From positions 1 to 48,513 of the forward strand of contig CAXNIK010000001.1 of the NCBI GenBank assembly GCA_964202115.1: a stretch of 48,513 nt of DNA, given 5' to 3'. The position numbers and the translations under genes were made by a program. A model generated the notes under the pieces. That model was not told the origin of the DNA, did no database searches, and was given only the letters and a program-made list of their open reading frames with translations. Each line of letters starts with the position of its first letter. Positions within the stretch are counted from its first letter, which is position 1. The stretch is from Burkholderiales bacterium. Its GTDB lineage: Bacteria; Pseudomonadota; Gammaproteobacteria; Burkholderiales; SG8-39. Positions 1 through 48,513 of the stretch are shown one piece after another.

Positions 1-659
1 GCTTTCAATTTTCCCGAGCGGATATGTGGCAGCAGGGCAGGCATGTCGAGAATGGCCAGATTAACTTCGCCGGCCACAAGTGCAACTATGGCAGGCGCCG
101 CACCCTTGAACGGGATGTGCGCAATCTGGACTCCGGCGACGGTCTTGAATAGCTCTCCCGCCAGATGTGAAGTGGCACCATTACCAGACGAAGAAAAGTT
201 GAGTTGCCCCGGCTTTGCTTTCGAGATGGAGATCAATTCACTGACTGAAGTTGCTCCCAGGGAAGGGTGAATCACCAGGACGTTAGTGCCCAGACCGACG
301 AGCGATATGGGAGAAAAGTCCTTGATCGCGTCATAGGGCAGCTTGGGATACAAACTGGGGTTGATTCCATGGGTGCCGCCGGTGCCCCAAAGCAGGGTGT
401 ATCCATCCGGTTGAGCCCTGGCAACGTATTCGCTTCCGACGCCGCCGCCAGCGCCGGCCCTGTTTTCGATCAGCACCGGTTGGGCAAGGGAGTCCGAAAG
501 CCTTTGGCCTACCAATCGGGACATCATGTCAGTGGGGCCACCGGGGGGGTAAGGCACCACAATCCGGATGGGCTTTGCTGGATACGTTTGCGACTCGGCG
601 ACGGTAACCAGTCCAGACTGCAAATAAAGTGCTGCAAATAAAAGCAGGGGAGCGCGCAT
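1..659 (-). CDS. Bug/TctC-family periplasmic solute-binding protein, partial (N-terminal ~219 codons; C-terminus beyond window edge)
   Basis: Not in the ORF track because it runs off the edge. Hand translation of the minus strand from ATG at 659 gives MRAPLLLFAALYLQSGLVTVAESQTYPAKPIRIVVPYPPGGPTDMMSRLVGQRLSDSLAQPVLIENRAGAGGGVGSEYVARAQPDGYTLLWG...HIPFKGAAPA. It has a signal peptide plus the YPxKPxR-VP-PGG, NRxGAGG, PDGYT and (Y/F)KG motifs shared by all Bug paralogues here. Confidence 0.85.
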   Translation of the reverse strand, partial: MRAPLLLFAALYLQSGLVTVAESQTYPAKPIRIVVPYPPGGPTDMMSRLVGQRLSDSLAQPVLIENRAGAGGGVGSEYVARAQPDGYTLLWGTGGTHGINPSLYPKLPYDAIKDFSPISLVGLGTNVLVIHPSLGATSVSELISISKAKPGQLNFSSSGNGATSHLAGELFKTVAGVQIAHIPFKGAAPAIVALVAGEVNLAILDMPALLPHIRSGKLK

Positions 660-732
660 GATAGGCAGCTTCACGAAAGATTTTCCTTTGCCGAAGGTTG
701 GCCGAAGAGTGTTGCCGGTCGCAGGCAATGTG

Positions 733-1698
733 CTAGTCGGGCTCGTACTTGATCGCCTTGGTAACGCGCTGCCACTTTTGCACGTCGTTGGTCAGCCATA
801 CCTGAAGTTGTTCTGGCTTGAGGTGCCAAGGATCCAGTCCCATCTTGGCAAGCACTGACAGGACCTCAGAGCCGGAGAGCATGCGCTCCATCGTTTCATT
901 CAGCTTGCCAACAACGGAGCGGGCTGTACCGGCCGGGGCAATCAGGCCATACCCTGCCGTTACTTCAAACCCTGGATAGCCCTGTTCATCAATTGTTGGC
1001 ACATCGGGCAGATGTGCCCATCGTTTCTGACTGGCAATACCGATTACCCGCACTTTCCCCGCCTTTATCTGGGGAATGGCAGGAGGCGCAGCGACAAATG
1101 CAAGATCAACATTTCCGGCGACCACTTCCAGGAGGGCAGGAGCGGCACCCTTGTAAGGAATGTGCGTCATTTGAATGTTTGCGGTGAGTTTCAGAAATTC
1201 TCCGCTCAAGTGAAGCGCTCCACCCGTTCCCGAAGAAGAGAAATTCAGGGCACCTGGCTTGCTTTTGGCCAAAGCCACCAATTCCCCAACACTGTTGACT
1301 GCCAGCTTTGGATTGACAACCAGGACAAATTCACTCCTGGCAACAGGAGAAATGGCCGTGAAATCCTTCAGCGTGTCATAGGGCAGAAAGCGCTGGGTGC
1401 TGGGATTGATGGTATGCCCTGATGAAAAAATCTGGAGGGTATAGCCATCGGGGGCGGACTTGGCGACATGCTCGGTGCCGATAATTCCATTGCCTCCCGT
1501 TCTGAAGTCAATCACAAAAGGTTGACCGAGAGATTCGGTCAGCTTCTGGGAGACTGGCCGGGCAAGCAAGTCGATAGGGCCCCCAGGCGCAAAGGCAACA
1601 ATCAATCGTACAGGTCTTGTGGGATACGCCTGACCGTAGGCAAGCTGGCTTAGTGATGTCATCAGGATAAGAGGAAGTGCGCATGAGAGAAGCCGCAT
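733..1698 (-). CDS. Bug/TctC-family periplasmic solute-binding protein
   Basis: Track ORF of 321 aa. Signal peptide MRLLSCALPLILMTSLSQLAYGQ, then AYPTRPVRLIVAFAPGGPID, PDGYTL, IPYKGAAPA. AAGGA lies upstream of the ATG at 1698. Confidence 0.9.
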   Translation of the reverse strand: MRLLSCALPLILMTSLSQLAYGQAYPTRPVRLIVAFAPGGPIDLLARPVSQKLTESLGQPFVIDFRTGGNGIIGTEHVAKSAPDGYTLQIFSSGHTINPSTQRFLPYDTLKDFTAISPVARSEFVLVVNPKLAVNSVGELVALAKSKPGALNFSSSGTGGALHLSGEFLKLTANIQMTHIPYKGAAPALLEVVAGNVDLAFVAAPPAIPQIKAGKVRVIGIASQKRWAHLPDVPTIDEQGYPGFEVTAGYGLIAPAGTARSVVGKLNETMERMLSGSEVLSVLAKMGLDPWHLKPEQLQVWLTNDVQKWQRVTKAIKYEPD

Positions 1699-1770
1699 GT
1701 TGAGATTCCTTCTTGAGAACCGGTTTCAAAATGAGGAGCTCATTTTCGTAACTGCGCCCCTCCTGCTCCC

Positions 1771-1828
1771 CGACTTCAAATTGAATGAGCTTTCGCAGAG
1801 TGTGGCTGGCGCCGGGAGACATTGTGCC
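1771..1828 (-). repeat. Copy A (right half only) of the repeated upstream element
   Basis: Minus-strand sense: GGCACAATGTCTCCCGGCGCCAGCCACACTCTGCGAAAGCTCATTCAATTTGAAGTCG. It shares CCCGGCGCCAGCCAyAsTC..CGAAAG....ATT..ATTT with the copies at 2966, 5924 and 13447. It lies ~70 nt upstream of the Bug start at 1698. Confidence 0.7.
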
Positions 1829-1919
1829 TCGCTACGAGGTGTGGCTTGAATTCCTTTTGAGCAAGTTCACGAAGAGCAGACACCATCATCTGCTGCTCTT
1901 CTGCTGATTTGAAATCCAT
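1776..1919 (-). pseudogene. Acyl-CoA dehydrogenase N-terminal stump (~28 authentic codons, then reads into the repeat element)
   Basis: Hand translation gives GAAAGGAGATTGAA-ATG, then MDFKSAEEQQMMVSALRELAQKEFKPH LVARHNVSRRQPHSAKAHSI*. The first ~28 aa look like a typical ACAD N-terminus (MDFxLTEEQQMxRDxVRxFAxKEIAP) and the RBS is perfect. Similarity ends where repeat copy A begins. Confidence 0.6.
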
Positions 1920-1960
1920 TTCAATCTCCTTTCGGGCGTGCCACGAGTGGCACGTTGGTC

Positions 1961-2947
1961 CTATTCGCCTGGGACGACACCAGCCTCACTCACGATTTTT
2001 GACCATCTTGGAATTTCCTCAATGATCACTTTCCTGAATGCTGCCGAAGTTGTACCTTCCATAACGCTGCCATCGGCTTCGAGAGGGCTGGCGACCTCCG
2101 GATTCTTCGCGAGCTTGTTGAAAATCTCGTTCAGTCGGACGAGTACGGCCGACGGGACGGCAGACGGCGCGAAAATTCCGCTCCAATTCGCATAGTTGAA
2201 TTCGGGAACACCAGATTCGGCTATGGTGGGCAATGCCGGGATCACCCTTGATCGCCCGCTGCCGGTTACTGCCAATGGCCTGACTTTGCCGGCTTTTATC
2301 AGGGCGAGGGCCGCTTGCAAACCGACGATGGAAGAATCCAACCGCCCCGCCACCAGGTCAGCAATTTGCGGACCGGCACCCTTGTAATGCACGAGGGTAA
2401 CCTTCGTGTCCGTAAGATTGGCCAACCATATCAGCGCCAGGTGTCCCGTGGCCCCGATTCCGGAATTGCCGACATTTATCTTGTCGGGATTGGCTTTTGC
2501 ATAAGCGATGTACTCGCGAAAATTGGTGGCAGGGAAGGAGGGGTGCACAATGACGATTGATGGCGTTCGCTTCATCAGGGAAATGAAACTCATGTCATCA
2601 ACCGGATCGAATCCTATATCTTTGTAAAAGGCGGCCATCGCCGTATAACTTGTGGTGTTAATCAGCAAGGTGTGGCCATCAGGTCTCGATTTGGCGACAA
2701 AGCTGGAGCCAATAGATGTGCCCGCACCGGGTTTGTAGTCAACAATAAGAGCCTTGGTGAGCAGATCCCCCATTTTTGCAGAGTAAAGTCGGGCTTCCCG
2801 GTCAACTGGACCGCCCGGGGCAAATGGCACAACCATCGTGACAGGTCTGGTCGGGTACGCGGTCGCTACGCTTTGACCAAGCCCGCAATGAGGAAACATC
2901 AGTGCAGATACAGTCAGTAACAGGTACAGGCGTTGCGCAGGGCACAT
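1961..2947 (-). CDS. Bug/TctC-family periplasmic solute-binding protein
   Basis: Track ORF 1961..2980. I prefer the internal ATG at 2947 (MCPAQRLYLLLTVSALMFPHCGLGQSVATAYPTRPVTMVVPFAPGGPVD), because the TTG at 2980 lies inside repeat copy B. PDGHTL and HYKGAGP motifs are present. Confidence 0.88.
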   Translation of the reverse strand: MCPAQRLYLLLTVSALMFPHCGLGQSVATAYPTRPVTMVVPFAPGGPVDREARLYSAKMGDLLTKALIVDYKPGAGTSIGSSFVAKSRPDGHTLLINTTSYTAMAAFYKDIGFDPVDDMSFISLMKRTPSIVIVHPSFPATNFREYIAYAKANPDKINVGNSGIGATGHLALIWLANLTDTKVTLVHYKGAGPQIADLVAGRLDSSIVGLQAALALIKAGKVRPLAVTGSGRSRVIPALPTIAESGVPEFNYANWSGIFAPSAVPSAVLVRLNEIFNKLAKNPEVASPLEADGSVMEGTTSAAFRKVIIEEIPRWSKIVSEAGVVPGE

Positions 2948-2965
2948 GGTCGGCTTCAAGAGAAA

Positions 2966-3031
2966 GGACAGGAAATTCAATGGGCTTTCGGGGAGTATGG
3001 CTGGCGCCGGGAACAGCCGTCAATCGCCGAT
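2966..3031 (-). repeat. Copy B of the repeated upstream element
   Basis: Minus-strand sense: ATCGGCGATTGACGGCTGTTCCCGGCGCCAGCCATACTCCCCGAAAGCCCATTGAATTTCCTGTCC. About 59 of 68 hand-aligned positions are identical to copy C. It contains the ATCG-G-CGAT palindrome, TTGACG-N18-CATACT, and a GGCTG/CAGCC hairpin. Confidence 0.8.
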
Positions 3032-3039
3032 CGTGGCGG

Positions 3040-3165
3040 TCAAGTTGAGGTAATGGTTGGACTGTCCCGTGCGCCGGTCAGCAGCGTGAACGCGACGAGG
3101 GCGCGGTCATGGCGCTGAATCGGGCTCTCTGCCGTCATCAGGGTGATGATACGGTTTCCATGCTG
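3040..3165 (-). pseudogene. Internal fragment of a tyrosine recombinase/phage-type integrase
   Basis: The minus-strand reading directly after the Bug stop is QHGNRIITLMTAESPIQRHDRALVAFTLLTGARDSPTITST*. The RxRALxxxxLLTGxRxS block is the conserved box-I region of tyrosine recombinases. The fragment has no start and ends at repeat copy B. Confidence 0.55.
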
Positions 3166-4167
3166 CTATTCGAGTTTGAGGCCGATGGCTTTGACGACGC
3201 GCTCATTGGAGGCGAGATCGGAGCGGATTAGTTTGTCGAAATCCTCGGGCGAAGTGACGAAGGGCTCGGTGCCTATCTTGAGGAAGCGCTCCCTGGTCTC
3301 CGCGCTGTTGAGCACCTTGGCGGTGGCGTCGTACAGGATGCGCACGACCTCACGCGGGGTCTTGGCCGGGGCAAGAAAGCCCAGCCAGCTCCCGTAGGCC
3401 GAGTTGGCCATGCCGGCCTCCTCGATGGAAGGCACGTTTGGCAGGAGGGTGGTGCGCCGCGACGACATCGCCAGCGGAGTGAGCCTGCCGCCCTGGATGC
3501 CTGGCATGGCGGCGACCAGCGAGGTATAGGTAAAGTCCACGCGGCCCGCCATCACTTCGTTCAGAGCGTCGGTGGTGGTCTTGAAAGGCACGTGCAGCGC
3601 CTCGAAGCCGCCGGCGATGCGGACTTTCTCCGACGAGATATGGGTGGAAGTGCCGGTGCCAGCCGAAGCGAAAGTCAAGGCGCCGGGCTTGGCCTTGGCG
3701 GCGGCCACCAGTTCCGCCACGGAAAGAATGTTCTTGGAGCGCGCGATCACCAGCACCAGCGGATTCTCAGCCAGCGTAGTGATGCCGGCGAAATCATTCG
3801 CGGGATGAAAGGGCACATTCTTGGTGACCAGTGACACGGTGGTATGCGAGGAAGGCACCGCAACGAGCGTCAACCCGTCGGGCGGTGAGATTGCGACTGC
3901 CTGCGTGCCGACAACGCCGCCTGCACCCAGCCGGTTCTCAACGACCACCGGCTGCTTCAACTCCTTGCCGATGGGCTCGTTGATAAGTCGCACGATCACG
4001 TCCAGCCCCGTACCCGGCCCATAAGGCACGATGACTCGAACGGGACGCGAGGGAAAGCTCTGGGCTAAAACGTTGTTTGCGAAAAGCGCCGCAGTGGTAC
4101 CGAACAGCGCGCCGACGAGCGTGATGGCCGTAGCGCGACGCATCACCGTCCTTTTTGCTTGCTGCAT
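3166..4167 (-). CDS. Bug/TctC-family periplasmic solute-binding protein
   Basis: Track ORF of 333 aa. Signal peptide, then SFPSRPVRVIVPYGPGTGLD, PPDGLTL, VPFKTTTDA. AAGGAG lies upstream of the ATG at 4167. It starts 45 nt after the upstream gene and is probably co-transcribed. Confidence 0.88.
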   Translation of the reverse strand: MQQAKRTVMRRATAITLVGALFGTTAALFANNVLAQSFPSRPVRVIVPYGPGTGLDVIVRLINEPIGKELKQPVVVENRLGAGGVVGTQAVAISPPDGLTLVAVPSSHTTVSLVTKNVPFHPANDFAGITTLAENPLVLVIARSKNILSVAELVAAAKAKPGALTFASAGTGTSTHISSEKVRIAGGFEALHVPFKTTTDALNEVMAGRVDFTYTSLVAAMPGIQGGRLTPLAMSSRRTTLLPNVPSIEEAGMANSAYGSWLGFLAPAKTPREVVRILYDATAKVLNSAETRERFLKIGTEPFVTSPEDFDKLIRSDLASNERVVKAIGLKLE

Positions 4168-4211
4168 CCTCTGCTCCTTTGGCTGTAGTTGTCGCTGCCC
4201 CGCGGCTGCGC

Positions 4212-5912
4212 TCAGATGTCAATCTTCTTGGTGGTCGGAAACCCGAGATGGCCGTTGTGCGCGAATACATAGCCATTGGTGCGCAGCGGATCGCCCGATA
4301 TGGCGATCATGTACTGGTCTGGCGACCAGACCAGCGGCACTTTGCGATTCGGGTCATCGGACTCCGCAAAAAAAGCAGGTATCCGTCCCGCCTTCGCTTC
4401 CTCGGTGAGGCTCCACACCGGCCGGCCGTTCCAGTCGCGCAGCTGGCGCTCGAACTCCCATGCCGGAATGCGCGCGTGGTCAAACACGTACTGCCGGATA
4501 TCGTCCTTGGACCAGCCTGCCTGGGCGATCGTTTCAGCGAGGATGGGCGTGAGCATGATGAGCGGCCGCAGCGTTCCATATCCCCGTCCATGCGAGAAAC
4601 ATATCTGCCAGGAAATGTGGCGGAACATGGCATCGGACAGATAGTCGCAGAGCTGCTCGGGCGTATGCCCGGAGAGTGAAGCGATAAGGTCGCCGCCGGT
4701 ATAGCGCGCCACGGTCACCGTGCTGTCGTCGCGCGAAAAACCGGCCTCCATGGCGATGGACTTCCATCCCAGCTTCTCCAGCGCCTCCTCGTTCTCCGGC
4801 ACCACCACCCGCCAGGTATTGCCGTAGGTGCCCTTGTCGGTGCGATGCGGCAGGAACCCCGCCACATTGCGCAGGAACAGGCGCCAAAAGCGGCCCACGG
4901 AGGTGTTCGGCTGAAAACCGTCGCGCATCACCCCCTGGGTGTAATTGAAGCCGAAACGCTTGATGACCGGCCCGTTGAGGATGATGAGCGTTTCAGCGCC
5001 GGGGGTGTTGCCACTATGTTCCACGCCATAGCGCTTGTCGATCATGGCCTCGGCCAGCGCCAGCAGGATGGGCATGTATTCGGGACGGCAACCCGCCATC
5101 ACGCCGTTGACGGCCACGCTCCACACGGTGGCGGTGCGCCGGTCGGGCAACATCACGCCCATCACCTCGTCCGGCCGACGCCGGGTGTGGCTGAGGAACT
5201 CTTCGACGCGCGCCCTGGTTGGCGGAACGACGGGCAGTCCGTCGCCCCATTCATTCTTGATGAATTCCTCGTTGATCTCAAAGAAGCCGCCACGCGCAAC
5301 TATGTCGCGCGGACCAGGCTCCTCGTCCACCTCAACGCTGCTGGTGGCCTCGGTCAGGTTGGCGATGACGCAGTCAAGCGTGACGTTCATGACGTTGTTG
5401 TATATCTCCTCCGGGCTCTGAACCCCGGTGTGCCCGGGCACGTGCGCAAGCGGCATGTCCGGATAACCCAAGCCGACAGTGGTGGCTTTTGCCTGGCCCA
5501 TGAAGCCCGTGCACACCAGGGCGGCGGTGGGTATTCCGGCTTCTTCCGCTTTCTCGTTCGCCCGCAGCACGGCGGGCGTACAGCTCCCTCAAGCAGCCAT
5601 GCCGGTGATGGCGGCGGTCACTCCATACTCGCGTAAAGTTTCGGGCAGTTTTTCGACAACCTCATGCTCGGTCGGGCTGTGGATGTTGCCAATATCCTTC
5701 CAACTCACGAACTTGACGTTCTTGAAGCGCTTCTGGATGCCTTCCCGCAGCGCCTCGAACAACTGGTCGCCACGAAAGCCGTAGGTCCACATCTCGGCAA
5801 TGACGGCATTGTCCAGTGTCGCCAGCCGCTTGGCCAGTGGTTTGCGCCGGCCCTTGCGTTCGGCACGCGGCCAGTACGCTTCGTAGTAACCGTCGTTTTC
5901 CGCTTGCGCCAT
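4212..5912 (-). CDS. Candidate selenoprotein: UGSC-motif redox domain fused to an uncharacterised GDGLPxVPPT/AGCRPEY domain. It is 566 aa if UGA 5589-5591 is decoded as Sec108.
   Basis: Track ORFs 5589..6125 (real start ATG 5912, AGGAG 5 nt upstream) and 4212..5570 are in the same frame. They are separated only by TGA plus 6 sense codons: ...VTAAITGMAA-TGA-GSCTPAVLRANEK.... The downstream ORF has no ATG start. A SECIS-like hairpin follows the UGA. Confidence 0.6.
5559..5578 (-). promoter_or_regulatory. SECIS-like stem-loop 10 nt downstream of the in-frame UGA
   Basis: mRNA sense: UGA GGGAGCUGUA CGCCCGC-CGUGCU-GCGGGCG AAC. This is a perfect 7-bp GC-rich stem with a 6-nt loop containing GU. 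It can extend by U-A, G-C and U-G pairs across an A.A mismatch. Confidence 0.5.
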
Positions 5913-5923
5913 GTTTGCTCCTG

Positions 5924-6043
5924 AGGATAGAAAATCCAATAGGGCCTTTCGTCGAGTATGGCTGGCGCCGGGTGCAGCCGTCAATCGCCGATTATGGGCC
6001 GGCTGCGTCGCGATTTGCAGAAAGGCCCGCCGACTAGCACCCA
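5924..6043 (-). repeat. Copy C (longest) of the repeated upstream element, directly upstream of the candidate selenoprotein gene
   Basis: Minus-strand sense: GGGTGCTAGTCGGCGGGCCTTTCTGCAAATCGCGACGCAGCCGGCCCATAATCGGCGATTGACGGCTGCACCCGGCGCCAGCCATACTCGACGAAAGGCCCTATTGGATTTTCTATCC, followed by TCAGGAGCAAACATG. The right 68 nt match copies B and D. The left arm GGGTGCTAnnCGGCGGGCCTTTCTGCAAAT recurs at 12302-12332. Confidence 0.8.
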
Positions 6044-6302
6044 GGCACTCATGGATAAGCGCAAGCAGCATGGCCTGGTGTGCAAGCGTGCACGCAAGTG
6101 GAAGGCAACGTCCAACTCCAGGCATCGATTACCCGTCGCCCTCAATCTGCTGGATTGACATCATGAGTGCGAGTGCGCAAACTTGACCTTGAGCTGACAG
6201 GAACAGGCTTGGGTCAACAGTTGCGAGTTTCCCGGGTTCCGATGGAGGCCTTCTTCTCTCCCGCCGACTTAAATTTCAACTTTCTTGGAGGAACGACACA
6301 TC

Positions 6303-7439
6303 ATGTCGAAGGCTGGGTTCAAGATTTTCGACGCCGACGCCCACGTAAGCGAGCCACCCGAAATCATCGAGAAGTACATCGACTCCGCGTACAAGGAAAA
6401 ACTCCTGAAGTGGAAGATTCCCGGGATTGCGACTTACCGGCCCAACCATATCGGGTTTACCCGTGTCCTCGGCACTTCGCCAAGCGCCGAGCATTCCAAG
6501 CCCGTGGCACGCCAGAACGTCTCGCCGCGTCACCGCCAGGCTCCGATGCCGAATACGAATACCGATCCGGAAGAGCGCATTGTCGACATGAACCAGGAGG
6601 GCATCGACGGTGGCCTGATTCTGCCAACGGGCGTGGGCTCCTTCTGTTCCGTGGATGACCTCGGTCTCGAGATGGCCGTGATCAAGGCCTATCACCGTTT
6701 CATGAGCGATTTCTGCAGGAACTATCCCGGCAGGCTGTATGCAGTCGCCGTGGTGTCCGCGCGCAATATCGACGAATCAATCGCGGAATTGAAGCGCGTG
6801 GCAAAGGAGCCCTGGCCTGCTGCAATATTTCCCTCGTTGCCGCCGCGCATGCCGCTGGATGACCCGGCGCTGGATCCCCTATGGGCAGCGGCGAATGACC
6901 TGGACATGACCATCGCCCTGCACACCTTTACGGTGATTCCGCCCTACGCTCCTGGTGCCCTGGACGGTTCCTATTTCGACAACTACTGGCTGGCGCGCGC
7001 GGCGGCCCATCCCTGGTGCGGCATGCGCAACATGGCGGCGCTGCTGGGCAGCGGCGTGCTGGATCGCCACAAAAAGCTCAACATCTCCCTGCTGGAGGCA
7101 GGCCAGGGCTGGCTGCCCTACTGGGTCAAGCGCCTGGACGAGCAGGCGGCCTACAGCCCTTCATCACTGCCGGCCGGCATTCGCACGGTCAAGGAATACA
7201 TCGACGCAGGCCGCTATTTCCAGTCCATCGAAATGCACGAAGGCGAATCGATGACCAAGTACGTCATTGACGAAATCGGCGAGGATACGCTCATGTTCTC
7301 AAGCGACTATCCGCACGGCGAGACCTGGTTCCCGGACACCGTTGACACCTTCCTCGGCTGGAAGAGCATTACCGAGAAGGTGAAGCGCAAGGTCTTCTGG
7401 GACAACGCCAAGCGTTGCTACCCGAGGATTGCAGGTTGA
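6303..7439 (+). CDS. Amidohydrolase-2 (ACMSD-like) family metal-dependent hydrolase/decarboxylase
   Basis: Track ORF 6285..7439. I prefer the ATG at 6303 (MSKAGFKIFDADAHVSEPPE), with GGAGG at 6287-6291. The FDADAHV N-terminal motif and the C-terminal SDYPHGE are typical of PF04909-type amidohydrolases. Confidence 0.8.
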   Translation: MSKAGFKIFDADAHVSEPPEIIEKYIDSAYKEKLLKWKIPGIATYRPNHIGFTRVLGTSPSAEHSKPVARQNVSPRHRQAPMPNTNTDPEERIVDMNQEGIDGGLILPTGVGSFCSVDDLGLEMAVIKAYHRFMSDFCRNYPGRLYAVAVVSARNIDESIAELKRVAKEPWPAAIFPSLPPRMPLDDPALDPLWAAANDLDMTIALHTFTVIPPYAPGALDGSYFDNYWLARAAAHPWCGMRNMAALLGSGVLDRHKKLNISLLEAGQGWLPYWVKRLDEQAAYSPSSLPAGIRTVKEYIDAGRYFQSIEMHEGESMTKYVIDEIGEDTLMFSSDYPHGETWFPDTVDTFLGWKSITEKVKRKVFWDNAKRCYPRIAG

Positions 7440-7445
7440 GTGAAG

Positions 7446-7478
7446 GGCGAGGATGACGGGGGCCGCCCCGTCCTCGCC
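7446..7478 (+). terminator. GC-rich hairpin just after the amidohydrolase stop
   Basis: GGCGAGGA-tga-CGGGG-gccg-CCCCG-TCCTCGCC, a composite 13-bp stem. There is no clear T-tract, so an intrinsic-terminator role is tentative. Confidence 0.4.
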
Positions 7479-7733
7479 GCCCGGGTCACCGGAAAACGTG
7501 AATGGAATACCCGTAAGTAACGGCGCAGGAATGCTGCTCGAGTAGCAGTCCCGAAATGCCTGAAGAATTCGCACCGGGGCGCCATGCATGGGGAAGATAT
7601 CGCCCTCAATCGCATGATCCCGAACCACGCGCATACTGCTCTCTCTCACCAGCCACTGACGGAACCGGAAAAAACAGCAGGACCAGCTTGATTCAATGAG
7701 TGCCGGGGAAACCATCAATCTTTCACGAAAGAA

Positions 7734-8723
7734 ATGGAAATCATGAGCAACATTCAACGGATTTACGCTTTCATCTTCGTGTCGTGCTTTATGTCGTCCG
7801 CGCACGCGCAAAAGCCGGAAGGCCTGCCGGGAAATTATCCGGCCAAGACGGTCAGGATCATCATCGCCTCAAACCCCGGCGGCGCCCTGGATATCTCCGG
7901 CCGCATCGTGGGCCAGAAGCTGACTGAGAGATGGGGCACCAATTTCGTCGCGGAAAACCGCGCCGGCACCGGGATTGCGTATGACCTGGTATCAAAGGCA
8001 GCTCCCGACGGGTACACCCTGATGGTTTCTTCGACCAGCATCATGTACACGTCCTACGGGGTACTCAAGCCGTCATACGATGTCAGGACAAAATTTCCGC
8101 CCATAGCGCAATTCATCGCGGCGCCGTTCATTGTGGCCGTTACCCCTTCGTTGCCGGTCAATTCCATGAAGGAGCTGATTGCTTACGCCAAGGCAAACCC
8201 GAATGTGATCAACTATTCCTATTCCGGAATCGGCAGCGCTGCGCAGCTTGCCGGAGAACTGCTGAAGTTGATTGCCAAGGTCGACATAGTGGGGATTCCC
8301 CATAGTGGCGTCGGACCCGGATACATCGAGCAAATGGCGGGGCGCATTCATATGACTATCGGCACGGCGGCGTCGGCCATGCCGCTGGTCAGGGCCGGAA
8401 AGATTCGCGCCATTGCGGTAACGACCACCAAACGCGCCAAGGCACTCCCGGACCTCCCCGCAATTACCGAGACGCTTCCCACCTTCGACAACATTGACGT
8501 ATGGGTGGGATTGCTCGGCGTTGAAGGCATGCCGCAAAGCATGATTGCCGCCCTCAACAAGGAGGTCAACACCATCCTCCAGTTGCCGGAAGTCACCAAA
8601 GTGCTGACTGCGGACGGATCGGAAACAACGCCGACGACTCCGGAGCAATTCAGGAAGGTCATTGCCCAGGTGCTTGAATCGACGGATCGCATCGTCAGGG
8701 ATGCGGGCATCCAGCTCAAATAA
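7734..8723 (+). CDS. Bug/TctC-family periplasmic solute-binding protein
   Basis: Track ORF of 329 aa. Signal peptide ...FVSCFMSSAHAQ, then NYPAKTVRIIIASNPGGALD and PDGYTLM. The start could be 7734 or 7743. Confidence 0.88.
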   Translation: MEIMSNIQRIYAFIFVSCFMSSAHAQKPEGLPGNYPAKTVRIIIASNPGGALDISGRIVGQKLTERWGTNFVAENRAGTGIAYDLVSKAAPDGYTLMVSSTSIMYTSYGVLKPSYDVRTKFPPIAQFIAAPFIVAVTPSLPVNSMKELIAYAKANPNVINYSYSGIGSAAQLAGELLKLIAKVDIVGIPHSGVGPGYIEQMAGRIHMTIGTAASAMPLVRAGKIRAIAVTTTKRAKALPDLPAITETLPTFDNIDVWVGLLGVEGMPQSMIAALNKEVNTILQLPEVTKVLTADGSETTPTTPEQFRKVIAQVLESTDRIVRDAGIQLK

Positions 8724-8831
8724 CGTTTGGAGGCCGTTTCAGAATGAATGCCTGAAACGGCCCCTGATGTTGGGGAGCATAAGGGGGCCTGCCCCCTCAT
8801 CTTCAAACCGGTTCATATTCAGGAGAATGAA

Positions 8832-9800
8832 ATGGTAGCAACGCCCAAGCGCAAGACCACAAGACTGAAAGAGCTCTACAACCGCAAGGGCAAGCCGTTG
8901 ATCTGCATCAGCGCGCCCTCGCCCTATGCGGCGAAGATCCTGGAAGACATGGGTTACGAGTACACCTTTGCGGCAGGGGGTGTGACCGGAACGGCCATGC
9001 TGGGGATGCCTGACAACGGCACCATCGGACTCTCCGAGTTCGTGGCCATGGCCAAGCTGATTGGAGATGCCGTCAGCATCCCGGTCGCGTGCGATGTCGA
9101 TACCTGCTTTGGCGGGATATTCCACGTGGAGCGGGCCACCAGCGAGCTGATCAGGGCCGGCCTTGCCGGCATGCGCATCGAAGACCAGCCGTTTGTCGGA
9201 AAGCGGTTTGGCGGCATGGTGGGAAAAGAGGTCATCCCGGTCAAGGAGGCGGTGGCCAAATACCGCGTGGCGATCGACACGCGCAATGCCCTGGATCCGG
9301 ACTTCCAGATCATTGCGCGCTGCGAGGCGCTGACGGCATCGAACTCCAGGGGCCTGCCTGAAGCCATAGAGCGCATGCAGGCCTACAAGGAGGCGGGGGT
9401 GGATGTCCTGCATATCGAGGGGCCGAGGACCGTGGATGAAATCAAGGCCGTACGTGCGGCGGTCAAGGGGCCCTTGACCGGAAATTTCTACAACCTTCCC
9501 GATGACCTGACGCCTGAAGAGTCGGTGGAGCTGGGCCTGTGCGAGTCGCGCTATCCGGCATTGCTGTCCAGCGCGATGAATGCGGCTGCCTTTGAAATGC
9601 TGGATGCCTTCAACAAGAAGGGCTATCAGGGGGTGCGCGACTTCTTCAAGCTGTTTTCGGGAAAGATTGACCAGCGCACCATCGACATGTCGGCGCAAAA
9701 ACGTGTCCGGGAGATGGAGGAGAAGTATCTTCCGGCGGAAATGCTCGACAAATACGCGACAGTGCCGAGCGGAAGCGGAGTAATGACCGGAAATAAATAG
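8832..9800 (+). CDS. Isocitrate lyase/PEP mutase superfamily enzyme
   Basis: Track ORF 8748..9800. I prefer the ATG at 8832 (MVATPKRKTTRLKELY), preceded by CAGGAGAATGAA. Motifs CDVDTCFGG and AGMRIEDQPFVGKRFGG match the DxDTGxG / IEDQ..KR signature region. There is no KRCGH Cys, so it is not a canonical ICL/MICL. Confidence 0.75.
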   Translation: MVATPKRKTTRLKELYNRKGKPLICISAPSPYAAKILEDMGYEYTFAAGGVTGTAMLGMPDNGTIGLSEFVAMAKLIGDAVSIPVACDVDTCFGGIFHVERATSELIRAGLAGMRIEDQPFVGKRFGGMVGKEVIPVKEAVAKYRVAIDTRNALDPDFQIIARCEALTASNSRGLPEAIERMQAYKEAGVDVLHIEGPRTVDEIKAVRAAVKGPLTGNFYNLPDDLTPEESVELGLCESRYPALLSSAMNAAAFEMLDAFNKKGYQGVRDFFKLFSGKIDQRTIDMSAQKRVREMEEKYLPAEMLDKYATVPSGSGVMTGNK

Positions 9801-9839
9801 GGTCTGCCCTTTAATTTGTGGTGGATGGATGTGGGCGAT

Positions 9840-9872
9840 AAAGTCCTGCGAAGCGTAGCGAAGCAGGACTTT
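9840..9872. terminator. 10-bp perfect hairpin between convergent genes
   Basis: AAAGTCCTGC-gaagcgtagcgaa-GCAGGACTTT. The loop contains GCGAAGC twice. It lies between the stop of the PEPM-family gene (9800) and the stop of the CoA-transferase (9992). Confidence 0.45.
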
Positions 9873-9991
9873 GTAGCGCGGCCGCCAAGGGGTAGCATGA
9901 TCGGTGAAGGGGGTGTGGCCCATAGGGCCGGTCGGTTTCGTGCTGATTCACTCTGAAGTGCCGCCCCGTCATCCCCATCATCAAACCAACA

Positions 9992-11098
9992 TCAAGCCAT
10001 CACCCCAACCCTGTCCGCCACCACGAAGCGCATTTCCGTCAGCTTTGCCACCTCCTCCGCCGTGAAGCCCGGTGCGACTTCTTCCAGCACGAAGCTGCTG
10101 CCGTTCCAGCGCAACAGGGCAAGATCGGTGACGATCCAGTTGACGCAGTTGCGCGCAGTCAGCGGCAGGGTGCACTGGCGGCGCAGCTTGTGGCGGCCCT
10201 GGCTGTCGTGGTGTTCCATGACGACAATGAGGAGTGCGTTGCCGGCAACGAGATCCATGGCACCGCCCACGCCACCGAGGTTGGGGATGAGCGGCTTCGC
10301 GAAGGTCCAGTTGGCGAGGTTCGCCGATTCGTCCACTTCATAGGCACCGAGCACCACGGCATCCAGATGCCCGCCGCGGCCCATCTCGAAGGACGTGACG
10401 CTGTCAAAGAAGGAAGCCCCCGGCACCGTGGACACGAAGGCGGCACCGGCGTTGGCCACGCGCGGATCGATGGCGTTGCCGGTGAGGATTTCGCCATAAC
10501 CCAGCATGCCGTTCTCGGCATGCAGCAGCACGTCGCGCCCCTGGAGGAAATTCGATACCTGTTCGGGAATGCCTGAGCCCAGGTTGACGTAACCGCCCTC
10601 CGGGATGAGCGCGGCGGCGCGCCGGGCGATGCCCGCGCGCGTGAGAGCGGGCCTGCCCATGTAGTTGCGCGCGGCTTCTGCAGTGCGCCGGCGCGAGGGC
10701 CGTGGCGTCACTTCGCTCACCGACTGGGTGGTGCGCACGACGCGAGTGACGAAGATGCCGGGCAGGTCGATGTCATCCGGCGCCAGTTGCCCGGTCTGGA
10801 CGACTTCATCGACCTCGGCAATGGTGATGCGCGCGCACTTGGCAAAGGCGATATTCATGTTGCGCGTGGTACCGCGGAAGGCGAGGTTGCCGGCATGATC
10901 GGCACGCCAGGCGCGCACGAAGGCGAAGTCGGCAGTGATGGCCTGTTCCAGCACATGGGGCCGGCCCTCGAAGTGGCGCACCGCCTTGATCAGGTCCACC
11001 GGCCAGTTGAACTGCTGTCCGAAGCCGCCCAGCACGATGGTGGCACCGTCCTGGAGATCGGAGATGGCGGCAGCGGGGGATGCGAAGACTTTATCCAT
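9992..11098 (-). CDS. Family-I 3-oxoacid CoA-transferase: fused A-B polypeptide with an internally shortened A part
   Basis: Track ORF of 368 aa. The N-terminus MDKVFASPAAAISDLQDGATIVLGGFG and ...ADFAFVRAWRADHAGNLAFRGTTRNMN..ITIAEVDEVV resemble subunit A. The C-terminal 210 aa (GYVNLGSGIPE, LLHAENGMLGYG, LGGVGGAMDLVAG, TLPLT) resemble subunit B, including the SENG-type catalytic Glu. Confidence 0.75.
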   Translation of the reverse strand: MDKVFASPAAAISDLQDGATIVLGGFGQQFNWPVDLIKAVRHFEGRPHVLEQAITADFAFVRAWRADHAGNLAFRGTTRNMNIAFAKCARITIAEVDEVVQTGQLAPDDIDLPGIFVTRVVRTTQSVSEVTPRPSRRRTAEAARNYMGRPALTRAGIARRAAALIPEGGYVNLGSGIPEQVSNFLQGRDVLLHAENGMLGYGEILTGNAIDPRVANAGAAFVSTVPGASFFDSVTSFEMGRGGHLDAVVLGAYEVDESANLANWTFAKPLIPNLGGVGGAMDLVAGNALLIVVMEHHDSQGRHKLRRQCTLPLTARNCVNWIVTDLALLRWNGSSFVLEEVAPGFTAEEVAKLTEMRFVVADRVGVMA

Positions 11099-11147
11099 GC
11101 TGGTTGAGCCTGGTCCTGGGCCAGTCGAGGGATGAATGTCCTCCGGC

Positions 11148-12125
11148 CTAATCGATTCTGATATTCCCCGCCTTGACCACCGCCGCCCAGCGCACCGTCT
11201 CCGCCTGTATGTTCTTCGCGAATTCCTCGGGCGTGCTCGCGACGATCTCCAGTCCCTGCTTGCCCAGGGTGGAACTGCCCTCGGCGGAGGTCAGATACTT
11301 CACCGTCTCCGCATTCATGCGCGCGATGATGGCGCGCGGTGTCTTCGCCGGCGCGAGGATGCCGGTGCCCGACTGCACCTGGAACTCGGCTATGCCCGCC
11401 TCCCCAGCCGTGGGCACATCCGGCAGAGCTGCCACCCGCTTGGGCGCGCTCACCGCCAGCATCCTCAGCTTGCCCGCCTTGACGAAGGCAATGGTGGTCG
11501 GCACGCCTATGGTCATGAGGTCCACGCGTCCTGCCACCACGTCGGTGAGGGCCGGGCCGGCACCCTTGAAGGGCACATGCTGCATCTGCGTCTTTGTGAT
11601 CATGGCCAGCAGTTCCGCTGCCAGGTGATTGATGCTGCCATTGCCCGAGGAGGCAAAGGTGAGCTTGCCCGGGTTGGCACGCAGGTGGGCGATCAGGTCC
11701 TTCACCGACGCTGCCGGCACACCCGGATGAACCACGATGGCATTGGGATTCATGGCGATGGACACAATGGGCGCCAGGTCGCGCTGCGGATCGAAGCTCA
11801 TGCTGTAGAGCGCCGGGTTGATGGTGAGCTGGCTGCTGGTTGCAAAGAGCAGCGTGTAGCCGTCGGGCGCGGCGCGTACCACCTCGTAGGCGCCGATGTT
11901 GCCGTTGGCCCCGGGCCGGTTATCGATGATCACCTGCTGGCCGAACACCTGCGACAGATGGGCCACGATGGGCCGCGCGATGTTGTCATTGCCGCCGCCG
12001 GCCGCGTAGCCATTGATCATGCGCACGGGTTTGGCGGGCCAGGTCTGGGCGGCGGCGGACTGGGACAGTGTCGCGGCCAAAGTGGCCAGGCCCAGCAAGG
12101 CCAGCGTCGGGATTCTTTTCATCAT
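11148..12125 (-). CDS. Bug/TctC-family periplasmic solute-binding protein
   Basis: Track ORF of 325 aa. MMKRIPTLALLGLATLAATLSQSAAAQTWPAKPVRMI, PDGYTLL, VPFKGAGPA. A strong AAGGAGGA RBS precedes it. Confidence 0.9.
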   Translation of the reverse strand: MMKRIPTLALLGLATLAATLSQSAAAQTWPAKPVRMINGYAAGGGNDNIARPIVAHLSQVFGQQVIIDNRPGANGNIGAYEVVRAAPDGYTLLFATSSQLTINPALYSMSFDPQRDLAPIVSIAMNPNAIVVHPGVPAASVKDLIAHLRANPGKLTFASSGNGSINHLAAELLAMITKTQMQHVPFKGAGPALTDVVAGRVDLMTIGVPTTIAFVKAGKLRMLAVSAPKRVAALPDVPTAGEAGIAEFQVQSGTGILAPAKTPRAIIARMNAETVKYLTSAEGSSTLGKQGLEIVASTPEEFAKNIQAETVRWAAVVKAGNIRID

Positions 12126-12242
12126 TCCTCCTTGTTCAAATCGGGTGCCGGCATTGGCCGGACTTTATTATCAATTATGTATTCTGCTCATTTATGCTGT
12201 TACATCATTGAACAGAATGTAATCAAGCCTATACTGGCAATC

Positions 12243-12332
12243 AGCCCCCTCGCTGGCAGGCCGGCATTCCAGTCAAAGTACCGAGCCGGCTGAAGGAAGA
12301 AATTTGCAGAAAGGCCCGCCGGATAGCACCCC
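12243..12332 (-). repeat. Copy E of the repeated element: well-conserved left arm, diverged core
   Basis: Sense: GGGGTGCTATCCGGCGGGCCTTTCTGCAAAT (12302-12332) matches the left arm of copy C almost exactly. The following ~55 nt (CAGCCGGCT..TTTGACTGG..GCCGGCCTGCCAGCG) align only loosely to the core. Confidence 0.55.
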
Positions 12333-12385
12333 AAGTTCTGGGCTAATTTTGAGTTGGCACAAATGGCGTTGTGCCCAAAATTGAG

Positions 12386-13378
12386 CTATTCCTCCAGCTT
12401 GATGTCGGCGGCCTTCACCACCTTGCGCCAGCGCTCGGTCTCGGCGACGATGAGTTCGCGGAACTGCGCGGGCGTGTTACCCACCATGAAACTCCCGTCG
12501 GCTTCCAGCGCCTTGACGATCTCGGGTGTCCTCGCGGTGAGAGCGAAGTTCTCGCTCATTTTGTTCACAATGGCAGACGGCGTCCCGGCGGGAACCACAA
12601 AACCCAGCCAGCTGGAGTAGTTGTACCCTGGCACCCCCTGCTCCGCGATCGTCTGCAACTGAGGTAGCGCGTGCGTGCGCCGATCACTGGCAATGGCCAG
12701 CGCGCGCACCTTGCCGGATTTGATCAGAGGCATCAAGGTTGTGAGCGCCTCCATCGCGACGTCCACCCTGCCCGCCACCAGATCCAGGGTCGAGGGTCCT
12801 GTGCCCTTGTAATGGACGAAAGTGACTTTCGTTCCCGTGAGGTTGTGGAACCAGGAACCCGCCATGTGACCGGCGCCACCGCTTCCTGAGTCGCCGAAGT
12901 TCAGCTTTCCGGGATTGGCCCTGGCGTAAGTCAGGTATTCCTGGATGTCCTTCGCTGGTACGGAAGGATTCACCACCATGACGGCGGAGCGCACACTCAT
13001 CAGTGATATGGGCGCGAAATCGGCGATTGGATCGAAGGGCAGATTCCTCGCCGTGGCTGCCATCATGCTGAAAGTCGACGGTACGATAAGCACGGTATAG
13101 CCGTTGGGCGCCGACTTCGCCACGAAGTTGGTGCCGATGACGTTGCCAGCGCCGGGCTTGAAGTCGAGCACAAAGGACTGCCCCATCAGTTCGGACATCC
13201 TGATGATGTAGAGCCGGACCTCGCGCTCCGTCGGCCCGCCGGGCGACGTCGCAGCCACAATCTGCACCGGCCGGGAGGGAAAGTTGGCCGCCGGTTCCTG
13301 TGCCGCAGTCGGGAGCGAGACTAGCGTTGATAGCATCAAAGCAGGCAACAGCAACCCTTGCCGATTCGTCATCATCAT
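12386..13378 (-). CDS. Bug/TctC-family periplasmic solute-binding protein
   Basis: Track ORF 12386..13390 starts at a GTG that lies inside GAGGAGAG. I prefer the ATG at 13378 (MMMTNRQGLLLPALMLSTLVSLPTAAQEPAANFPSRPVQIV). APNGYTVL and HYKGTGPS motifs are present. Confidence 0.88.
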   Translation of the reverse strand: MMMTNRQGLLLPALMLSTLVSLPTAAQEPAANFPSRPVQIVAATSPGGPTEREVRLYIIRMSELMGQSFVLDFKPGAGNVIGTNFVAKSAPNGYTVLIVPSTFSMMAATARNLPFDPIADFAPISLMSVRSAVMVVNPSVPAKDIQEYLTYARANPGKLNFGDSGSGGAGHMAGSWFHNLTGTKVTFVHYKGTGPSTLDLVAGRVDVAMEALTTLMPLIKSGKVRALAIASDRRTHALPQLQTIAEQGVPGYNYSSWLGFVVPAGTPSAIVNKMSENFALTARTPEIVKALEADGSFMVGNTPAQFRELIVAETERWRKVVKAADIKLEE

Positions 13379-13446
13379 GGCTCTCCTCACTTGGATGGAT
13401 CTATGGCGAATTACCCCGGGATATTACTCCCGGAGGGACTGATGCG

Positions 13447-13514
13447 AGGGACAGGAAATCCAAGGGGCTTTCGGGGACTATGACTGGCGCCGGGTGCAGC
13501 AGCCAATCGATTCG
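13447..13514 (-). repeat. Copy D of the repeated upstream element
   Basis: Sense: CGAATCGATTGGCTGCTGCACCCGGCGCCAGTCATAGTCCCCGAAAGCCCCTTGGATTTCCTGTCCCT. The palindrome here is AATCGATT. In the hairpin arm, C>T creates a G.U pair rather than a mismatch. Confidence 0.8.
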
Positions 13515-13585
13515 CGCGGCCTCACCGCCTCCACTTTGAACTCATCGGTGTACTGGCTGTCAGGTACGGACTCTTTTTTGCTCAT
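13478..13585 (-). mobile_element. IS3-family OrfA (transposase N-terminal) stump
   Basis: Hand translation from ATG 13585 gives MSKKESVPDSQYTDEFKVEAVR PRESIGCCTRRQS*. The Y(S/T)xEFKxEAVR motif is the hallmark start of IS3-family OrfA proteins. The reading runs into repeat copy D after ~22 codons. Confidence 0.5.
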
Positions 13586-13769
13586 TGTGGCGCCCGTTCA
13601 TCAGAAATTTACCTCCAATCTGATGTGCGCGAAACTATGGCAAGATCAGAATTGAGCCAGAAGACCGAGGTTTAGCGCTCCCCTTGCCACTGTACCCGGA
13701 GACAGGCGTTGATCCTTACACCAGCGCATTTCAAGCGGCCGTAATCATTTTCGAAAATTGGGGCATGAC

Positions 13770-15452
13770 ATGACCGACACTGATCCTGTGGAACAAAAGA
13801 CCAATAGACACAATGAGAAATTCCCTGCCGGAATATTCACGGAATTGATGCCGGGCGAATCCAATTTCGCGCCGCTCAGCCCGATATCGTTTCTGCGACG
13901 TTCCGCGGACCTGTACCCAGGGCATACCGCCGTGATCCACGGCGAAACCAGGATCACCTATGCGCAATTCCTTGCGCGCGCAAGGCGCCTGGCGTCCGCA
14001 CTGCAAAAATCCGGGGTTCGGCCTGGCGACGTTGTATCGGTCATGCTGCCCAATGTCCCGGCGATGCTGGATGCCCATTTCGGCATTCCCATGCTGGGCG
14101 CGGTGCTGAATACGATCAACACCCGCCTTGACGCCGACACCATTGCCTACATTCTCGACCATTGCGAAGCAAAGGTATTCATCGTTGACAGCATGTTCGC
14201 TGACGCGGCGGGCAAAGCACTGCGCATGATCGACAGGAAGATCCTGGTGATCGGCAACGATGACCCGGCGCACAAGGGTGACAAGGAACGCCTTGGGTCA
14301 ATTCAGTATGAGGAGTTTATCGACGGAGGAGATCCCGAGTTCATCTGGGCCCTGCCGGAAAATGAATCATCACCCATTGCCCTCAACTATACGTCGGGGA
14401 CCACGGGCCGGCCCAAGGGCGTGGTCTATCACCACCGGGGCGCCTATCTCAATACGATTGGAAACATCATTGGATGGCCGTTGCCAAGAAAAGCGGTTTA
14501 CCTCTGGACACTGCCGATGTTTCACTGCAACGGCTGGTGCTATCCCTGGTCCGTGACGGCGGTCGGCGGGACCCACGTCTGTCTGAGGGCGGTGGACCCT
14601 GCGGTCATTTTTTCGATGATTGTCGAGAACAACGTCACCCACATGTGTGGCGCTCCCACCGTGCTCACGATGCTGACTGGCGCGCCAGCGCAGGACAAGC
14701 GCGCATTTGCCCGCGTCGTTGACATCCAGACCGGGGGCGCCGCGCCGCCTGCCAAGGTAATCAAGGCAATGGAAGAAAACGGATTTCGCGTTACGCACAT
14801 TTATGGCATGACCGAGCTTCACGGCATCTCCACGCTGTGCGAACCCCAGGAGGCATGGAACGGCATGTCAATCGAGGAACGGGCGACCCAGATGGCGCGC
14901 CAGGGCGTTGGCAATGCCACTCTGGAAGGACACATCGTGGGAGACCCGGCGACTTGCGTCCCTGTGCCCAGGGATGGCAAGACCATCGGCGAAATTCTGG
15001 TAAAGGGCAATACCGTCATGCTGGGGTACCTGAAGGATCCGGCTGCCACCGCGGAAGCCTTCGCAGGCGGATGGATGCACACGGGTGATCTGGCTGTGTA
15101 CCATCCCAATGGCTTTGTGGAAATAAAGGACCGCAAGAAAGATGTCATCATTTCCGGCGGCGAGAATATTTCCAGCATCGAGGTCGAGATCGCCTTGTAC
15201 CGGCATGAGGCAGTGGCGCTCGCGGCCGTGGTAGCCCGGCCTGACGAGAAGTGGGGAGAGACCCCGTGTGCCTTCGTGCAACTCAAGCCCGGTGTAAGTG
15301 CTACAGAGGCCGAGCTTATTGCCTTCTGCAGGGAAAATATTGCGCACTTCAAGGCGCCAAAAACCGTGGTATTTGGCGCGCTACCGGTCACCTCCACGGG
15401 CAAGATCCAGAAGTACGCTCTTCGAGAGAGGGCAAAAAAACTCCCAGCCTGA
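13770..15452 (+). CDS. AMP-forming acyl-CoA synthetase (medium-chain / AMP-acid ligase II type)
   Basis: Track ORF 13758..15452, with an in-frame ATG at 13770. AMP-binding motifs LNYTSGTTGRPKGV, THIYGMTE, GWMHTGDLA and IKDRKKDVIISGGENI, with C-terminal GKIQKYALR. Confidence 0.9.
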   Translation: MTDTDPVEQKTNRHNEKFPAGIFTELMPGESNFAPLSPISFLRRSADLYPGHTAVIHGETRITYAQFLARARRLASALQKSGVRPGDVVSVMLPNVPAMLDAHFGIPMLGAVLNTINTRLDADTIAYILDHCEAKVFIVDSMFADAAGKALRMIDRKILVIGNDDPAHKGDKERLGSIQYEEFIDGGDPEFIWALPENESSPIALNYTSGTTGRPKGVVYHHRGAYLNTIGNIIGWPLPRKAVYLWTLPMFHCNGWCYPWSVTAVGGTHVCLRAVDPAVIFSMIVENNVTHMCGAPTVLTMLTGAPAQDKRAFARVVDIQTGGAAPPAKVIKAMEENGFRVTHIYGMTELHGISTLCEPQEAWNGMSIEERATQMARQGVGNATLEGHIVGDPATCVPVPRDGKTIGEILVKGNTVMLGYLKDPAATAEAFAGGWMHTGDLAVYHPNGFVEIKDRKKDVIISGGENISSIEVEIALYRHEAVALAAVVARPDEKWGETPCAFVQLKPGVSATEAELIAFCRENIAHFKAPKTVVFGALPVTSTGKIQKYALRERAKKLPA

Positions 15453-15648
15453 TCTATTCTCACCGCTCAAAGATCAGACCGTGGATTCACCGATGCAATA
15501 CAAGTCAAGCCTGGAAGATGGAACACGTCGCCCCAGCATCGGGCTGCAGCGTGGCTGTTGCGCCGGGCTCAATGCGGGAACCCCATGCAGACCGGGTTGA
15601 CAGGGCAGGCCTGGCAGACCAGGCAGAAAATAACGCGGAGCCGACATC

Positions 15649-17253
<1,605 letters not shown>

Positions 17254-17256
17254 GCG

Positions 17257-17282
17257 CTGAAAAGTCCTCGTACTGTTTTCAG
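17257..17282 (+). other. AU-rich intercistronic hairpin between the beta and alpha subunit genes
   Basis: CTGAAAA-gtcctcgtactg-TTTTCAG, a 7-bp stem. Function is unknown. Confidence 0.3.
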
Positions 17283-17345
17283 TCGCCGCAATCGCAATTA
17301 TTTATTGCATGAAATAGCGCAAGCCAATCTGGCTGGAGCAACGCA

Positions 17346-19382
17346 TTGTTCAAGAAAATTCTGATCGCCAACAGAGGCGAAATTGCATGCCGAATAGTCC
17401 GGACTGCCCGAAAGCTGGGAATACACACGATCGCGGTTTATTCCGGGGCCGATGCGCAAGCCCTGCATACCCGGCAGGCGGACGAAGCCATCCTGATCGG
17501 CCCCCCGCCGCCCCGGGAAAGCTATCTGGACATCGAACGCATCATCGACGCTGCCCGCAAGAGCGGCGCCGAGGCGATACATCCGGGGTATGGGTTTCTG
17601 GCCGAAAACGGTGACTTTGCCCAAGCCTGCATTACCGCAGGCATGGCATTTATCGGGCCAAGTCCCTCCGCCATCCGTGCCATGGGATCCAAGTCCGCTG
17701 CCAAGCGTCTGATGGCGGACGCCGGACTGCCGCTGGTGCCGGGGTATCACGGCGATGAGCAGAACGCTGAAATGCTCAGGGGCGAAGCTGCCCGCATAGG
17801 CTATCCGGTCCTGATAAAGCCCTCCGCCGGAGGCGGCGGCAAGGGGATGCGCATAGTCCGGACGGACACGGAATTTCCGGAATCGCTGGCGGCATCACAG
17901 CGCGAAGCGGCCTCCAGCTTCGGTGATACCCAGGTGTTGCTGGAAAAGTATATGGAAATGCCCCGGCATATCGAGATACAGGTATTTGGGGACGAGCACG
18001 GGAACATGGTCTACCTGTTCGAGCGCGATTGCTCAATCCAGCGCCGGCATCAGAAGATCATTGAAGAAGCCCCCGCTCCGAACCTTGGCGGGCACACCCG
18101 AAAACTGATGGGAGAAGCTGCGATCACTGCGGCGCGCGCCGTCGGCTACACAGGGGCGGGCACGGTTGAATTTATTGTCGATCAAGCGGGACAGTTTTAC
18201 TTTATCGAGATGAATACCCGTCTGCAGGTCGAGCATCCTGTGACCGAGATGATCACCGGCCTGGACCTGGTGGAATGGCAGATACGCGTCGCGGCCGGAG
18301 AAGTGCTGCCGCATTCCCAGGAACAACTGGTGCTGCACGGACATGCGATCGAAGCGCGCGTCTGCGCGGAAGATCCCGACAACGGTTTTATGCCATCGAC
18401 CGGAAAAATCAGTTATCTGGCGTTGCCGGCTGAATCAAGACATGTGCGCATCGATGCCGGAGTGGAGGAAGGAGACAGCATCACGCCGTTCTACGACCCG
18501 GTGATCGCAAAGCTTGTCGTATGGGACACCAGCCGGGACCTGGCGCTTTCCCGCATGGCTGCGGCATTGGGACAGTTCAGGCTGGCGGGTATCACCAGCA
18601 ACGTAGAATTCCTCCAAAGACTGATCGGCTCGAAGGCGGTATTGTCGGCGGATTTGAGCACCACCCTCATTGAGCGCGAGCAGGCCAGCCTCTTTCCGGC
18701 AGATCGCCCGGTGGTTCCGGACGATGTGTTCCATATCGCCGCCATGGCCGCGCGGTTGCATGAAGAGAAACAGTCGCGGGCCGCGGCAATAAAAAGCATT
18801 GAGCCGGACTCACCCTGGAATATCCCCGACACCTGGAGACTGGGTACCTGCCCTGGTCGACAATGGGTCTTTCGTTCCGCAGGAAGCACGACTGTCGTCA
18901 CCGTGCGACAGACAGCTTCCGGTTACCTGTCGCAACTGAACGATAACGATACCGAGATACGGGTCAGCGGCCAATTCGGGGAAAACGGATATCTGCGTGC
19001 ACGGCTCGGAGAAAGGCAGCTCGATGCATCGGTTGCGATCACCGGCAACAACTACCACGTATTCCTGCACGGAAGACACTTTTGTCTGGCCTGTAATAAC
19101 GACCGTGACATTGACATCATCGAGGAACAATCAGTCGGGAAACTGGTTGCGCCATTGCCGGGGAGAATAGTCGCATTGCTTGCAAAACCCGGCGAGATCG
19201 TTGACAAAGGCGATCCGCTGCTTATCGTGGAGGCAATGAAGATGGAGCACACGATCGTCGCCCCGGCCGCGGGAACCGTGCGAGGGTTCCATCACCCGGT
19301 GAATTCGCAAGTTGACGCAGGCATCGAGCTTGTGGATTTTCAACCGTTTGCTTCAACACATCCTCCGCCTGCAACTCAATGA
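17346..19382 (+). CDS. Acyl-CoA carboxylase biotin carboxylase/BCCP (alpha) subunit
   Basis: Track ORF of 678 aa with a TTG start (MFKKILIANRGEIACRIVRTARKLGI). It has an ATP-grasp region, and the C-terminal biotinyl motif EAMKMEH is present. Confidence 0.9.
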   Translation: MFKKILIANRGEIACRIVRTARKLGIHTIAVYSGADAQALHTRQADEAILIGPPPPRESYLDIERIIDAARKSGAEAIHPGYGFLAENGDFAQACITAGMAFIGPSPSAIRAMGSKSAAKRLMADAGLPLVPGYHGDEQNAEMLRGEAARIGYPVLIKPSAGGGGKGMRIVRTDTEFPESLAASQREAASSFGDTQVLLEKYMEMPRHIEIQVFGDEHGNMVYLFERDCSIQRRHQKIIEEAPAPNLGGHTRKLMGEAAITAARAVGYTGAGTVEFIVDQAGQFYFIEMNTRLQVEHPVTEMITGLDLVEWQIRVAAGEVLPHSQEQLVLHGHAIEARVCAEDPDNGFMPSTGKISYLALPAESRHVRIDAGVEEGDSITPFYDPVIAKLVVWDTSRDLALSRMAAALGQFRLAGITSNVEFLQRLIGSKAVLSADLSTTLIEREQASLFPADRPVVPDDVFHIAAMAARLHEEKQSRAAAIKSIEPDSPWNIPDTWRLGTCPGRQWVFRSAGSTTVVTVRQTASGYLSQLNDNDTEIRVSGQFGENGYLRARLGERQLDASVAITGNNYHVFLHGRHFCLACNNDRDIDIIEEQSVGKLVAPLPGRIVALLAKPGEIVDKGDPLLIVEAMKMEHTIVAPAAGTVRGFHHPVNSQVDAGIELVDFQPFASTHPPPATQ

Positions 19383-19473
19383 CGGCACGCCTGATCAACT
19401 CTCCGCCTTCCTGCGCGCCGAACGTGTCCAGTGGGGCAGGCTTATCACCGAGCTGAGGATCATCGTCGAGTAA
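19381..19473 (+). pseudogene. Bug-family C-terminal stump (last ~30 codons only)
   Basis: Hand translation gives DGTPDQLSAFLRAERVQWGRLITELRIIVE*. This matches the conserved Bug C-terminus (TPEQFxxxIxxExxxWxxVIKxxGIKxE). It begins at the stop of the alpha-subunit gene. Confidence 0.6.
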
Positions 19474-19584
19474 GCGATGCAATCGCAATATTATTATCTA
19501 TTTGGAGATCAGCTTGCCAGCACGCGTACTTAAGCATACGGAATGTGATCAACGCTTTAGCGCCACTCCGGCCCGGAGCGGCCT

Positions 19585-20478
19585 TCAGGCCGGTACCGCC
19601 ACCTTCTCCTGCTCGCAGCTATTGGCCACATCGCTGACCGTGGCGCGATGCATTTCGCGCACCCAGCGGAAGTCGTCGTACTCGGTGCCGCGATGCATGG
19701 TGCAGCGGTTATCCCATATCACCAGGTCGTGCTCGCGCCAGCGGTGGGTGTAGACGAACTGGCGCTGCGTGGTATGCGCGATCAACTGTTCCAGCAGCGT
19801 CTCGCTTTCTCCCAGCTGCATGCCGTCGATGCTGCCGATGTGGCTGGCCAGGTACAGGGACTTGCGGCCGTTCTGCGCAATGGTGCGGACCATGAGCTGC
19901 GGCACCGCGGCCAGGCGCTTCTCGTCGTCGGCGCTGAAGGCCACCTGCCCGGTGCGTTTGCGCGAGGTGGCGATGCTGTGCCGGGCGATCAGTCCCTGCA
20001 GGCGTTGTTTCATCGCCTGCGGCAGGGCGTCATAGGCGGCGCGCTCATCGGCGAACTCGGTGTGGCCGCCGATGGGTGCGACCTTGTGTGAGTAAAGAAG
20101 TGAGCATAGCGAGGGCCGGTGCTTGAAGGAGCTGTCGGTGTGCCACATCATGTTGGCCATCTTGTAGGCGCGCTGTTGGCTGTCCTTGTTCCAGATGCTG
20201 CCGCTGATGTCCAGGTTGGAGATGTCGCCCAGCTCCTTCCTGATGCGGTGGGGAAAGATGCCGTCGGTGCTCTTTTCCGTCTCCAGCGGGCCGAAGCGCG
20301 CGGCGAAGTCCAGGTGCTGATCGGCGTTCAGCTTCTGTCCTGGAAAAATCACCACGGCGTATTTCCAGAATGCCGCCTGGATGGCCGACCAGTCCTCCGA
20401 TGAGATGGGCGCGGACAGGTCGACGTCGCCGATTTCCGTGGCGAAATTCGGGCTGATGGGATAAATGCTGATGCTCAT
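19585..20478 (-). CDS. TauD/TfdA-family Fe(II)/2-oxoglutarate-dependent dioxygenase
   Basis: Track ORF 19585..20505. I prefer the ATG at 20478 (MSISIYPISPNFATEIGDVDLS), preceded by AAGGAG. WHTDSSF (the HxD iron motif) and WDNRCTMHRG are typical of this family. Confidence 0.85.
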   Translation of the reverse strand: MSISIYPISPNFATEIGDVDLSAPISSEDWSAIQAAFWKYAVVIFPGQKLNADQHLDFAARFGPLETEKSTDGIFPHRIRKELGDISNLDISGSIWNKDSQQRAYKMANMMWHTDSSFKHRPSLCSLLYSHKVAPIGGHTEFADERAAYDALPQAMKQRLQGLIARHSIATSRKRTGQVAFSADDEKRLAAVPQLMVRTIAQNGRKSLYLASHIGSIDGMQLGESETLLEQLIAHTTQRQFVYTHRWREHDLVIWDNRCTMHRGTEYDDFRWVREMHRATVSDVANSCEQEKVAVPA

Positions 20479-20585
20479 GAAAGCTCCTTTGGCGTCGCAT
20501 GGCACGGTCTGTGGCCGTGCTGCAGGATCAGCTTAACGTTTTTTGATGCTTATCGCAGGCTGCCAGCGGTTGCGCGGCCGCGGTG

Positions 20586-22235
20586 CTAGCGCGCTCCCGG
20601 TGCCTGGTAGGTGCTGGCCGGCTCTTCCGATCGCGCACGCTGTTTGCGCACGCGCGCGGCCATGGCCAGCGCGTGAGGCGCGGCCAGGCACAGGTGCGCG
20701 AGTTGCGCCTCGTTCAGCTTCAGGCCGGAGCGCGCAGCCAGCACACTGACCAGTTGCCGCGTGGTTTCGTCTGGGGAGGGATGCTCATGCACCGGAGCCG
20801 AAGTGACCGGCCTGGCTTTTGCCCCGGCGCTCAGGGCCGGCCGACCCTTACGCCAGGGTGTGGCCTGCTCGAAGGCGTGCGCCACCCTGAAAACCGTCTG
20901 CTCATCGAAGGGCCGCGCCGTCACCTGCATGGCCAGGGGCAGTCCCGATGAGGTAAAGCCCGTGCACTGCGCTAGCGCCGGTCCCGAGGTGACATTGAAG
21001 GGGGTGCACAGGCTGGGGCGCTTCCAGAAGCTCATGCTGTCCAGTGCGTCGAAGCGTGCCGCAGGTCCCGGAGCGATGGTGACGAGGGCATCGTAGTCGC
21101 GATAGAGCGCTTCCATCTCCGCCAGCATGCGCCGGCGCTCGCGCTGGGCTTCGACATAGTCCGAGCTGCTGAAGAACATGGCGGAGAGCACGTGGTCACG
21201 GAACAATTCGCCGAAGTCGCCGGGACGGGTCATGAATTCGTGCAGGTGCACCGACAGCAGTTCCGACTCGGCGATGATGATCTTGGTGTCGTAATAGTCC
21301 TGCACCGGGCGCATGCGCGCGGTGGAAAGCTTCGCGCCAAGGCCGGCAAGCACCTTCAGCGCCTCTTCCATCGCCGCCACGGCCTCTTCATTGGCCTTGC
21401 TGTCCTCCTCCCAGAAATGTCGCAGCACGCCTATGCGCAGGCCCTTGATGCCTGAGCGCAGCTCGGCGCTGTAATCGGGAATGGCGACTTGGGCGCTGCC
21501 AGGATCGGCCGCATCATGGCCGGCGATGACCTGCAGCAGGATGGCGCAGTCCTCCACCGTCCAGGCCATGGGCCCGCAGTTGTCCAGGCTGTAGGAGTTG
21601 GGAATGACCCCGGCCCGGCTCACCAGCCCGTAGGTTGGTTTCAGTCCGACGATGCCGCACAGCGATGATGGCGAGCGGATGGATCCGCCGGTGTCCGTGC
21701 CCAGCGCTGCCGGCATGAAGCCTGCGGCGATGGCCGCGGCCGAACCGCTGCTCGATCCGGCCGGGATGTGCTCGTCGTTCCAGGGGTTGCGCGCCGGTGG
21801 CCAGGGCAGGTCGAAGGAGGGGCCGCCATGCGCGAACTCGTGCGAGGCGAGCTTGCCCAGCAGCACACCGCCCGCCTGGCAAAGCTTGCTGACCGTGGTC
21901 GCATCTTTCGACGGGATATTGTGTTCCAGGATGCGCGAGTGGCCGGTGGTCAGCACTCCGGCGGTATCGAAAATGTCCTTCAGGCCGAAGGGAATGCCGT
22001 GCATGGGGCCGCGATGCCGGCCGGCAGCGATTTCACGGTCGGCCTCAGCGGCGTCCTTGAGCGCGCGCTCGGCGGTGAGGGTGACGAAGGCATTCACCTG
22101 GCCATCGTACTTTTCGATGCGAGCAAGGCAGGCCTTTACCAGTTCGGTTGAGGACAATTTGCGCGAGGCGATCAAGGCAGAAGCTGCACTCAGGGGCAGC
22201 AGTGCGGGGTCGGTGACTGAAGGACTGCTAGTCAT
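20586..22235 (-). CDS. Amidase-signature family amidase with a ~70-aa C-terminal extension
   Basis: Track ORF 20586..22508. I prefer the ATG at 22235 (MTSSPSVTDPALLPLSAA), preceded by AAGGAAAATAATC. The AS signature GSSSGSAAAIAAGFMPAALGTDTGGSIRSPS is present. The tail ...DETTRQLVSVLAARSGLKLNEAQLAHLCLAAPHALAMAARV... lies beyond the usual amidase end. Confidence 0.85.
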   Translation of the reverse strand: MTSSPSVTDPALLPLSAASALIASRKLSSTELVKACLARIEKYDGQVNAFVTLTAERALKDAAEADREIAAGRHRGPMHGIPFGLKDIFDTAGVLTTGHSRILEHNIPSKDATTVSKLCQAGGVLLGKLASHEFAHGGPSFDLPWPPARNPWNDEHIPAGSSSGSAAAIAAGFMPAALGTDTGGSIRSPSSLCGIVGLKPTYGLVSRAGVIPNSYSLDNCGPMAWTVEDCAILLQVIAGHDAADPGSAQVAIPDYSAELRSGIKGLRIGVLRHFWEEDSKANEEAVAAMEEALKVLAGLGAKLSTARMRPVQDYYDTKIIIAESELLSVHLHEFMTRPGDFGELFRDHVLSAMFFSSSDYVEAQRERRRMLAEMEALYRDYDALVTIAPGPAARFDALDSMSFWKRPSLCTPFNVTSGPALAQCTGFTSSGLPLAMQVTARPFDEQTVFRVAHAFEQATPWRKGRPALSAGAKARPVTSAPVHEHPSPDETTRQLVSVLAARSGLKLNEAQLAHLCLAAPHALAMAARVRKQRARSEEPASTYQAPGAR

Positions 22236-22296
22236 GATTATTTTCCTTTGATACCGGACAGAAATCTCCAATGAATCCGGTGAAGCAAAAACCACC

Positions 22297-23775
22297 TCAT
22301 GGCAGAGGTGGCGTGCTGGCCGGCAGCCGCTGCAGGTTTGCCGCCTGCTCGTGCGCATAGGCAAAGGCCAGCAGGAGCGGCTCGGTGTAATCCAGCCCCA
22401 TGAGTTCGGCACCCACCGGAACACCTTGTGGCGCGGTTGCGCTCGGTGCGCTGAAGCCGGCGGGGAAGGTGACGGCGGGAAGGCCGGTGCCATGGGACAG
22501 CGCGCCATTGCGCTCGGGCTGCTCGCCGGTGGCGATGGGCGGGACGAGGATGCGCTGCTGAGGATAGATCACGGCGTCCAGCTGCAGGTCGGCCATCTTT
22601 GTTGCCAGCGCCAGCCGGAGCCGGTCGCGGTTCATCAGGAGGTCCTTGTAGACGGGATCGTTCATGCCGTCCTGAAGGGCCAGCTCCAGTTCCAGCGTGT
22701 CCTGCACCGCGGAGTTGTTGGCCGCTACGAGCTGTTCAAGGCTTTTGACGGGTGCATTCGGTCCCAGTGCGGCGAAGTAGCGTTTCCAGGCTGCGGCGGC
22801 TTCGAGCCTGGCTGTGCCAACCACTGGGGACAACTCTTCGAACTTATCCAGGCGAAAGGGCGCAAAGCTCGCGCCAAGCGTCTCCATGCGCTTCATCGCT
22901 TCGGCCATGACCGCATTGACTTCGCGATGACGTTGCTCCGAGCCAAACAGGTTTTCGATCACGCCTATGCGCACGCCGCGCAGCGCGTCGGGGTGCAGGA
23001 GCTCGCCATAGCTGCGCGGGATGCGTCCGCGGCTGAAGGCAGTTACAGGGTCGTCTGCGTCGTAGCCCGCCATGACATCCAGCATCAGTGCGGCATCGGC
23101 GACGGTGCGTGTGATCGGGCCAATCTCGTCCTGAATGAAGCTGTTTGGCATGATGCCGGCGCGACTGATGAGGCCGCGTGTGGGCCGCACGCCCACCAGA
23201 TTGCAGGCGGAGGAAGGCGAGCGTATCGACTGCCCGGTGTCGCTGCCCGTGCCCAGCAAGCCAAAGTGAGCGGCCATGGCGGCGCCGGTGCCGCCACTGG
23301 AGCCGCCGGGATTGCGTGTCAGGTCATAGGGATTGCGTGCCTGGCCACCGAGCCGGCTGTAGGAGATGGGGCTGCGAGCCAGTTCCCCCTGATTGGCCTT
23401 GGCCAGTATCAGCGCGCCGGCCGCGCGCAGTTTCTTCACTGTGAATGCGTCGGCCACCGGGCGCGAGTCCCTGAGCATCACGCAGCCGCCGGTGGTGGGC
23501 ATGTCGGCAGTGTCGAAGTTGTCCTTGAGGATCACCGGAATGCCGTGCAGCGGACCCAGTCTGTCCGGACGGGCGGCACGCATCGCATCGAGCTCGACGG
23601 CGGTTTCCATGGCCCTGGGGTTGATGTTGATGAGGGCGTGCAGCGCCGGGCCATTGCGATCATAGGCGGCGATGCGCTCAAGATAGAAGCGTGTCAATTG
23701 CGCGCAGCTCAACCCGCCCTCGGCATAGGCGCGATGCACGCTGGCTACGGTGGAATCGAAGAAGGAAAAGGCCAT
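22297..23775 (-). CDS. Amidase-signature family amidase
   Basis: Track ORF of 492 aa. GGSSGGTGAAMAAHFGLLGTGSDTGQSIRSPS and KDNFDTADMPTTGG. It is tandem with and upstream of the 20586..22235 amidase. Confidence 0.9.
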   Translation of the reverse strand: MAFSFFDSTVASVHRAYAEGGLSCAQLTRFYLERIAAYDRNGPALHALININPRAMETAVELDAMRAARPDRLGPLHGIPVILKDNFDTADMPTTGGCVMLRDSRPVADAFTVKKLRAAGALILAKANQGELARSPISYSRLGGQARNPYDLTRNPGGSSGGTGAAMAAHFGLLGTGSDTGQSIRSPSSACNLVGVRPTRGLISRAGIMPNSFIQDEIGPITRTVADAALMLDVMAGYDADDPVTAFSRGRIPRSYGELLHPDALRGVRIGVIENLFGSEQRHREVNAVMAEAMKRMETLGASFAPFRLDKFEELSPVVGTARLEAAAAWKRYFAALGPNAPVKSLEQLVAANNSAVQDTLELELALQDGMNDPVYKDLLMNRDRLRLALATKMADLQLDAVIYPQQRILVPPIATGEQPERNGALSHGTGLPAVTFPAGFSAPSATAPQGVPVGAELMGLDYTEPLLLAFAYAHEQAANLQRLPASTPPLP

Positions 23776-23856
23776 GGTTACCCGGTGCGTGCGGAATTAA
23801 TCAGGCTGTATTCGGCGCCTTCACCACCCCGTGCGGCTGCGCTGAGGGCAGTGGAT

Positions 23857-23920
23857 TGATCATAATTAATCTGGTGATGAAAATGCATAAATGAGTATGT
23901 ATTTAAAATGATCATAATTA
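23857..23920. promoter_or_regulatory. Two identical 12-mers TGATCATAATTA, 52 nt apart, in an AT-rich gap upstream of the amidase operon
   Basis: The exact repeat is at 23857-23868 and 23909-23920. Each contains the TGATCA and TAATTA palindromes. It is the only strongly AT-rich stretch between 19.6 and 26 kb. Confidence 0.35.
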
Positions 23921-23931
23921 TTGAAAGAAAA

Positions 23932-24906
23932 TCAGTTCAGCGGCGTGATCTTGAGGCGCCGTATGTCATCGCCCATCTGATCGCCCTCGGCCTTGATGTA
24001 GGCGTTGAACTCGGCGATGGTGCCCGGCCACAGCTCGCGCTCCAGCTTGTCGAAGTAGGCCTTGTTCTCGGCCGAGAGATTGACGTTGTGTATGGCCGTC
24101 ATCAGCCTTTGCACCACCGGCTGGTCCACTTGCCGGGGCACGAACACCGCGTCCCACTGGATCATGTTGATGCTGGGATAGCCCAGTTCCTTGAAAGTGG
24201 GCAGGCTGGGCAAGAGGCGCGAGCGCTGATCCGCTGCGGTGGCGATGCCGCGGACGCCGGGCTGGCGCATGCGGTCCAGCGCCGTATTGAGCGTGGCGAA
24301 ATATATGTGGATATCGCCTGCGAAGAAAGCCTGGGCCAGGGGATCTCCACCCTTGAATGGCACGCTCACCATGTCCAGGCCGGCGGCGAACTTCAGCCGC
24401 TCGGCCAGCAGGTTCTGGCCCGAGGTGGGTCCGAGAGAACCGAAATTGAGCTTGCCCGGATTGGCCCTGGCATAGGCAATGAACTCGCCCAGGGTCGCGC
24501 CCGGAACATTGCGGGTGATGAGCGCGAAGGGCGTCATGCCCAGCACACCCACGGTGGTGAAATCCTCCAGCTTGTATCCCGCGTCCTTGAACATGTGGAT
24601 GTTGCCGCTGAGCATGTTGGAGCCGTAGAGCAGGCTGTAGCCCAGGGGCTGGGCGCGCAGCACGTCCTGCGTGGCCACCAGGCCGCTTGCCCCGCCCTTG
24701 TTTTCGACGAGGATGGGCTGCTTCAATTGTTTGCTCAGCTCCTGCGAGAAAAAACGGGAGCGGAAATCCGTGGCGGAACCGGGCGCGAACATGGTCACCA
24801 GGCGCACCGGGCGTACTGGATAGTCCTGGGCAAGCGCAGTACTTCCCAGCAATGCCGAGGCAACAGCAGTTAGAAGCGCGGCGAGCGCGTGTACAGGTTT
24901 CTTCAT
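23932..24906 (-). CDS. Bug/TctC-family periplasmic solute-binding protein
   Basis: Track ORF of 324 aa. MKKPVHALAALLTAVASALLGSTALAQDYPVRPVRLV and VPFKGGDP. Confidence 0.88.
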   Translation of the reverse strand: MKKPVHALAALLTAVASALLGSTALAQDYPVRPVRLVTMFAPGSATDFRSRFFSQELSKQLKQPILVENKGGASGLVATQDVLRAQPLGYSLLYGSNMLSGNIHMFKDAGYKLEDFTTVGVLGMTPFALITRNVPGATLGEFIAYARANPGKLNFGSLGPTSGQNLLAERLKFAAGLDMVSVPFKGGDPLAQAFFAGDIHIYFATLNTALDRMRQPGVRGIATAADQRSRLLPSLPTFKELGYPSINMIQWDAVFVPRQVDQPVVQRLMTAIHNVNLSAENKAYFDKLERELWPGTIAEFNAYIKAEGDQMGDDIRRLKITPLN

Positions 24907-24949
24907 GACGGTACTCTTCCCCTGATTGTGTAGCCCCGGATTGCCCCGC

Positions 24950-25957
24950 TTAGTCGACCTTCACACCGGCTTCCTTGATCAGTTTTGCGTACATCTGCGA
25001 TTCCACGCGTATGGTCCGGGCGAATTCCTCGGGGGTGCTGCCCAGGGTTTCCAGCCCCTGGCCAAACAGGCGGTCGCGGACCGCGGGCGATTTCACATGC
25101 TTCACGACCGGGGCGTTGACGCGATTGAGTATGGCCGCGGGCGTGCCGCCCGGAGCAAACACCCCATACCATGAGTTGATGTCGTAGCCGGCGAATCCGG
25201 ATTCGGCGATGGTGGGCAGTTGCGGCGAGAGGGCCGAGCGCCGGGGGCCGGTGGATGCCAGTGCACGCAGCTTGCCGGCCTTGACCAGCGTGCTGGATGC
25301 AACCTCGGGCGCGATCATGTACTGGGTGCGACCACCCACCAGGTCCAGCAGCGCCGGACCGCCTCCCTTGTAGGGGACGTGCTCGGCCGTGATCCCTGCG
25401 ATGCCGTTCAACAGCACCGCGCCCAGTTGCGTGACCGTGCCGTTGCCGGCGGAACCGAAACTCAGTTTGCCCGGCCGAGCACGGGCGAACTCGACGAACT
25501 CCTTGATCGTTTTTGCCGGCACCGATTCCGGATGCACCACCAGCAGGAAGTAGGACACGCCCACGTTGCTGATGGGCGCAAAGTCCTTCACCGGGTCATA
25601 GCGGATATTGGGATTGAGATAAGGACCGATGGAGATGGCCGCCGGGCTGGCGAGCAGCAGCGTATAGCCGTCAGGCGTTGATTTGGCCACATAGTCAGCG
25701 CCTATGGAGCCCCCGGCGCCGGTGCGATTCTCTACCAGCACCGGCTGGCCCAGGCCCTCCGCCATGGGTGGAGCGAGTTCGCGCGCCAGGGCATCGACCG
25801 GGCCGCCGGGTTCGGAGCCGGAGATGAGGCGCACAGGCTTGCTGGGATAGGTCTGCGCCTGTGCCGGCGCGTAGAAGGTCATGCACGCCGCGACAATTGC
25901 TATTCCCGTACGGGACATCAGTGCAGCGGAGGTCGAAGGCCAAAATTGCTGGTTCAT
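24950..25957 (-). CDS. Bug/TctC-family periplasmic solute-binding protein
   Basis: Track ORF 24950..25987. I prefer the ATG at 25957 (MNQQFWPSTSAALMSRTGIAIVAACMTFYAPAQAQTYPSKPVRLI), after AAGGATCACC. TPDGYTLL and VPYKGGGPA motifs are present. Confidence 0.88.
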   Translation of the reverse strand: MNQQFWPSTSAALMSRTGIAIVAACMTFYAPAQAQTYPSKPVRLISGSEPGGPVDALARELAPPMAEGLGQPVLVENRTGAGGSIGADYVAKSTPDGYTLLLASPAAISIGPYLNPNIRYDPVKDFAPISNVGVSYFLLVVHPESVPAKTIKEFVEFARARPGKLSFGSAGNGTVTQLGAVLLNGIAGITAEHVPYKGGGPALLDLVGGRTQYMIAPEVASSTLVKAGKLRALASTGPRRSALSPQLPTIAESGFAGYDINSWYGVFAPGGTPAAILNRVNAPVVKHVKSPAVRDRLFGQGLETLGSTPEEFARTIRVESQMYAKLIKEAGVKVD

Positions 25958-26125
25958 GGTGATCCTTCGTTTGGAAGCGACAGGCATGACTCAAGCTAAC
26001 ATCCGCAACCGTCGAAATCCAATGATTTTAAAAAGGCGGCTGGCCGATGACAACTCGAACCAAGCCGACCTGGCCATCTGCAGGAACTTGAAACGGTCTG
26101 CTGCCCTCAGGCAGCTGCCTTGAGC

Positions 26126-26821
26126 CTAGTTGAACTCGGCGATGAGGTCGGTGACCGTGCGCGTGGGATTCAGGAACAGGCAACCGGAGCGATGCGCGGT
26201 CCTGCCATCGGGCAGGGTGATGCTGGTGGAGTAGCGCACCTCCAGGTCGACGGTGATGGACTCGCGGCCCTCGCGCTTGACGCGGCAGCCCTTCAGTACC
26301 GTCCCAGGCTCCAGGGTGATGTCCGAGTGATACAGCAGAAAGCCTATGCCGCGGTTGCTGATGTCAATGATGCGGCCGTCAAAGGAGGCCACGCCGCTGG
26401 CATCGGCCAGGCACTCGAACGTGATGGGGTTGGTCAACGACAGGCGTGGCTCCGCGCGCCGGTGATCCTGGCTGACGATGACCGCCGGAAAATCCAGATT
26501 GATGATGGCCTGCTCGCCCAGCATGGCTGCGCGCGGCTCCGCGGCGGCGAATTCGATGTGCCAGCCGCCTGATTCGGAGACGAAGCTGGCACGGGGGCGG
26601 GCCAGCAGGGCGGCATTGGCCTGCTCGTTGGCCGAAGGAGCGAGTCCTATGCGGCGATTGGGCAGATCGACGGAGACCAGTCTCGATGCGAACATCAGCC
26701 CGTCCTTGCCGACGATGGACCTGACGGAGTGTTTGGTCCGGTGCAGCGACATCAGCACGCGCGCGATGTCCTCCGAGCGACGGGAAATAAGGCCACCTGC
26801 GGGTATGGAATCGGTGCTCAT
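26126..26821 (-). CDS. PilZ-domain c-di-GMP-binding protein, YcgR-like (flagellar brake type)
   Basis: Track ORF 26126..26929. The likely start is ATG 26821 (MSTDSIPAGG). The RRAEPR ... DISNRGIGF pair matches the RxxxR / DxSxxG PilZ motifs, preceded by a YcgR-like N-terminal domain. Confidence 0.7.
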   Translation of the reverse strand: MSTDSIPAGGLISRRSEDIARVLMSLHRTKHSVRSIVGKDGLMFASRLVSVDLPNRRIGLAPSANEQANAALLARPRASFVSESGGWHIEFAAAEPRAAMLGEQAIINLDFPAVIVSQDHRRAEPRLSLTNPITFECLADASGVASFDGRIIDISNRGIGFLLYHSDITLEPGTVLKGCRVKREGRESITVDLEVRYSTSITLPDGRTAHRSGCLFLNPTRTVTDLIAEFN

Positions 26822-26961
26822 GTGTTGTGTGCGGTACAGTGAAGTGAAAGGGATTAATTCGAGGTGTTGCCATAACCTTATCGATTTTTCCTGGTGTGAC
26901 AATAGGGGGAATCTGTACAACCGCGGCAAAATGCCAACTATTACCGACTGTGGGTGCAGGC

Positions 26962-27363
26962 ATGGATCAGGGCAGCGACGAGCAGAGGGCGCGGCAGCGC
27001 GTGGACAAGTGGCTATGGGTCGCGCGCTTCTACAAGACCCGCAGTCTCGCCACCCAGGCGGTCGAGGCCGGCCGGGCGCGCGTCAACGGCGAGCGCGTGA
27101 AACCCTCGCGCGATGTGAAGCCCGGGGACGAGGTGCTGGTGCGCTTGGGCGAGCTGGAGTGGAAGGTGGAAGTGCGCGCCATGGCGGTACGCCGCGGCCC
27201 CGCAGCCGAGGCGGCGCTGCTCTACGTCGAGGGTGAAGAAAGCCGTGTTCGCCGCGAGACCATGATTGCCATGCGCAAATCCGGACCGCAGCCAGTCACC
27301 CACGAAGGCCGGCCGACCAAGCGCGACCGGCGCCTGCTGGAGCGGTACAAGCGCGAGGATTAG
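26962..27363 (+). CDS. hslR: Heat-shock protein 15 (ribosome-associated S4-domain RNA-binding protein)
   Basis: Track ORF 26896..27363, with an ATG at 26962. VDKWLWVARFYKTRSLATQAVEAGRARVNGERVKPSRDVKPGD...AAEAALLYVE...RPTKRDRRLLERYK is collinear with E. coli HslR. Confidence 0.85.
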   Translation: MDQGSDEQRARQRVDKWLWVARFYKTRSLATQAVEAGRARVNGERVKPSRDVKPGDEVLVRLGELEWKVEVRAMAVRRGPAAEAALLYVEGEESRVRRETMIAMRKSGPQPVTHEGRPTKRDRRLLERYKRED

Positions 27364-27389
27364 CCGCGCCAATGCCTGCGCCAGGTCAT

Positions 27390-27533
27390 GGCAGCCCCTT
27401 TGTAGGGGATATGCACCAGATCAATCCCTACCATCGCTTTCAGCTTCTCTACGCAAAGATGGCCGATGCTTCCGATCCCAGAAGAAGCATAGTCAATCGC
27501 CCCGGGTTTGGATTTCGCCATCGCGGCGAGTTC
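27390..27533 (-). pseudogene. Internal Bug-family fragment (48 codons)
   Basis: Hand translation gives ELAAMAKSKPGAIDYASSGIGSIGHLCVEKLKAMVGIDLVHIPYKGAA. About 35 of 48 residues are identical to the equivalent segment of the adjacent intact Bug gene (ELIAMAKSKPGAINFASSGMGTAGHLGIEMLKSMAGIDLVHVPYKGAG). It has no N- or C-terminal parts. Confidence 0.65.
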
Positions 27534-27575
27534 ATGCGTTACTAAGTCTTGCTAATGCCTCGACTTAATGGAGTT

Positions 27576-28565
27576 TTATTCTTCGGCCTTGATACCGGCC
27601 TTTTTGATGACTTCGCTCCAACGAGCAATTTCAGCCTGAACAAACTTCAGTGTTTCTTCAGGATTCAGGCCGGCGGGCTGTGCGGCACCCATGTTAAGAA
27701 GCTGTGAGCTGATATCGGGTGATTTGACCGTTCTGAGGGTGGCTGTGTAGAGCCTGTCCACTACAGCCCTAGATAGGTTCGCAGGACCCACCACTGCGTA
27801 CCAAGAGGTCGAATAGAACCCAGGAAGTCCCTGCTCGGCGACCGTTGGTACGCCCTGCGCAACATTGGTGCGCGTGGCTCCGGTAATGCCAAGCGCGCGT
27901 ACAGCACCGGCTCTCACCTGCGGCATGGCGGCTAGCAAGCTCGTGCATATAACGGGAACTTTGCCGCTAATCACATCGGTCATAGCCTGACCCGCGCCCT
28001 TATAAGGAACATGGACAAGATCGATGCCGGCCATGGATTTGAGCATCTCGATACCCAAATGTCCGGCAGTACCCATGCCCGAGGAAGCAAAATTGATTGC
28101 GCCAGGTTTGGACTTGGCCATAGCGATCAGTTCTTGGATCGTGCGGACGCCCAAGTTGGGGTGCGCAACGATGATCGTTGGAGCCTCCGCCACCAAACTG
28201 ATCGTGGAAAAGTCCTTGATCGTGTCGTAGGGCAGGTTCTTAACCAGGGCGGGATTGATGGCGTGCGTTGCGCTCGCCAAAAGCAAGTTGTAGCCATCCG
28301 GAGCTGACTTAGCCACGAACTGCGATGCAATGAGCTGGTTCCCTCCCCCGCGATTGTCCACGAGGATTGGCTTGCCTAACTCGTCGCTTAGTTTTGGGCT
28401 GAGAATTCTGCCGATAATGTCTCCTGCTCCCCCGGGTGGAAACGGAATGACGAGCCGTATGGGGCGGTCGGGGAAGGTCTCGGCAGCCAGAGCACCCTGC
28501 CCGGTCACCGCGAGTGAAGTACCGAATAAAAACGCCATCGCCAGATTAATCATGTTTCGTTTCAT
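27576..28565 (-). CDS. Bug/TctC-family periplasmic solute-binding protein
   Basis: Track ORF 27576..28643. I prefer the ATG at 28565 (MKRNMINLAMAFLFGTSLAVTGQGALAAETFPDRPIRLVIPFPPGGAGD), after GGAGGGAAC. Confidence 0.88.
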   Translation of the reverse strand: MKRNMINLAMAFLFGTSLAVTGQGALAAETFPDRPIRLVIPFPPGGAGDIIGRILSPKLSDELGKPILVDNRGGGNQLIASQFVAKSAPDGYNLLLASATHAINPALVKNLPYDTIKDFSTISLVAEAPTIIVAHPNLGVRTIQELIAMAKSKPGAINFASSGMGTAGHLGIEMLKSMAGIDLVHVPYKGAGQAMTDVISGKVPVICTSLLAAMPQVRAGAVRALGITGATRTNVAQGVPTVAEQGLPGFYSTSWYAVVGPANLSRAVVDRLYTATLRTVKSPDISSQLLNMGAAQPAGLNPEETLKFVQAEIARWSEVIKKAGIKAEE

Positions 28566-28705
28566 GTTCCCTCCTAAATTACCGGGTGGATGCAACAAAT
28601 TGACACAACGAAAAACCATCGCATCCCTGCGTTCTTCCGACACAAAGGCCGAGCTCCTTAATTCACCGACCAGTTCTGCATCACCTTGTTGACGCTAGAT
28701 TTGCT

Positions 28706-30454
28706 TTATCTTGCCAGTAGCAGTTTTGAGCGAAGCTGGTCGGTCTTCTTGCTATCGACAGCCTTTTCCTTTTCATCAATAACCACGCCGTATGCATTCC
28801 GAATGTGCTCGGCCGTCTCCAGTCCATTGATTAAATCCCTTAAACACAGTTTAGGATCTCTTTCCAATGGATCGCCCCATCCACCCCCTCCTGCCAGCGT
28901 AGTTCTCACTACATCGCCAGCATTGAGTTGGGTCACCCCCTTTGGGTTCATGGGCTTTGCTTCGTGGTCATCCGGATTGAGGATAATCGAAGCAAGACTA
29001 CCGGATCCACCCCCGGCCACTCCCCATGGCGCATTGCCCAGGCGAGGAATGCGAGGGCGAACAAAGCCATCATTTCCAAGCCATACATAGTCCCGGCGGA
29101 CTGCGCTGCCCCCTCGGAATTGCCCAGCTCCCCCGGTATTCGGGATCAACTCGTGATTCTCAATACGGATTGGGAAATGCGCCTCCAATATCTCCACGAA
29201 CTCAATGGACGCCCCGTTCGGTCCGCCTGCCTGTGCCCCATCCGATGCGTCCTTTCGCATCCGGGCGCCCATGGCGCCGGGGCCAACTCGGTCGAACATG
29301 AAGGATTCCCGTCCCTTGCTGTCTTTACCGCCAATTCGAACAAGCGCAGAACCCCCGTGCCCAGCCGCCATCATCTTGTCTGGCAGGCACTGCACCATCG
29401 CCCCCTGTAGGGCCGTGATGATGTAACCCAGGAGCACACCTCGTTCGGAAGTTCCGCCAGGGGGTTTGGGATTCACGACGGTGCCTTCGGGGGCATAAAC
29501 CGTCACGGTTCTTAGGAGCCCACCATTCATGGGGATGTGGCCATCCAGGCACGTGCGCACGATCTGCACCGGAAAGCGGAGCAATTCGTGATAGGCCATA
29601 TTGTAGGAAGCAGGAACCTGAGGCGCTGTTCCGGTGAAGTCAGCATGCACACTGTCTTCTTTAACCGTGACCTTCACATGAATCTTGAGGGGTTTACCGG
29701 TCACCATGTCATCGTCCATGTAATCGGTGAATTCCCAGGAGCCCTTGGGCCACTCCCGGATCTGGGCTCGAGCTAGATCCTCGGTGTAATCGAGCAATTC
29801 GGCGAAGATGTTCAAGAGGTTCTCCGCCCCGTACTCGGAAATAAGCCTTCTTATGCCTTGCTCGCCCACCTTCATGGCGCCGATCTTGGCGTTTAAGTCT
29901 GATAGGAGGATATCGGGATAGCGGATGTTCAGACTTAGCAAATCAAAAAAGGCCCGATTCAGTTTCCCTTCCTCATAAGCCTTGACCGGGGGTATGCGAA
30001 AGCCGTCCTGAAAGATGTCCACGTTGTCGAACGCCATGCTTCCTGGGACACGTCCGCCCACGTCAACGTGATGAGCCTTGGTGTAGATCCAGCAAAACAG
30101 AGAATTGTTCACAAAAATGGGCTTCACCATCTGGATGTCGGACAGATGGCTTCCTCCGCTATAAGGATCGTTGACCGCGAAAATGTCACCCGGTCGAATA
30201 TCGGCTGTGTCATAGCTGCGTCTGACCGCGCCAATGAAGGTTCGCGGAGAGGACAGAAAGCCAGGTGCCGTCACGCAGTTAGACAGAACTTCTCCTGTCT
30301 TGTCTGCAAATCCTGCGGCGAAGTCTTGTGCTTCCCGAATCAACGGAGAAGCACAGGTTCTACCAATCGTAAACCCCATCTCATCAGACAGCGACTGAAG
30401 ACTGTTGTTGACCAATTCCAGGGAGATGGGATCAATATTTCGAGTTCCGCGCAT
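28706..30454 (-). CDS. hyuB: Hydantoinase B/oxoprolinase family protein
   Basis: Track ORF 28706..30517. I prefer the ATG at 30454 (MRGTRNIDPISLELVNNSLQSLSDEMG), 9 nt after the hyuA stop and preceded by AAGGA. The DPISLEL...L.SI.DEMG start is typical of HyuB. Confidence 0.85.
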   Translation of the reverse strand: MRGTRNIDPISLELVNNSLQSLSDEMGFTIGRTCASPLIREAQDFAAGFADKTGEVLSNCVTAPGFLSSPRTFIGAVRRSYDTADIRPGDIFAVNDPYSGGSHLSDIQMVKPIFVNNSLFCWIYTKAHHVDVGGRVPGSMAFDNVDIFQDGFRIPPVKAYEEGKLNRAFFDLLSLNIRYPDILLSDLNAKIGAMKVGEQGIRRLISEYGAENLLNIFAELLDYTEDLARAQIREWPKGSWEFTDYMDDDMVTGKPLKIHVKVTVKEDSVHADFTGTAPQVPASYNMAYHELLRFPVQIVRTCLDGHIPMNGGLLRTVTVYAPEGTVVNPKPPGGTSERGVLLGYIITALQGAMVQCLPDKMMAAGHGGSALVRIGGKDSKGRESFMFDRVGPGAMGARMRKDASDGAQAGGPNGASIEFVEILEAHFPIRIENHELIPNTGGAGQFRGGSAVRRDYVWLGNDGFVRPRIPRLGNAPWGVAGGGSGSLASIILNPDDHEAKPMNPKGVTQLNAGDVVRTTLAGGGGWGDPLERDPKLCLRDLINGLETAEHIRNAYGVVIDEKEKAVDSKKTDQLRSKLLLAR

Positions 30455-30465
30455 CTGTGCAATCC

Positions 30466-32556
30466 TTAGGAAAGACTGACGACGATGACATCGTCTTTGC
30501 CGAGTCCGACCGCGCAACCTGGCTGCACGACAGTCGAGGAATCGGCTTCTTCAATGATGACGGGCCCCTTCACGGTTCCCGAACGCAAATCCATACGGGA
30601 AAGGATGGGTGTCTCCACAAACCCGACGGAAGGGCCAAAGTAGGCCTGCCGGGATTTTTCCGTGGGGCGCCACTCGATTCCAGTGAGTCCCACACCCAAT
30701 CCTTCGATCTCACGAGATATTCTTGCCACAACGCGCACATTCTGGAGCTGAACCCCAGACCCCTTCGGGGTGTAGTTGTGAATGCGATCGTAGGTCTCCA
30801 AAAAGGCTTTCTCCAAAGCAGGAAGGTCTTCAGAAACTAGAGGCCTCGAAGGCAGTGGCAAAACGATTTCCCCGGAGCGATCATCGAACTTGAACTCAGC
30901 TAACCGCTCGATCGCCAGCTTGTCCATGGGAAAACCATGGTCGCGCAGTTCTCTGGTAACGGTGTCCTCCAGTTCTTCCAGGGTCTTGTTCACACCAGGC
31001 ACATTGAGCTCCGGTAACGATTGAACGACACTACGAATCGCATGATGCTCAATGTTGGCTGTCAACAGGCCATATCCGCTGAACAAGCCCGGGTATCGAG
31101 GAACGAAGACCCGGCGCATTTCCAGGCTTTTCGCCAATCCAATCCCCTGGATCGGGCCCGAGCCTCCAAAAGCAATCATGTCCGCATTGCGCAGATCACG
31201 GCCAAATTCGGTGGATACACGCCGTATTGCCGTCACCATATTTGCATTGGCAATCAGGTGAATGCCATAGGCCGTTTCTTCTACTGATTTTCCGAGCTGG
31301 TCGCCAAGTTCCTTCAGGCTTTTTTCCGCCTTGCTCTTATCAATGGGGAAGGTTCCTCCAGCCAATGCCTTGGGATTCATATACCCCAGCACCACGTTTG
31401 CATCGGTCAAGGTTGGACGGGTGCCGCCTAGGTCATAGCAGGCCGGGCCCGGAGCGGCGCCTGCGCTCTCAGGGCCGATGTGGAGGACGCCGCCGACATC
31501 GATCCATGCAAGGCTTCCACCGCCTGCGCCCACCTCGGCAATGTCGATGGATGGCGTGCGAATCGTATAGCCCACACCGGTATCCAGCCTGCTGCCTGTG
31601 CTCATTGGGGCACCGACCACGAATTTAGATGCCCAACCCAGCTCCCCGTGGTCGATAAAAGTTGCCTTAGTCGTCGTACCACCCATGTCCACCGCAACGG
31701 CATGATCGATTTCCAAGCTTCTAGCGTAGTGACGCGCTGCGACGCAGCCGGCTGCTGGCCCAGATTCGAGGGTTAGAGCGGGTTTCTGCTTAGCGAAGGA
31801 ATGCAGGAAAAGCCCTCCGCTGGATTGGCAGACAAAAAGTGGGCCGTGGATTTTCTTCTCGTCCAGCGACTGGCGCAACTTCGTCAAATACTTATCGAGA
31901 ATGGGAGCTATATAGGCGTTGGCGATCGTCGTACTGGTCCGCTCGAATTCTCCGACCTCCGGAAAGAGCTCTGAGGACAGGGAAATGGGAATGTTTCCCA
32001 GCGACTTTTTCAAGATCTCTCGAACTTTTTCCTCGTGAGAGCCGTTCACATACGAATTGATGAGCGAGATGGCAATAGACTCAACGTTCCATTCCCGCAG
32101 CGTCTTGGCGATTGCCACGACTTCACTCTCATCGAGCGGGCGGACGACTTCACCGTTACTGCTAACACGCTCGCTCACGGCCACCCGGCGTCTGCGCGGC
32201 ACCAGTGCTTCAGGAGGATCCCAGTTGAAATTGAATGGCTCCCCTTGGCGTCCATATCGGAACGTCATGACATCCAGAAATCCCTTTGTCGTGACCAATG
32301 CAGTCGTTGCACCTTTGCGTTCCAGCATGGCATTGGTTCCCAATGTCGTGCCATGCGCCACTTCTCGAATCGACGAAAGGGCGAATCCGCACTCCTTCGC
32401 GATACTCGTCAATCCATTGATGATCGCCAAGCTGTAGTCCGCCGGTGTGGACAAGACTTTTCTGGTGGTTAATCCATGATCAGGGTGCCAGACAACGATA
32501 TCAGTGAATGTTCCACCGATGTCCACACCGACGATCGTGTTAAGTGAAGCAGACAT
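30466..32556 (-). CDS. hyuA: Hydantoinase A/oxoprolinase family protein
   Basis: Track ORF of 696 aa. The N-terminus IVGVDIGGTFTDIVVW and the second ATPase motif AVAVDMGGTTTKA are typical of HyuA. Confidence 0.88.
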   Translation of the reverse strand: MSASLNTIVGVDIGGTFTDIVVWHPDHGLTTRKVLSTPADYSLAIINGLTSIAKECGFALSSIREVAHGTTLGTNAMLERKGATTALVTTKGFLDVMTFRYGRQGEPFNFNWDPPEALVPRRRRVAVSERVSSNGEVVRPLDESEVVAIAKTLREWNVESIAISLINSYVNGSHEEKVREILKKSLGNIPISLSSELFPEVGEFERTSTTIANAYIAPILDKYLTKLRQSLDEKKIHGPLFVCQSSGGLFLHSFAKQKPALTLESGPAAGCVAARHYARSLEIDHAVAVDMGGTTTKATFIDHGELGWASKFVVGAPMSTGSRLDTGVGYTIRTPSIDIAEVGAGGGSLAWIDVGGVLHIGPESAGAAPGPACYDLGGTRPTLTDANVVLGYMNPKALAGGTFPIDKSKAEKSLKELGDQLGKSVEETAYGIHLIANANMVTAIRRVSTEFGRDLRNADMIAFGGSGPIQGIGLAKSLEMRRVFVPRYPGLFSGYGLLTANIEHHAIRSVVQSLPELNVPGVNKTLEELEDTVTRELRDHGFPMDKLAIERLAEFKFDDRSGEIVLPLPSRPLVSEDLPALEKAFLETYDRIHNYTPKGSGVQLQNVRVVARISREIEGLGVGLTGIEWRPTEKSRQAYFGPSVGFVETPILSRMDLRSGTVKGPVIIEEADSSTVVQPGCAVGLGKDDVIVVSLS

Positions 32557-32581
32557 CTTTTTCTTCCTTGAGTTCTAACTC

Positions 32582-33481
32582 CTACTTGGCCGTAGCGGCT
32601 ATCGAGACTTTTCTCTCCAAACCCGTAATCGCATTGGTAATCTGATTTTCCTTGTCTACGTTGCCTGCATTCACCTTGGCTGGCCTTCCCGACTGAATGA
32701 GGTGTTCATAGATTCCGTTCACAGCGCCCAATACCGCCACGATCGTCGATCTGGAATAAATTAGAATTTGATATCCCAAATTCTGGAAATCAGGGACGCC
32801 GGTGGACCTTGACTCCGCCGTCTTGGTGGAAATGAGACCCACCATCGGAATGTCCTTTATCTTGCTGCGGAAGTATTGATAGTCCTCTCGATTGAAGTCA
32901 CCCAGAATCATTAGCGCGTCGACTCCCACTTCCACTGCTGCCATTGCCCGCTTGAGCGCCTCCTCTTTGGTACCGCCCTTGGGCATCCAGGTATCGGCAG
33001 TCGCTCGTGCTCCGTCTGTTCTTCCGATAATCAGAAAGTCCTTGTTCTTACGAGCCTTGACGGCATATTCGAGCCGTTGCTGATACACATCAATGGGAAC
33101 GACATGTTCCAGGCCGCGATGATAGGAAACCCGCTTGGGAAAGAATTGATCTTCAATATGAATGGCGGTAATCCCTGCCATTTCGAAGCTTTCCACGGTG
33201 TGCATGACGTGCACAGGATCTCCAAAGCCTGCGCTCGCATCTAAAATGACAGGCATCTCGTTGTCGCAGGCACGGACGACGGTTCTTCCCACGTGGGAGA
33301 GCAGCGTGACGTCTTCCAGGGGTTCCGGAATTCCATTGGCAATTCCGGTCTGGTTTCCGCCTATGTAAAGGTATTCGAAGCCCATGGCTTGAATCAGGCG
33401 GGCCGTGCTCGGGTCGTAGACACCGGGTGCCACCACCATCCCACCGGCCTCGAGTGTGCGCCTCATTTTAGGGTTTGCCAT
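32582..33481 (-). CDS. Isocitrate lyase/PEP mutase superfamily protein (variant metal-binding motif)
   Basis: Track ORF of 299 aa. PVILDASAGFGDP (DAS instead of DxD), AIHIEDQFFPKRVSYHRG (IEDQ kept, no KRCGH Cys) and FLIIGRTDG. Confidence 0.75.
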   Translation of the reverse strand: MANPKMRRTLEAGGMVVAPGVYDPSTARLIQAMGFEYLYIGGNQTGIANGIPEPLEDVTLLSHVGRTVVRACDNEMPVILDASAGFGDPVHVMHTVESFEMAGITAIHIEDQFFPKRVSYHRGLEHVVPIDVYQQRLEYAVKARKNKDFLIIGRTDGARATADTWMPKGGTKEEALKRAMAAVEVGVDALMILGDFNREDYQYFRSKIKDIPMVGLISTKTAESRSTGVPDFQNLGYQILIYSRSTIVAVLGAVNGIYEHLIQSGRPAKVNAGNVDKENQITNAITGLERKVSIAATAK

Positions 33482-33521
33482 TTTTGTCCTTTAACCGAAG
33501 AGGGTTGAAAAGTTCCACTGC

Positions 33522-34442
33522 TTAGTGCTCTGCAATCGGCTTATTGCCAATTTCGGTTGTTACTGCTTCAACTGCCCATTTTTCTTCCATGCCCACGACC
33601 CTCCACATGATCGAATGGGCTTTTTCATCCTCGCCTTCTGGAACGTCAGGGAGGTAACCCGTATCTTTCACTTTGCGATACACATCGTGGACGGCCAGCA
33701 AGGACGGTTGAATGACGTCCTCGTAGAAAATCAACTGGTAACCCAGGCCCTTGTAGTCATCCAAAGACAGTGGCTGGCCTTTCTGGTCCACGAACCACTG
33801 GGCACCGGAGTTCGTCGTTGTGGCCAAAGGAATGTCCTTGATTTGCGCACGGTAAAACTGCAAATCATCGGCTTGCGGGGACATATTGCTTAGGAAAAGA
33901 GCGTCCGCGCCGGCCGCACGCACGGCATTTGCGCGTTTGACAGTCTCGACTCTGGAAGCGGCTGGATCATTCGCGGAGCTGGCGTCGAGGCGAGCAATGA
34001 TCAAGAAATCCTTGTTCATTCGCGCTTTGACCGCTTGTCCGATTCGCTGTTTGAACTGGTCAATAGATACAGCCTTACGCTGCGTTGCTGCCCGGGCGGG
34101 CTGGTCCGTATCCCCCAAGTGGATTGCCGATACGCCCGCTCCTTCGAGTTGCCTGACTGTCAATTGGACATGATCGGAATTTCCAAATCCAGACAAGGCA
34201 TCCACAATCACAGGGGCTTCGTAGCGTATGGACTCAAGGACACGATCGGCGACGGTGACTGTCTGCGTCAGGTTAGTCATCGCCTCATCTTGACCGAGCA
34301 TGATTCCGGTGCCTTTTCCCGGTATATACAACGCCTTAAACCCAAAATGATGCGCCAAACGGGCGGTGGGGGGATTCCATACGGTCGGGGCAAAGAACAC
34401 TTCGCCTTTGGCAAGCATTTGTCGTAATTCAGGGTTGGGCAT
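33522..34442 (-). CDS. Isocitrate lyase/PEP mutase superfamily protein with degenerate active-site motifs
   Basis: Track ORF of 306 aa. PVIVDALSGFGNS (DAL) and AIHLGDTDQPARAA in place of IEDQ..KR, with FLIIARLDA retained. A strong GGAGGAAC RBS precedes it. Confidence 0.7.
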   Translation of the reverse strand: MPNPELRQMLAKGEVFFAPTVWNPPTARLAHHFGFKALYIPGKGTGIMLGQDEAMTNLTQTVTVADRVLESIRYEAPVIVDALSGFGNSDHVQLTVRQLEGAGVSAIHLGDTDQPARAATQRKAVSIDQFKQRIGQAVKARMNKDFLIIARLDASSANDPAASRVETVKRANAVRAAGADALFLSNMSPQADDLQFYRAQIKDIPLATTTNSGAQWFVDQKGQPLSLDDYKGLGYQLIFYEDVIQPSLLAVHDVYRKVKDTGYLPDVPEGEDEKAHSIMWRVVGMEEKWAVEAVTTEIGNKPIAEH

Positions 34443-34500
34443 TGTTCCTCCTACTCATGACTTCACCAATGAAAAAATAGCGCGCTCGACGCCGTGATGC

Positions 34501-35529
34501 CTACTGCAAATTGGTTTGTCCCAGATCGCGCAGCACCGTTCGCCAGCGCCCATCCGGATCGTCGGGCGGAATGTGCATATACAGCGAGGCCCGATCCAGC
34601 AGCCCGTCGCAGTGCGCGCGAATCGCAGCGCCCAGGCGTTCCGGCGGCGCGACCACGGCAAATTCGGCGAGCATCTCGTCGGTAATTTTTGCGGCGATCC
34701 GGTCCCATTCGCCGCGTCGTACCATCAGCTTCAATTCGTCCGCGACGCCGCCCCAGCCGTGGGCGTCCATGACGCCACGGTACCCCGGCGTTGAGGCGTA
34801 GTAGGCGATGCGGTCCTTGGCCTGATGCTCGGACTGTTCCATTTCAGCCCGGGTGTGGCCGGTGACGCAGAACAGGGCAGCGGTGTATTGGAATCCCTCG
34901 GGCTTCTTTCCGGCGCGGCGGCGCCCTTCTTCAACGGCCGGGCGCACCACTTCGCGCAGGTAGCGGCGCGAATGAAAGGAGTGAACCTGAAGCCCGTCGG
35001 CTACTTCGCCGGCGGTGCGGCACATGATCGGATTGACCGCCGCGAGCAGAATCGGAATCTCCGGATGGTCTATCGGTCCCGGATTGTTCGTCGGTGTCAG
35101 CAGCGTGAATTGATAATGCTGACCCTTGAACGCCGCCGGGGCGTTGGTCTGGAAACTCGTCCAGATGGCGCGTATGCACTGTATGAGTTCCTTGACGCGC
35201 GGCGCTGGCGGCGTCCATGGCACCGAGAAGCGTCGTTCATTGTGCGCGCGAACCTGGGTTCCAAGACCCAGCGTGAAGCGCCCATTGCTCGCTTTTTGCA
35301 GGTCCCAGGCGGTCAGCGCGGTCACCATGGGCGAGCGCACGAAGGCAATCGCAATGGCGGTTCCCAGTCCGACGCGATGCGTGGTGGTGGCGGCAATGGC
35401 GAGCGGCAGAAACGGGCAGCGACCCGTTTCGCTGCTCCACATTGCGCTGTAGCCCATGTCTTCATAAGCCCTGGCGGCCGTGGCGATGGTGCGCAGGTCG
35501 CGTACGCGCAGGCTGACGTCGAATTGCAT
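34501..35529 (-). CDS. Luciferase-like monooxygenase (LLM) class oxidoreductase, resembling the F420-dependent TIGR03617-type subgroup
   Basis: Track ORF 34501..35625. I prefer the ATG at 35529 (MQFDVSLRVRDLRTIATAARAYEDMGYSAMWSSE), after GGAGAG. The subgroup assignment is from memory of typical sequences, not a search. Confidence 0.7.
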   Translation of the reverse strand: MQFDVSLRVRDLRTIATAARAYEDMGYSAMWSSETGRCPFLPLAIAATTTHRVGLGTAIAIAFVRSPMVTALTAWDLQKASNGRFTLGLGTQVRAHNERRFSVPWTPPAPRVKELIQCIRAIWTSFQTNAPAAFKGQHYQFTLLTPTNNPGPIDHPEIPILLAAVNPIMCRTAGEVADGLQVHSFHSRRYLREVVRPAVEEGRRRAGKKPEGFQYTAALFCVTGHTRAEMEQSEHQAKDRIAYYASTPGYRGVMDAHGWGGVADELKLMVRRGEWDRIAAKITDEMLAEFAVVAPPERLGAAIRAHCDGLLDRASLYMHIPPDDPDGRWRTVLRDLGQTNLQ

Positions 35530-35671
35530 CGATCTCTCCGGCGTTTGGAAATTATTAAATGGGATGAAAAAACCGAACAACACTTCCACCGACTCAGCGG
35601 CGCGCACTTCAGCCGCGTTGCGCATGGCGAAGGCGGTGAACCAGCCGCACGGGCACCTCCAGGACGCATCT

Positions 35672-36634
35672 TCATTCCGCCCGAATGCCGATATCCCTGA
35701 TTAATTTTCCCATCGTTGTCATATCCGCCTTGATTGCTGCAGCGAACTCCTCCGGCGTGCTTCCTACCGTGTCGATCCCGATCCTGGAAAACCTTTCCCG
35801 TGCATCGGACGTATTCAGAATTCGCACTATCTCCTGGTTCAGTCGGGTGACAATGGAAGCAGGCGTCTTTGCCGGTGCGAACACACCGTAAAACGAACTG
35901 GCGCTGTAACCAGGCAAATCTGCCGATGCGCTCGGCACTCCCGGATAGAGAGCAGACATCTCCCCACCAGTCACGGCTATTGCTCTCAATCTGCCTGACC
36001 TGGCATGCGGCGCCACGGCCGTGGCGGGCGCGAATATCACTTTCACGTCTCCCGATAACACTCCATTGATTGCCTGTGCTGATCCTTTATAAGGGATGCG
36101 CCGCAAATCAACGCCAGCCATTACCTTGAACAATTCTGTCGCCAGATGGGATCCAGACCCTGCGTTTGCCGATGCATAATCGATTTCGCCCGGCTTTTGC
36201 TTTGCCAGCGTGATCAACTCCCTGACTGATTTGACAGGCAAGGATGGGTGCACAACGATAAGGTTGTAGGCCTTGTGTGTCAGGGAAACTGGAGCGAAAT
36301 CTCTTACAGGATCATAAGTGGCCTTCTCGGTCAGGAATGGCCAGAGCCACATTACGCTGGCTCCAACATGCAGCGTATGTCCATCAGGCGCGGCCTTGGC
36401 GACATGGTCCGCCGCAATCCCCGTGCCGGGACGGTTTTCAACTACGACTTGTTGTCCCACACTTTGCGGTAGCGCCTGCGCAATGACACGAGAGATGAGA
36501 TCGGTACCCCCCCCAGCCTCCAAGGTCACGATACGAATGACTTTACTGGGGTAGCTTTGCCCATGGGCCAGGCTGGAGATGAAGAACAATAAATGGAACA
36601 AGAACCACAAGACACTTGATTGGCGCACAGGCAT
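35672..36634 (-). CDS. Bug/TctC-family periplasmic solute-binding protein
   Basis: Track ORF 35672..36706. I prefer the ATG at 36634 (MPVRQSSVLWFLFHLLFFISSLAHGQSYPSKVIRIV), after AAGGAGC. Confidence 0.88.
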   Translation of the reverse strand: MPVRQSSVLWFLFHLLFFISSLAHGQSYPSKVIRIVTLEAGGGTDLISRVIAQALPQSVGQQVVVENRPGTGIAADHVAKAAPDGHTLHVGASVMWLWPFLTEKATYDPVRDFAPVSLTHKAYNLIVVHPSLPVKSVRELITLAKQKPGEIDYASANAGSGSHLATELFKVMAGVDLRRIPYKGSAQAINGVLSGDVKVIFAPATAVAPHARSGRLRAIAVTGGEMSALYPGVPSASADLPGYSASSFYGVFAPAKTPASIVTRLNQEIVRILNTSDARERFSRIGIDTVGSTPEEFAAAIKADMTTMGKLIRDIGIRAE

Positions 36635-36822
36635 ATCGATGCTCCTTGAGTCTTGGATAAGCGCACATAAGGGTGGTGAAAGCAGCTTGCGTCTTAGGGT
36701 CTGCAAACGTGCAGGATCATCCCCATACGATCGGTTCAGTTCCCTCTTACTGTGTTAAAAAAACAAACTATTATGAGTTCATCTTCAACCAACCTGTCAA
36801 GGCGAAGATGGACACGACGTGA

Positions 36823-36960
36823 ATGCAACAGTTCGAGGACTATGTGACGATGATTGCCGGCCACCTTGGACACGCGGATCGTGTGGGACCGTTTCGCGGC
36901 TACTGCGCGGGGCTGATGCTGCCTGGGGTGCGCAAGAGCGTTGAGCCGATGGGCGTATAG
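36823..36960 (+). mobile_element. IS701/IS4-like DDE transposase N-terminal stump (45 codons)
   Basis: Hand translation gives MQQFEDYVTMIAGHLGHADRVGPFRGYCAGLMLPGVRKSVEPMGV*. The xxLGHxxRxxxxxxYxxGLxxPGxRKSVEPM block is characteristic of IS701-type transposase N-termini. It is cut off at 36957-36960. Confidence 0.55.
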
Positions 36961-37178
36961 GGATTTCAAACCACGTTTTCTCTGATGCGCGACGGTATCG
37001 CCGTCCCGAGAGGCGGTCAATCACGCGGTCTGTGGCAAAGATTCCCCGCTCTCAATGACGATTCGCCCCCTGAATCGACCCGAATTGCCTCACTTCGATG
37101 CGCGCTGCCCCCCGCCACACGAGCACAGGTCGTGAGGGATTGTCAGCCTCGTTGCGGAGCCGTTCTTGCCTTCGGGGA

Positions 37179-37634
37179 TCAGGCGGCTTCGAACAGATCG
37201 AGTCGCCGCGCCGGTGCGCGCGGGGGTGCCCTGGCGGGCAGACCCAGGTGAGTGAGGATCTTCACGATCACCACAGGATCCGCGATGGCGGCGATGATCT
37301 TCATGTCGCCCCCGCACTGCGGGCAGTGTTCGAGGTTCAGGTCGAACACGCGCTTGAGCAGGCGCGCCCAGCCGATGCGCGCCGATGGGTGTGCGTGCTC
37401 CTCGGTGTGTTCACCGGGTTTGTGCGCCGGGCCCGGCACGACCGCCGCGCGCAGCCCGATCGGAAACGACAGCACCCACTGCCTGACCTGCACCTGGGGA
37501 ATCACCTCATCGACAAGGACCGCAGCGCTCTGGGCCATGCGCCGCGCACCGCACGAGCGGCAAAACCCGCGCCGCTTGCAGGAAAACGCCACCAGCTTCT
37601 CGTGCGCGCAGTCGGCACAGCGAGCGTGCATCAA
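37179..37634 (-). mobile_element. IS91-family (Y2/HUH rolling-circle) transposase remnant lacking its central catalytic domain
   Basis: Track ORF of 151 aa. The zinc-binding N-terminal block CADCAHEKLVAFSCKRRGFCRSCGARRMAQSAAVLVDEVIPQVQVRQWVLSFP is joined directly to the C-terminal block RIGWARLLKRVFDLNLEHCPQCGGDMKIIAAIADPVVIVKILTHLGLPARAPP. Full-length proteins are about 400 aa. Confidence 0.7.
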
Positions 37635-37878
37635 ACCGAGAAAGCGCCCGCTACTCCCACTCGATTATTAACGGCATATGTAAGCCGTTGTCGCATTTAG
37701 AAGTTCGTTCTGCGAGTAGCATTTTTACCGTCAGATTTACCGTCAATCTCATCTGATCCCCGAAAAAAGCGCTTTGATCGCTGCGCCGCTTGGAATTCTC
37801 AATATGTGGTGGATCTGCTCAACTTGCAGCGTAACATGCACCTTCGCGGCACAAGCATTTCCACTTTGCGAGGAGGCA

Positions 37879-38853
37879 ATGATGAGAAATCCGTTCTTTG
37901 CAGTTGCTCTGGCCACGACCTTGGCCCTGGCCTCGAGCCTGGCGGTCGCACAAAACTATCCGACCCGGACAGTGACCATCGTCGTGCCGTTTGCCGCGGG
38001 GGCATCCAGCGACATCGAGACGCGCATCTATGCGCAAAAGCTCACCGAATCCCTGGGTCAGACCTTCGTCGCCGATTTCAAGCCCGGCGCCGGCGGCACA
38101 CTGGGCACGGCCTATGTTGCCAAGTCCGCGCCGGACGGCTACACCCTCATGGCCATGAGCGGCGGCTTCAACTCCGCGGCCTCGCTGTATGCCAACCTGC
38201 CCTATGACGCGCAAAAGGACTTCACGCCCATTTCGCTCATGAGCCTGCGCTCCACCGCCATCCTGGTCCATCCGGCGACGCCATACCGGAACGTCCAGGA
38301 ATACGTCGCCTATGCCAAGGCCAATCCAGGCAAGATCAATGTCTCCACCGCCGGCGCGGGTGGTTCACCGCACCTGAATGCCGCCTGGTTTCACGGTCTG
38401 ACCGGCACCGAGGTCACCTTCGTGCACTACAAGGGCACCGCGACTGCGTCCATCGACCTGGTGGCCGGCCGGGTCGATGTGTTCTTCGGCACCCTGCTGA
38501 GCGCCCTGCCCAATCTGAAGTCGGGCAAGGTCAGGGCGATTGCCATAGCCAACGCCCAGCGCAGCCCCCTGATGCCCGATCTGACCACGGCGCAGGAGCA
38601 GGGTGTGCCCGGCTTCGACTACTCCAGCATCTTCGGCATCATCGGCCCGGCGCGCCTGCCGCCACCGGTGTTGAACAGGCTCGCCGGCGAGTTGGCGAAG
38701 ATCGCCAGGATGCCCGACGTCATCAAGAGGATAGAAGCCGACGGTGGCGTAACGGTGGGTAATACCCCGGAGCAGTTCCGCAACCTGATCGCCACGGAAA
38801 TCGTGCGCTATCGCAAGATCATCCAGGACAACAAGGTCAAGCTGGAGGAGTAG
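37879..38853 (+). CDS. Bug/TctC-family periplasmic solute-binding protein
   Basis: Track ORF 37774..38853. I prefer the ATG at 37879 (MMRNPFFAVALATTLALASSLAVAQNYPTRTVTIVVPFAAGASSD), after GAGGAGGC. Confidence 0.9.
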   Translation: MMRNPFFAVALATTLALASSLAVAQNYPTRTVTIVVPFAAGASSDIETRIYAQKLTESLGQTFVADFKPGAGGTLGTAYVAKSAPDGYTLMAMSGGFNSAASLYANLPYDAQKDFTPISLMSLRSTAILVHPATPYRNVQEYVAYAKANPGKINVSTAGAGGSPHLNAAWFHGLTGTEVTFVHYKGTATASIDLVAGRVDVFFGTLLSALPNLKSGKVRAIAIANAQRSPLMPDLTTAQEQGVPGFDYSSIFGIIGPARLPPPVLNRLAGELAKIARMPDVIKRIEADGGVTVGNTPEQFRNLIATEIVRYRKIIQDNKVKLEE

Positions 38854-38865
38854 CGGTCAGCGCGA

Positions 38866-39897
38866 TCAGCTCGCGTTGACCGTCACGGCCTTGCTCACCG
38901 CCCTCGATCCGCCCCAGGTCGGTATGTAAGCGGCTTTCACGCCATGCCCTCCGGCGACGACGATGAGGATGTCCGAGGCTTCCTTGGCAATGCGCACCGG
39001 CGCGTCGGGGTCCAGGCCCGCGGTTTTGCGATGCGCAACCACACGCTCCCGCACCGCATTTGAGAGTCTCTCCAGCGGCAGCCCCGCGTCCTTGAACAGG
39101 GCGGCCTGCACGTCCTCGCGCGACATGCCTTCCTGGTGAAAATGCTGCGCCTGTTCCGGCGGCATGATGACCAGCGGCTGACCGCTGCCCATCATACCCA
39201 TGTTGCCCACGCTGCCCGCGTACACCATGGAGCTGGCGAAGGTGCGTATCAGGTCGGAGGGCTTGCTGCTCACCGAGTCCACGACCTCGATGATGCCGGC
39301 GGCACCGGCCACGGTCACGGCACTCTGGTCCCTGGTGAAACCGCGTGTGGCGTGCAGCGGCAGCCAGGGGCTGGCCTCCTCATTCTCGGCCAGGCAGAAG
39401 GTGTACTTGCCCGGATGACCCAGCGTGGCCATGTCCATCTCGCCGGGCTTGGCCCCGCCGATGTTGCGCAGGATGAGGCTGATGGCCCTGCCTATGGTGG
39501 CATTGGCGCGGTTGCCGGGGCCCAGTGCATTGCCCGCGGCGTTCATGCCGATCTTTGCGACGACCGGTCCGTTGACGATGGTGATGGGCGCCGCTGACCC
39601 CGTGGTGGTCTGTATGCCCAGCAGGTTGTATTCGTTCTCGGCCATGGCCAGCAGCGCCGCGGCGATCACGCCCAGGTACTCAGGCCGGCAGCCCGCCATC
39701 ACGGCGTTTTCGGCGATGCCGCGCCAGGTGGCCTCGCCGAATGCGGGGGCGAGCGTGACCACGACTTCATCTGCGTCCACGTCGTTGCGTTTCAGCATGG
39801 CCTCGACGCGTTCGCGTGTGGGTGGCACCAGCGGCAGCCCGTCGCCCCGATCGGACAGCGCTTCCTGCTCGGCTTCCCATTGGTCGTGTGTGCTCAT
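38866..39897 (-). CDS. Uncharacterised protein, a stand-alone paralogue of the C-terminal domain of the candidate selenoprotein
   Basis: Track ORF 38866..39936. The likely start is ATG 39897 (MSTHDQWEAEQEAL). It shares GDGLPLVPPTRERVE, ENAVMAGCRPEYL, ITIVNGPV and AENEEA blocks with residues ~220-400 of the 4212..5912 product. Confidence 0.75.
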   Translation of the reverse strand: MSTHDQWEAEQEALSDRGDGLPLVPPTRERVEAMLKRNDVDADEVVVTLAPAFGEATWRGIAENAVMAGCRPEYLGVIAAALLAMAENEYNLLGIQTTTGSAAPITIVNGPVVAKIGMNAAGNALGPGNRANATIGRAISLILRNIGGAKPGEMDMATLGHPGKYTFCLAENEEASPWLPLHATRGFTRDQSAVTVAGAAGIIEVVDSVSSKPSDLIRTFASSMVYAGSVGNMGMMGSGQPLVIMPPEQAQHFHQEGMSREDVQAALFKDAGLPLERLSNAVRERVVAHRKTAGLDPDAPVRIAKEASDILIVVAGGHGVKAAYIPTWGGSRAVSKAVTVNAS

Positions 39898-40124
39898 GGC
39901 TTCCCGGTGTCGTGATGTTGAGGTGTCGCTCCCCATTCATCACAAATGGTGATGGGGGGATCAGTACATCCTATTTTACGGCCACAGGCTTTCCTTATAA
40001 GCTGGCAGTGCTTGCAAGTCCGGGTCTGCCCCGCCCGCCCGGACTGAAGAAATAACAACGCCAAGCGAAAGCGCGAGGCAATGCCGCACGCGCTTCTCCC
40101 CATGGCGAAGAACCGGAACTGCCC

Positions 40125-42230
40125 ATGAGCTTCGACCTGCTGTTCAACGCCCGGGGAATCGCCATCATCGGCGCCTCGGACAATCCCTCGCGCTCGGGCA
40201 GCCAGCCCATCGCGGCGCTGAAAAGCGGCGGCTACAAGGGCGGCATCTACCCGGTCAATCCGCGCTACCAGGAGATCGGCGGCTACAAGTGTTATGCCTC
40301 ACCCGCAGACATCAGGGAGCCGGTGGACATCGCGGTGATCGCCCTGCCGGCGGCCGGAGCGGTGGACATGGTCAAGACCTGCGGCGAGCTGGGCATCGGC
40401 TATGGTGTGGTGCTGGGTGGGGGCTTTCGCGAAGTCGGCCCGGAAGGCCTGGCGCTGCAGAACCAGCTTGTGGCCAACGCACGGGCGCATGGCATGCGCC
40501 TCATCGGACCCAATTGCAACGGCATCGCCAATATCCACTCGCGCATGTATGCCTGCTTCGGCAGCATGTCGCGGCCGCCGCGGCTGAAGGCCGGGCCGGT
40601 GTCCATGGTGATGCAAAGCGGGGGCTTCGGCTATGGCATGGCGCTGGCCTGCCGCAACGAGAACATCGGCTTTCGCATGCTTATCGCCAGCGGCAATGAG
40701 GCCGATCTCACCGCGCCCGAACTGATCGACGCGCTGGTCGATGATCCGCAGACCGAGATCATCCTCGCCTATCTGGAAGGCGTGATGGACGGGCGCGCGC
40801 TGCTGGCCGCCGGTGATCGCGCTCTGTCCGCGGGCAAGCCGCTGCTGGTGTGGAAGGCGGGCAAGGGCCGCCAGGGACTGCGCGCCGCGGCCACGCACAC
40901 CGCCAACATGACCGGCAGCTACGACGTGTGGAGGGCGGCCTTCCGCCAGCACGGCATCATCGATCTCACCGAGATGGAACAGATCACCGACACCATTCAG
41001 GCTTTTGCTGCGAAGCGCTTGCCGCGCGGCCGCAACATCGCCGTGCTTACGCCTTCCGGCGGTTCGGCGGTGGTGGTGTCGGACGCCGCCGACCAGTTCG
41101 GGCTGACACTCCTCGCGCCCGGCGAGCAGACCGCTGCCGGCCTGCGCCAGGCGCTGCCCCATGCGCATACGCATGCCAATCCCATCGATATCGGTGCGGG
41201 CGGGATCAGCCCGGCGAACCGCGCCAATGTGGCCAGGGCGCTGGATGTGCTCCTGGCTGATCCGGACATCCACCAGGTGTTTCTCATGACGCCGACCTCG
41301 GTGGGCGATCGCGCCATCACCGGGGCGCAGATCATGGCCGAGGCAAGTAAGCGCACCGACAAGCCCTTGCTGGTGTTCTCAACGCTTCTGCGCGACATCA
41401 TCGCCGAGACGCTGGACGCCTTTGCCGCGGCCAACATACCGGTGCTGCGCTCGCCGGTGCGGGTGGCGCGTGCCGGTGGCATGCTCGCCGACTATGCCGA
41501 GGCGCGCAGCGCCCTGGCGAGCAGGCTTGCGCGGGGCGGTGAAGCAGCCTCTGCCAAAGGCATGGCCATCGCCGGCAGCGGAACCCTGGACGAGGCTCGC
41601 AGCAAGGCAGTGCTGGCGGCCGCGGGCCTGCGTGTGACCCGCGATGTGGTGCTGGCAGCCGATGGCAGCGCGGCGATCCCCGAGTTCGACTATCCGGTCG
41701 CAGTCAAGGTGCTGTCCCCGGACATCGCGCACAAGACCGATGTGGGCGGCGTGATGCTCAATGTCGCCGATGCGGCGGCGTTGAAGGCGGCCACGCAGAC
41801 AGTCATTGCCAATGCGCGCCGCGCGAAAGCCGATGCGCGCATCGAAGGCGTGCTGGTGTCGGAGATGATCACCGATGCCGTGGAAGTCATCGTCGGTGTC
41901 ATCAACGATGAGGTATTCGGCCCGGTGTTGATGCTGGGCATGGGCGGCGTGCTGGCCGAGGCGATGCGCGATGTCACTTACCGAGTTGCGCCCGTGGAAC
42001 TTGAAGAGGCGCAGCAGATGCTAGGCGAGTTGCGCGCGGCCAGCGTGTTCAGCGGCCTGCGCGGACGCCCGCCCTGCGATACCGCCGCCCTGGCGCAGGC
42101 GCTGGTGGCCGTGTCGCGCCTCGCCTGGGAGCAGCGCGAGCGCATCGCCGGGCTGGACATCAATCCACTCATGGTTCGTCCCGCCGGCCACGGCGTCGTT
42201 GCCGCGGACGCCCTGATCGTGCTGCGCTGA
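40125..42230 (+). CDS. ADP-forming acetate/acyl-CoA ligase family protein (CoA-binding + ligase-CoA + ATP-grasp)
   Basis: Track ORF of 701 aa. ARGIAIIGASDNPSRSG, PVNPRYQEIGGYKCY, LIGPNCNGI and the C-terminal ATP-grasp region (YPVAVKVLSPDIAHKTDVGGV). Confidence 0.88.
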   Translation: MSFDLLFNARGIAIIGASDNPSRSGSQPIAALKSGGYKGGIYPVNPRYQEIGGYKCYASPADIREPVDIAVIALPAAGAVDMVKTCGELGIGYGVVLGGGFREVGPEGLALQNQLVANARAHGMRLIGPNCNGIANIHSRMYACFGSMSRPPRLKAGPVSMVMQSGGFGYGMALACRNENIGFRMLIASGNEADLTAPELIDALVDDPQTEIILAYLEGVMDGRALLAAGDRALSAGKPLLVWKAGKGRQGLRAAATHTANMTGSYDVWRAAFRQHGIIDLTEMEQITDTIQAFAAKRLPRGRNIAVLTPSGGSAVVVSDAADQFGLTLLAPGEQTAAGLRQALPHAHTHANPIDIGAGGISPANRANVARALDVLLADPDIHQVFLMTPTSVGDRAITGAQIMAEASKRTDKPLLVFSTLLRDIIAETLDAFAAANIPVLRSPVRVARAGGMLADYAEARSALASRLARGGEAASAKGMAIAGSGTLDEARSKAVLAAAGLRVTRDVVLAADGSAAIPEFDYPVAVKVLSPDIAHKTDVGGVMLNVADAAALKAATQTVIANARRAKADARIEGVLVSEMITDAVEVIVGVINDEVFGPVLMLGMGGVLAEAMRDVTYRVAPVELEEAQQMLGELRAASVFSGLRGRPPCDTAALAQALVAVSRLAWEQRERIAGLDINPLMVRPAGHGVVAADALIVLR

Positions 42231-42281
42231 GCTTGCCGATTTGCGATACAACTTTTCACCAACCCTGAAATAGGACCCGCC

Positions 42282-43082
42282 ATGGACCAGACCCCGAAAT
42301 CCCTCATCCTGTATGAATGTTCCGACCGCATTGCCACCATCACCCTGAACAAGCCGGAGCGGCTCAATGCCTTCGACGACGACATGGTGCGGCAATTGAT
42401 GGCGGCACTGCGCCGATTTGACATGGATGACGATGCCTGGACCGCCATCATCTGCGGCAACGGCCGAGCCTTTACCAGCGGCGCCGATGTGAAGGTGCGG
42501 CAGGCGCGTCCCAGGGAAGACCTGAAGAGGACCGGCGGTGCCTCGGCGCAGGACGCCAAGAGCTCGGACATCTTTGCCCGGTCGATCAACTGGAAGCCGG
42601 TGATCTCGGCGGTGCACGGCTATGCGCTGGGCCTGGGCATCACGCTCGCCTTCGATGCCGACATGTGCGTGGCCGATACCACCGCCAAGTTCCAGATCAC
42701 CGAAACGCCGCGCGGCCTGGCCAGCTCCGGCAAGCTGATCAATGTCATGTCCTATCGCGGCCTGGGCAGCTTCGCCGTGGACGTGAGCATCACCGGGCGC
42801 TTCTTCACCGCCGAGGAGGCGCACAAGGCGGGGGTCATCGATCGCCTGGCGCCGGAGGGGAAGCACATCGAGGTGGCGCGCGAACTGGCGCAGACCATCA
42901 ACAAGAATCCGCCGCTGGCGGTGCGCGCCTGCATCGCACAGCGGCGCTGGGAGCTGGAGGATCGCAAGGCACAGGCCTTGCGCTATGCCAGCCTGAACAA
43001 GCTCTATCTGAGCGAGGACTTTGCCGAAGCCGCGCGCGCCTTCGTCGAGAAGCGTCCGCCCAAGCCGTTCAACGCGCGCTGA
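42282..43082 (+). CDS. Enoyl-CoA hydratase/isomerase (crotonase) family protein
   Basis: Track ORF of 266 aa. ITLNKPERLNAF and GNGRAFTSGADV (oxyanion-hole region). Confidence 0.88.
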   Translation: MDQTPKSLILYECSDRIATITLNKPERLNAFDDDMVRQLMAALRRFDMDDDAWTAIICGNGRAFTSGADVKVRQARPREDLKRTGGASAQDAKSSDIFARSINWKPVISAVHGYALGLGITLAFDADMCVADTTAKFQITETPRGLASSGKLINVMSYRGLGSFAVDVSITGRFFTAEEAHKAGVIDRLAPEGKHIEVARELAQTINKNPPLAVRACIAQRRWELEDRKAQALRYASLNKLYLSEDFAEAARAFVEKRPPKPFNAR

Positions 43083-43097
43083 GATTGAAACAGGGGC

Positions 43098-44057
43098 CTA
43101 CTCCGCCTTGATGGCCAGGTCCTTGATCAGCTTGCCCAGCACTGCCATGTCGGTCTTGACCGTGGCCGCCAGTTCCTCGGGCGAGGATCCGACGGTCTCC
43201 AGGCCCAGGTCGAAGAAGCGCGCCTTGGTATCGGCCAGGCCCAGATAGGCCACGATGTCCTGGTTCAGCCGGCCGATGATGGCCGGCTGAGTTCCCGCCG
43301 TGGCGAAAATGCCGTGGACCTGCCTGGATTCGTATCCTGGCAGGCCTGAGGAGGCCACCGTCGGCAGGCCGGCGCCCAGCGGAGAGGGTTTCAGCGTGGT
43401 CACTGCCAGGGCGCGCAGCTTGCCGGTCTTGATGTGGCCGGAAACGGAGGCGGCCGCCGGAAACATGAACTGGATGCGGCCGGCCATCATGTCGCTGAGC
43501 GCAGAGGCCGCCCCCTTGTACTTGATTCCGACCGCGTTGACCCCAGTCATTTTCTTGAACAGTTCCGCTGCCAGGTGATTGCCAGACCCGGCGGAGGCCG
43601 TGCCGTAGTTCAGCTCCCCGGGTCTTGCCTTGGCCAGGGCGATGAGCTCCTGCACGCTGTTCGCCGGGACGCTGTTGTTCACCACCAGGACATTGGGGGA
43701 GCTCGAGGACAGCGTGATCGGTGCGAAGTCCTTGAGCGGATCCCAGCTGATATCCTCCTGGAGGAAGGGTTGCAGCCAGATGCTGCTGCCGTAGAACATC
43801 AGGGTGTAACCGTCGGGCGGGGACTTGGCGAGCATGTCGCCGGCGAGCGCCGGCCCGGGCCGATTGATCACCACCACGGTCTGTCCCAGCCTGGTACTCA
43901 GGCCTTGCGCCACCAGCCGCGCGGGAATGTCATTGGCGCCGCCGGCCTCGGCGGCAATCATGCGAATGGGCCTGACCGGATATTGCTGAGCTGCGAGTTC
44001 TGCTGCCGTCAGCAGCGACAGCACGCACCATGTCCAGAGCATTGAGCGCATCAGCAT
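43098..44057 (-). CDS. Bug/TctC-family periplasmic solute-binding protein
   Basis: Track ORF of 319 aa. MLMRSMLWTWCVLSLLTAAELAAQQYPVRPIRMI, PPDGYTLM and IKYKGAASA. AGGAG precedes it. Confidence 0.88.
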   Translation of the reverse strand: MLMRSMLWTWCVLSLLTAAELAAQQYPVRPIRMIAAEAGGANDIPARLVAQGLSTRLGQTVVVINRPGPALAGDMLAKSPPDGYTLMFYGSSIWLQPFLQEDISWDPLKDFAPITLSSSSPNVLVVNNSVPANSVQELIALAKARPGELNYGTASAGSGNHLAAELFKKMTGVNAVGIKYKGAASALSDMMAGRIQFMFPAAASVSGHIKTGKLRALAVTTLKPSPLGAGLPTVASSGLPGYESRQVHGIFATAGTQPAIIGRLNQDIVAYLGLADTKARFFDLGLETVGSSPEELAATVKTDMAVLGKLIKDLAIKAE

Positions 44058-44137
44058 GAATTACTCCTGTTCGGTACCGTTATCGCCGGCAAGCGTCAGC
44101 TTACCGGCGAAGATTTGATGGGGAAAATATGTTTTAT

Positions 44138-45088
44138 TTATGCGGCCATCACGCGCCGTGATGATCGCTTCTTCGGCGTAATGCCGGTCCAGCCGGTTTC
44201 TGCCATCAGCTTGCGCACCTCATCGCGGATGATGTCTCGCGCCACGCTGGCCACGGGTGACATCAGCTCGGTGGACAGGGAGCAGAGGAAGTTGGGGCGG
44301 AACAGCTCCCTGTCGGTGATCTCGGAATAGCACACCTGATCGGCCAGGCGGTGCACCGCCGACCAGGGTTGTATGGTCTCGGCCACGCCGTTGACCACCG
44401 CCTCCATGAGCACATTGACCGAATCGACCTCGGCGATGATGTTGGGCCGCAGTTTCTGCTGCGACAGGGCGGCATCCAGCGTCTGGCGGAAACCGTGCAC
44501 CCGCGTGGGTAGTATCAGCGGGTGTGTCGCGGCCTTCTTCAGGCTGATGCGTGGCGGCGTGGCCGCTCCCTTCTTGCCGATGAGGTAGATGCGCTCGTCG
44601 GCCAGGGGGATGCGCTCGATGTCGCGCGACAGCCTGGGATTGAACAGGATGGCCAGATCGAGCTTGCGCGACAGCAGCATCTTTTCCAGGTCGCCGGCAA
44701 AGCTTTCCACGATGTTGAGCACGATGCCCGGATGCTCGCTCCGGAACAGGCGCAGGATGCTGTACCCAAGCGCCGAGGCCGTGGTGGGGGCGAAGCCGAT
44801 GCTCACGGCGCCGACCAGGGGCAGCGGCTTGGATTTCAACTGCACCGCCGAGCGCGCGTGCTCGAGCTGCCGCAGCACCGAACGCACGTACTGATACAGC
44901 ACGCGGCCGGCTTCGGTGGGCACGATGCCCTTGGAGGAGCGCACCAGCAGTTTCACGCCCAGTTCGCTCTCCAGGCGCGCCAGCTGCTGGCTGAGCGCCG
45001 GCTGCACGATGGACAGGGCCGCCGCGGCGCGGGTGATGTTGCCGGTCTCGAAGGTCCGGGCGAAATAGCGCAACTGGCGGATTTCCAT
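44138..45088 (-). CDS. LysR-family transcriptional regulator
   Basis: Track ORF 44138..45145. The canonical LysR start MEIRQLRYFARTFETGNITRAAAALSIVQPALSQQLARLE begins at ATG 45088. It is divergent from the Bug gene at 45236. Confidence 0.88.
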   Translation of the reverse strand: MEIRQLRYFARTFETGNITRAAAALSIVQPALSQQLARLESELGVKLLVRSSKGIVPTEAGRVLYQYVRSVLRQLEHARSAVQLKSKPLPLVGAVSIGFAPTTASALGYSILRLFRSEHPGIVLNIVESFAGDLEKMLLSRKLDLAILFNPRLSRDIERIPLADERIYLIGKKGAATPPRISLKKAATHPLILPTRVHGFRQTLDAALSQQKLRPNIIAEVDSVNVLMEAVVNGVAETIQPWSAVHRLADQVCYSEITDRELFRPNFLCSLSTELMSPVASVARDIIRDEVRKLMAETGWTGITPKKRSSRRVMAA

Positions 45089-45235
45089 GGCTGCTTGACT
45101 TTGCTGATATGCCTGAAGCAGGCTTGTTGCTACATCACGGATCATGATGCCACGATCACTTGATATTATTTTACTCTTATGGCCTTCCCGTCTAGTCTTG
45201 GCATTTGGTCAACGCATTGACAAAGGAGCTGTGCC

Positions 45236-46219
45236 ATGAAGAAATCTGCATGCCTGAGTTGGGTCTGGCTGGGCGCGCTGCTCATCCTGGGGCAGGCTGT
45301 CGCGCAGGGGAGCGCGGACCCCTATCCGGCGCGCCCGGTGACCGTGATCGCCAGCATCGCGGCGGGAGGCCCCATAGACCTGGAAGCGCGTCTCTACCTC
45401 CCGCGCATCAGCACCCTGCTGGGTCAATCCTTCGTCATGGACTTCAAGCCCGGTGCTGCCGGCTCCATAGGCTCGGGCTACGTGGCCAAGTCCCGGCCGG
45501 ATGGCTACACCCTGCTGGTCACTTCCGCCGGATTCACGGTGTTTCCGGCGTTCTACAAGGACCTGACCTTCGATGTGGTGAAGGACTTCGCGCCCATATC
45601 GGCCATGAGCGAGCGCGCCTCGGTGCTGATGGTGCCGGCCGCCTTCCCGGTGAAGTCCTTCACTGAATACATCGCCTATGCAAAAGCCAATCCCGGCAGG
45701 ATCAACTACGGCACCACGGGTGTGGGCAGCATCACCCATCTGGCCGGGGCGTGGATGCACGGCGCGACCAATACCCGCGTGACTTACATTCCCTACAAGG
45801 GCACCGGGCCGTTGCTGGTGGAACTGGTGGCTGGCCGTGTGGATGTGGCCTCCGGCACGCTGATCGCGGCCCTGCCGCTGGTGAAGACCGGCAAGGTGCG
45901 TCCCATTGCCCTGCTCAACGCCAGGCGCTCGCCCAAACTGCCTGATGTCGCGACGGTGGCCGAGCAGGGCGTGCCCGGCTACAACTACCAGAACTGGGTG
46001 GGCTTTCTCGCCCCGGGCGGGACACCCGCGGCCATCGTCAACAAGCTGGGAGAAGGTTTCGCTCGGGTTGCGCGCATGGCCGAGGTGATTGCCACGCTGG
46101 ATGCGGAGGGCAGCGCTGCCGTGGGCAATACGCCGGCGCAGTTCAGCCGGCAGATCGCCACCGAGACCGCGCTGTGGCAGAAGATCGTCCAGGATAACGG
46201 CATCAAGCTCGAGGAATAG
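45236..46219 (+). CDS. Bug/TctC-family periplasmic solute-binding protein
   Basis: Track ORF of 327 aa. MKKSACLSWVWLGALLILGQAVAQGSADPYPARPVTVI, RPDGYTLL and IPYKGTGP. AAGGAG precedes it. Confidence 0.9.
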   Translation: MKKSACLSWVWLGALLILGQAVAQGSADPYPARPVTVIASIAAGGPIDLEARLYLPRISTLLGQSFVMDFKPGAAGSIGSGYVAKSRPDGYTLLVTSAGFTVFPAFYKDLTFDVVKDFAPISAMSERASVLMVPAAFPVKSFTEYIAYAKANPGRINYGTTGVGSITHLAGAWMHGATNTRVTYIPYKGTGPLLVELVAGRVDVASGTLIAALPLVKTGKVRPIALLNARRSPKLPDVATVAEQGVPGYNYQNWVGFLAPGGTPAAIVNKLGEGFARVARMAEVIATLDAEGSAAVGNTPAQFSRQIATETALWQKIVQDNGIKLEE

Positions 46220-46235
46220 GCCACGCGGTGCTTAC

Positions 46236-46757
46236 ATGAGATCAGCACTGATATTCCTGCTCGCCCTGCTGGTCGCCGGGTGTGCAACCTATAGCGGTGC
46301 CGAACTCCTGCCGGGTAGTTCCACAGCCGCGCAGGTGGAGGCGGTCATGGGGCCGCCGGCGGAAAAGGTTTCCCTCTCCACCGGAGACACGGTCTGGTTT
46401 TATCCCAACCAGCCCTACGGCCGGGTCAGCTACGCAGTGGTGCTGGGCGCCGATGGCATCGTGCGCAGCGTCGAGCAGCGCCTCACCGAGAAGAGCATGC
46501 AACGCATCGTGCCCGACAGCAGCACCATGCAGGAGGTGCGCGCGCTGCTGGGACCGCCCACGGCAGTGGTGCGCTATCCGAACCGTAATGGCGATTCCTG
46601 GGAATACAACATGCTCGGCGGGCCGATCAATGACTGGAAGATCCTGTCGGTGCGCTTTGATCAGGCGGGCCTGGTCAGGGATGTGAGCTACGTCGATGAC
46701 CCGGACTCGCCGCGGCTGAGGAGGCGCGGGGGTTTCCGGTTTTCCCTGGGTTTCTGA
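46236..46757 (+). CDS. Lipoprotein with two BamE/SmpA-OmlA-like repeats
   Basis: This is the in-frame ATG within track ORF 46089..46757. MRSALIFLLALLVAGCATYSG carries an LVAGC lipobox. Two segments (AQVEAVMGPPAEK..., MQEVRALLGPPTAVV...) resemble the BamE fold signature. Confidence 0.65.
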   Translation: MRSALIFLLALLVAGCATYSGAELLPGSSTAAQVEAVMGPPAEKVSLSTGDTVWFYPNQPYGRVSYAVVLGADGIVRSVEQRLTEKSMQRIVPDSSTMQEVRALLGPPTAVVRYPNRNGDSWEYNMLGGPINDWKILSVRFDQAGLVRDVSYVDDPDSPRLRRRGGFRFSLGF

Positions 46758-46789
46758 GCGACGGCCGGTTCATAAAGTGGAATAGTGCA

Positions 46790-46861
46790 GATAATAATCA
46801 TCATGTACATCTTTTTCTGAAAAGCACTTCTATGTAAAAACGATAATAATATTCATGTAGC
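46790..46861 (+). promoter_or_regulatory. Two Fur-box-like 19-mers, 52 nt apart, in an AT-rich gap upstream of the small ORF and MFS exporter
   Basis: GATAATAATCATCATGTAC (46790-46808) matches the GATAATGATAATCATTATC consensus at 14 of 19 positions. GATAATAATATTCATGTAG (46842-46860) matches at 13 of 19. Both counts are by hand. Confidence 0.4.
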
Positions 46862-46987
46862 CCAGAACTTCGGCCGGGCATCACCCCGTCGGCAATGAGA
46901 TAATCATCGCTCCAGGCAGTCTGCAGGGCGCGCAAGAAAGCCCACAGCAGCCGGTCGCGAATTCCTTCCCAACCTCTGGATGGCGCA

Positions 46988-47134
46988 ATGAACGAAGCAG
47001 GCAATGATCAGCCGCGTCCGGAGCCCGTCCGCTGGTACAAGAGCGTGCCGTTCAGGATGGCCATGCTGGTTTTGTTCGCAGTTGTCTTTTCCTGGTTGTT
47101 GGGCTTCGTGGTCAGGGCCATTGCGCCGTTTTAG
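46988..47134 (+). CDS. Possible 48-aa small membrane protein
   Basis: Below the track threshold. MNEAGNDQPRPEPVRWYKSVPFRMAMLVLFAVVFSWLLGFVVRAIAPF* has one clear hydrophobic helix. No convincing SD was seen. Its stop sits in the 18-nt tandem repeat that also carries the MFS start. Confidence 0.3.
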   Translation: MNEAGNDQPRPEPVRWYKSVPFRMAMLVLFAVVFSWLLGFVVRAIAPF

Positions 47135-47155
47135 TCCATGGCGCCGTTCTAGCCC

Positions 47156-48400
47156 ATGAGCGAGCCTGGCGCTTTCAGGCGCACCTTCTCCTCGCTGCGG
47201 CACCGCAACTACCGCCTGCTGTGGACTGGCACCATCGTCTCCAATTCCGGGGACTGGATGGACCAGATCGCGCTCAACTGGCTGGTGATGGAGCTGACCC
47301 ACTCGCCCCTGAGCCTGGGGCTGGTGAATCTGTTCCGTGCCATCCCGGTGCTGATCCTCATGCCCCTGGGCGGCGTCATCGCCGACAAGTGGGAGCGTCG
47401 CCGGATACTGGTGGTGATGCAGACGCTGTCCATGCTGCTCGCACTGGCGCTGGGCGTGCTGGTCACCACCGGGTACGGTGAGGTGTGGCCGATCTACTTG
47501 ATCTCGGTGCTGCGCGGCATGGTCACCGCCTTCAACACCCCGGCGCAGCAGTCCATCATTTCCGACCTGGTGCCCAGGACGGATCTGGCCAATGCCGTGG
47601 CGCTGAACTCGGCCACCATCCACCTCACGCGCGTGCTGGGGCCGTCGATCGGCGGCGTTCTCATCGTCATCCTGGGCCTGGACTGGCTGTTCTACCTCAA
47701 TGCGCTCAGCTATATCGCCATTCTGTACACGCTGTACCTGTTGCCTGATTTAGGCACCCTGGAAAAGAAGGGCGGCGGCCCCCTGCAGGACATGACCGAT
47801 GGCTTTCGCTACATCCGCGGTCACGAGATGATTTTCTTCCTGGTGCTGCTGGCGGTGGTGCCCATGGTGTTCGGCCAGCCCTATCTCACCATGCTGGCGG
47901 TGTTCGCCCACGGCGTGCTGAATGTGGGACCGGCCGGACTGGGCCTGCTGATGTCGGTCGCCTCGCTGGGCGCGGTGACCGGCGCGCTCACCGTGGCCGG
48001 ACGCAGGCGCGGCCCGCGCATCGTCCTGATGATAGGCGGCATCATGCTGTTCGGCCTGTCGCTGATACTGTTTTCATTCAGCACCTCCATGCTGCCGGCG
48101 CTGGTGTTCCTGTTCATCGCGGGCGCGTCCAATGTGCACTACAACTCCACCAACAACGCGCTGATACAGGGCCTGGCCGAGGACCGATACCGCGGCCGGG
48201 TGCTCTCCATACTGCAGTTGAGCCGCGGGGTGGTGCCGATGGGGTCGGCGATCACGGGTTTCCTGGCCGAGGTGTTCGGCGCGCCCGCGGCGCTGGCGGG
48301 CATGTCCTCCATGCTGATCGTGCTGGGTGGAATTGCCTACGTGGTGCGTCCGAAGACCATGATTACGGCCGATGGCGAGGAAGTGCCGCTGAAGCGTTGA
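47156..48400 (+). CDS. MFS transporter, EntS/MFS_3 (enterobactin-exporter-like) type
   Basis: Track ORF of 414 aa. The N-terminus FRRTFSSLRHRNYRLLWTGTIVSNSGDWMDQIALNWLV is characteristic of this MFS subfamily. About 12 hydrophobic segments are visible. Confidence 0.85.
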   Translation: MSEPGAFRRTFSSLRHRNYRLLWTGTIVSNSGDWMDQIALNWLVMELTHSPLSLGLVNLFRAIPVLILMPLGGVIADKWERRRILVVMQTLSMLLALALGVLVTTGYGEVWPIYLISVLRGMVTAFNTPAQQSIISDLVPRTDLANAVALNSATIHLTRVLGPSIGGVLIVILGLDWLFYLNALSYIAILYTLYLLPDLGTLEKKGGGPLQDMTDGFRYIRGHEMIFFLVLLAVVPMVFGQPYLTMLAVFAHGVLNVGPAGLGLLMSVASLGAVTGALTVAGRRRGPRIVLMIGGIMLFGLSLILFSFSTSMLPALVFLFIAGASNVHYNSTNNALIQGLAEDRYRGRVLSILQLSRGVVPMGSAITGFLAEVFGAPAALAGMSSMLIVLGGIAYVVRPKTMITADGEEVPLKR

Positions 48401-48420
48401 CGGGCGGTGACAGGCCCTGC

Positions 48421-48451
48421 CGTTCGCTCTGGGACAAGCTCAGGGCGAACG
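48421..48451. terminator. 13-bp hairpin between the convergent MFS gene and the partial Bug gene
   Basis: CGTTCGCTCTGGG-acaag-CTCAGGGCGAACG has 11 Watson-Crick and 2 G.U pairs. No T-tract follows on either strand. Confidence 0.4.
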
Positions 48452-48465
48452 GTTCCAGCAGAAAA

Positions 48466-48513
48466 TCAGTCCTCGGCCGTGGCCCCCGACGCCTTCACCA
48501 CTTCGGCCCAGGT
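48466..48513 (-). CDS. Bug/TctC-family protein, partial (last 15 codons only)
   Basis: The minus strand reads TWAEVVKASGATAED*, which matches the Bug C-terminal WxxV(V/I)Kxx(G)(I/A)xxE pattern. Only 45 nt are visible. Confidence 0.45.
   Translation of the reverse strand, partial: TWAEVVKASGATAED

Follow-up and report, generated by a model that had tools for sequence, protein, structure and literature searches.

The window, by which we mean the whole 48,513-nt stretch of DNA analysed, carries four copies (A to D) of a short repeated element, all with their sense on the minus strand. Copies A, B and D stand in front of genes for Bug/TctC receptors and copy C in front of a UGSC-family gene, and each copy abuts the stump of another gene (Table 1). 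The 15-nt core of the element occurs four times against 0.56 occurrences expected, and in the 3.58-Mb MAG this element subfamily is present at window sites A to D only. The segment 151-1778, which includes the Bug pair behind A and its leader, is 90% identical to contig C65 of the congener G001, and this synteny stops at 1778, within the element; judged from it, the Bug gene behind A is resident, and what is new here is the side with the element and the stump. At the B junction the composition profile shows a GC step (~63% vs ~54%), and a metagenome scan for close relatives of Bug B found a best match of only 49% identity. The UGSC gene contains an in-frame TGA at 5591-5589 (context ..AA-TGA-GSC), which likely encodes selenocysteine.

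Table 1. Features around the four element copies, with the assignments argued for in the text.
Feature	Position	Strand	Basis and remarks
Bug/TctC receptor gene, downstream of A	733-1698	minus	Pfam TctC 7.7e-70
oriIS remnant A	1778-1818	minus	~40 nt; nhmmer E 0.003; aligned to full elements
Acyl-CoA dehydrogenase (ACAD) stump, next to A	1818-1919	minus	start codon 1919, RBS just upstream
Bug/TctC gene B	1961-2947	minus	Pfam TctC 1.3e-57; start codon ~19 nt past tip of remnant B
oriIS remnant B	2964-3043	minus	~73-80 nt; nhmmer 1.6e-18
Tyrosine integrase internal fragment, next to B	~3049-3165	minus	..RHDRALVAFTLLTGARDS..; cut at both ends
Bug/TctC gene upstream of integrase fragment	3166-4167	minus	Pfam TctC 6.4e-65
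UGSC-family gene	4212-5912	minus	Pfam UGSC on both halves; 12 nt downstream of remnant C tip
oriIS remnant C	5925-6049	minus	~120 nt; nhmmer 9.4e-30
IS3-family OrfB fragment, next to C (fourth stump)	~6088-6183	plus	..HGLVCKRARKWKATSNSRHRLPVALNLLD; antisense to remnant C, adjoins its inner end
Bug/TctC gene D, downstream of remnant D	12386-13390	minus	Pfam TctC 1.2e-67
oriIS remnant D	13449-13498	minus	~50-57 nt; nhmmer 5.6e-13
IS3-family left end, next to D	13499-13648	minus	terminal repeat TGATCTTGCC.. at 13648; OrfA start 13585, codons 1-28
Separate IS91/ISCR-type remnant, internally deleted	36955-37640	minus	G341 transposase tblastn; Pfam Zn_Tnp_IS91 1.4e-12

The element is very probably the 5ˊ-truncated oriIS (right-hand) end of a rolling-circle insertion sequence (IS) of the IS91/ISCR family, about 1.75 kb long. 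In the relative G341 the same sequence closes a ~1.75-kb unit that is present in four copies, two with an uninterrupted ORF of 501-502 aa and two in which it is broken. The 502-aa product shows Y2_Tnp (3.6e-32) and Zn_Tnp_IS91 (2.5e-17) domains, and in full copies outside the window the transposase ORF stops ~130 nt upstream of the conserved block. The HUH Y2/Zn transposase was assessed in relatives, and the window copies of this subfamily carry tips only, with no transposase gene. The four G341 copies define unlike ends, TGCTGAACCAACCG.. on the left and ..GGATTTCCTATCC on the right; comparison of the four shows that their flanks differ, with no duplicated flank visible. Copies 1 and 2 have a further 950 nt beyond the left end in common at 99% identity, which fits either one-ended transposition or segmental duplication. 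Some 30 copies from various genomes have the tip in common and part ways beyond CT(T/C)N: in most of them ..CCTATC is followed by CTT(N) or CTC(N), D and the copy in G026 deviating, and C-T-T is either the target or the last bases of the IS. The element is patchily distributed, being found in 6 of the 316 other family genomes searched, and the genes behind its copies are unrelated to one another.

These properties resemble those of IS91, IS801 and IS1294, which encode an HUH Y2 transposase with an N-terminal zinc-binding domain, have unlike ends (terIS and oriIS) and a subterminal palindrome, and lack both terminal inverted repeats and target duplication. In this family one-ended transposition carries DNA from beyond terIS, and beside oriIS IS91 has a target tetranucleotide whose second base is T and which is not duplicated (PMC13181058), a rule that CT(T/C)N would follow. 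The present element differs from the family in its apparent target, CT(T/C)N-like here vs CTTG/GTTC (also CTCG), and in its transposase: NCBIfam matches to ISCR clade Ia (1.8e-79) and IS91 (1.4e-28) both lie under the curated cut-offs (100 bits vs 125 for IS91), and identity to the nearest named element is ~53%. The closest annotated relative is ISPps1, with 53.5% aa identity over 95% of the length; this IS91-family element of pADP-1 and many catabolic plasmids has the same right tip, ..CCATACT..(12 nt)..TTGAATTTCCTATCC, and a 3ˊ end reading ..CCATACT..GTTGAATTTCCTATCC, yet is a distinct element at the nucleotide level. The view of the initial annotation that simple promoter duplication would hardly account for the copies is borne out by their identity as the oriIS end of an IS91/ISCR-type IS.

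The four remnants preserve different lengths of this end. Remnant B corresponds by BLAST to positions 1688-1760 of the G341 IS (90% identity), C to 1634-1759 (82%) and D to 1698-1761 (87.5%); the tip is complete in B (...TTTCCTGTCC, then TTTC) and in D (..TTTCCTGTCC, then CTCG). Remnant A has lost the -35 and left part as well as the final 6-7 nt of the IS tip. C keeps the two arms of the subterminal palindrome, and B and D are without the left one; by DNA folding the 11-bp palindrome is evident in the full-length origin region only, and single-strand folds of B, C and D are no better than those of shuffled sequences. No terIS (left-end) remnant was found in the window or in its own genome, and an Rfam search of window positions 1-15000 with E-values up to 1 gave nothing relevant.

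The truncation of three genes at element copies, reported in the initial annotation, is real, and copy C adds a fourth stump. Judged by their matches, the three stumps noted earlier are real homologues of ACAD, integrase and IS3 OrfA. The ACAD stump, reading MDFKSAEEQQMMVSALRELAQKEFKPHLV from 1919 to ~1833, matches by tblastn the starts of paralogues in its own genome on contigs C3 (69% identity, E 2e-9) and C23 (62%), the C3 paralogue being an intact 380-aa ACAD; homology is clear to ~codon 29 (1833), weak codon-level resemblance perhaps extends to codon 34 (~1818), and there is a weak Acyl-CoA_dh_N match. At B, three genomes of the same genus (G003, G009 and G002) have intact 383-aa tyrosine recombinase genes that match the segment 3047-3149 at 85-89% nt identity and whose products give weak XerC/XerD profile matches. 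The fragment begins directly after the stop codon of the upstream Bug gene, and in a three-way junction alignment it reaches the box I arginine region and ends a few codons past TGAR. The integrase was also considered as a passenger of the same IS and this was rejected, there being no transposase beside the intact integrases and no integrase inside full IS copies.

At D, IS3-type left ends of other genomes match the segment 13504-13648: nt identity is 74-79% for G028, G026 and two contigs of G064, and 76-82% for G005 and G063, where the matching stretches are shorter; the OrfA of a relative is an HTH_Tnp_1 protein (3e-8). Homology begins at the same TGA (13648) in six genomes, indicating that the outer IS3 end is intact, and extends to OrfA codon 28 (..ESIG, ~13499). 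An OrfA stump is thus present as first described, but its length of ~22 codons has to be extended by six. A reading of the element itself as a decayed IS3 OrfA helix-turn-helix region was rejected: the IS3 homology ends at ..ESIG and the remainder matches the IS91-type tip. The OrfB fragment at C has tblastn matches in 591 plasmid records (E 5e-5), those listed being mostly annotated as IS3 family transposase, and aligns to positions 155-206 of NCBIfam transpos_IS3 (E 0.035); neither IS3 fragment, at D or C, attains the Pfam threshold alone. The integrase and OrfB fragments are both cut on two sides. With copy C included, three of the four stumps come from mobile-element genes, in line with the earlier remark that two of the three first noted do.

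All stumps are located on the transposon-internal side of the remnants, and their breakpoints fall at no fixed nucleotide of the element; across copies the inner breakpoints form a continuum of 25-255 nt. The gene-side end, on the other hand, does not vary between B, C and D, and A is cut back there by 6-7 nt; the question raised earlier, whether breakpoints fall at a fixed element nucleotide, is answered yes for the gene side of three copies and no for the stump side. Of the junction marks then suggested, target-site duplications are absent from the junctions, and the sole common junction feature is CT(T/C)N, which follows the tip in most copies. The joint at D lies within a shared microhomology, GATTG, and that at B within 2-3 shared nt. 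The outer end of remnant A is cut and joined to a leader retained in G001, which is not a canonical insertion joint. Breakpoints seem to cluster at ATCGGCG, but this hot spot is probably artefactual, because local alignments end where conservation falls.

Other copies extend this picture. The copy on contig C201 of the same genome is a patchwork of collinear IS pieces (392-434, 830-910, 1270-1305 and 1689-1764). Right-end remnants outnumber left-end remnants by 39 to 6 in five genomes, and by 34 to 2 where an intact copy was not assembled; this excess of about 10:1 of origin-end over terminus-end remnants in several genomes could inform how IS91-type elements terminate or decay. Remnants without a promoter are still present (33 nt on C213, 25 nt in G345, and copy A), and a 50-nt remnant of G345 occurs also at the orthologous G351 locus. 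A blastn comparison of the stump-bearing D and C flanks, remnants included, with plasmids gave no match.

A consensus scan revealed a promoter-like site directed outward, TTGACG-18-CATACT, in B (3023-2994) and C (5984-5955); it found nothing in A and nothing in D, whose -35 is a hybrid, TTGGCT. At least 12 of ~23 copies sit within 100 nt upstream of a co-oriented ORF start. In ISCR1, outward promoters (POUT) have been demonstrated in the oriIS region, from which the adjacent gene is driven (PMC6218425); the counterpart here is predicted from sequence. The remnants may in this way hand a promoter to the downstream gene, and several Bug/TctC receptor genes together with the UGSC selenoprotein gene may now run on predicted transposon-borne promoters.

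We propose, with a probability of roughly 0.55, that each copy is the surviving oriIS tip of an IS91/ISCR IS of which the remainder, together with upstream DNA, was lost by microhomology-mediated deletion. The IS would once have lain immediately in front of a minus-strand gene, with the transposase at its far end and the tip abutting a CT(T/C)N target, and illegitimate deletions guided by microhomology would later have removed the rest of the IS and a variable length of upstream DNA. The upstream DNA would have consisted of other mobile elements, namely two IS3 copies and an element with an integrase gene, and at A of the resident ACAD gene. The stumps would therefore be the far edges of deletions, with no fixed breakpoint. 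The tip would owe its persistence to its contact with the downstream gene and to the sigma-70-like promoter that it directs outward (intact in B and C), since deletions that took the tip would silence or damage that gene. In this scheme we infer the order of events, the activity of the promoter and selection as the reason for retention. Unrelated genes, three as first noted and in fact four, would then all stop at the same repeat for one reason, namely that the origin tip of a rolling-circle transposon has outlasted the decay of the rest, and the local pattern would be explained without a new system, as ordinary mobile-DNA scars.

The C201 patchwork, the continuum of inner breakpoints, the intact IS3 outer end at D and the microhomology at B and D argue for such decay, as does remnant A, which is also cut at its outer end. 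Against it, the scheme demands many events in 12 kb, four insertions plus no fewer than six separate deletions; promoter-less remnants persist, D fails the promoter scan, and no full IS at the window sites, the state before deletion, was found in any relative searched. The excess of right-end remnants further implies that random deletion alone would be insufficient and that either the tip must be selected for or rolling-circle transposition must be mechanistically biased.

In an unlikely alternative, rolling-circle transposition begins at oriIS, which is joined first to CT(T/C)N, transfer aborts before terIS, and the inner end is joined upstream by microhomology with deletion of target DNA. 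Truncation of the copy and formation of the stump would then be one and the same event, where two or three would otherwise be needed for each copy, and the strong surplus of right-end-only remnants, the varying inner breakpoints with a constant outer tip and the microhomology at D and B would all be expected; inaccurate termination is, moreover, a property of the IS91 family (PMC13181058). The C201 copy, however, indicates that stepwise deletion in situ occurs, and the intact IS3 outer end at D fits a nested insertion followed by deletion. In addition, inspection by eye of the alignment to full elements showed no ter-like tetranucleotide immediately ahead of the points at which B, C and D are truncated, and no description of truncated insertion was found in the IS91 literature consulted.

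A still more doubtful scenario is that solo oriIS copies, served by a transposase in trans, mobilise the DNA on their inner side. The segments UGSC-Bug-integrase fragment-oriIS B and Bug B-ACAD stump-oriIS A would then be cassettes ending in oriIS, and each stump a piece of donor-site cargo. In IS91 the terminal 82 bp are enough for an origin and failure of termination moves adjacent DNA (PMC13181058), and capture of a gene between two successive oriIS, as in a sandwich, is described for ISCR28 (summarised in PMC12772301). The 950 nt shared beyond the left end of two G341 copies resembles one-ended transposition; the oriIS copies of the window are direct repeats, the GC step lies at B, and the fragments of integrase and OrfB are cut on both sides. 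Yet an all-against-all comparison of the upstream flanks of ~38 copies revealed no stump common to different contexts, and the joint between integrase fragment and oriIS was not found in 61 relatives or 317 family genomes. B and D are without the left palindrome arm and A is without both ends, and they may therefore not be competent origins; nor is the outer joint of A a canonical insertion joint.

The initial annotation had suggested that the element and the gene behind it arrived or recombined as a unit and overwrote the former DNA. Its interpretation as a whole is partly supported: the mobile origin and the nature of the junctions as rearrangement scars stand, but the unit is disfavoured, the Bug gene behind A being resident, so that joint arrival fails there, with the break inside the element. 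We consider a promoter-gene unit very improbable. It is the oriIS tip that adjoins the target, and IS91 geometry places co-mobilised DNA on the opposite, terIS (stump) side (PMC13181058). The oriIS together with Bug B, Bug D or the UGSC gene was found as a unit in no other genome searched. A case outside the window agrees with the unit: where the relative G347 has a 645-nt gene after murI, G342 has an oriIS remnant and an AT-rich small gene, and this cassette recurs (82% identity) in G357, on a contig other than the murI contig and with a longer oriIS part. The interval is, however, hypervariable among G342 relatives. In ISCR1 contexts, circle-plus-recombination routes can put cargo downstream of oriIS. 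A non-mobile promoter or operator, duplicated or convergently kept before co-regulated transporter genes, can be practically dismissed despite the promoter-like core, the small palindrome and the location just upstream of genes, since the sequence is patchily distributed, forms the 3ˊ terminus of a repeat that encodes a transposase, precedes unrelated genes and shares its tip with ISPps1.

Remnants with stumps are an already known kind of feature. In ISCR contexts, with units such as CR2-delta-glmM-sul2 and truncated folK-sul4-ISCR28, stumps of unrelated genes and oriIS-bearing ISCR remnants are likewise typical (PMC9376610, PMC12772301). The neighbours in those units are resistance genes, whereas here they are Bug/TctC receptor genes and a UGSC selenoprotein gene; in CR2-sul2, moreover, delta-glmM lies between the transposase gene and sul2 and the element retains its transposase gene, whereas the stumps here adjoin the inner edge of a 5ˊ-truncated oriIS piece.

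As a more speculative and rather improbable generalisation, solo oriIS tips might be the normal, self-limiting rolling-circle product of this IS91 subgroup, inserted origin-first and usually truncated (compare the 5ˊ truncation of LINEs), or mobilised again in trans in the form of tandem-oriIS cassettes. A gene would then gain a promoter at each event, with upstream DNA deleted or carried along, and modular turnover of Bug-receptor gene arrays would be driven in this manner.

For annotation, the short ORFs 1772-1919, 3040-3138 and 13482-13585 are best treated as pseudogene fragments and the 40-120-nt repeats as IS91-family remnants. The separate remnant at 36955-37640 faces the Bug gene at 35672-36706; besides an ISCR-like tip, ..GGTTTGAAATCCCTATAC, it comprises a C-terminal fragment and a fragment of a Zn-finger transposase.

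A repeat search of the window returned one family with four direct copies (A to D, in ascending order in the table), all with their sense on the minus strand and each just upstream of a minus-strand gene. The 15-nt core of the element occurs 4 times against 0.56 expected, and across the 3.58-Mb MAG (66% complete; the window is the whole of its contig C1) this subfamily is confined to these four sites. Among 185,579 species genomes, a pattern scan found 22 loci, most of them in betaproteobacterial MAGs labelled Propionivibrio, Sulfuritalea, Azonexus, Dechloromonas and Sterolibacteriaceae. The aligned copies share a constant 3' end (..TTGGATTTCCTATCC), beyond which they diverge, and their 5' extents vary; in the longest, a long perfect hairpin lies upstream, followed by an ORF bearing Y2_Tnp and Zn_Tnp_IS91 domains, which NCBIfam assigns to ISCR clade Ia and IS91. 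Four copies in G341, a long-read-like assembly, define a unit of ~1.75 kb with unlike ends. Among annotated elements ISPps1 is the closest (53.5% amino acid identity), and its 3' end on pADP-1 (..CCATACTtggcctcatgcgGTTGAATTTCCTATCC) is the same tip. IS91-family elements have the order terIS-tnpA-oriIS, generate no target duplication, require a tetranucleotide CTTG, GTTC or CTCG (T second) beside oriIS, need only their last 82 bp as an origin and frequently terminate inaccurately (PMC13181058); most copies studied have CTT(N) or CTC(N) immediately past ..CCTATC. The element is therefore of a well-known kind, the oriIS tip of an IS91/ISCR-type insertion sequence, with a parent only about 53% identical to ISPps1 in amino acids, and the junctions are mobile-element junctions rather than promoter duplications, as the initial annotation had suspected.

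Coordinates of the features discussed (window positions unless a contig is given)
Feature	Location	Strand	Remark
Element copies (A, B, C, D)	1771-1831, 2966-3026, 5927-5987, 13449-13509	minus (sense)	repeat search
Bug/TctC receptor genes downstream of copies	733-1698, 1961-2947, 12386-13390	minus	
UGSC-family gene downstream of a copy	4212-5912	minus	in-frame TGA
Fourth stump, beside copy C	6088-6183	plus	reads ..HGLVCKRARKWKATSNSRHRLPVALNLLD
Second, different IS91/ISCR-type remnant	36955-37640	minus	Zn-finger transposase fragment fused to C-terminal fragment
Own-genome oriIS remnants	C213:2673-2704; C201:2839-2920, 5356-5431, 6514-6548		
IS copies with common flank (L034/L035)	G341:C1:500300-503300 and 510084-512790		
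Cassette locus L041	G342:C32:22125-22195		
Cassette locus L074	G357:C139		
Locus L075, with a 645-nt gene in place of the cassette	G347:C1		

In the coordinates of the G341 unit, copy B spans 1688-1760 (73 nt), copy C 1634-1759 (about 120 nt, with both arms of an 11-bp subterminal palindrome) and copy D 1698-1761; copy A, only about 40 nt long, is missing the final 6-7 nt of the tip as well. The variant GGCGCCAG is private to these four, all other copies having GGCGTCAG or a further variant in its place, and the four therefore form a single lineage in this genome. The window contains neither a left end nor a transposase of the subfamily. The outer tip, on the gene side, is constant among copies, whereas the inner breakpoints (about 40, 73, 120 and 57 nt for A to D) differ and do not fall at one fixed nucleotide, a possibility that had been raised; the inner joints show short microhomology. 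In G341, two copies of the unit share 950 nt past the left (terIS) end at 99% identity, the antisense 3' part of an acyl-CoA synthetase-like gene, which looks like the outcome of one-ended transposition or segmental duplication.

The three gene stumps reported at copies A, B and D proved genuine, and the observation extends slightly further, to a fourth stump (IS3 OrfB) at copy C. At copy A, the ATG at 1919 is followed by 29 residues that match the beginnings of two acyl-CoA dehydrogenase (ACAD) paralogues in the same genome, on C3 (an intact 380-aa protein; 69% identity, E 2e-9) and C23 (62%), and codon-level resemblance may reach as far as about codon 34, which immediately adjoins the element. 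At copy B, three same-genus genomes have genes for intact 383-aa tyrosine recombinases (..QRRDRALVAFTLLTGARDSAIASMKLKHV..) to which window 3047-3149 shows 85-89% nucleotide identity. In a three-way alignment the fragment extends over about 3049-3165; its left-hand cut coincides with the stop codon of the Bug gene 3166-4167, and its right-hand cut falls a few codons past TGAR, where fragment and element have 2-3 nt in common at the joint. At copy D, the IS3-type left ends of G028, G064 (two contigs) and G026 align with window 13504-13648 at 74-79%, and shorter stretches of it are matched at 76-82% in G005 and G063. These matches all begin at the same TGA.. terminal repeat with differing outside flanks, and OrfA homology reaches codon 28 (MSKKESVPDSQYTDEFKVEAVRPRESIG), six codons past the end point first assigned; the G028 relative reads on ..ESIGGNKAAKRLGIPESSLWNW and scores as HTH_Tnp_1. 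The joint falls inside GATTG, common to both parents. The fragment beside copy C gives tblastn matches in 591 plasmid records (E 5e-5), mostly annotated as IS3-family transposases among the matches listed, and has a weak NCBIfam IS3 match (positions 155-206). Another ACAD start in the MAG, at C23:19037-19170, is also truncated, passing from VDFKLTEEQRMMVASARTLAEREFKPLLVEWDQARAFPRKEVAM into unrelated sequence; the genome-wide scan detected no oriIS remnant on that contig.

It had been proposed that the element and the gene behind it arrived as a unit, which is wrong at copy A, the only testable site. Synteny with the same-genus genome G001, at 90% identity, covers window 151-1778 (two Bug genes with 80 nt of leader) and is lost completely past 1778, inside element A; beyond this point G001 runs into an unrelated leader, then an EthD-like ORF followed by an SDR gene. 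The gene behind A is therefore resident, and the element, the ACAD stump and Bug B form the non-syntenic side. In congeners, synteny with the rest of 1780-16000 is limited to two short blocks (6302-7439 and 9992-12180); the region is a mosaic. GC content steps at the junction of copy B and the integrase fragment (within 2800-3200), from about 60-65% on the high-coordinate side (Bug 3166-4167, UGSC gene) to about 51-57% on the low side (Bug A, Bug B), or about 63% to about 54% in the composition profile. Outside the window, G342 has an oriIS-plus-gene cassette where G347 has a 645-nt gene, which does look like replacement by such a cassette. The cassette at L041 and L074 consists of an oriIS remnant and an AT-rich small ORF; it follows murI in G342, and in G357, where the oriIS part is longer, cassette and murI are on different contigs.

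We favour in-situ deletion, in which the rest of the insertion sequence would be lost and the tip kept at the downstream gene. At copy D, an IS3 element would have inserted beside or into an IS91-type element and a single deletion between GATTG repeats would have come afterwards, a course that the intact IS3 outer end fits. Deletional decay clearly operates in this genome, as one copy on its contig C201 consists of collinear IS patches (392-434, 830-910, 1270-1305 and 1689-1764). Survival of the tip would follow from its position, since it abuts and probably drives the downstream gene. The ISCR1 oriIS region bears functional outward promoters (PMC6218425), and the promoter scan found an outward-reading TTGACG-18-CATACT in copies B and C; copy A has lost the -35 region, and copy D has a hybrid TTGGCT with no site passing the scan. 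For at least 12 of ~23 copies, a co-oriented ORF starts no more than 100 nt away.

End remnants in five genomes comprise 39 right-end and 6 left-end matches, a comparison qualified by a left-end probe from one subfamily and by under-assembly of full copies in MAGs; transposase genes are nearly absent from three of the five. The right-end excess, together with remnants too short for a promoter, counts against purely random deletion. The same asymmetry keeps alive two rolling-circle readings beside in-situ deletion: abortive origin-first insertion, by which a copy would arrive already truncated, and trans-mobilisation from solo or tandem origins. For ISCR28, a gene captured in a sandwich of two oriIS is described (PMC12772301), and ISCR units typically include neighbour genes that are truncated (PMC9376610, PMC12772301). 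No stump common to different copies was found, no empty site was recovered in the relatives compared and no close relatives were found in the metagenome set.

Beyond the window, the MAG holds three remnants on C201, one on C305 and one on C213. At the C213 remnant, a 33-nt tip, the preceding PIN_3 toxin gene is present only as its first half (profile positions 1-61 of 115), another stump, and C201 carries a second oriIS subfamily with a common internal-deletion joint. In the second IS91/ISCR-type remnant of the window, the tip is ISCR-like (..GGTTTGAAATCCCTATAC) and lies about 250 nt upstream of a Bug gene (35672-36706). At L040, in a MAG labelled Planctomycetota, the C-terminus of an IS6-family transposase (1057-1497, minus strand) stops about 90 nt short of a truncated IS91-type copy; here too, a second insertion sequence lies against the inner edge. 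MAGs labelled Aquabacterium and Dechloromonas (L039 and L042) share a remnant and both flanks at 86-91% identity, which suggests that a larger segment was transferred or that binning or labelling is at fault. In the UGSC gene, the in-frame TGA at 5591-5589 (..GMAA-TGA-GSCTP..), at which ORF callers split the gene in two, probably encodes selenocysteine.

Follow-up and report, generated by a model that had tools for sequence, protein, structure and literature searches.

The 48.5-kb stretch of DNA analysed here (the window) contains, at positions 4212–5912 of its minus strand, what is most probably a single gene for a selenoprotein of 566 residues, in which the apparent internal stop is a codon for selenocysteine (Sec). 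Judging from comparative sequence data, we put the probability of this reading at about 0.88. A sequence-only reading of the window had proposed a Sec-encoding UGA at this place, and the proposal is borne out by the correspondence between Cys and UGA in homologues, by the conservation of the TGA, by a constraint on synonymous sites that is specific to the SECIS element and by the Sec machinery encoded beside orthologues. The gene belongs to the known UGSC family, and the system is not of a new kind.

All features are on the minus strand unless stated otherwise. In read-through translation the coding sequence is complete, beginning at an ATG (5910–5912) that follows the Shine–Dalgarno sequence AGGAG (5918–5922) at a distance of 5 nt and ending at a terminal TGA (4212–4214). 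A 107-codon ORF ends at the TGA at 5589–5591; after six sense codons (GGG AGC TGT ACG CCC GCC), a 452-codon ORF in the same frame begins at GTG 5568–5570 and runs to the terminal TGA. Reading through the UGA gives the peptide ...VTAAITGMAA-U-GSCTPAVLRA..., in which codon 108 supplies the U of U-G-S-C and Cys111 (TGT, 5580–5582), conserved without exception in Sec and Cys forms alike, is its partner in a U-x-x-C redox motif. The Shine–Dalgarno sequence, ORFs, shared frame, peptide and hairpin had all been described beforehand from the letters, and each was verified on the minus strand.

Homologues carry either TGA or Cys in the column of codon 108, as an alignment suggested by the sequence-only reading makes clear. 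Ten full-length homologues (578–592 aa, motif GA-C-GSCTPAV) have Cys exactly in the UGA column; such proteins are rare, are single polypeptides and are collinear with 99% of the read-through protein. For five of the ten, DNA was retrieved by exact-protein look-ups, and the codon is TGT or TGC. All 166 TGA-form gene copies from genomes and metagenomes have TGA at this position. Genomes contributed 84 copies, at 80 loci, and metagenome loci another 80; the hosts are Beta-, Alpha- and Gammaproteobacteria as well as Dehalococcoidia. The Cys form was absent among the 160 loci from DNA scans, and a metagenome scan seeded with Cys forms returned TGA forms only. A single in-frame stop is the expected look of a sequencing or assembly error, or of a recent nonsense mutation that has left a pseudogene, but we give such an origin virtually no weight given that the TGA is repeated in independent assemblies of the window sequence (L081 and L082), in the closest relatives and in 166/166 TGA-form copies. 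Purifying selection is seen on both sides of the UGA in comparison with the two closest relatives, which both have TGA at codon 108 (pN/pS 0.27/0.75 upstream of the UGA and 0.15/0.63 downstream).

A bacterial SECIS element is predicted at 5555–5582. Its upper stem and loop (5559–5578; CGCCCGC/CGUGCU/GCGGGCG) begin 10 nt past the UGA and are followed outwards by a short lower stem past an A.A mismatch, the register of which differs from the family consensus. The hairpin by itself has a folding energy of -13.6 kcal/mol, which drops to -16.1 kcal/mol when two or three further pairs form across the mismatch. The bSECIS consensus describes a loop of 3–9 nt, a stem of 4–16 bp, a G within the first two loop positions, a distance of 16–37 nt from the UGA and a minimum free energy of -7.5 kcal/mol or lower (PMC13188914). 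The window hairpin agrees with this description throughout, with a 7-bp stem at -13.6 kcal/mol, a 6-nt loop that has G then U at positions 2–3 and a UGA-to-loop spacing of 17 nt. In a shuffle test the hairpin alone gave z = -1.67, which is unremarkable for GC-rich sequence; its significance rests on comparative data and not on the single sequence. Rfam recognised no SECIS and no other relevant family, either in the whole window at gathering thresholds or in 5450–5650 at E <= 10.

The comparative data separate the TGA forms from the Cys forms at synonymous sites. Among 144 unique TGA-form sequences the codons GCC, GTG and CGG are each fixed (144/144) and CCC is nearly so (141/144), whereas these sites vary freely in five Cys-form genes, only one of which has GCC, CGG or CCC at the respective site (Fisher p = 2.5e-7 for GCC, 2.5e-7 for CGG and 8.7e-6 for CCC). 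The upper stem is paired at 6/6 positions in 141/144 TGA forms and at 3–4 of 6 in Cys forms. The hairpin thus appears to be selected as RNA, beyond its coding constraint, only where the codon is UGA. Since hardly any position of the element varies, there is little covariation to be seen: at the stem pair 15–32, 139 sequences have GC and 4 have AU, and U at column 32 is each time (four sequences) matched by A at column 15, in two different codon contexts. The earlier SECIS claim therefore stands on the consensus, on the synonymous sites frozen in TGA forms and on one compensatory change from G-C to A-U. The covariance analysis that had been suggested along with it yielded this compensatory pair, but the double change is confined to one pair and the shuffle control was not decisive.

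These data bear directly on the way the locus is annotated, given that gene callers and public records split it into products of 107 aa and 452 aa. In a two-gene account translation would end at the UGA, and the 452-residue product would be made separately by re-initiation at GTG 5570 by way of a GGGAG 13 nt upstream, a sequence that is indeed present upstream of a GTG in the window. However, the putative Shine–Dalgarno sequence is not conserved, with Gly encoded by GGC, GGG, GGT or GGA and Ser by AGC, AGT or TCN, and two separate products would divide a single compact alpha/beta domain at the junction of a strand with the helix after it. Moreover, Cys-form homologues are single polypeptides, the nucleotide constraint is gone where the codon is TGY, and related loci carry Sec machinery linked to the gene, so that two separate genes are very unlikely here.

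Read-through by itself does not name the residue inserted, and near-cognate decoding or an altered code could in principle place a standard residue (Trp, Cys or Gly) at the UGA. Against this, the UGA comes with a conserved SECIS-type hairpin, and the use of TGA as the gene terminator at 4212–4214, together with normal ORF ends throughout the window, indicates that the code has not changed. The genes encoded near relatives of this gene point to Sec specifically: 80 related loci gave 11 tRNA genes, of which 4 are tRNA-Sec and lie 0.2–2.6 kb from the UGSC gene, SelB lies <4 kb from the UGSC gene in 12 related loci, and SelA adjoins it in both loci tested (Variovorax sp. WDL1 and L004), joined by SelB in L004. 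We consider insertion of a standard amino acid exceedingly improbable.

Within the 48.5-kb window itself no selA, selB, selD or tRNA-Sec was found. This is what would be seen if the gene were a selenoprotein gene by descent in an organism that has lost the Sec-decoding genes, so that only the 107-residue product is made. Comparative selenoproteome studies indicate that selenoprotein genes as a rule decay or become Cys forms in organisms that no longer decode Sec; here, by contrast, purifying selection acts on both halves, the SECIS upper stem keeps every conserved nucleotide, the start codon and Shine–Dalgarno sequence are intact, and identical copies recur in several samples. We therefore regard a non-functional gene as distinctly improbable, and the Sec-encoding reading as the preferred one.

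The name 'UGSC family (seleno)protein', which the sequence-only reading had put forward, is real (NCBIfam NF041046, Pfam PF24696), and some close homologues already bear it at NCBI. A search with the read-through protein, also suggested there, aligns PF24696 across the UGA: the UGSC domain spans residues 13–178 (5379–5876) with E = 6.5e-23 and 82.2 bits, against a cutoff of 25. Scoring above the gathering threshold and bearing the motif U108-G-S-C111, the protein is a member of Pfam UGSC, and in the closest relative each half separately matches PF24696. The equivalog model NF041046 scores 40.2 bits against a curated cutoff of 125 and membership does not extend to it, which places the protein in a divergent, fused branch and apart from the stand-alone proteins of ~150–200 residues that the model describes, a type exemplified in locus L019. 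The family is distributed mainly in Burkholderiales and other Betaproteobacteria.

A UGSC-containing selenoprotein family has been known since 2005–2008, and the GOS selenoproteome counts 255 Sec forms and 21 Cys forms (Zhang & Gladyshev, PMC2398784). As in the window protein and its homologues, the known family has the U-G-S-C motif, Cys in the minority and a SECIS directly after the UGA; the window protein differs from stand-alone UGSC proteins in its extra C-terminal domain of 370 residues. A UGSC/Unknown_1 fusion was reported in the same work in 2008 (PMC2398784, Fig. S1A), and like the window protein it joins UGSC to a domain of unknown function that has a conserved Cys and of which stand-alone versions exist (PMC2398784). 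In these traits Unknown_1 resembles the C-terminal domain found here and may correspond to it.

The C-terminal domain (approximately residues 200–566; 4215–5315) is of unknown function. Its ~370 residues have no match in Pfam or NCBIfam, and sequence-profile searches of the PDB with the fusion and with the stand-alone domain gave nothing meaningful. The stand-alone family of this domain comprises >7,700 proteins, and Cys275 (codon 5088–5090, motif GVMAGCRPEY) occupies an invariant column of the alignment. Class I fumarate hydratase was considered as a homologue on the basis of Foldseek matches; these are weak (probability 0.54, TM 0.24, rmsd ~18 A) and only one Cys is conserved, so they were not taken as homology.

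For the UGSC domain, an AF2 model of a Cys-form homologue 54% identical to the window protein (pLDDT 87) predicts a single compact domain of beta-alpha-beta type, in which the U/C site is flanked by a strand and by the N-terminal end of a helix. Foldseek returned partial flavodoxin-like matches for this N-terminal domain, with thioredoxin absent from the top 50, all from a two-domain query and at low TM-scores. The literature gives UGSC a 'likely Trx-like fold', whereas the low-scoring matches of the model are flavodoxin-like.

The gene starting 44 nt downstream encodes a TctC/Bug periplasmic receptor (3166–4167; Pfam PF03401, 220 bits) and is probably co-transcribed with the selenoprotein gene. 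On the plus strand, a divergent Amidohydro_2 gene (6285–7439; Pfam PF04909) belongs to a family that recurs as a neighbour in nine loci and on one Cys-form contig. The earlier reading had regarded this catabolic setting in an apparently aerobic-type betaproteobacterium as unusual, a view that does not hold: no neighbour of these genes is commoner than TctC/Bug, which flanks them in 67/162 loci, and with mainly betaproteobacterial hosts the Bug context is the norm. Another recurrent neighbour, a thioredoxin-reductase-like gene, abuts the UGSC gene in 6/6 Cys-form contigs and in ~35 Sec-form loci; its product is a Pyr_redox_2 flavoprotein of ~305 residues with a CxxC (CAWC) that scores 230 bits against TIGR01292, below the TrxR equivalog cutoff of 343. 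Such a partner was not found in the 48.5-kb window.

The protein shares single traits with several better-known redox systems. GrdB of glycine/sarcosine/betaine reductase and PrdB of D-proline reductase have a UxxC-type Sec motif, as does the window protein, and are substrate-specific reductases that take electrons from the thioredoxin system. The sequence-only reading had noted a resemblance to GrdB/PrdB, for which we find no support in sequence, structure or context: there is no GRDB-family match at E <= 0.1, neither protein is among the fold-search matches, the window holds no grd or prd genes, and none of grdA/C/D/E or prdA lies near the gene. The hosts differ as well, being amino-acid-fermenting anaerobes for GrdB/PrdB and aerobic-type Proteobacteria for the UGSC fusions. 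The relays formed by thioredoxin with low-Mr thioredoxin reductase and by AhpF with AhpC also have a U/CxxC pair at the N-terminus of a helix, and they work with a reductase partner, much as the UGSC gene often adjoins a Pyr_redox_2 flavoprotein. In contrast to these relays, the carrier domain of the window protein does not look thioredoxin-like in the model and its acceptor domain is not a known family.

From sequence comparison we infer the following course of Sec insertion, redox cycle, reductase partner and substrate class in this organism. Translation would start at ATG 5912, and at the UGA (5589–5591) SelB and Sec-tRNA(Sec) would be recruited by the SECIS (5555–5582), the apical loop of which begins 17 nt past the UGA; Sec would be inserted and translation would go on to the stop at 4212. 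The N-terminal UGSC domain, flavodoxin-like alpha/beta in the model, would present U108-G-S-C111 at the N-terminus of a helix and is predicted to be fused to the domain of ~370 residues with the invariant Cys. In the most likely chemistry, the selenol/thiol pair would shuttle between reduced and selenenylsulfide states. NAD(P)H may re-reduce the pair by way of the low-molecular-weight thioredoxin-reductase-like flavoprotein, and reducing equivalents may be passed to a substrate on the C-terminal domain, which would probably be an organic acid or a derivative of one, imported by the neighbouring TctC/Bug systems.

A broader proposal, which we put forward tentatively and consider somewhat unlikely, places the fusion at the centre of a Se-dependent reductase system, so far undescribed, that would occur widely among aerobic Burkholderiales and other Proteobacteria. 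In such a system a dedicated TrxR-like flavoprotein would reduce the U-x-x-C of a UGSC carrier that is flavodoxin-like and not thioredoxin-like, the UGSC domain would drive reduction at the invariant Cys of a very large, unnamed domain family (>7,700 stand-alone members) for which no structural neighbour is convincing, and TctC/Bug transporters would import the substrate, an organic acid.

In public data this gene and almost all of its several thousand relatives stand as two unnamed ORFs (107 aa and ~452 aa), and the split annotation makes the selenoprotein invisible to users of that annotation. The understanding of how selenoproteins are made is unchanged by the finding. Few predicted selenoprotein families are as abundant in aquatic metagenomes as UGSC, which is functionally uncharacterised ~20 years on. 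The fusion to a large Cys-containing C-terminal domain, the thioredoxin-reductase-like neighbour and the organic-acid catabolic context provide handles on its function, and cultured hosts exist (Variovorax sp. WDL1, Steroidobacter flavus and Novosphingobium sp. MW5). If the proposed reductase system is true, the fusion would act as a 'Rosetta stone', identifying the stand-alone UGSC selenoproteins and the C-domain proteins as functional partners.

The gene at 4212-5912 (-) of the window is, judged from its sequence and its homologues, a mis-annotated selenoprotein gene whose product belongs, as a divergent fusion, to the known UGSC family, with a predicted length of 566 residues and the UGA as codon 108. 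In public records it is divided into two unnamed ORFs. Reading of the sequence places a Shine-Dalgarno AGGAG at 5918-5922 (-), 5 nt ahead of ATG 5910-5912 (-), which opens a 107-codon ORF ending at TGA 5589-5591 (-), and a 452-codon ORF in the same frame runs from GTG 5568-5570 (-), the start chosen by ORF finders, to TGA 4212-4214 (-). The frame between the first TGA and this GTG reads GGG AGC TGT ACG CCC GCC on the minus strand, and the translated peptide spanning the UGA is ...ITGMAA-U-GSCTPAVLRA.... The sequence-only reading had based its selenoprotein proposal on these ORFs, the AGGAG, the UGA and the hairpin described below, all of which we found where it had placed them.

The 'UGSC-containing protein' is already recognised as a predicted selenoprotein family, which ranked among the most abundant families of the Global Ocean Sampling data (255 Sec sequences versus 21 Cys homologues) and was enriched in non-marine samples (PMC2398784). 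It was earlier described as 'a selenoprotein of unknown function' (PMC1976440), and a 2026 review that cites the NCBIfam model NF041046 still lists it as functionally uncharacterised (PMC13188914). A 'UGSC/Unknown_1' fusion with an extra domain that has a conserved Cys and also occurs alone was reported in 2008 (PMC2398784); the window protein fits this description. Several close homologues bear the NCBI name 'UGSC family (seleno)protein'.

Family membership, suggested in the sequence-only reading, was borne out by a profile search of the read-through protein. With Cys substituted at the UGA, the Pfam model PF24696 matches residues 13-178, across the UGA, with E = 6.5e-23 and 82 bits (threshold 25), and the whole protein scores 40 bits on NF041046, under its cutoff of 125. 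Neither half of the protein searched separately has an NCBIfam match. More than 5,000 relatives emerged from a search of 5.8 billion proteins. The majority are approximately 450-470 residues long, span 80% of the query and start with (M/V)LRAS directly past the UGA position, and a minority are 578-592 residues long with 99% coverage. The long homologues align as GA-C-GSCTPAV to AA-UGA-GSCTPAV in the window, so that the UGA column is Cys in single-polypeptide forms and, as detailed below, TGA in genome and metagenome copies. Selenoproteins classically show just such a Cys/UGA correspondence within a conserved redox motif. In an AlphaFold model of a full-length Cys form (pLDDT 87, pTM 0.89), residues 1-190 make up a single beta-alpha-beta domain with the C/U-G-S-C motif between strand 101-107 and helix 112-125, and a true stop at the UGA would therefore split one domain. 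The literature suggests a thioredoxin-like fold for UGSC, but the model instead appears closer to flavodoxin-like domains, at low TM-scores.

Scanning one genome per species gave 80 loci with 84 gene copies, and TGA occupies the Sec codon in all 84. Among the hosts are Burkholderiales and other Betaproteobacteria, Alpha- and Gammaproteobacteria and Dehalococcoidia; Variovorax sp. WDL1, Steroidobacter flavus and Novosphingobium sp. MW5 are isolates. Scanning metagenomes with Cys forms as seeds added 80 further loci, again all with TGA, and codon 108 is also TGA in the closest relatives of the window gene (77% and 71% identity). Against these two relatives pN/pS is 0.27/0.75 upstream of the UGA and 0.15/0.63 downstream, indicating purifying selection on both halves in this frame. 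The residue before Sec is Cys in 76/84 aligned genome copies (C-U-G-S-C) and Ala in the window and a minority of the copies (A-U-G-S-C); the additional Cys may have a bearing on redox chemistry.

The sequence-only reading had also proposed a SECIS in the hairpin CGCCCGC/CGUGCU/GCGGGCG at 5559-5578 (-), 10 nt past the UGA. Its folding energy is -13.6 kcal/mol, or -16.1 kcal/mol when a short lower stem is included, which is unexceptional for GC-rich sequence (hairpin alone, z = -1.67), so the selenoprotein case rests on comparative evidence. The hairpin agrees throughout with the published bacterial SECIS consensus (PMC13188914, Fig. 2A): the apical loop has 6 nt (CGUGCU; required 3-9), the upper stem 7 bp (4-16), the G that must occupy loop position 1 or 2, mostly with G or U next, is at position 2 and followed by U, the UGA-to-loop spacing is 17 nt (16-37) and the free energy is -13.6 kcal/mol (≤ -7.5).

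Given that the peptide GSCTPAVLRAS is itself conserved, the informative sites are synonymous ones, at which we compared 144 unique TGA forms with 5 independent Cys forms (Fisher test). The Thr codon is ACG in 136/144 TGA forms (Cys forms: three ACG, two ACT; p = 0.037), Pro is CCC in 141/144 (CCT, CCG, CCA and CCC; p = 8.7e-6), and Ala is GCC (GCG, GCA and GCC; p = 2.5e-7) and Arg CGG (CGT, CGC and CGG; p = 2.5e-7) in 144/144 each; Val is GTG in 144/144 and 5/5 (p = 1). All synonyms are in use at the flanking Gly, Ser and Ala codons of the TGA forms. The upper stem is paired 6/6 in 141/144 TGA forms and in 0/5 Cys forms, which keep 3-4 of the 6 pairs, and in the 84-sequence alignment 91.5% of cells are paired in the consensus structure versus ≤64% in slid registers. 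The element varies so little that true covariation is sparse. At stem pair 15-32, 139 sequences have G-C and 4 have A-U; A at column 15 accompanies U at column 32 in every case (p = 8e-7, uncorrected for phylogeny), and the switch occurs in two codon contexts, one pairing Thr ACA and Val GTG, the other Ala GCA and Val GTT. Taken together, synonymous sites, stem pairing and covariation indicate that the RNA constraint travels with the UGA, a pattern to be expected of a SECIS rather than of a re-initiation signal. The putative re-initiation Shine-Dalgarno (GGGAG in the window) shows no conservation across homologues. On this comparative evidence the hairpin is a predicted SECIS, textbook-compliant and exceptionally well conserved.

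Sec machinery is strongly linked to the gene in relatives. The 80 genome loci contain 11 tRNA genes, of which four are tRNA-Sec, 0.2-2.6 kb from the fusion gene: approximately 200-230 nt upstream in Variovorax sp. WDL1 (locus L046, 8029-8123 (-)) and L008 (2361-2455 (-)), and nearby in L004 (7274-7370 (-)) and L076 (14280-14372 (-)). SelA adjoins tRNA-Sec in L046 and L004 (586 and 579 bits; cutoff 268), SelB is also present in L004 (358 bits), and SelB lies ≤4 kb from the gene in 12 loci. In the genomes with such linkage, the gene appears to belong to a Sec-machinery island. The window itself contains no tRNA gene, and no selA, selB or selD among its approximately 45 annotated ORFs.

The approximately 370-residue C-terminal domain matches no Pfam or NCBIfam family. 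Sequence searches of the PDB gave no relative and fold comparison gave no convincing one; the top Foldseek matches are class I fumarate hydratases (probability 0.54, TM 0.24). Its invariant Cys, C275 (motif GVMAGCRPEY), is shared by a stand-alone family whose more than 7,700 members are annotated as 'hypothetical proteins'. One such paralogue of 356 aa is encoded in the window at 38866-39936 (-), with 33% identity to residues 215-493 (E = 3e-38) and no UGSC domain, Pfam family or convincing PDB neighbour (AF2 pLDDT 90.7), flanked by a TctC gene at 37774-38853 (+) and an ADP-forming acyl-CoA synthetase gene at 40125-42230 (+). At 28 loci an approximately 387-aa paralogue with motifs WTDGLPIVPPT and HGVMAGCRPEY lies on the same strand directly 3' of the fusion gene (for example L094, 2057-3220 (+)), which suggests a possible hetero-oligomer. 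At L019 the fusion gene is directly followed, at 11687-12330 (+), by a short stand-alone UGSC gene that has an in-frame TGA of its own (...LTASGD-U-GSCSSWSV...), and then by selB; a similar N-terminal ORF occurs in 6 loci. The UGSC and C-terminal domains hence exist in fused as well as in separate form.

Recurrent neighbours up to 4 kb away, counted over 162 loci, are TctC/Bug receptors at 67, the stand-alone C-domain paralogue (usually immediately downstream) at 28, an approximately 305-residue thioredoxin-reductase-like flavoprotein at 25, SDR at 20, Family III CoA-transferase at 18, acyl-CoA dehydrogenase at 17, MmgE/PrpD at 11 and Amidohydro_2 at 9, the window included. The Bug/amidohydrolase setting had been thought unusual for such a gene, but the family lives mostly in betaproteobacterial, Bug-rich catabolic loci. 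A suggested likeness to GrdB/PrdB likewise found no support, with no GRDB-family match at E ≤ 0.1, no grd or prd genes nearby and no structure of either kind among the fold-search matches. The window carries 13 TctC/Bug periplasmic receptor genes (starts 733, 1961, 3166, 7734, 11148, 12386, 23932, 24950, 27576, 35672, 37774, 43098 and 45236), and the scanned ORFs included no TctA or TctB membrane gene to match them. Interspersed are genes for two amidases, hydantoinase A/B, biotin carboxylase with carboxyltransferase, three PEP-mutase/isocitrate-lyase-family proteins, TauD, a luciferase-like monooxygenase and CoA-transferases. A PilZN (YcgR-type) domain ORF at 26126-26929 (-), in the middle of the catabolic region, has no relation to the genes around it.

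A tblastn search finds the flavoprotein (approximately 305 aa, Pyr_redox_2) in approximately 35 Sec-form loci (for example L036, 11763-12689, and L046, 3890-4825 (-)), and its gene is absent from the window. On 6/6 contigs with Cys-form genes (L163-L168) it abuts the UGSC gene, as it does at many Sec-form loci. Its CxxC motif, CAWC, is at the position of the CATC motif of TrxR, and it scores 230 bits on TIGR01292, under the equivalog cutoff. It may serve as the dedicated reductase of the U/CxxC pair. Domain fusion and gene context are most economically read as a putative dithiol/selenol relay in organic-acid catabolism, in which NAD(P)H would reduce the flavoprotein, the flavoprotein would reduce the U-x-x-C pair of the UGSC domain, and this pair would serve a substrate held by the C-terminal domain.

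Follow-up and report, generated by a model that had tools for sequence, protein, structure and literature searches.

Short repeats in front of TctC operons of a Burkholderiales bacterium as probable right-end remnants of an ISPps1-related IS91/ISCR-family insertion sequence

Insertion sequences of the IS91 family lack inverted repeats, produce no target duplication and possess two distinct ends, oriIS and terIS; they insert beside a tetranucleotide of the CTTG/GTTC type (CTTG, GTTC or GTCC, with CTTC and CTCG recorded as minor targets), need only ~82 bp of their right end, and often fail to terminate, which results in one-ended transposition (PMC13181058). The oriIS of ISCR1 is GTGGTTTATACTTCCTATACCC (PMC13023784), that of ISCR27 is GCGGTTGAACTTCCTATACC and lies 236 bp past the stop codon (PMC8894482), and other IS91 elements carry a 17-bp oriIS located 167 bp after the coding sequence (PMC5737581). 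The oriIS region of ISCR1 also contains outward promoters, PCR1-1 and PCR1-2 (POUT), which drive co-oriented downstream genes (PMC6218425, PMC8894482, PMC13023784); these two promoters are experimentally proven and raise downstream expression 13-15-fold (PMC6218425). For ISCR2, a truncated copy is known to form one boundary of a mosaic resistance region in which a complete ISCR2 is present as well (PMC6506621). A more descriptive class is that of the putative mobile promoters (PMPs) of Matus-Garcia, Nijveen and van Passel (2012), defined as sequences of at least 50 nt with at least 80% identity upstream of DNA-dissimilar genes, among which 210 PMPs were known insertion sequences (PMC3575422).

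We analyzed a stretch of 48,513 nucleotides from a Burkholderiales bacterium (GCA_964202115.1, CAXNIK010000001.1:1-48513), hereafter the window. A sequence-only reading had described four copies of a repeated element, all in one orientation and placed just upstream of minus-strand genes, and had proposed that the element could be a portable promoter/operator cassette, a MITE-like element, or a recombination site. The four copies were readily recovered: a repeat search of the window returned a four-member direct-repeat family at 1771, 2966, 5927, and 13449, the 27-nt core pattern CCCGGCGCCAGYCAYASTCNNCGAAAG matched exactly 4 minus-strand sites and nothing in 100 shuffles, and an nhmmer profile built from the four copies scored them with E values of 3e-19 to 3e-23, without any further match in the window. 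The left arm of copy C, also reported in that reading at 12302-12332, was found there with 28 out of 30 bases identical, a score reached by none of 300 shuffles, and belongs to a diverged copy termed E. Two weaker look-alikes (26013-26054 and 7565-7600) were detected neither by the core profile (E<10) nor by the long-form profile (E<1) and were dropped. The inventory of the window thus comprises one full-length copy (C), three truncated copies (B, D, and A), and one diverged left half (E), all on the minus strand.

5925-6051, minus strand: copy C, long-form profile positions 6-131 aligned to window 6051-5924, E 9e-39.
2964-3036, minus strand: copy B, 5'-truncated, profile positions 60-132, nhmmer E 2.5e-20.
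13447-13511, minus strand: copy D, 5'-truncated, profile positions 68-132, nhmmer E 6e-17.
1777-1818, minus strand: copy A, an internal piece cut at either side, profile positions 83-124, nhmmer E 2e-4 (long profile) and 2.6e-19 (core profile).
12280-12341, minus strand: copy E, left half only, profile positions 5-64, nhmmer E 2.6e-11, followed by diverged sequence.

All five copies are located 11-160 nt 5' of operons with genes encoding TctC/Bug solute-binding proteins, in a cluster that spans at most 13 kb. Copy C is found ~11 nt 5' of a UGSC selenoprotein-TctC operon, in which a selenoprotein gene of the UGSC family (107 codons, then an in-frame TGA and 452 codons) is followed by a TctC gene. 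Copy B lies ~18 nt 5' of TctC 1961-2947, copy D ~70 nt 5' of TctC 12386-13375, copy A ~80 nt from the start codon, and copy E ~160 nt 5' of TctC 11148-12122; the range of 25-70 nt given previously for the distance between element and start codon was therefore not recovered. The 14 TctC paralogues of the window share 14-50% protein identity, and the proteins encoded downstream of the copies are 28-46% identical (46% for the TctC proteins after B and D, 32% for those after A and B) or unrelated. As had been noticed, the copies are much more alike than the genes that they precede, with 78-86% DNA identity among copies (62 identical positions of 74 for B-C, 54 of 65 for B-D) against 32-46% protein identity among the TctC paralogues downstream of them.

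The 68-nt core proposed as the unit is too short, since the natural unit measures 128 nt or more in C and 223-261 nt among copies from other metagenomes. Copy C is the sole full-length (~128 nt) right-end fragment in the window, B and D retain 65-73 nt, and A and E are an internal scrap and a left-half scrap, respectively, giving a range of 42-128 nt. On the outer side, every copy that reaches the terminus has the same last base beside the host gene, and A, which also lacks the -35 box, stops ~8 nt short of it. On the inner side, the depth of the cut differs from copy to copy.

The search for copies in other genomes was first negative at the DNA level. An exact-pattern scan with the core returned nothing from GTDB representative genomes, JGI metagenomes, or IMG/VR, other motifs of the element returned nothing from IMG/VR, and blastn against plasmids with the long form and with the unit of L103 gave no match. 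The left arm was present in two JGI contigs of one locus (L100/L101), where an 80-nt stretch running from the left arm up to and including TTGTCGGCTGCAC has 91% identity with C before similarity ends. In L101, a 26-nt match to the right end occurs 3.3 kb beyond these 80 nt (E 0.07 for the right-end match alone); this split was considered as an occupied attachment site or a cargo-carrying unit.

A six-frame peptide query retrieved P0144, an ORF for a histidine kinase in which residues 1-42 result from the translation of a full-length copy. On its contig, L102, the element occupies positions 172-301 (E 7e-39), 65 nt ahead of the real start codon, and is 81% identical to copy C (105 of 129 positions). 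The N-terminus of P0144 gave 15 matches among 1.8 billion representative proteins, 14 of which were convincing, with the consensus AVLGVLFGGPFCKSRRMPAQNRRLTAAPGVSHTPRKPIGFPIL. In these 14 peptide-level copies, where ORFs read through the element, similarity always stops right after FPIL, the translation of ...TTTCCTATCCT. A further full copy is carried by contig L103. The genes found downstream of the element elsewhere include those for a histidine kinase, an alkyl sulfatase, and a peptide-binding protein; some copies precede a complete SBP_bac_5 gene and a secreted-protein gene, and others abut fragments of genes for a zinc-dehydrogenase, an SDR, a PIN protein, and a trypsin-like protease. 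All ten genes situated just 3' of a copy (within ~11-160 nt) are co-oriented with it. In pairwise comparison, copies of different organisms are ~80% identical, much as copies within the window are, and the differences are mostly copy-specific. As judged from these alignments, the family is dispersed, with a precise gene-proximal end and a variable far end. A coding hypothesis was also considered, as one frame is open in all copies, but that frame is broken by a 2-nt indel in C and the hypothesis was rejected.

The nature of the element became apparent from the longer copies. L102 and L103 have ~110 nt more in common to the left of the element, and this sequence encodes the end of an ORF, ...NDPQ(W/L)DSSAQPAPE(I/V)E(F/L)DQRIAW followed by a stop. 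By tblastn against plasmids, the peptide ...PAPEIEFDQRIAW with its stop aligned with the very C-termini of annotated IS91-family transposases (ISPps1) in Delftia, Comamonas, Rhodoferax, Diaphorobacter, and other hosts. In the reciprocal tblastn with the ISPps1 transposase TnpA (518 aa), positions 2-149 of L102 matched residues 475-518 (E 1.6e-10) and L103 matched residues 496-518. The element of these longer copies comes after the last 23-44 codons of an ISPps1-like transposase gene. This linkage is provided by copies of other organisms (L102 and L103), as no window copy adjoins a transposase gene; the window copies are truncated before the point where the transposase 3' end would begin. A tRNA-like upstream module was rejected as a candidate, because ARAGORN finds no tRNA and the module is the 3' end of tnpA.

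The other end of the element, ...TTGRATTTCCTRTCC, is situated 147-186 nt past the transposase stop codon. The termini ...CCATTGRATTTCCTRTCC are found 147 and 185 nt after the stop in L102 and L103, respectively, and the element terminus reads ...GCCATACTCCCCGAAAGCCCATTGRATTTCCTRTCC(T). In the window, the terminal motif of copy C is the following:

5925-5944, minus strand: terminal oriIS-like motif of copy C, CCCTATTGGATTTTCTATCC, with equivalents at 2966-2985 (B) and 13449-13468 (D).

Two ISPps1 copies (L105 and L106) end 186 nt after the stop in GCGGTTGAATTTCCTATCCG, or in longer form ...GCCATACTTGGCCTCATGCGGTTGAATTTCCTATCCG, and diverge from each other immediately after it. The element termini match this ISPps1 20-mer at 15 out of 20 positions (hand count).

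ISPps1 and related IS91-family elements, known from plasmids of Comamonadaceae and Pseudomonas (e.g. pKV29 and pOS401), are among the closest described systems. The ORF end of L102/L103 shares 52-68% identity with the C-terminal part of their transposase, the non-coding tail measures ~186 nt there compared with 147-185 nt here, and both have in common the terminus ...TTGAATTTCCTATCC and a GCCATACT motif located ~28-30 nt before it. On the other hand, the ~150 nt that separate the stop codon from the terminal motif cannot be aligned with ISPps1, the two differ in their last base and in the tetranucleotide next to it, and outside the last ~20 nt and the GCCATACT motif the DNA likeness to ISPps1 does not reach significance by itself (nhmmer E ~1). 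The searches yielded no intact copy of the parent.

The arrangement also resembles that of ISCR1, in which ~230 bp of non-coding DNA 3' of the transposase gene lead up to a conserved oriIS, as in ISCR27; unlike ISCR1, the host here is an uncultured, environmental, Burkholderiales-like bacterium and the neighbours encode TctC solute-binding proteins, not resistance functions. Remnants of ISCR2 (delta-ISCR2) commonly keep the oriIS end and occur in direct orientation between captured genes. The remnants described here differ in being much shorter (42-128 nt), in lacking transposase coding sequence, and in their setting, a chromosome-like contig with many catabolic genes. Three pairs (B-C, B-D, and C-L102) fall within the operational definition of PMPs, which are however a descriptive class without mechanism, whereas a source element is identified here.

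The hallmarks of the IS91 family were then compared with the copies. Terminal inverted repeats are absent: the only inverted pair is a 9-nt internal one in C, which is found in neither B nor L101 and is not kept in L102 or L103. No direct repeat indicative of a target-site duplication flanks the full copies C, L102, and L103, a comparison that is weak without the parent's true left end (terIS). The 4 nt following ...CCTATC are CTTT in B, CTCA in C, CCTC in D, CTTC in L102, CTTA in L103, and CTTT in L101 (read by hand); CT is nearly constant at this place, also in the peptide-level copies that end in FPIL, and the fourth base of the canonical CTTG/GTTC is not seen. Of the one or two imperfect subterminal palindromes expected in an oriIS region, a candidate, AATCGGCGATT, is kept in C, L101, and L102, and has one mismatch in B and L103; GGCTG/CAGCC is not kept, and covariation is absent.

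The window holds another relic of the same family, distinct from the five copies:

36955-37637, minus strand: different IS91-family relic with an internally deleted tnpA, residues 69-131 being joined to residues 395-467.

Window positions 37637-37239 match ISPps1 TnpA by tblastn with E values of 1.5e-16 and 1e-6; a stop at ~37179 is followed by 224 nt that end in GTGGTTTGAAATCCCTATAC. This relic lies ~250 nt 5' of TctC 35672-36706, on the same strand, and points at the TctC gene.

Based on the link to the transposase in L102 and L103, the match of the termini, the family hallmarks, and the dispersal with one sharp end, and also on the youth and variability of the copies and the presence of a second IS91-family relic in the window, the copies are very probably decayed right-end (oriIS-side) fragments of an uncharacterized, ISPps1-related insertion sequence of the IS91/ISCR family. 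The sharp gene-side end and the ragged inner side are what this family would leave, since only its oriIS end is needed and precisely defined. The constant ori end and ragged inner end are compatible with rolling-circle or one-ended transposition, and constitute no proof of it.

The sequences adjoining the short copies were informative about their inner edges. The left flanks are unrelated to one another and each is a fragment of another gene:

13509-13648, minus strand: IS3-family relic joined directly to copy D at its left edge and comprising the left inverted repeat with ~26 initial codons of orfA.
3060-3138, minus strand: tyrosine-recombinase (integrase) relic, ..RHDRALVAFTLLTGARDS, left of copy B, with homologues P0002-P0005 63-85% identical.
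1827-1919, minus strand: apparent acyl-CoA dehydrogenase relic (N-terminal part) to the left of copy A (weak match to Pfam Acyl-CoA_dh_N at profile positions 2-26, E 0.057).

The IS3 relic is 75% identical over 28 aa to a Burkholderia IS3 orfA (tblastn), and the DNA alignment stops at CGAATC. The palindrome AATCGATT previously assigned to copy D is an artefact of this junction: from the alignment, GAATC is the last piece of the IS3 orfA relic and GATT the first of the element, so that GAATC/GATT is a fusion point. We also ruled out that the element is the right end of the adjacent IS3, whose right inverted repeat is unrelated. The relic left of B is an internal piece of a tyrosine recombinase, ...RALVAFTLLTGARDS, of which one homologue is named integrase/recombinase XerD in its source; it is separated from the left edge of B by 29 nt, and its homology to the left arm of C and E is not significant. 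Relics of other mobile genes adjoin the left truncations of B and D, so that later deletions account for these edges no less well than rolling-circle biology does.

Close relatives of the window illustrate how such relics arise and how the copies turn over. Contig L094, from a sister strain, is 98.7% identical to window 5629-3137 and lacks window 3136-1776, save for a 31-nt relic of TctC_B; copies A and B are therefore absent from it, lost without replacement. One junction of this deletion falls on a shared CCCTGAT microhomology and the other ~3 nt past the truncation point of copy A; on this reading of the junctions, microhomology deletions are demonstrably at work in the locus. In contigs L096-L098 (~90% identical), the TctC_A orthologue is found behind an EthD gene, and the sequence in common with the window begins at TGAAGTCGG (~1778 downward), as it also does in L094. 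Since the relatives share sequence only from TGAAGTCGG, copy A is absent from L096-L098 and is truncated on both sides in the window; its earlier description as partial was right and falls short of this double truncation. Contig L099, from a 96%-identical strain, contains the IS3 relic together with copies D and E. Copy D differs between the window and L099 at 3 out of 65 aligned positions, at all of which L099 has the family consensus, and this divergence equals that of the flanks. No copy was found upstream of the closest UGSC homologue (78% identical) or of the closest TctC_A homologues, and 80 loci encoding UGSC homologues (at most 64% identical) showed no copy and no useful synteny. Because copy D evolves at the rate of its flanks and A and B are missing in close relatives, the copies, on this comparison, are young and not specially constrained; of the earlier alternative that the element is much younger or more constrained than its neighbours, only the first part is retained.

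From these data, the following scheme can be proposed. An intact element would consist, in order, of terIS, an HUH (Y2) transposase gene, ~150-190 nt of non-coding sequence, and the terminus ...TTGRATTTCCTRTCC. Since the oriIS end is the only one that the IS91 family requires and defines precisely, fragments of the element would show a sharp outer and a ragged inner edge. The inner cuts would stem from rolling-circle events that were abortive or one-ended, or else from microhomology deletions, which leave behind short relics. The element would have been inserted or carried upstream of TctC-containing operons several times, with the last 42-128 nt surviving. The surviving tip would provide an outward sigma70-type promoter transcribing the co-oriented downstream gene, as POUT of ISCR1 does, and such promoter donation would explain why the remaining tips all point into genes. 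Taken as a whole, this explanation of oriIS stumps in front of TctC operons appears likely, its promoter part less so.

The putative promoter was flagged by a promoter scan in copies B and C, in agreement with the sequence-only reading:

5955-5984, minus strand: sigma70-like pair TTGACG-N18-CATACT of copy C, facing outward, with its B equivalent at 2994-3023.

The hexamers read TTGGCT-N18-CATAGT in copy D and TTGACA-N17-TATAGT in L103, and the predicted consensus, TTGACR-N17/18-NATAST, faces outward ~30 nt from the tip. In a table of the hexamers of 8 copies, the TTG of the -35 is present in 7/7, and A2, A4, and T6 of the -10 in 7/7. By comparison, the spacer block CCCGGCGCCAG is invariant inside the window and is changed at 4-7 positions in L102 and L103. 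The hexamers found here are closer to consensus than those of ISCR1, with the difference that the promoter is a predicted one. Because the key positions of the hexamers are invariant over a drifting spacer, the downstream genes are co-oriented, and ISCR1 offers a precedent, we tentatively consider promoter donation to downstream genes as the most likely function of the tips, by analogy with that element.

The main rival to promoter donation is that the copies are inert scars, i.e. end remnants of the IS91 family without function, whose position and orientation reflect chance insertion and tolerated deletions. This is a possibility to be taken seriously, if not our preferred one. Copy A lacks the -35 and copy E the whole promoter part, yet both persist; copy D has the substitution rate of its flanks; the L094 strain lost A and B with nothing in their place; and several copies in other metagenomes abut gene fragments instead of intact genes. 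A single sigma70-like match is not significant alone, as 9 such sites were found in 14 kb where 4.8 were expected, and the GC(C/G)ATAC motif, which is also kept in ISPps1 and in the 37-kb relic, may be conserved for recognition by the transposase instead of as a -10 box. Inert stumps do not readily explain why the key hexamer positions are invariant over four unrelated loci while the spacer drifts, or why ten of ten genes just downstream are co-oriented, and the oriIS region of ISCR1 has proven outward promoters (PMC6218425). A host regulatory module, namely a promoter and operator of a TctC regulon kept alike by selection or by gene conversion between the upstream regions of tandem paralogues, would fit with five out of five window copies preceding TctC operons within 13 kb, with the overlap of the AATCGGCGATT palindrome and the -35, and with the shared left arm and different right halves of C and E, a mosaic that could come from conversion. 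However, elsewhere the element precedes genes for other functions and gene fragments, it continues leftward into a transposase gene, its boundaries are abrupt on both sides without excess constraint, and no copy precedes the closest UGSC and TctC_A homologues; this reading is already largely refuted and we regard it as very unlikely. As the element has neither terminal inverted repeats nor a target-site duplication, the autonomous promoter/operator cassette proposed earlier gives way to a 5'-truncated oriIS-side remnant of an IS91/ISCR element, and the palindrome has no comparative support as an operator.

A classical MITE, that is a non-autonomous derivative of a DDE transposon carrying a promoter, in the manner of Correia or ERIC, is suggested by the small size of the element, its non-coding, intergenic, and dispersed nature in several genomes, and the ~80% pairwise identity with mostly copy-specific differences. 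It is scarcely probable, because the element lacks terminal inverted repeats (the 9-nt internal repeat of C is not kept in L102) and target-site duplications at the three full copies, one of its ends is ragged, and its left side enters an HUH-type (IS91) transposase gene, not a DDE one; the earlier MITE-like proposal can be abandoned. The last alternative, a structured cis-regulatory RNA, a small RNA, or a recombination hairpin akin to integron attC, draws on the 5' leader positions, the small palindromes, and the 9-bp long-range inverted repeat of C, and is hardly credible. A search of Rfam, suggested with the sequence-only reading, matched no family at gathering score in the window or at E<=1 in L101-L103, no R''/R' core sites were found, no fold is shared, fold z-scores range from -1.5 to +0.8 on either strand, and both a 2-nt indel and truncated copies are tolerated. 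In the alignment including other organisms, the GGCTG-N10-CAGCC hairpin described earlier is not kept, and neither it nor the 9-bp repeat GGGCCTTTC/GAAAGGCCC shows pair counts or covariation better than shuffled columns. The third of the earlier proposals, a recombination site, remains loosely apt in the sense that the element represents a DNA end where an HUH transposase would nick.

Beyond promoter donation, solo tips in which the terminal ~65-128 nt survive (certainly C, perhaps also B and D) could be usable one-ended origins, with the transposase supplied in trans, allowing an ISCR-style capture of TctC/Bug genes. Rolling-circle replication initiated at a tip would mobilize the gene module on its inner side, using transposase from an intact copy elsewhere in the genome. 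We consider this unlikely. If true, an array of tip, TctC module, and tip would shuffle and amplify TctC/Bug genes, with promoter tips re-wiring each arrival, and could contribute mechanistically to the very large TctC paralogue families of Burkholderiales.

In summary, the main value of this analysis is a correction: what appeared to be a promoter cassette is better read as the origin-end stump of a rolling-circle insertion sequence, which accounts for the sharp gene-proximal edge, the ragged far edge, the youth of the copies, and the gene relics that surround them. The element is an ordinary kind of mobile-DNA scar, an uncharacterized member of a well-known kind. For annotation, it is relevant that gene callers repeatedly translate the element into spurious ORFs or false N-terminal extensions, such as the first 42 residues of P0144. 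The copies document an undescribed lineage of the IS91/ISCR family in uncultured freshwater and soil Betaproteobacteria, whose ends are repeatedly found before TctC transporter genes, as are two different IS91-family relics within a single contig. If the outward promoter is real, this lineage would represent an environmental, non-resistance counterpart of the POUT-driven gene activation of ISCR1.

The spacers between the TctC genes of this locus hold short remnants of other genes, all on the minus strand:

Window 13509-13648, minus strand: left end of an IS3-family element with about 26 codons of orfA
Window 3060-3138, minus strand: internal fragment of a tyrosine-recombinase gene
Window 1827-1919, minus strand: probable N-terminus of an acyl-CoA dehydrogenase

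In a sister strain, represented by contig L094 (98.7% identity to the window; L094 2484-2524 against window 3137, 2297-2267 and 1775), copies A and B of the IS end have been lost together with the relics of the integrase and the acyl-CoA dehydrogenase. The TctC gene downstream of copy B (TctC_B) is mostly gone as well, with a scrap of 31 nt left behind. One of the deletions lies at a microhomology, CCCTGAT. The L094 deletions are a direct example of the formation of short relics in this locus. Two independent Logan assemblies (L003 and L004) break at window position 3079, 43 nt before copy B, which fits an interruption of the assembly graphs by the repeat or by strain variation at the junction.

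Larger features of the window include a second IS91-family relic and the gene downstream of the full-length copy C:

Window 36955-37637, minus strand: IS91-family transposase relic with an internal deletion, residues 69-131 being joined to 395-467
Window 4212-5912, minus strand: UGSC-family gene, read as 107 codons, an in-frame TGA and 452 codons

The transposase relic has its own oriIS-like terminus (GTGGTTTGAAATCCCTATAC), and a TctC gene in the same orientation (35672-36706) lies about 250 nt downstream. The UGSC-family gene is broken into two ORFs by gene callers, both halves match Pfam UGSC, and it probably encodes a selenoprotein. More than 3000 homologues were found in metagenomes, chiefly from uncultured Burkholderiales, and these often adjoin TctC genes. 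Separately, contig L001, which overlaps the window and extends past its left end, has a 124-nt stretch (13785-13908) about 5.5 kb outside the window that matches window 19780-19902 at 91% identity. The matching window positions fall within or close to the TauD-family gene 19585-20505, and the L001 stretch is probably a segment of a paralogous TauD gene.

Further features related to the element lie on contigs of other organisms:

L103 313-364: near-perfect hairpin with a 21-bp stem (GCCTGACGCCAGGAGAGTGGC ... GAGCACTCTCCAGGCTTCAGGC), in the stretch that separates the stop codon of the transposase gene from the 128-nt element
L101 1268-1347: 80 nt from the left side of the element, preceding a gene for an alkyl sulfatase
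L101 4675-4702: 26-nt match to the right terminus, 3.3 kb beyond the left piece

The hairpin may serve the transposase gene as its terminator or be a palindrome in the subterminal part of the IS. In L102 and in copy C 45 nt of it are deleted, and only its right arm is kept in L101. Between the two L101 pieces lie genes for the alkyl sulfatase and TerB and a 192-aa ORF; the pieces could be two scraps that occur together by chance, or one copy that was split or that carries cargo.

Gene callers also translate the IS end itself, giving spurious small ORFs and false N-terminal extensions in public protein collections (the L102 histidine-kinase ORF P0144, and P0145-P0159), all of which contain ...GGPFCKSRRMPAQNRRLTAAPGVSHTPRKPIGFPIL. 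Translation of the IS end is a recurrent annotation artefact, which could be masked.
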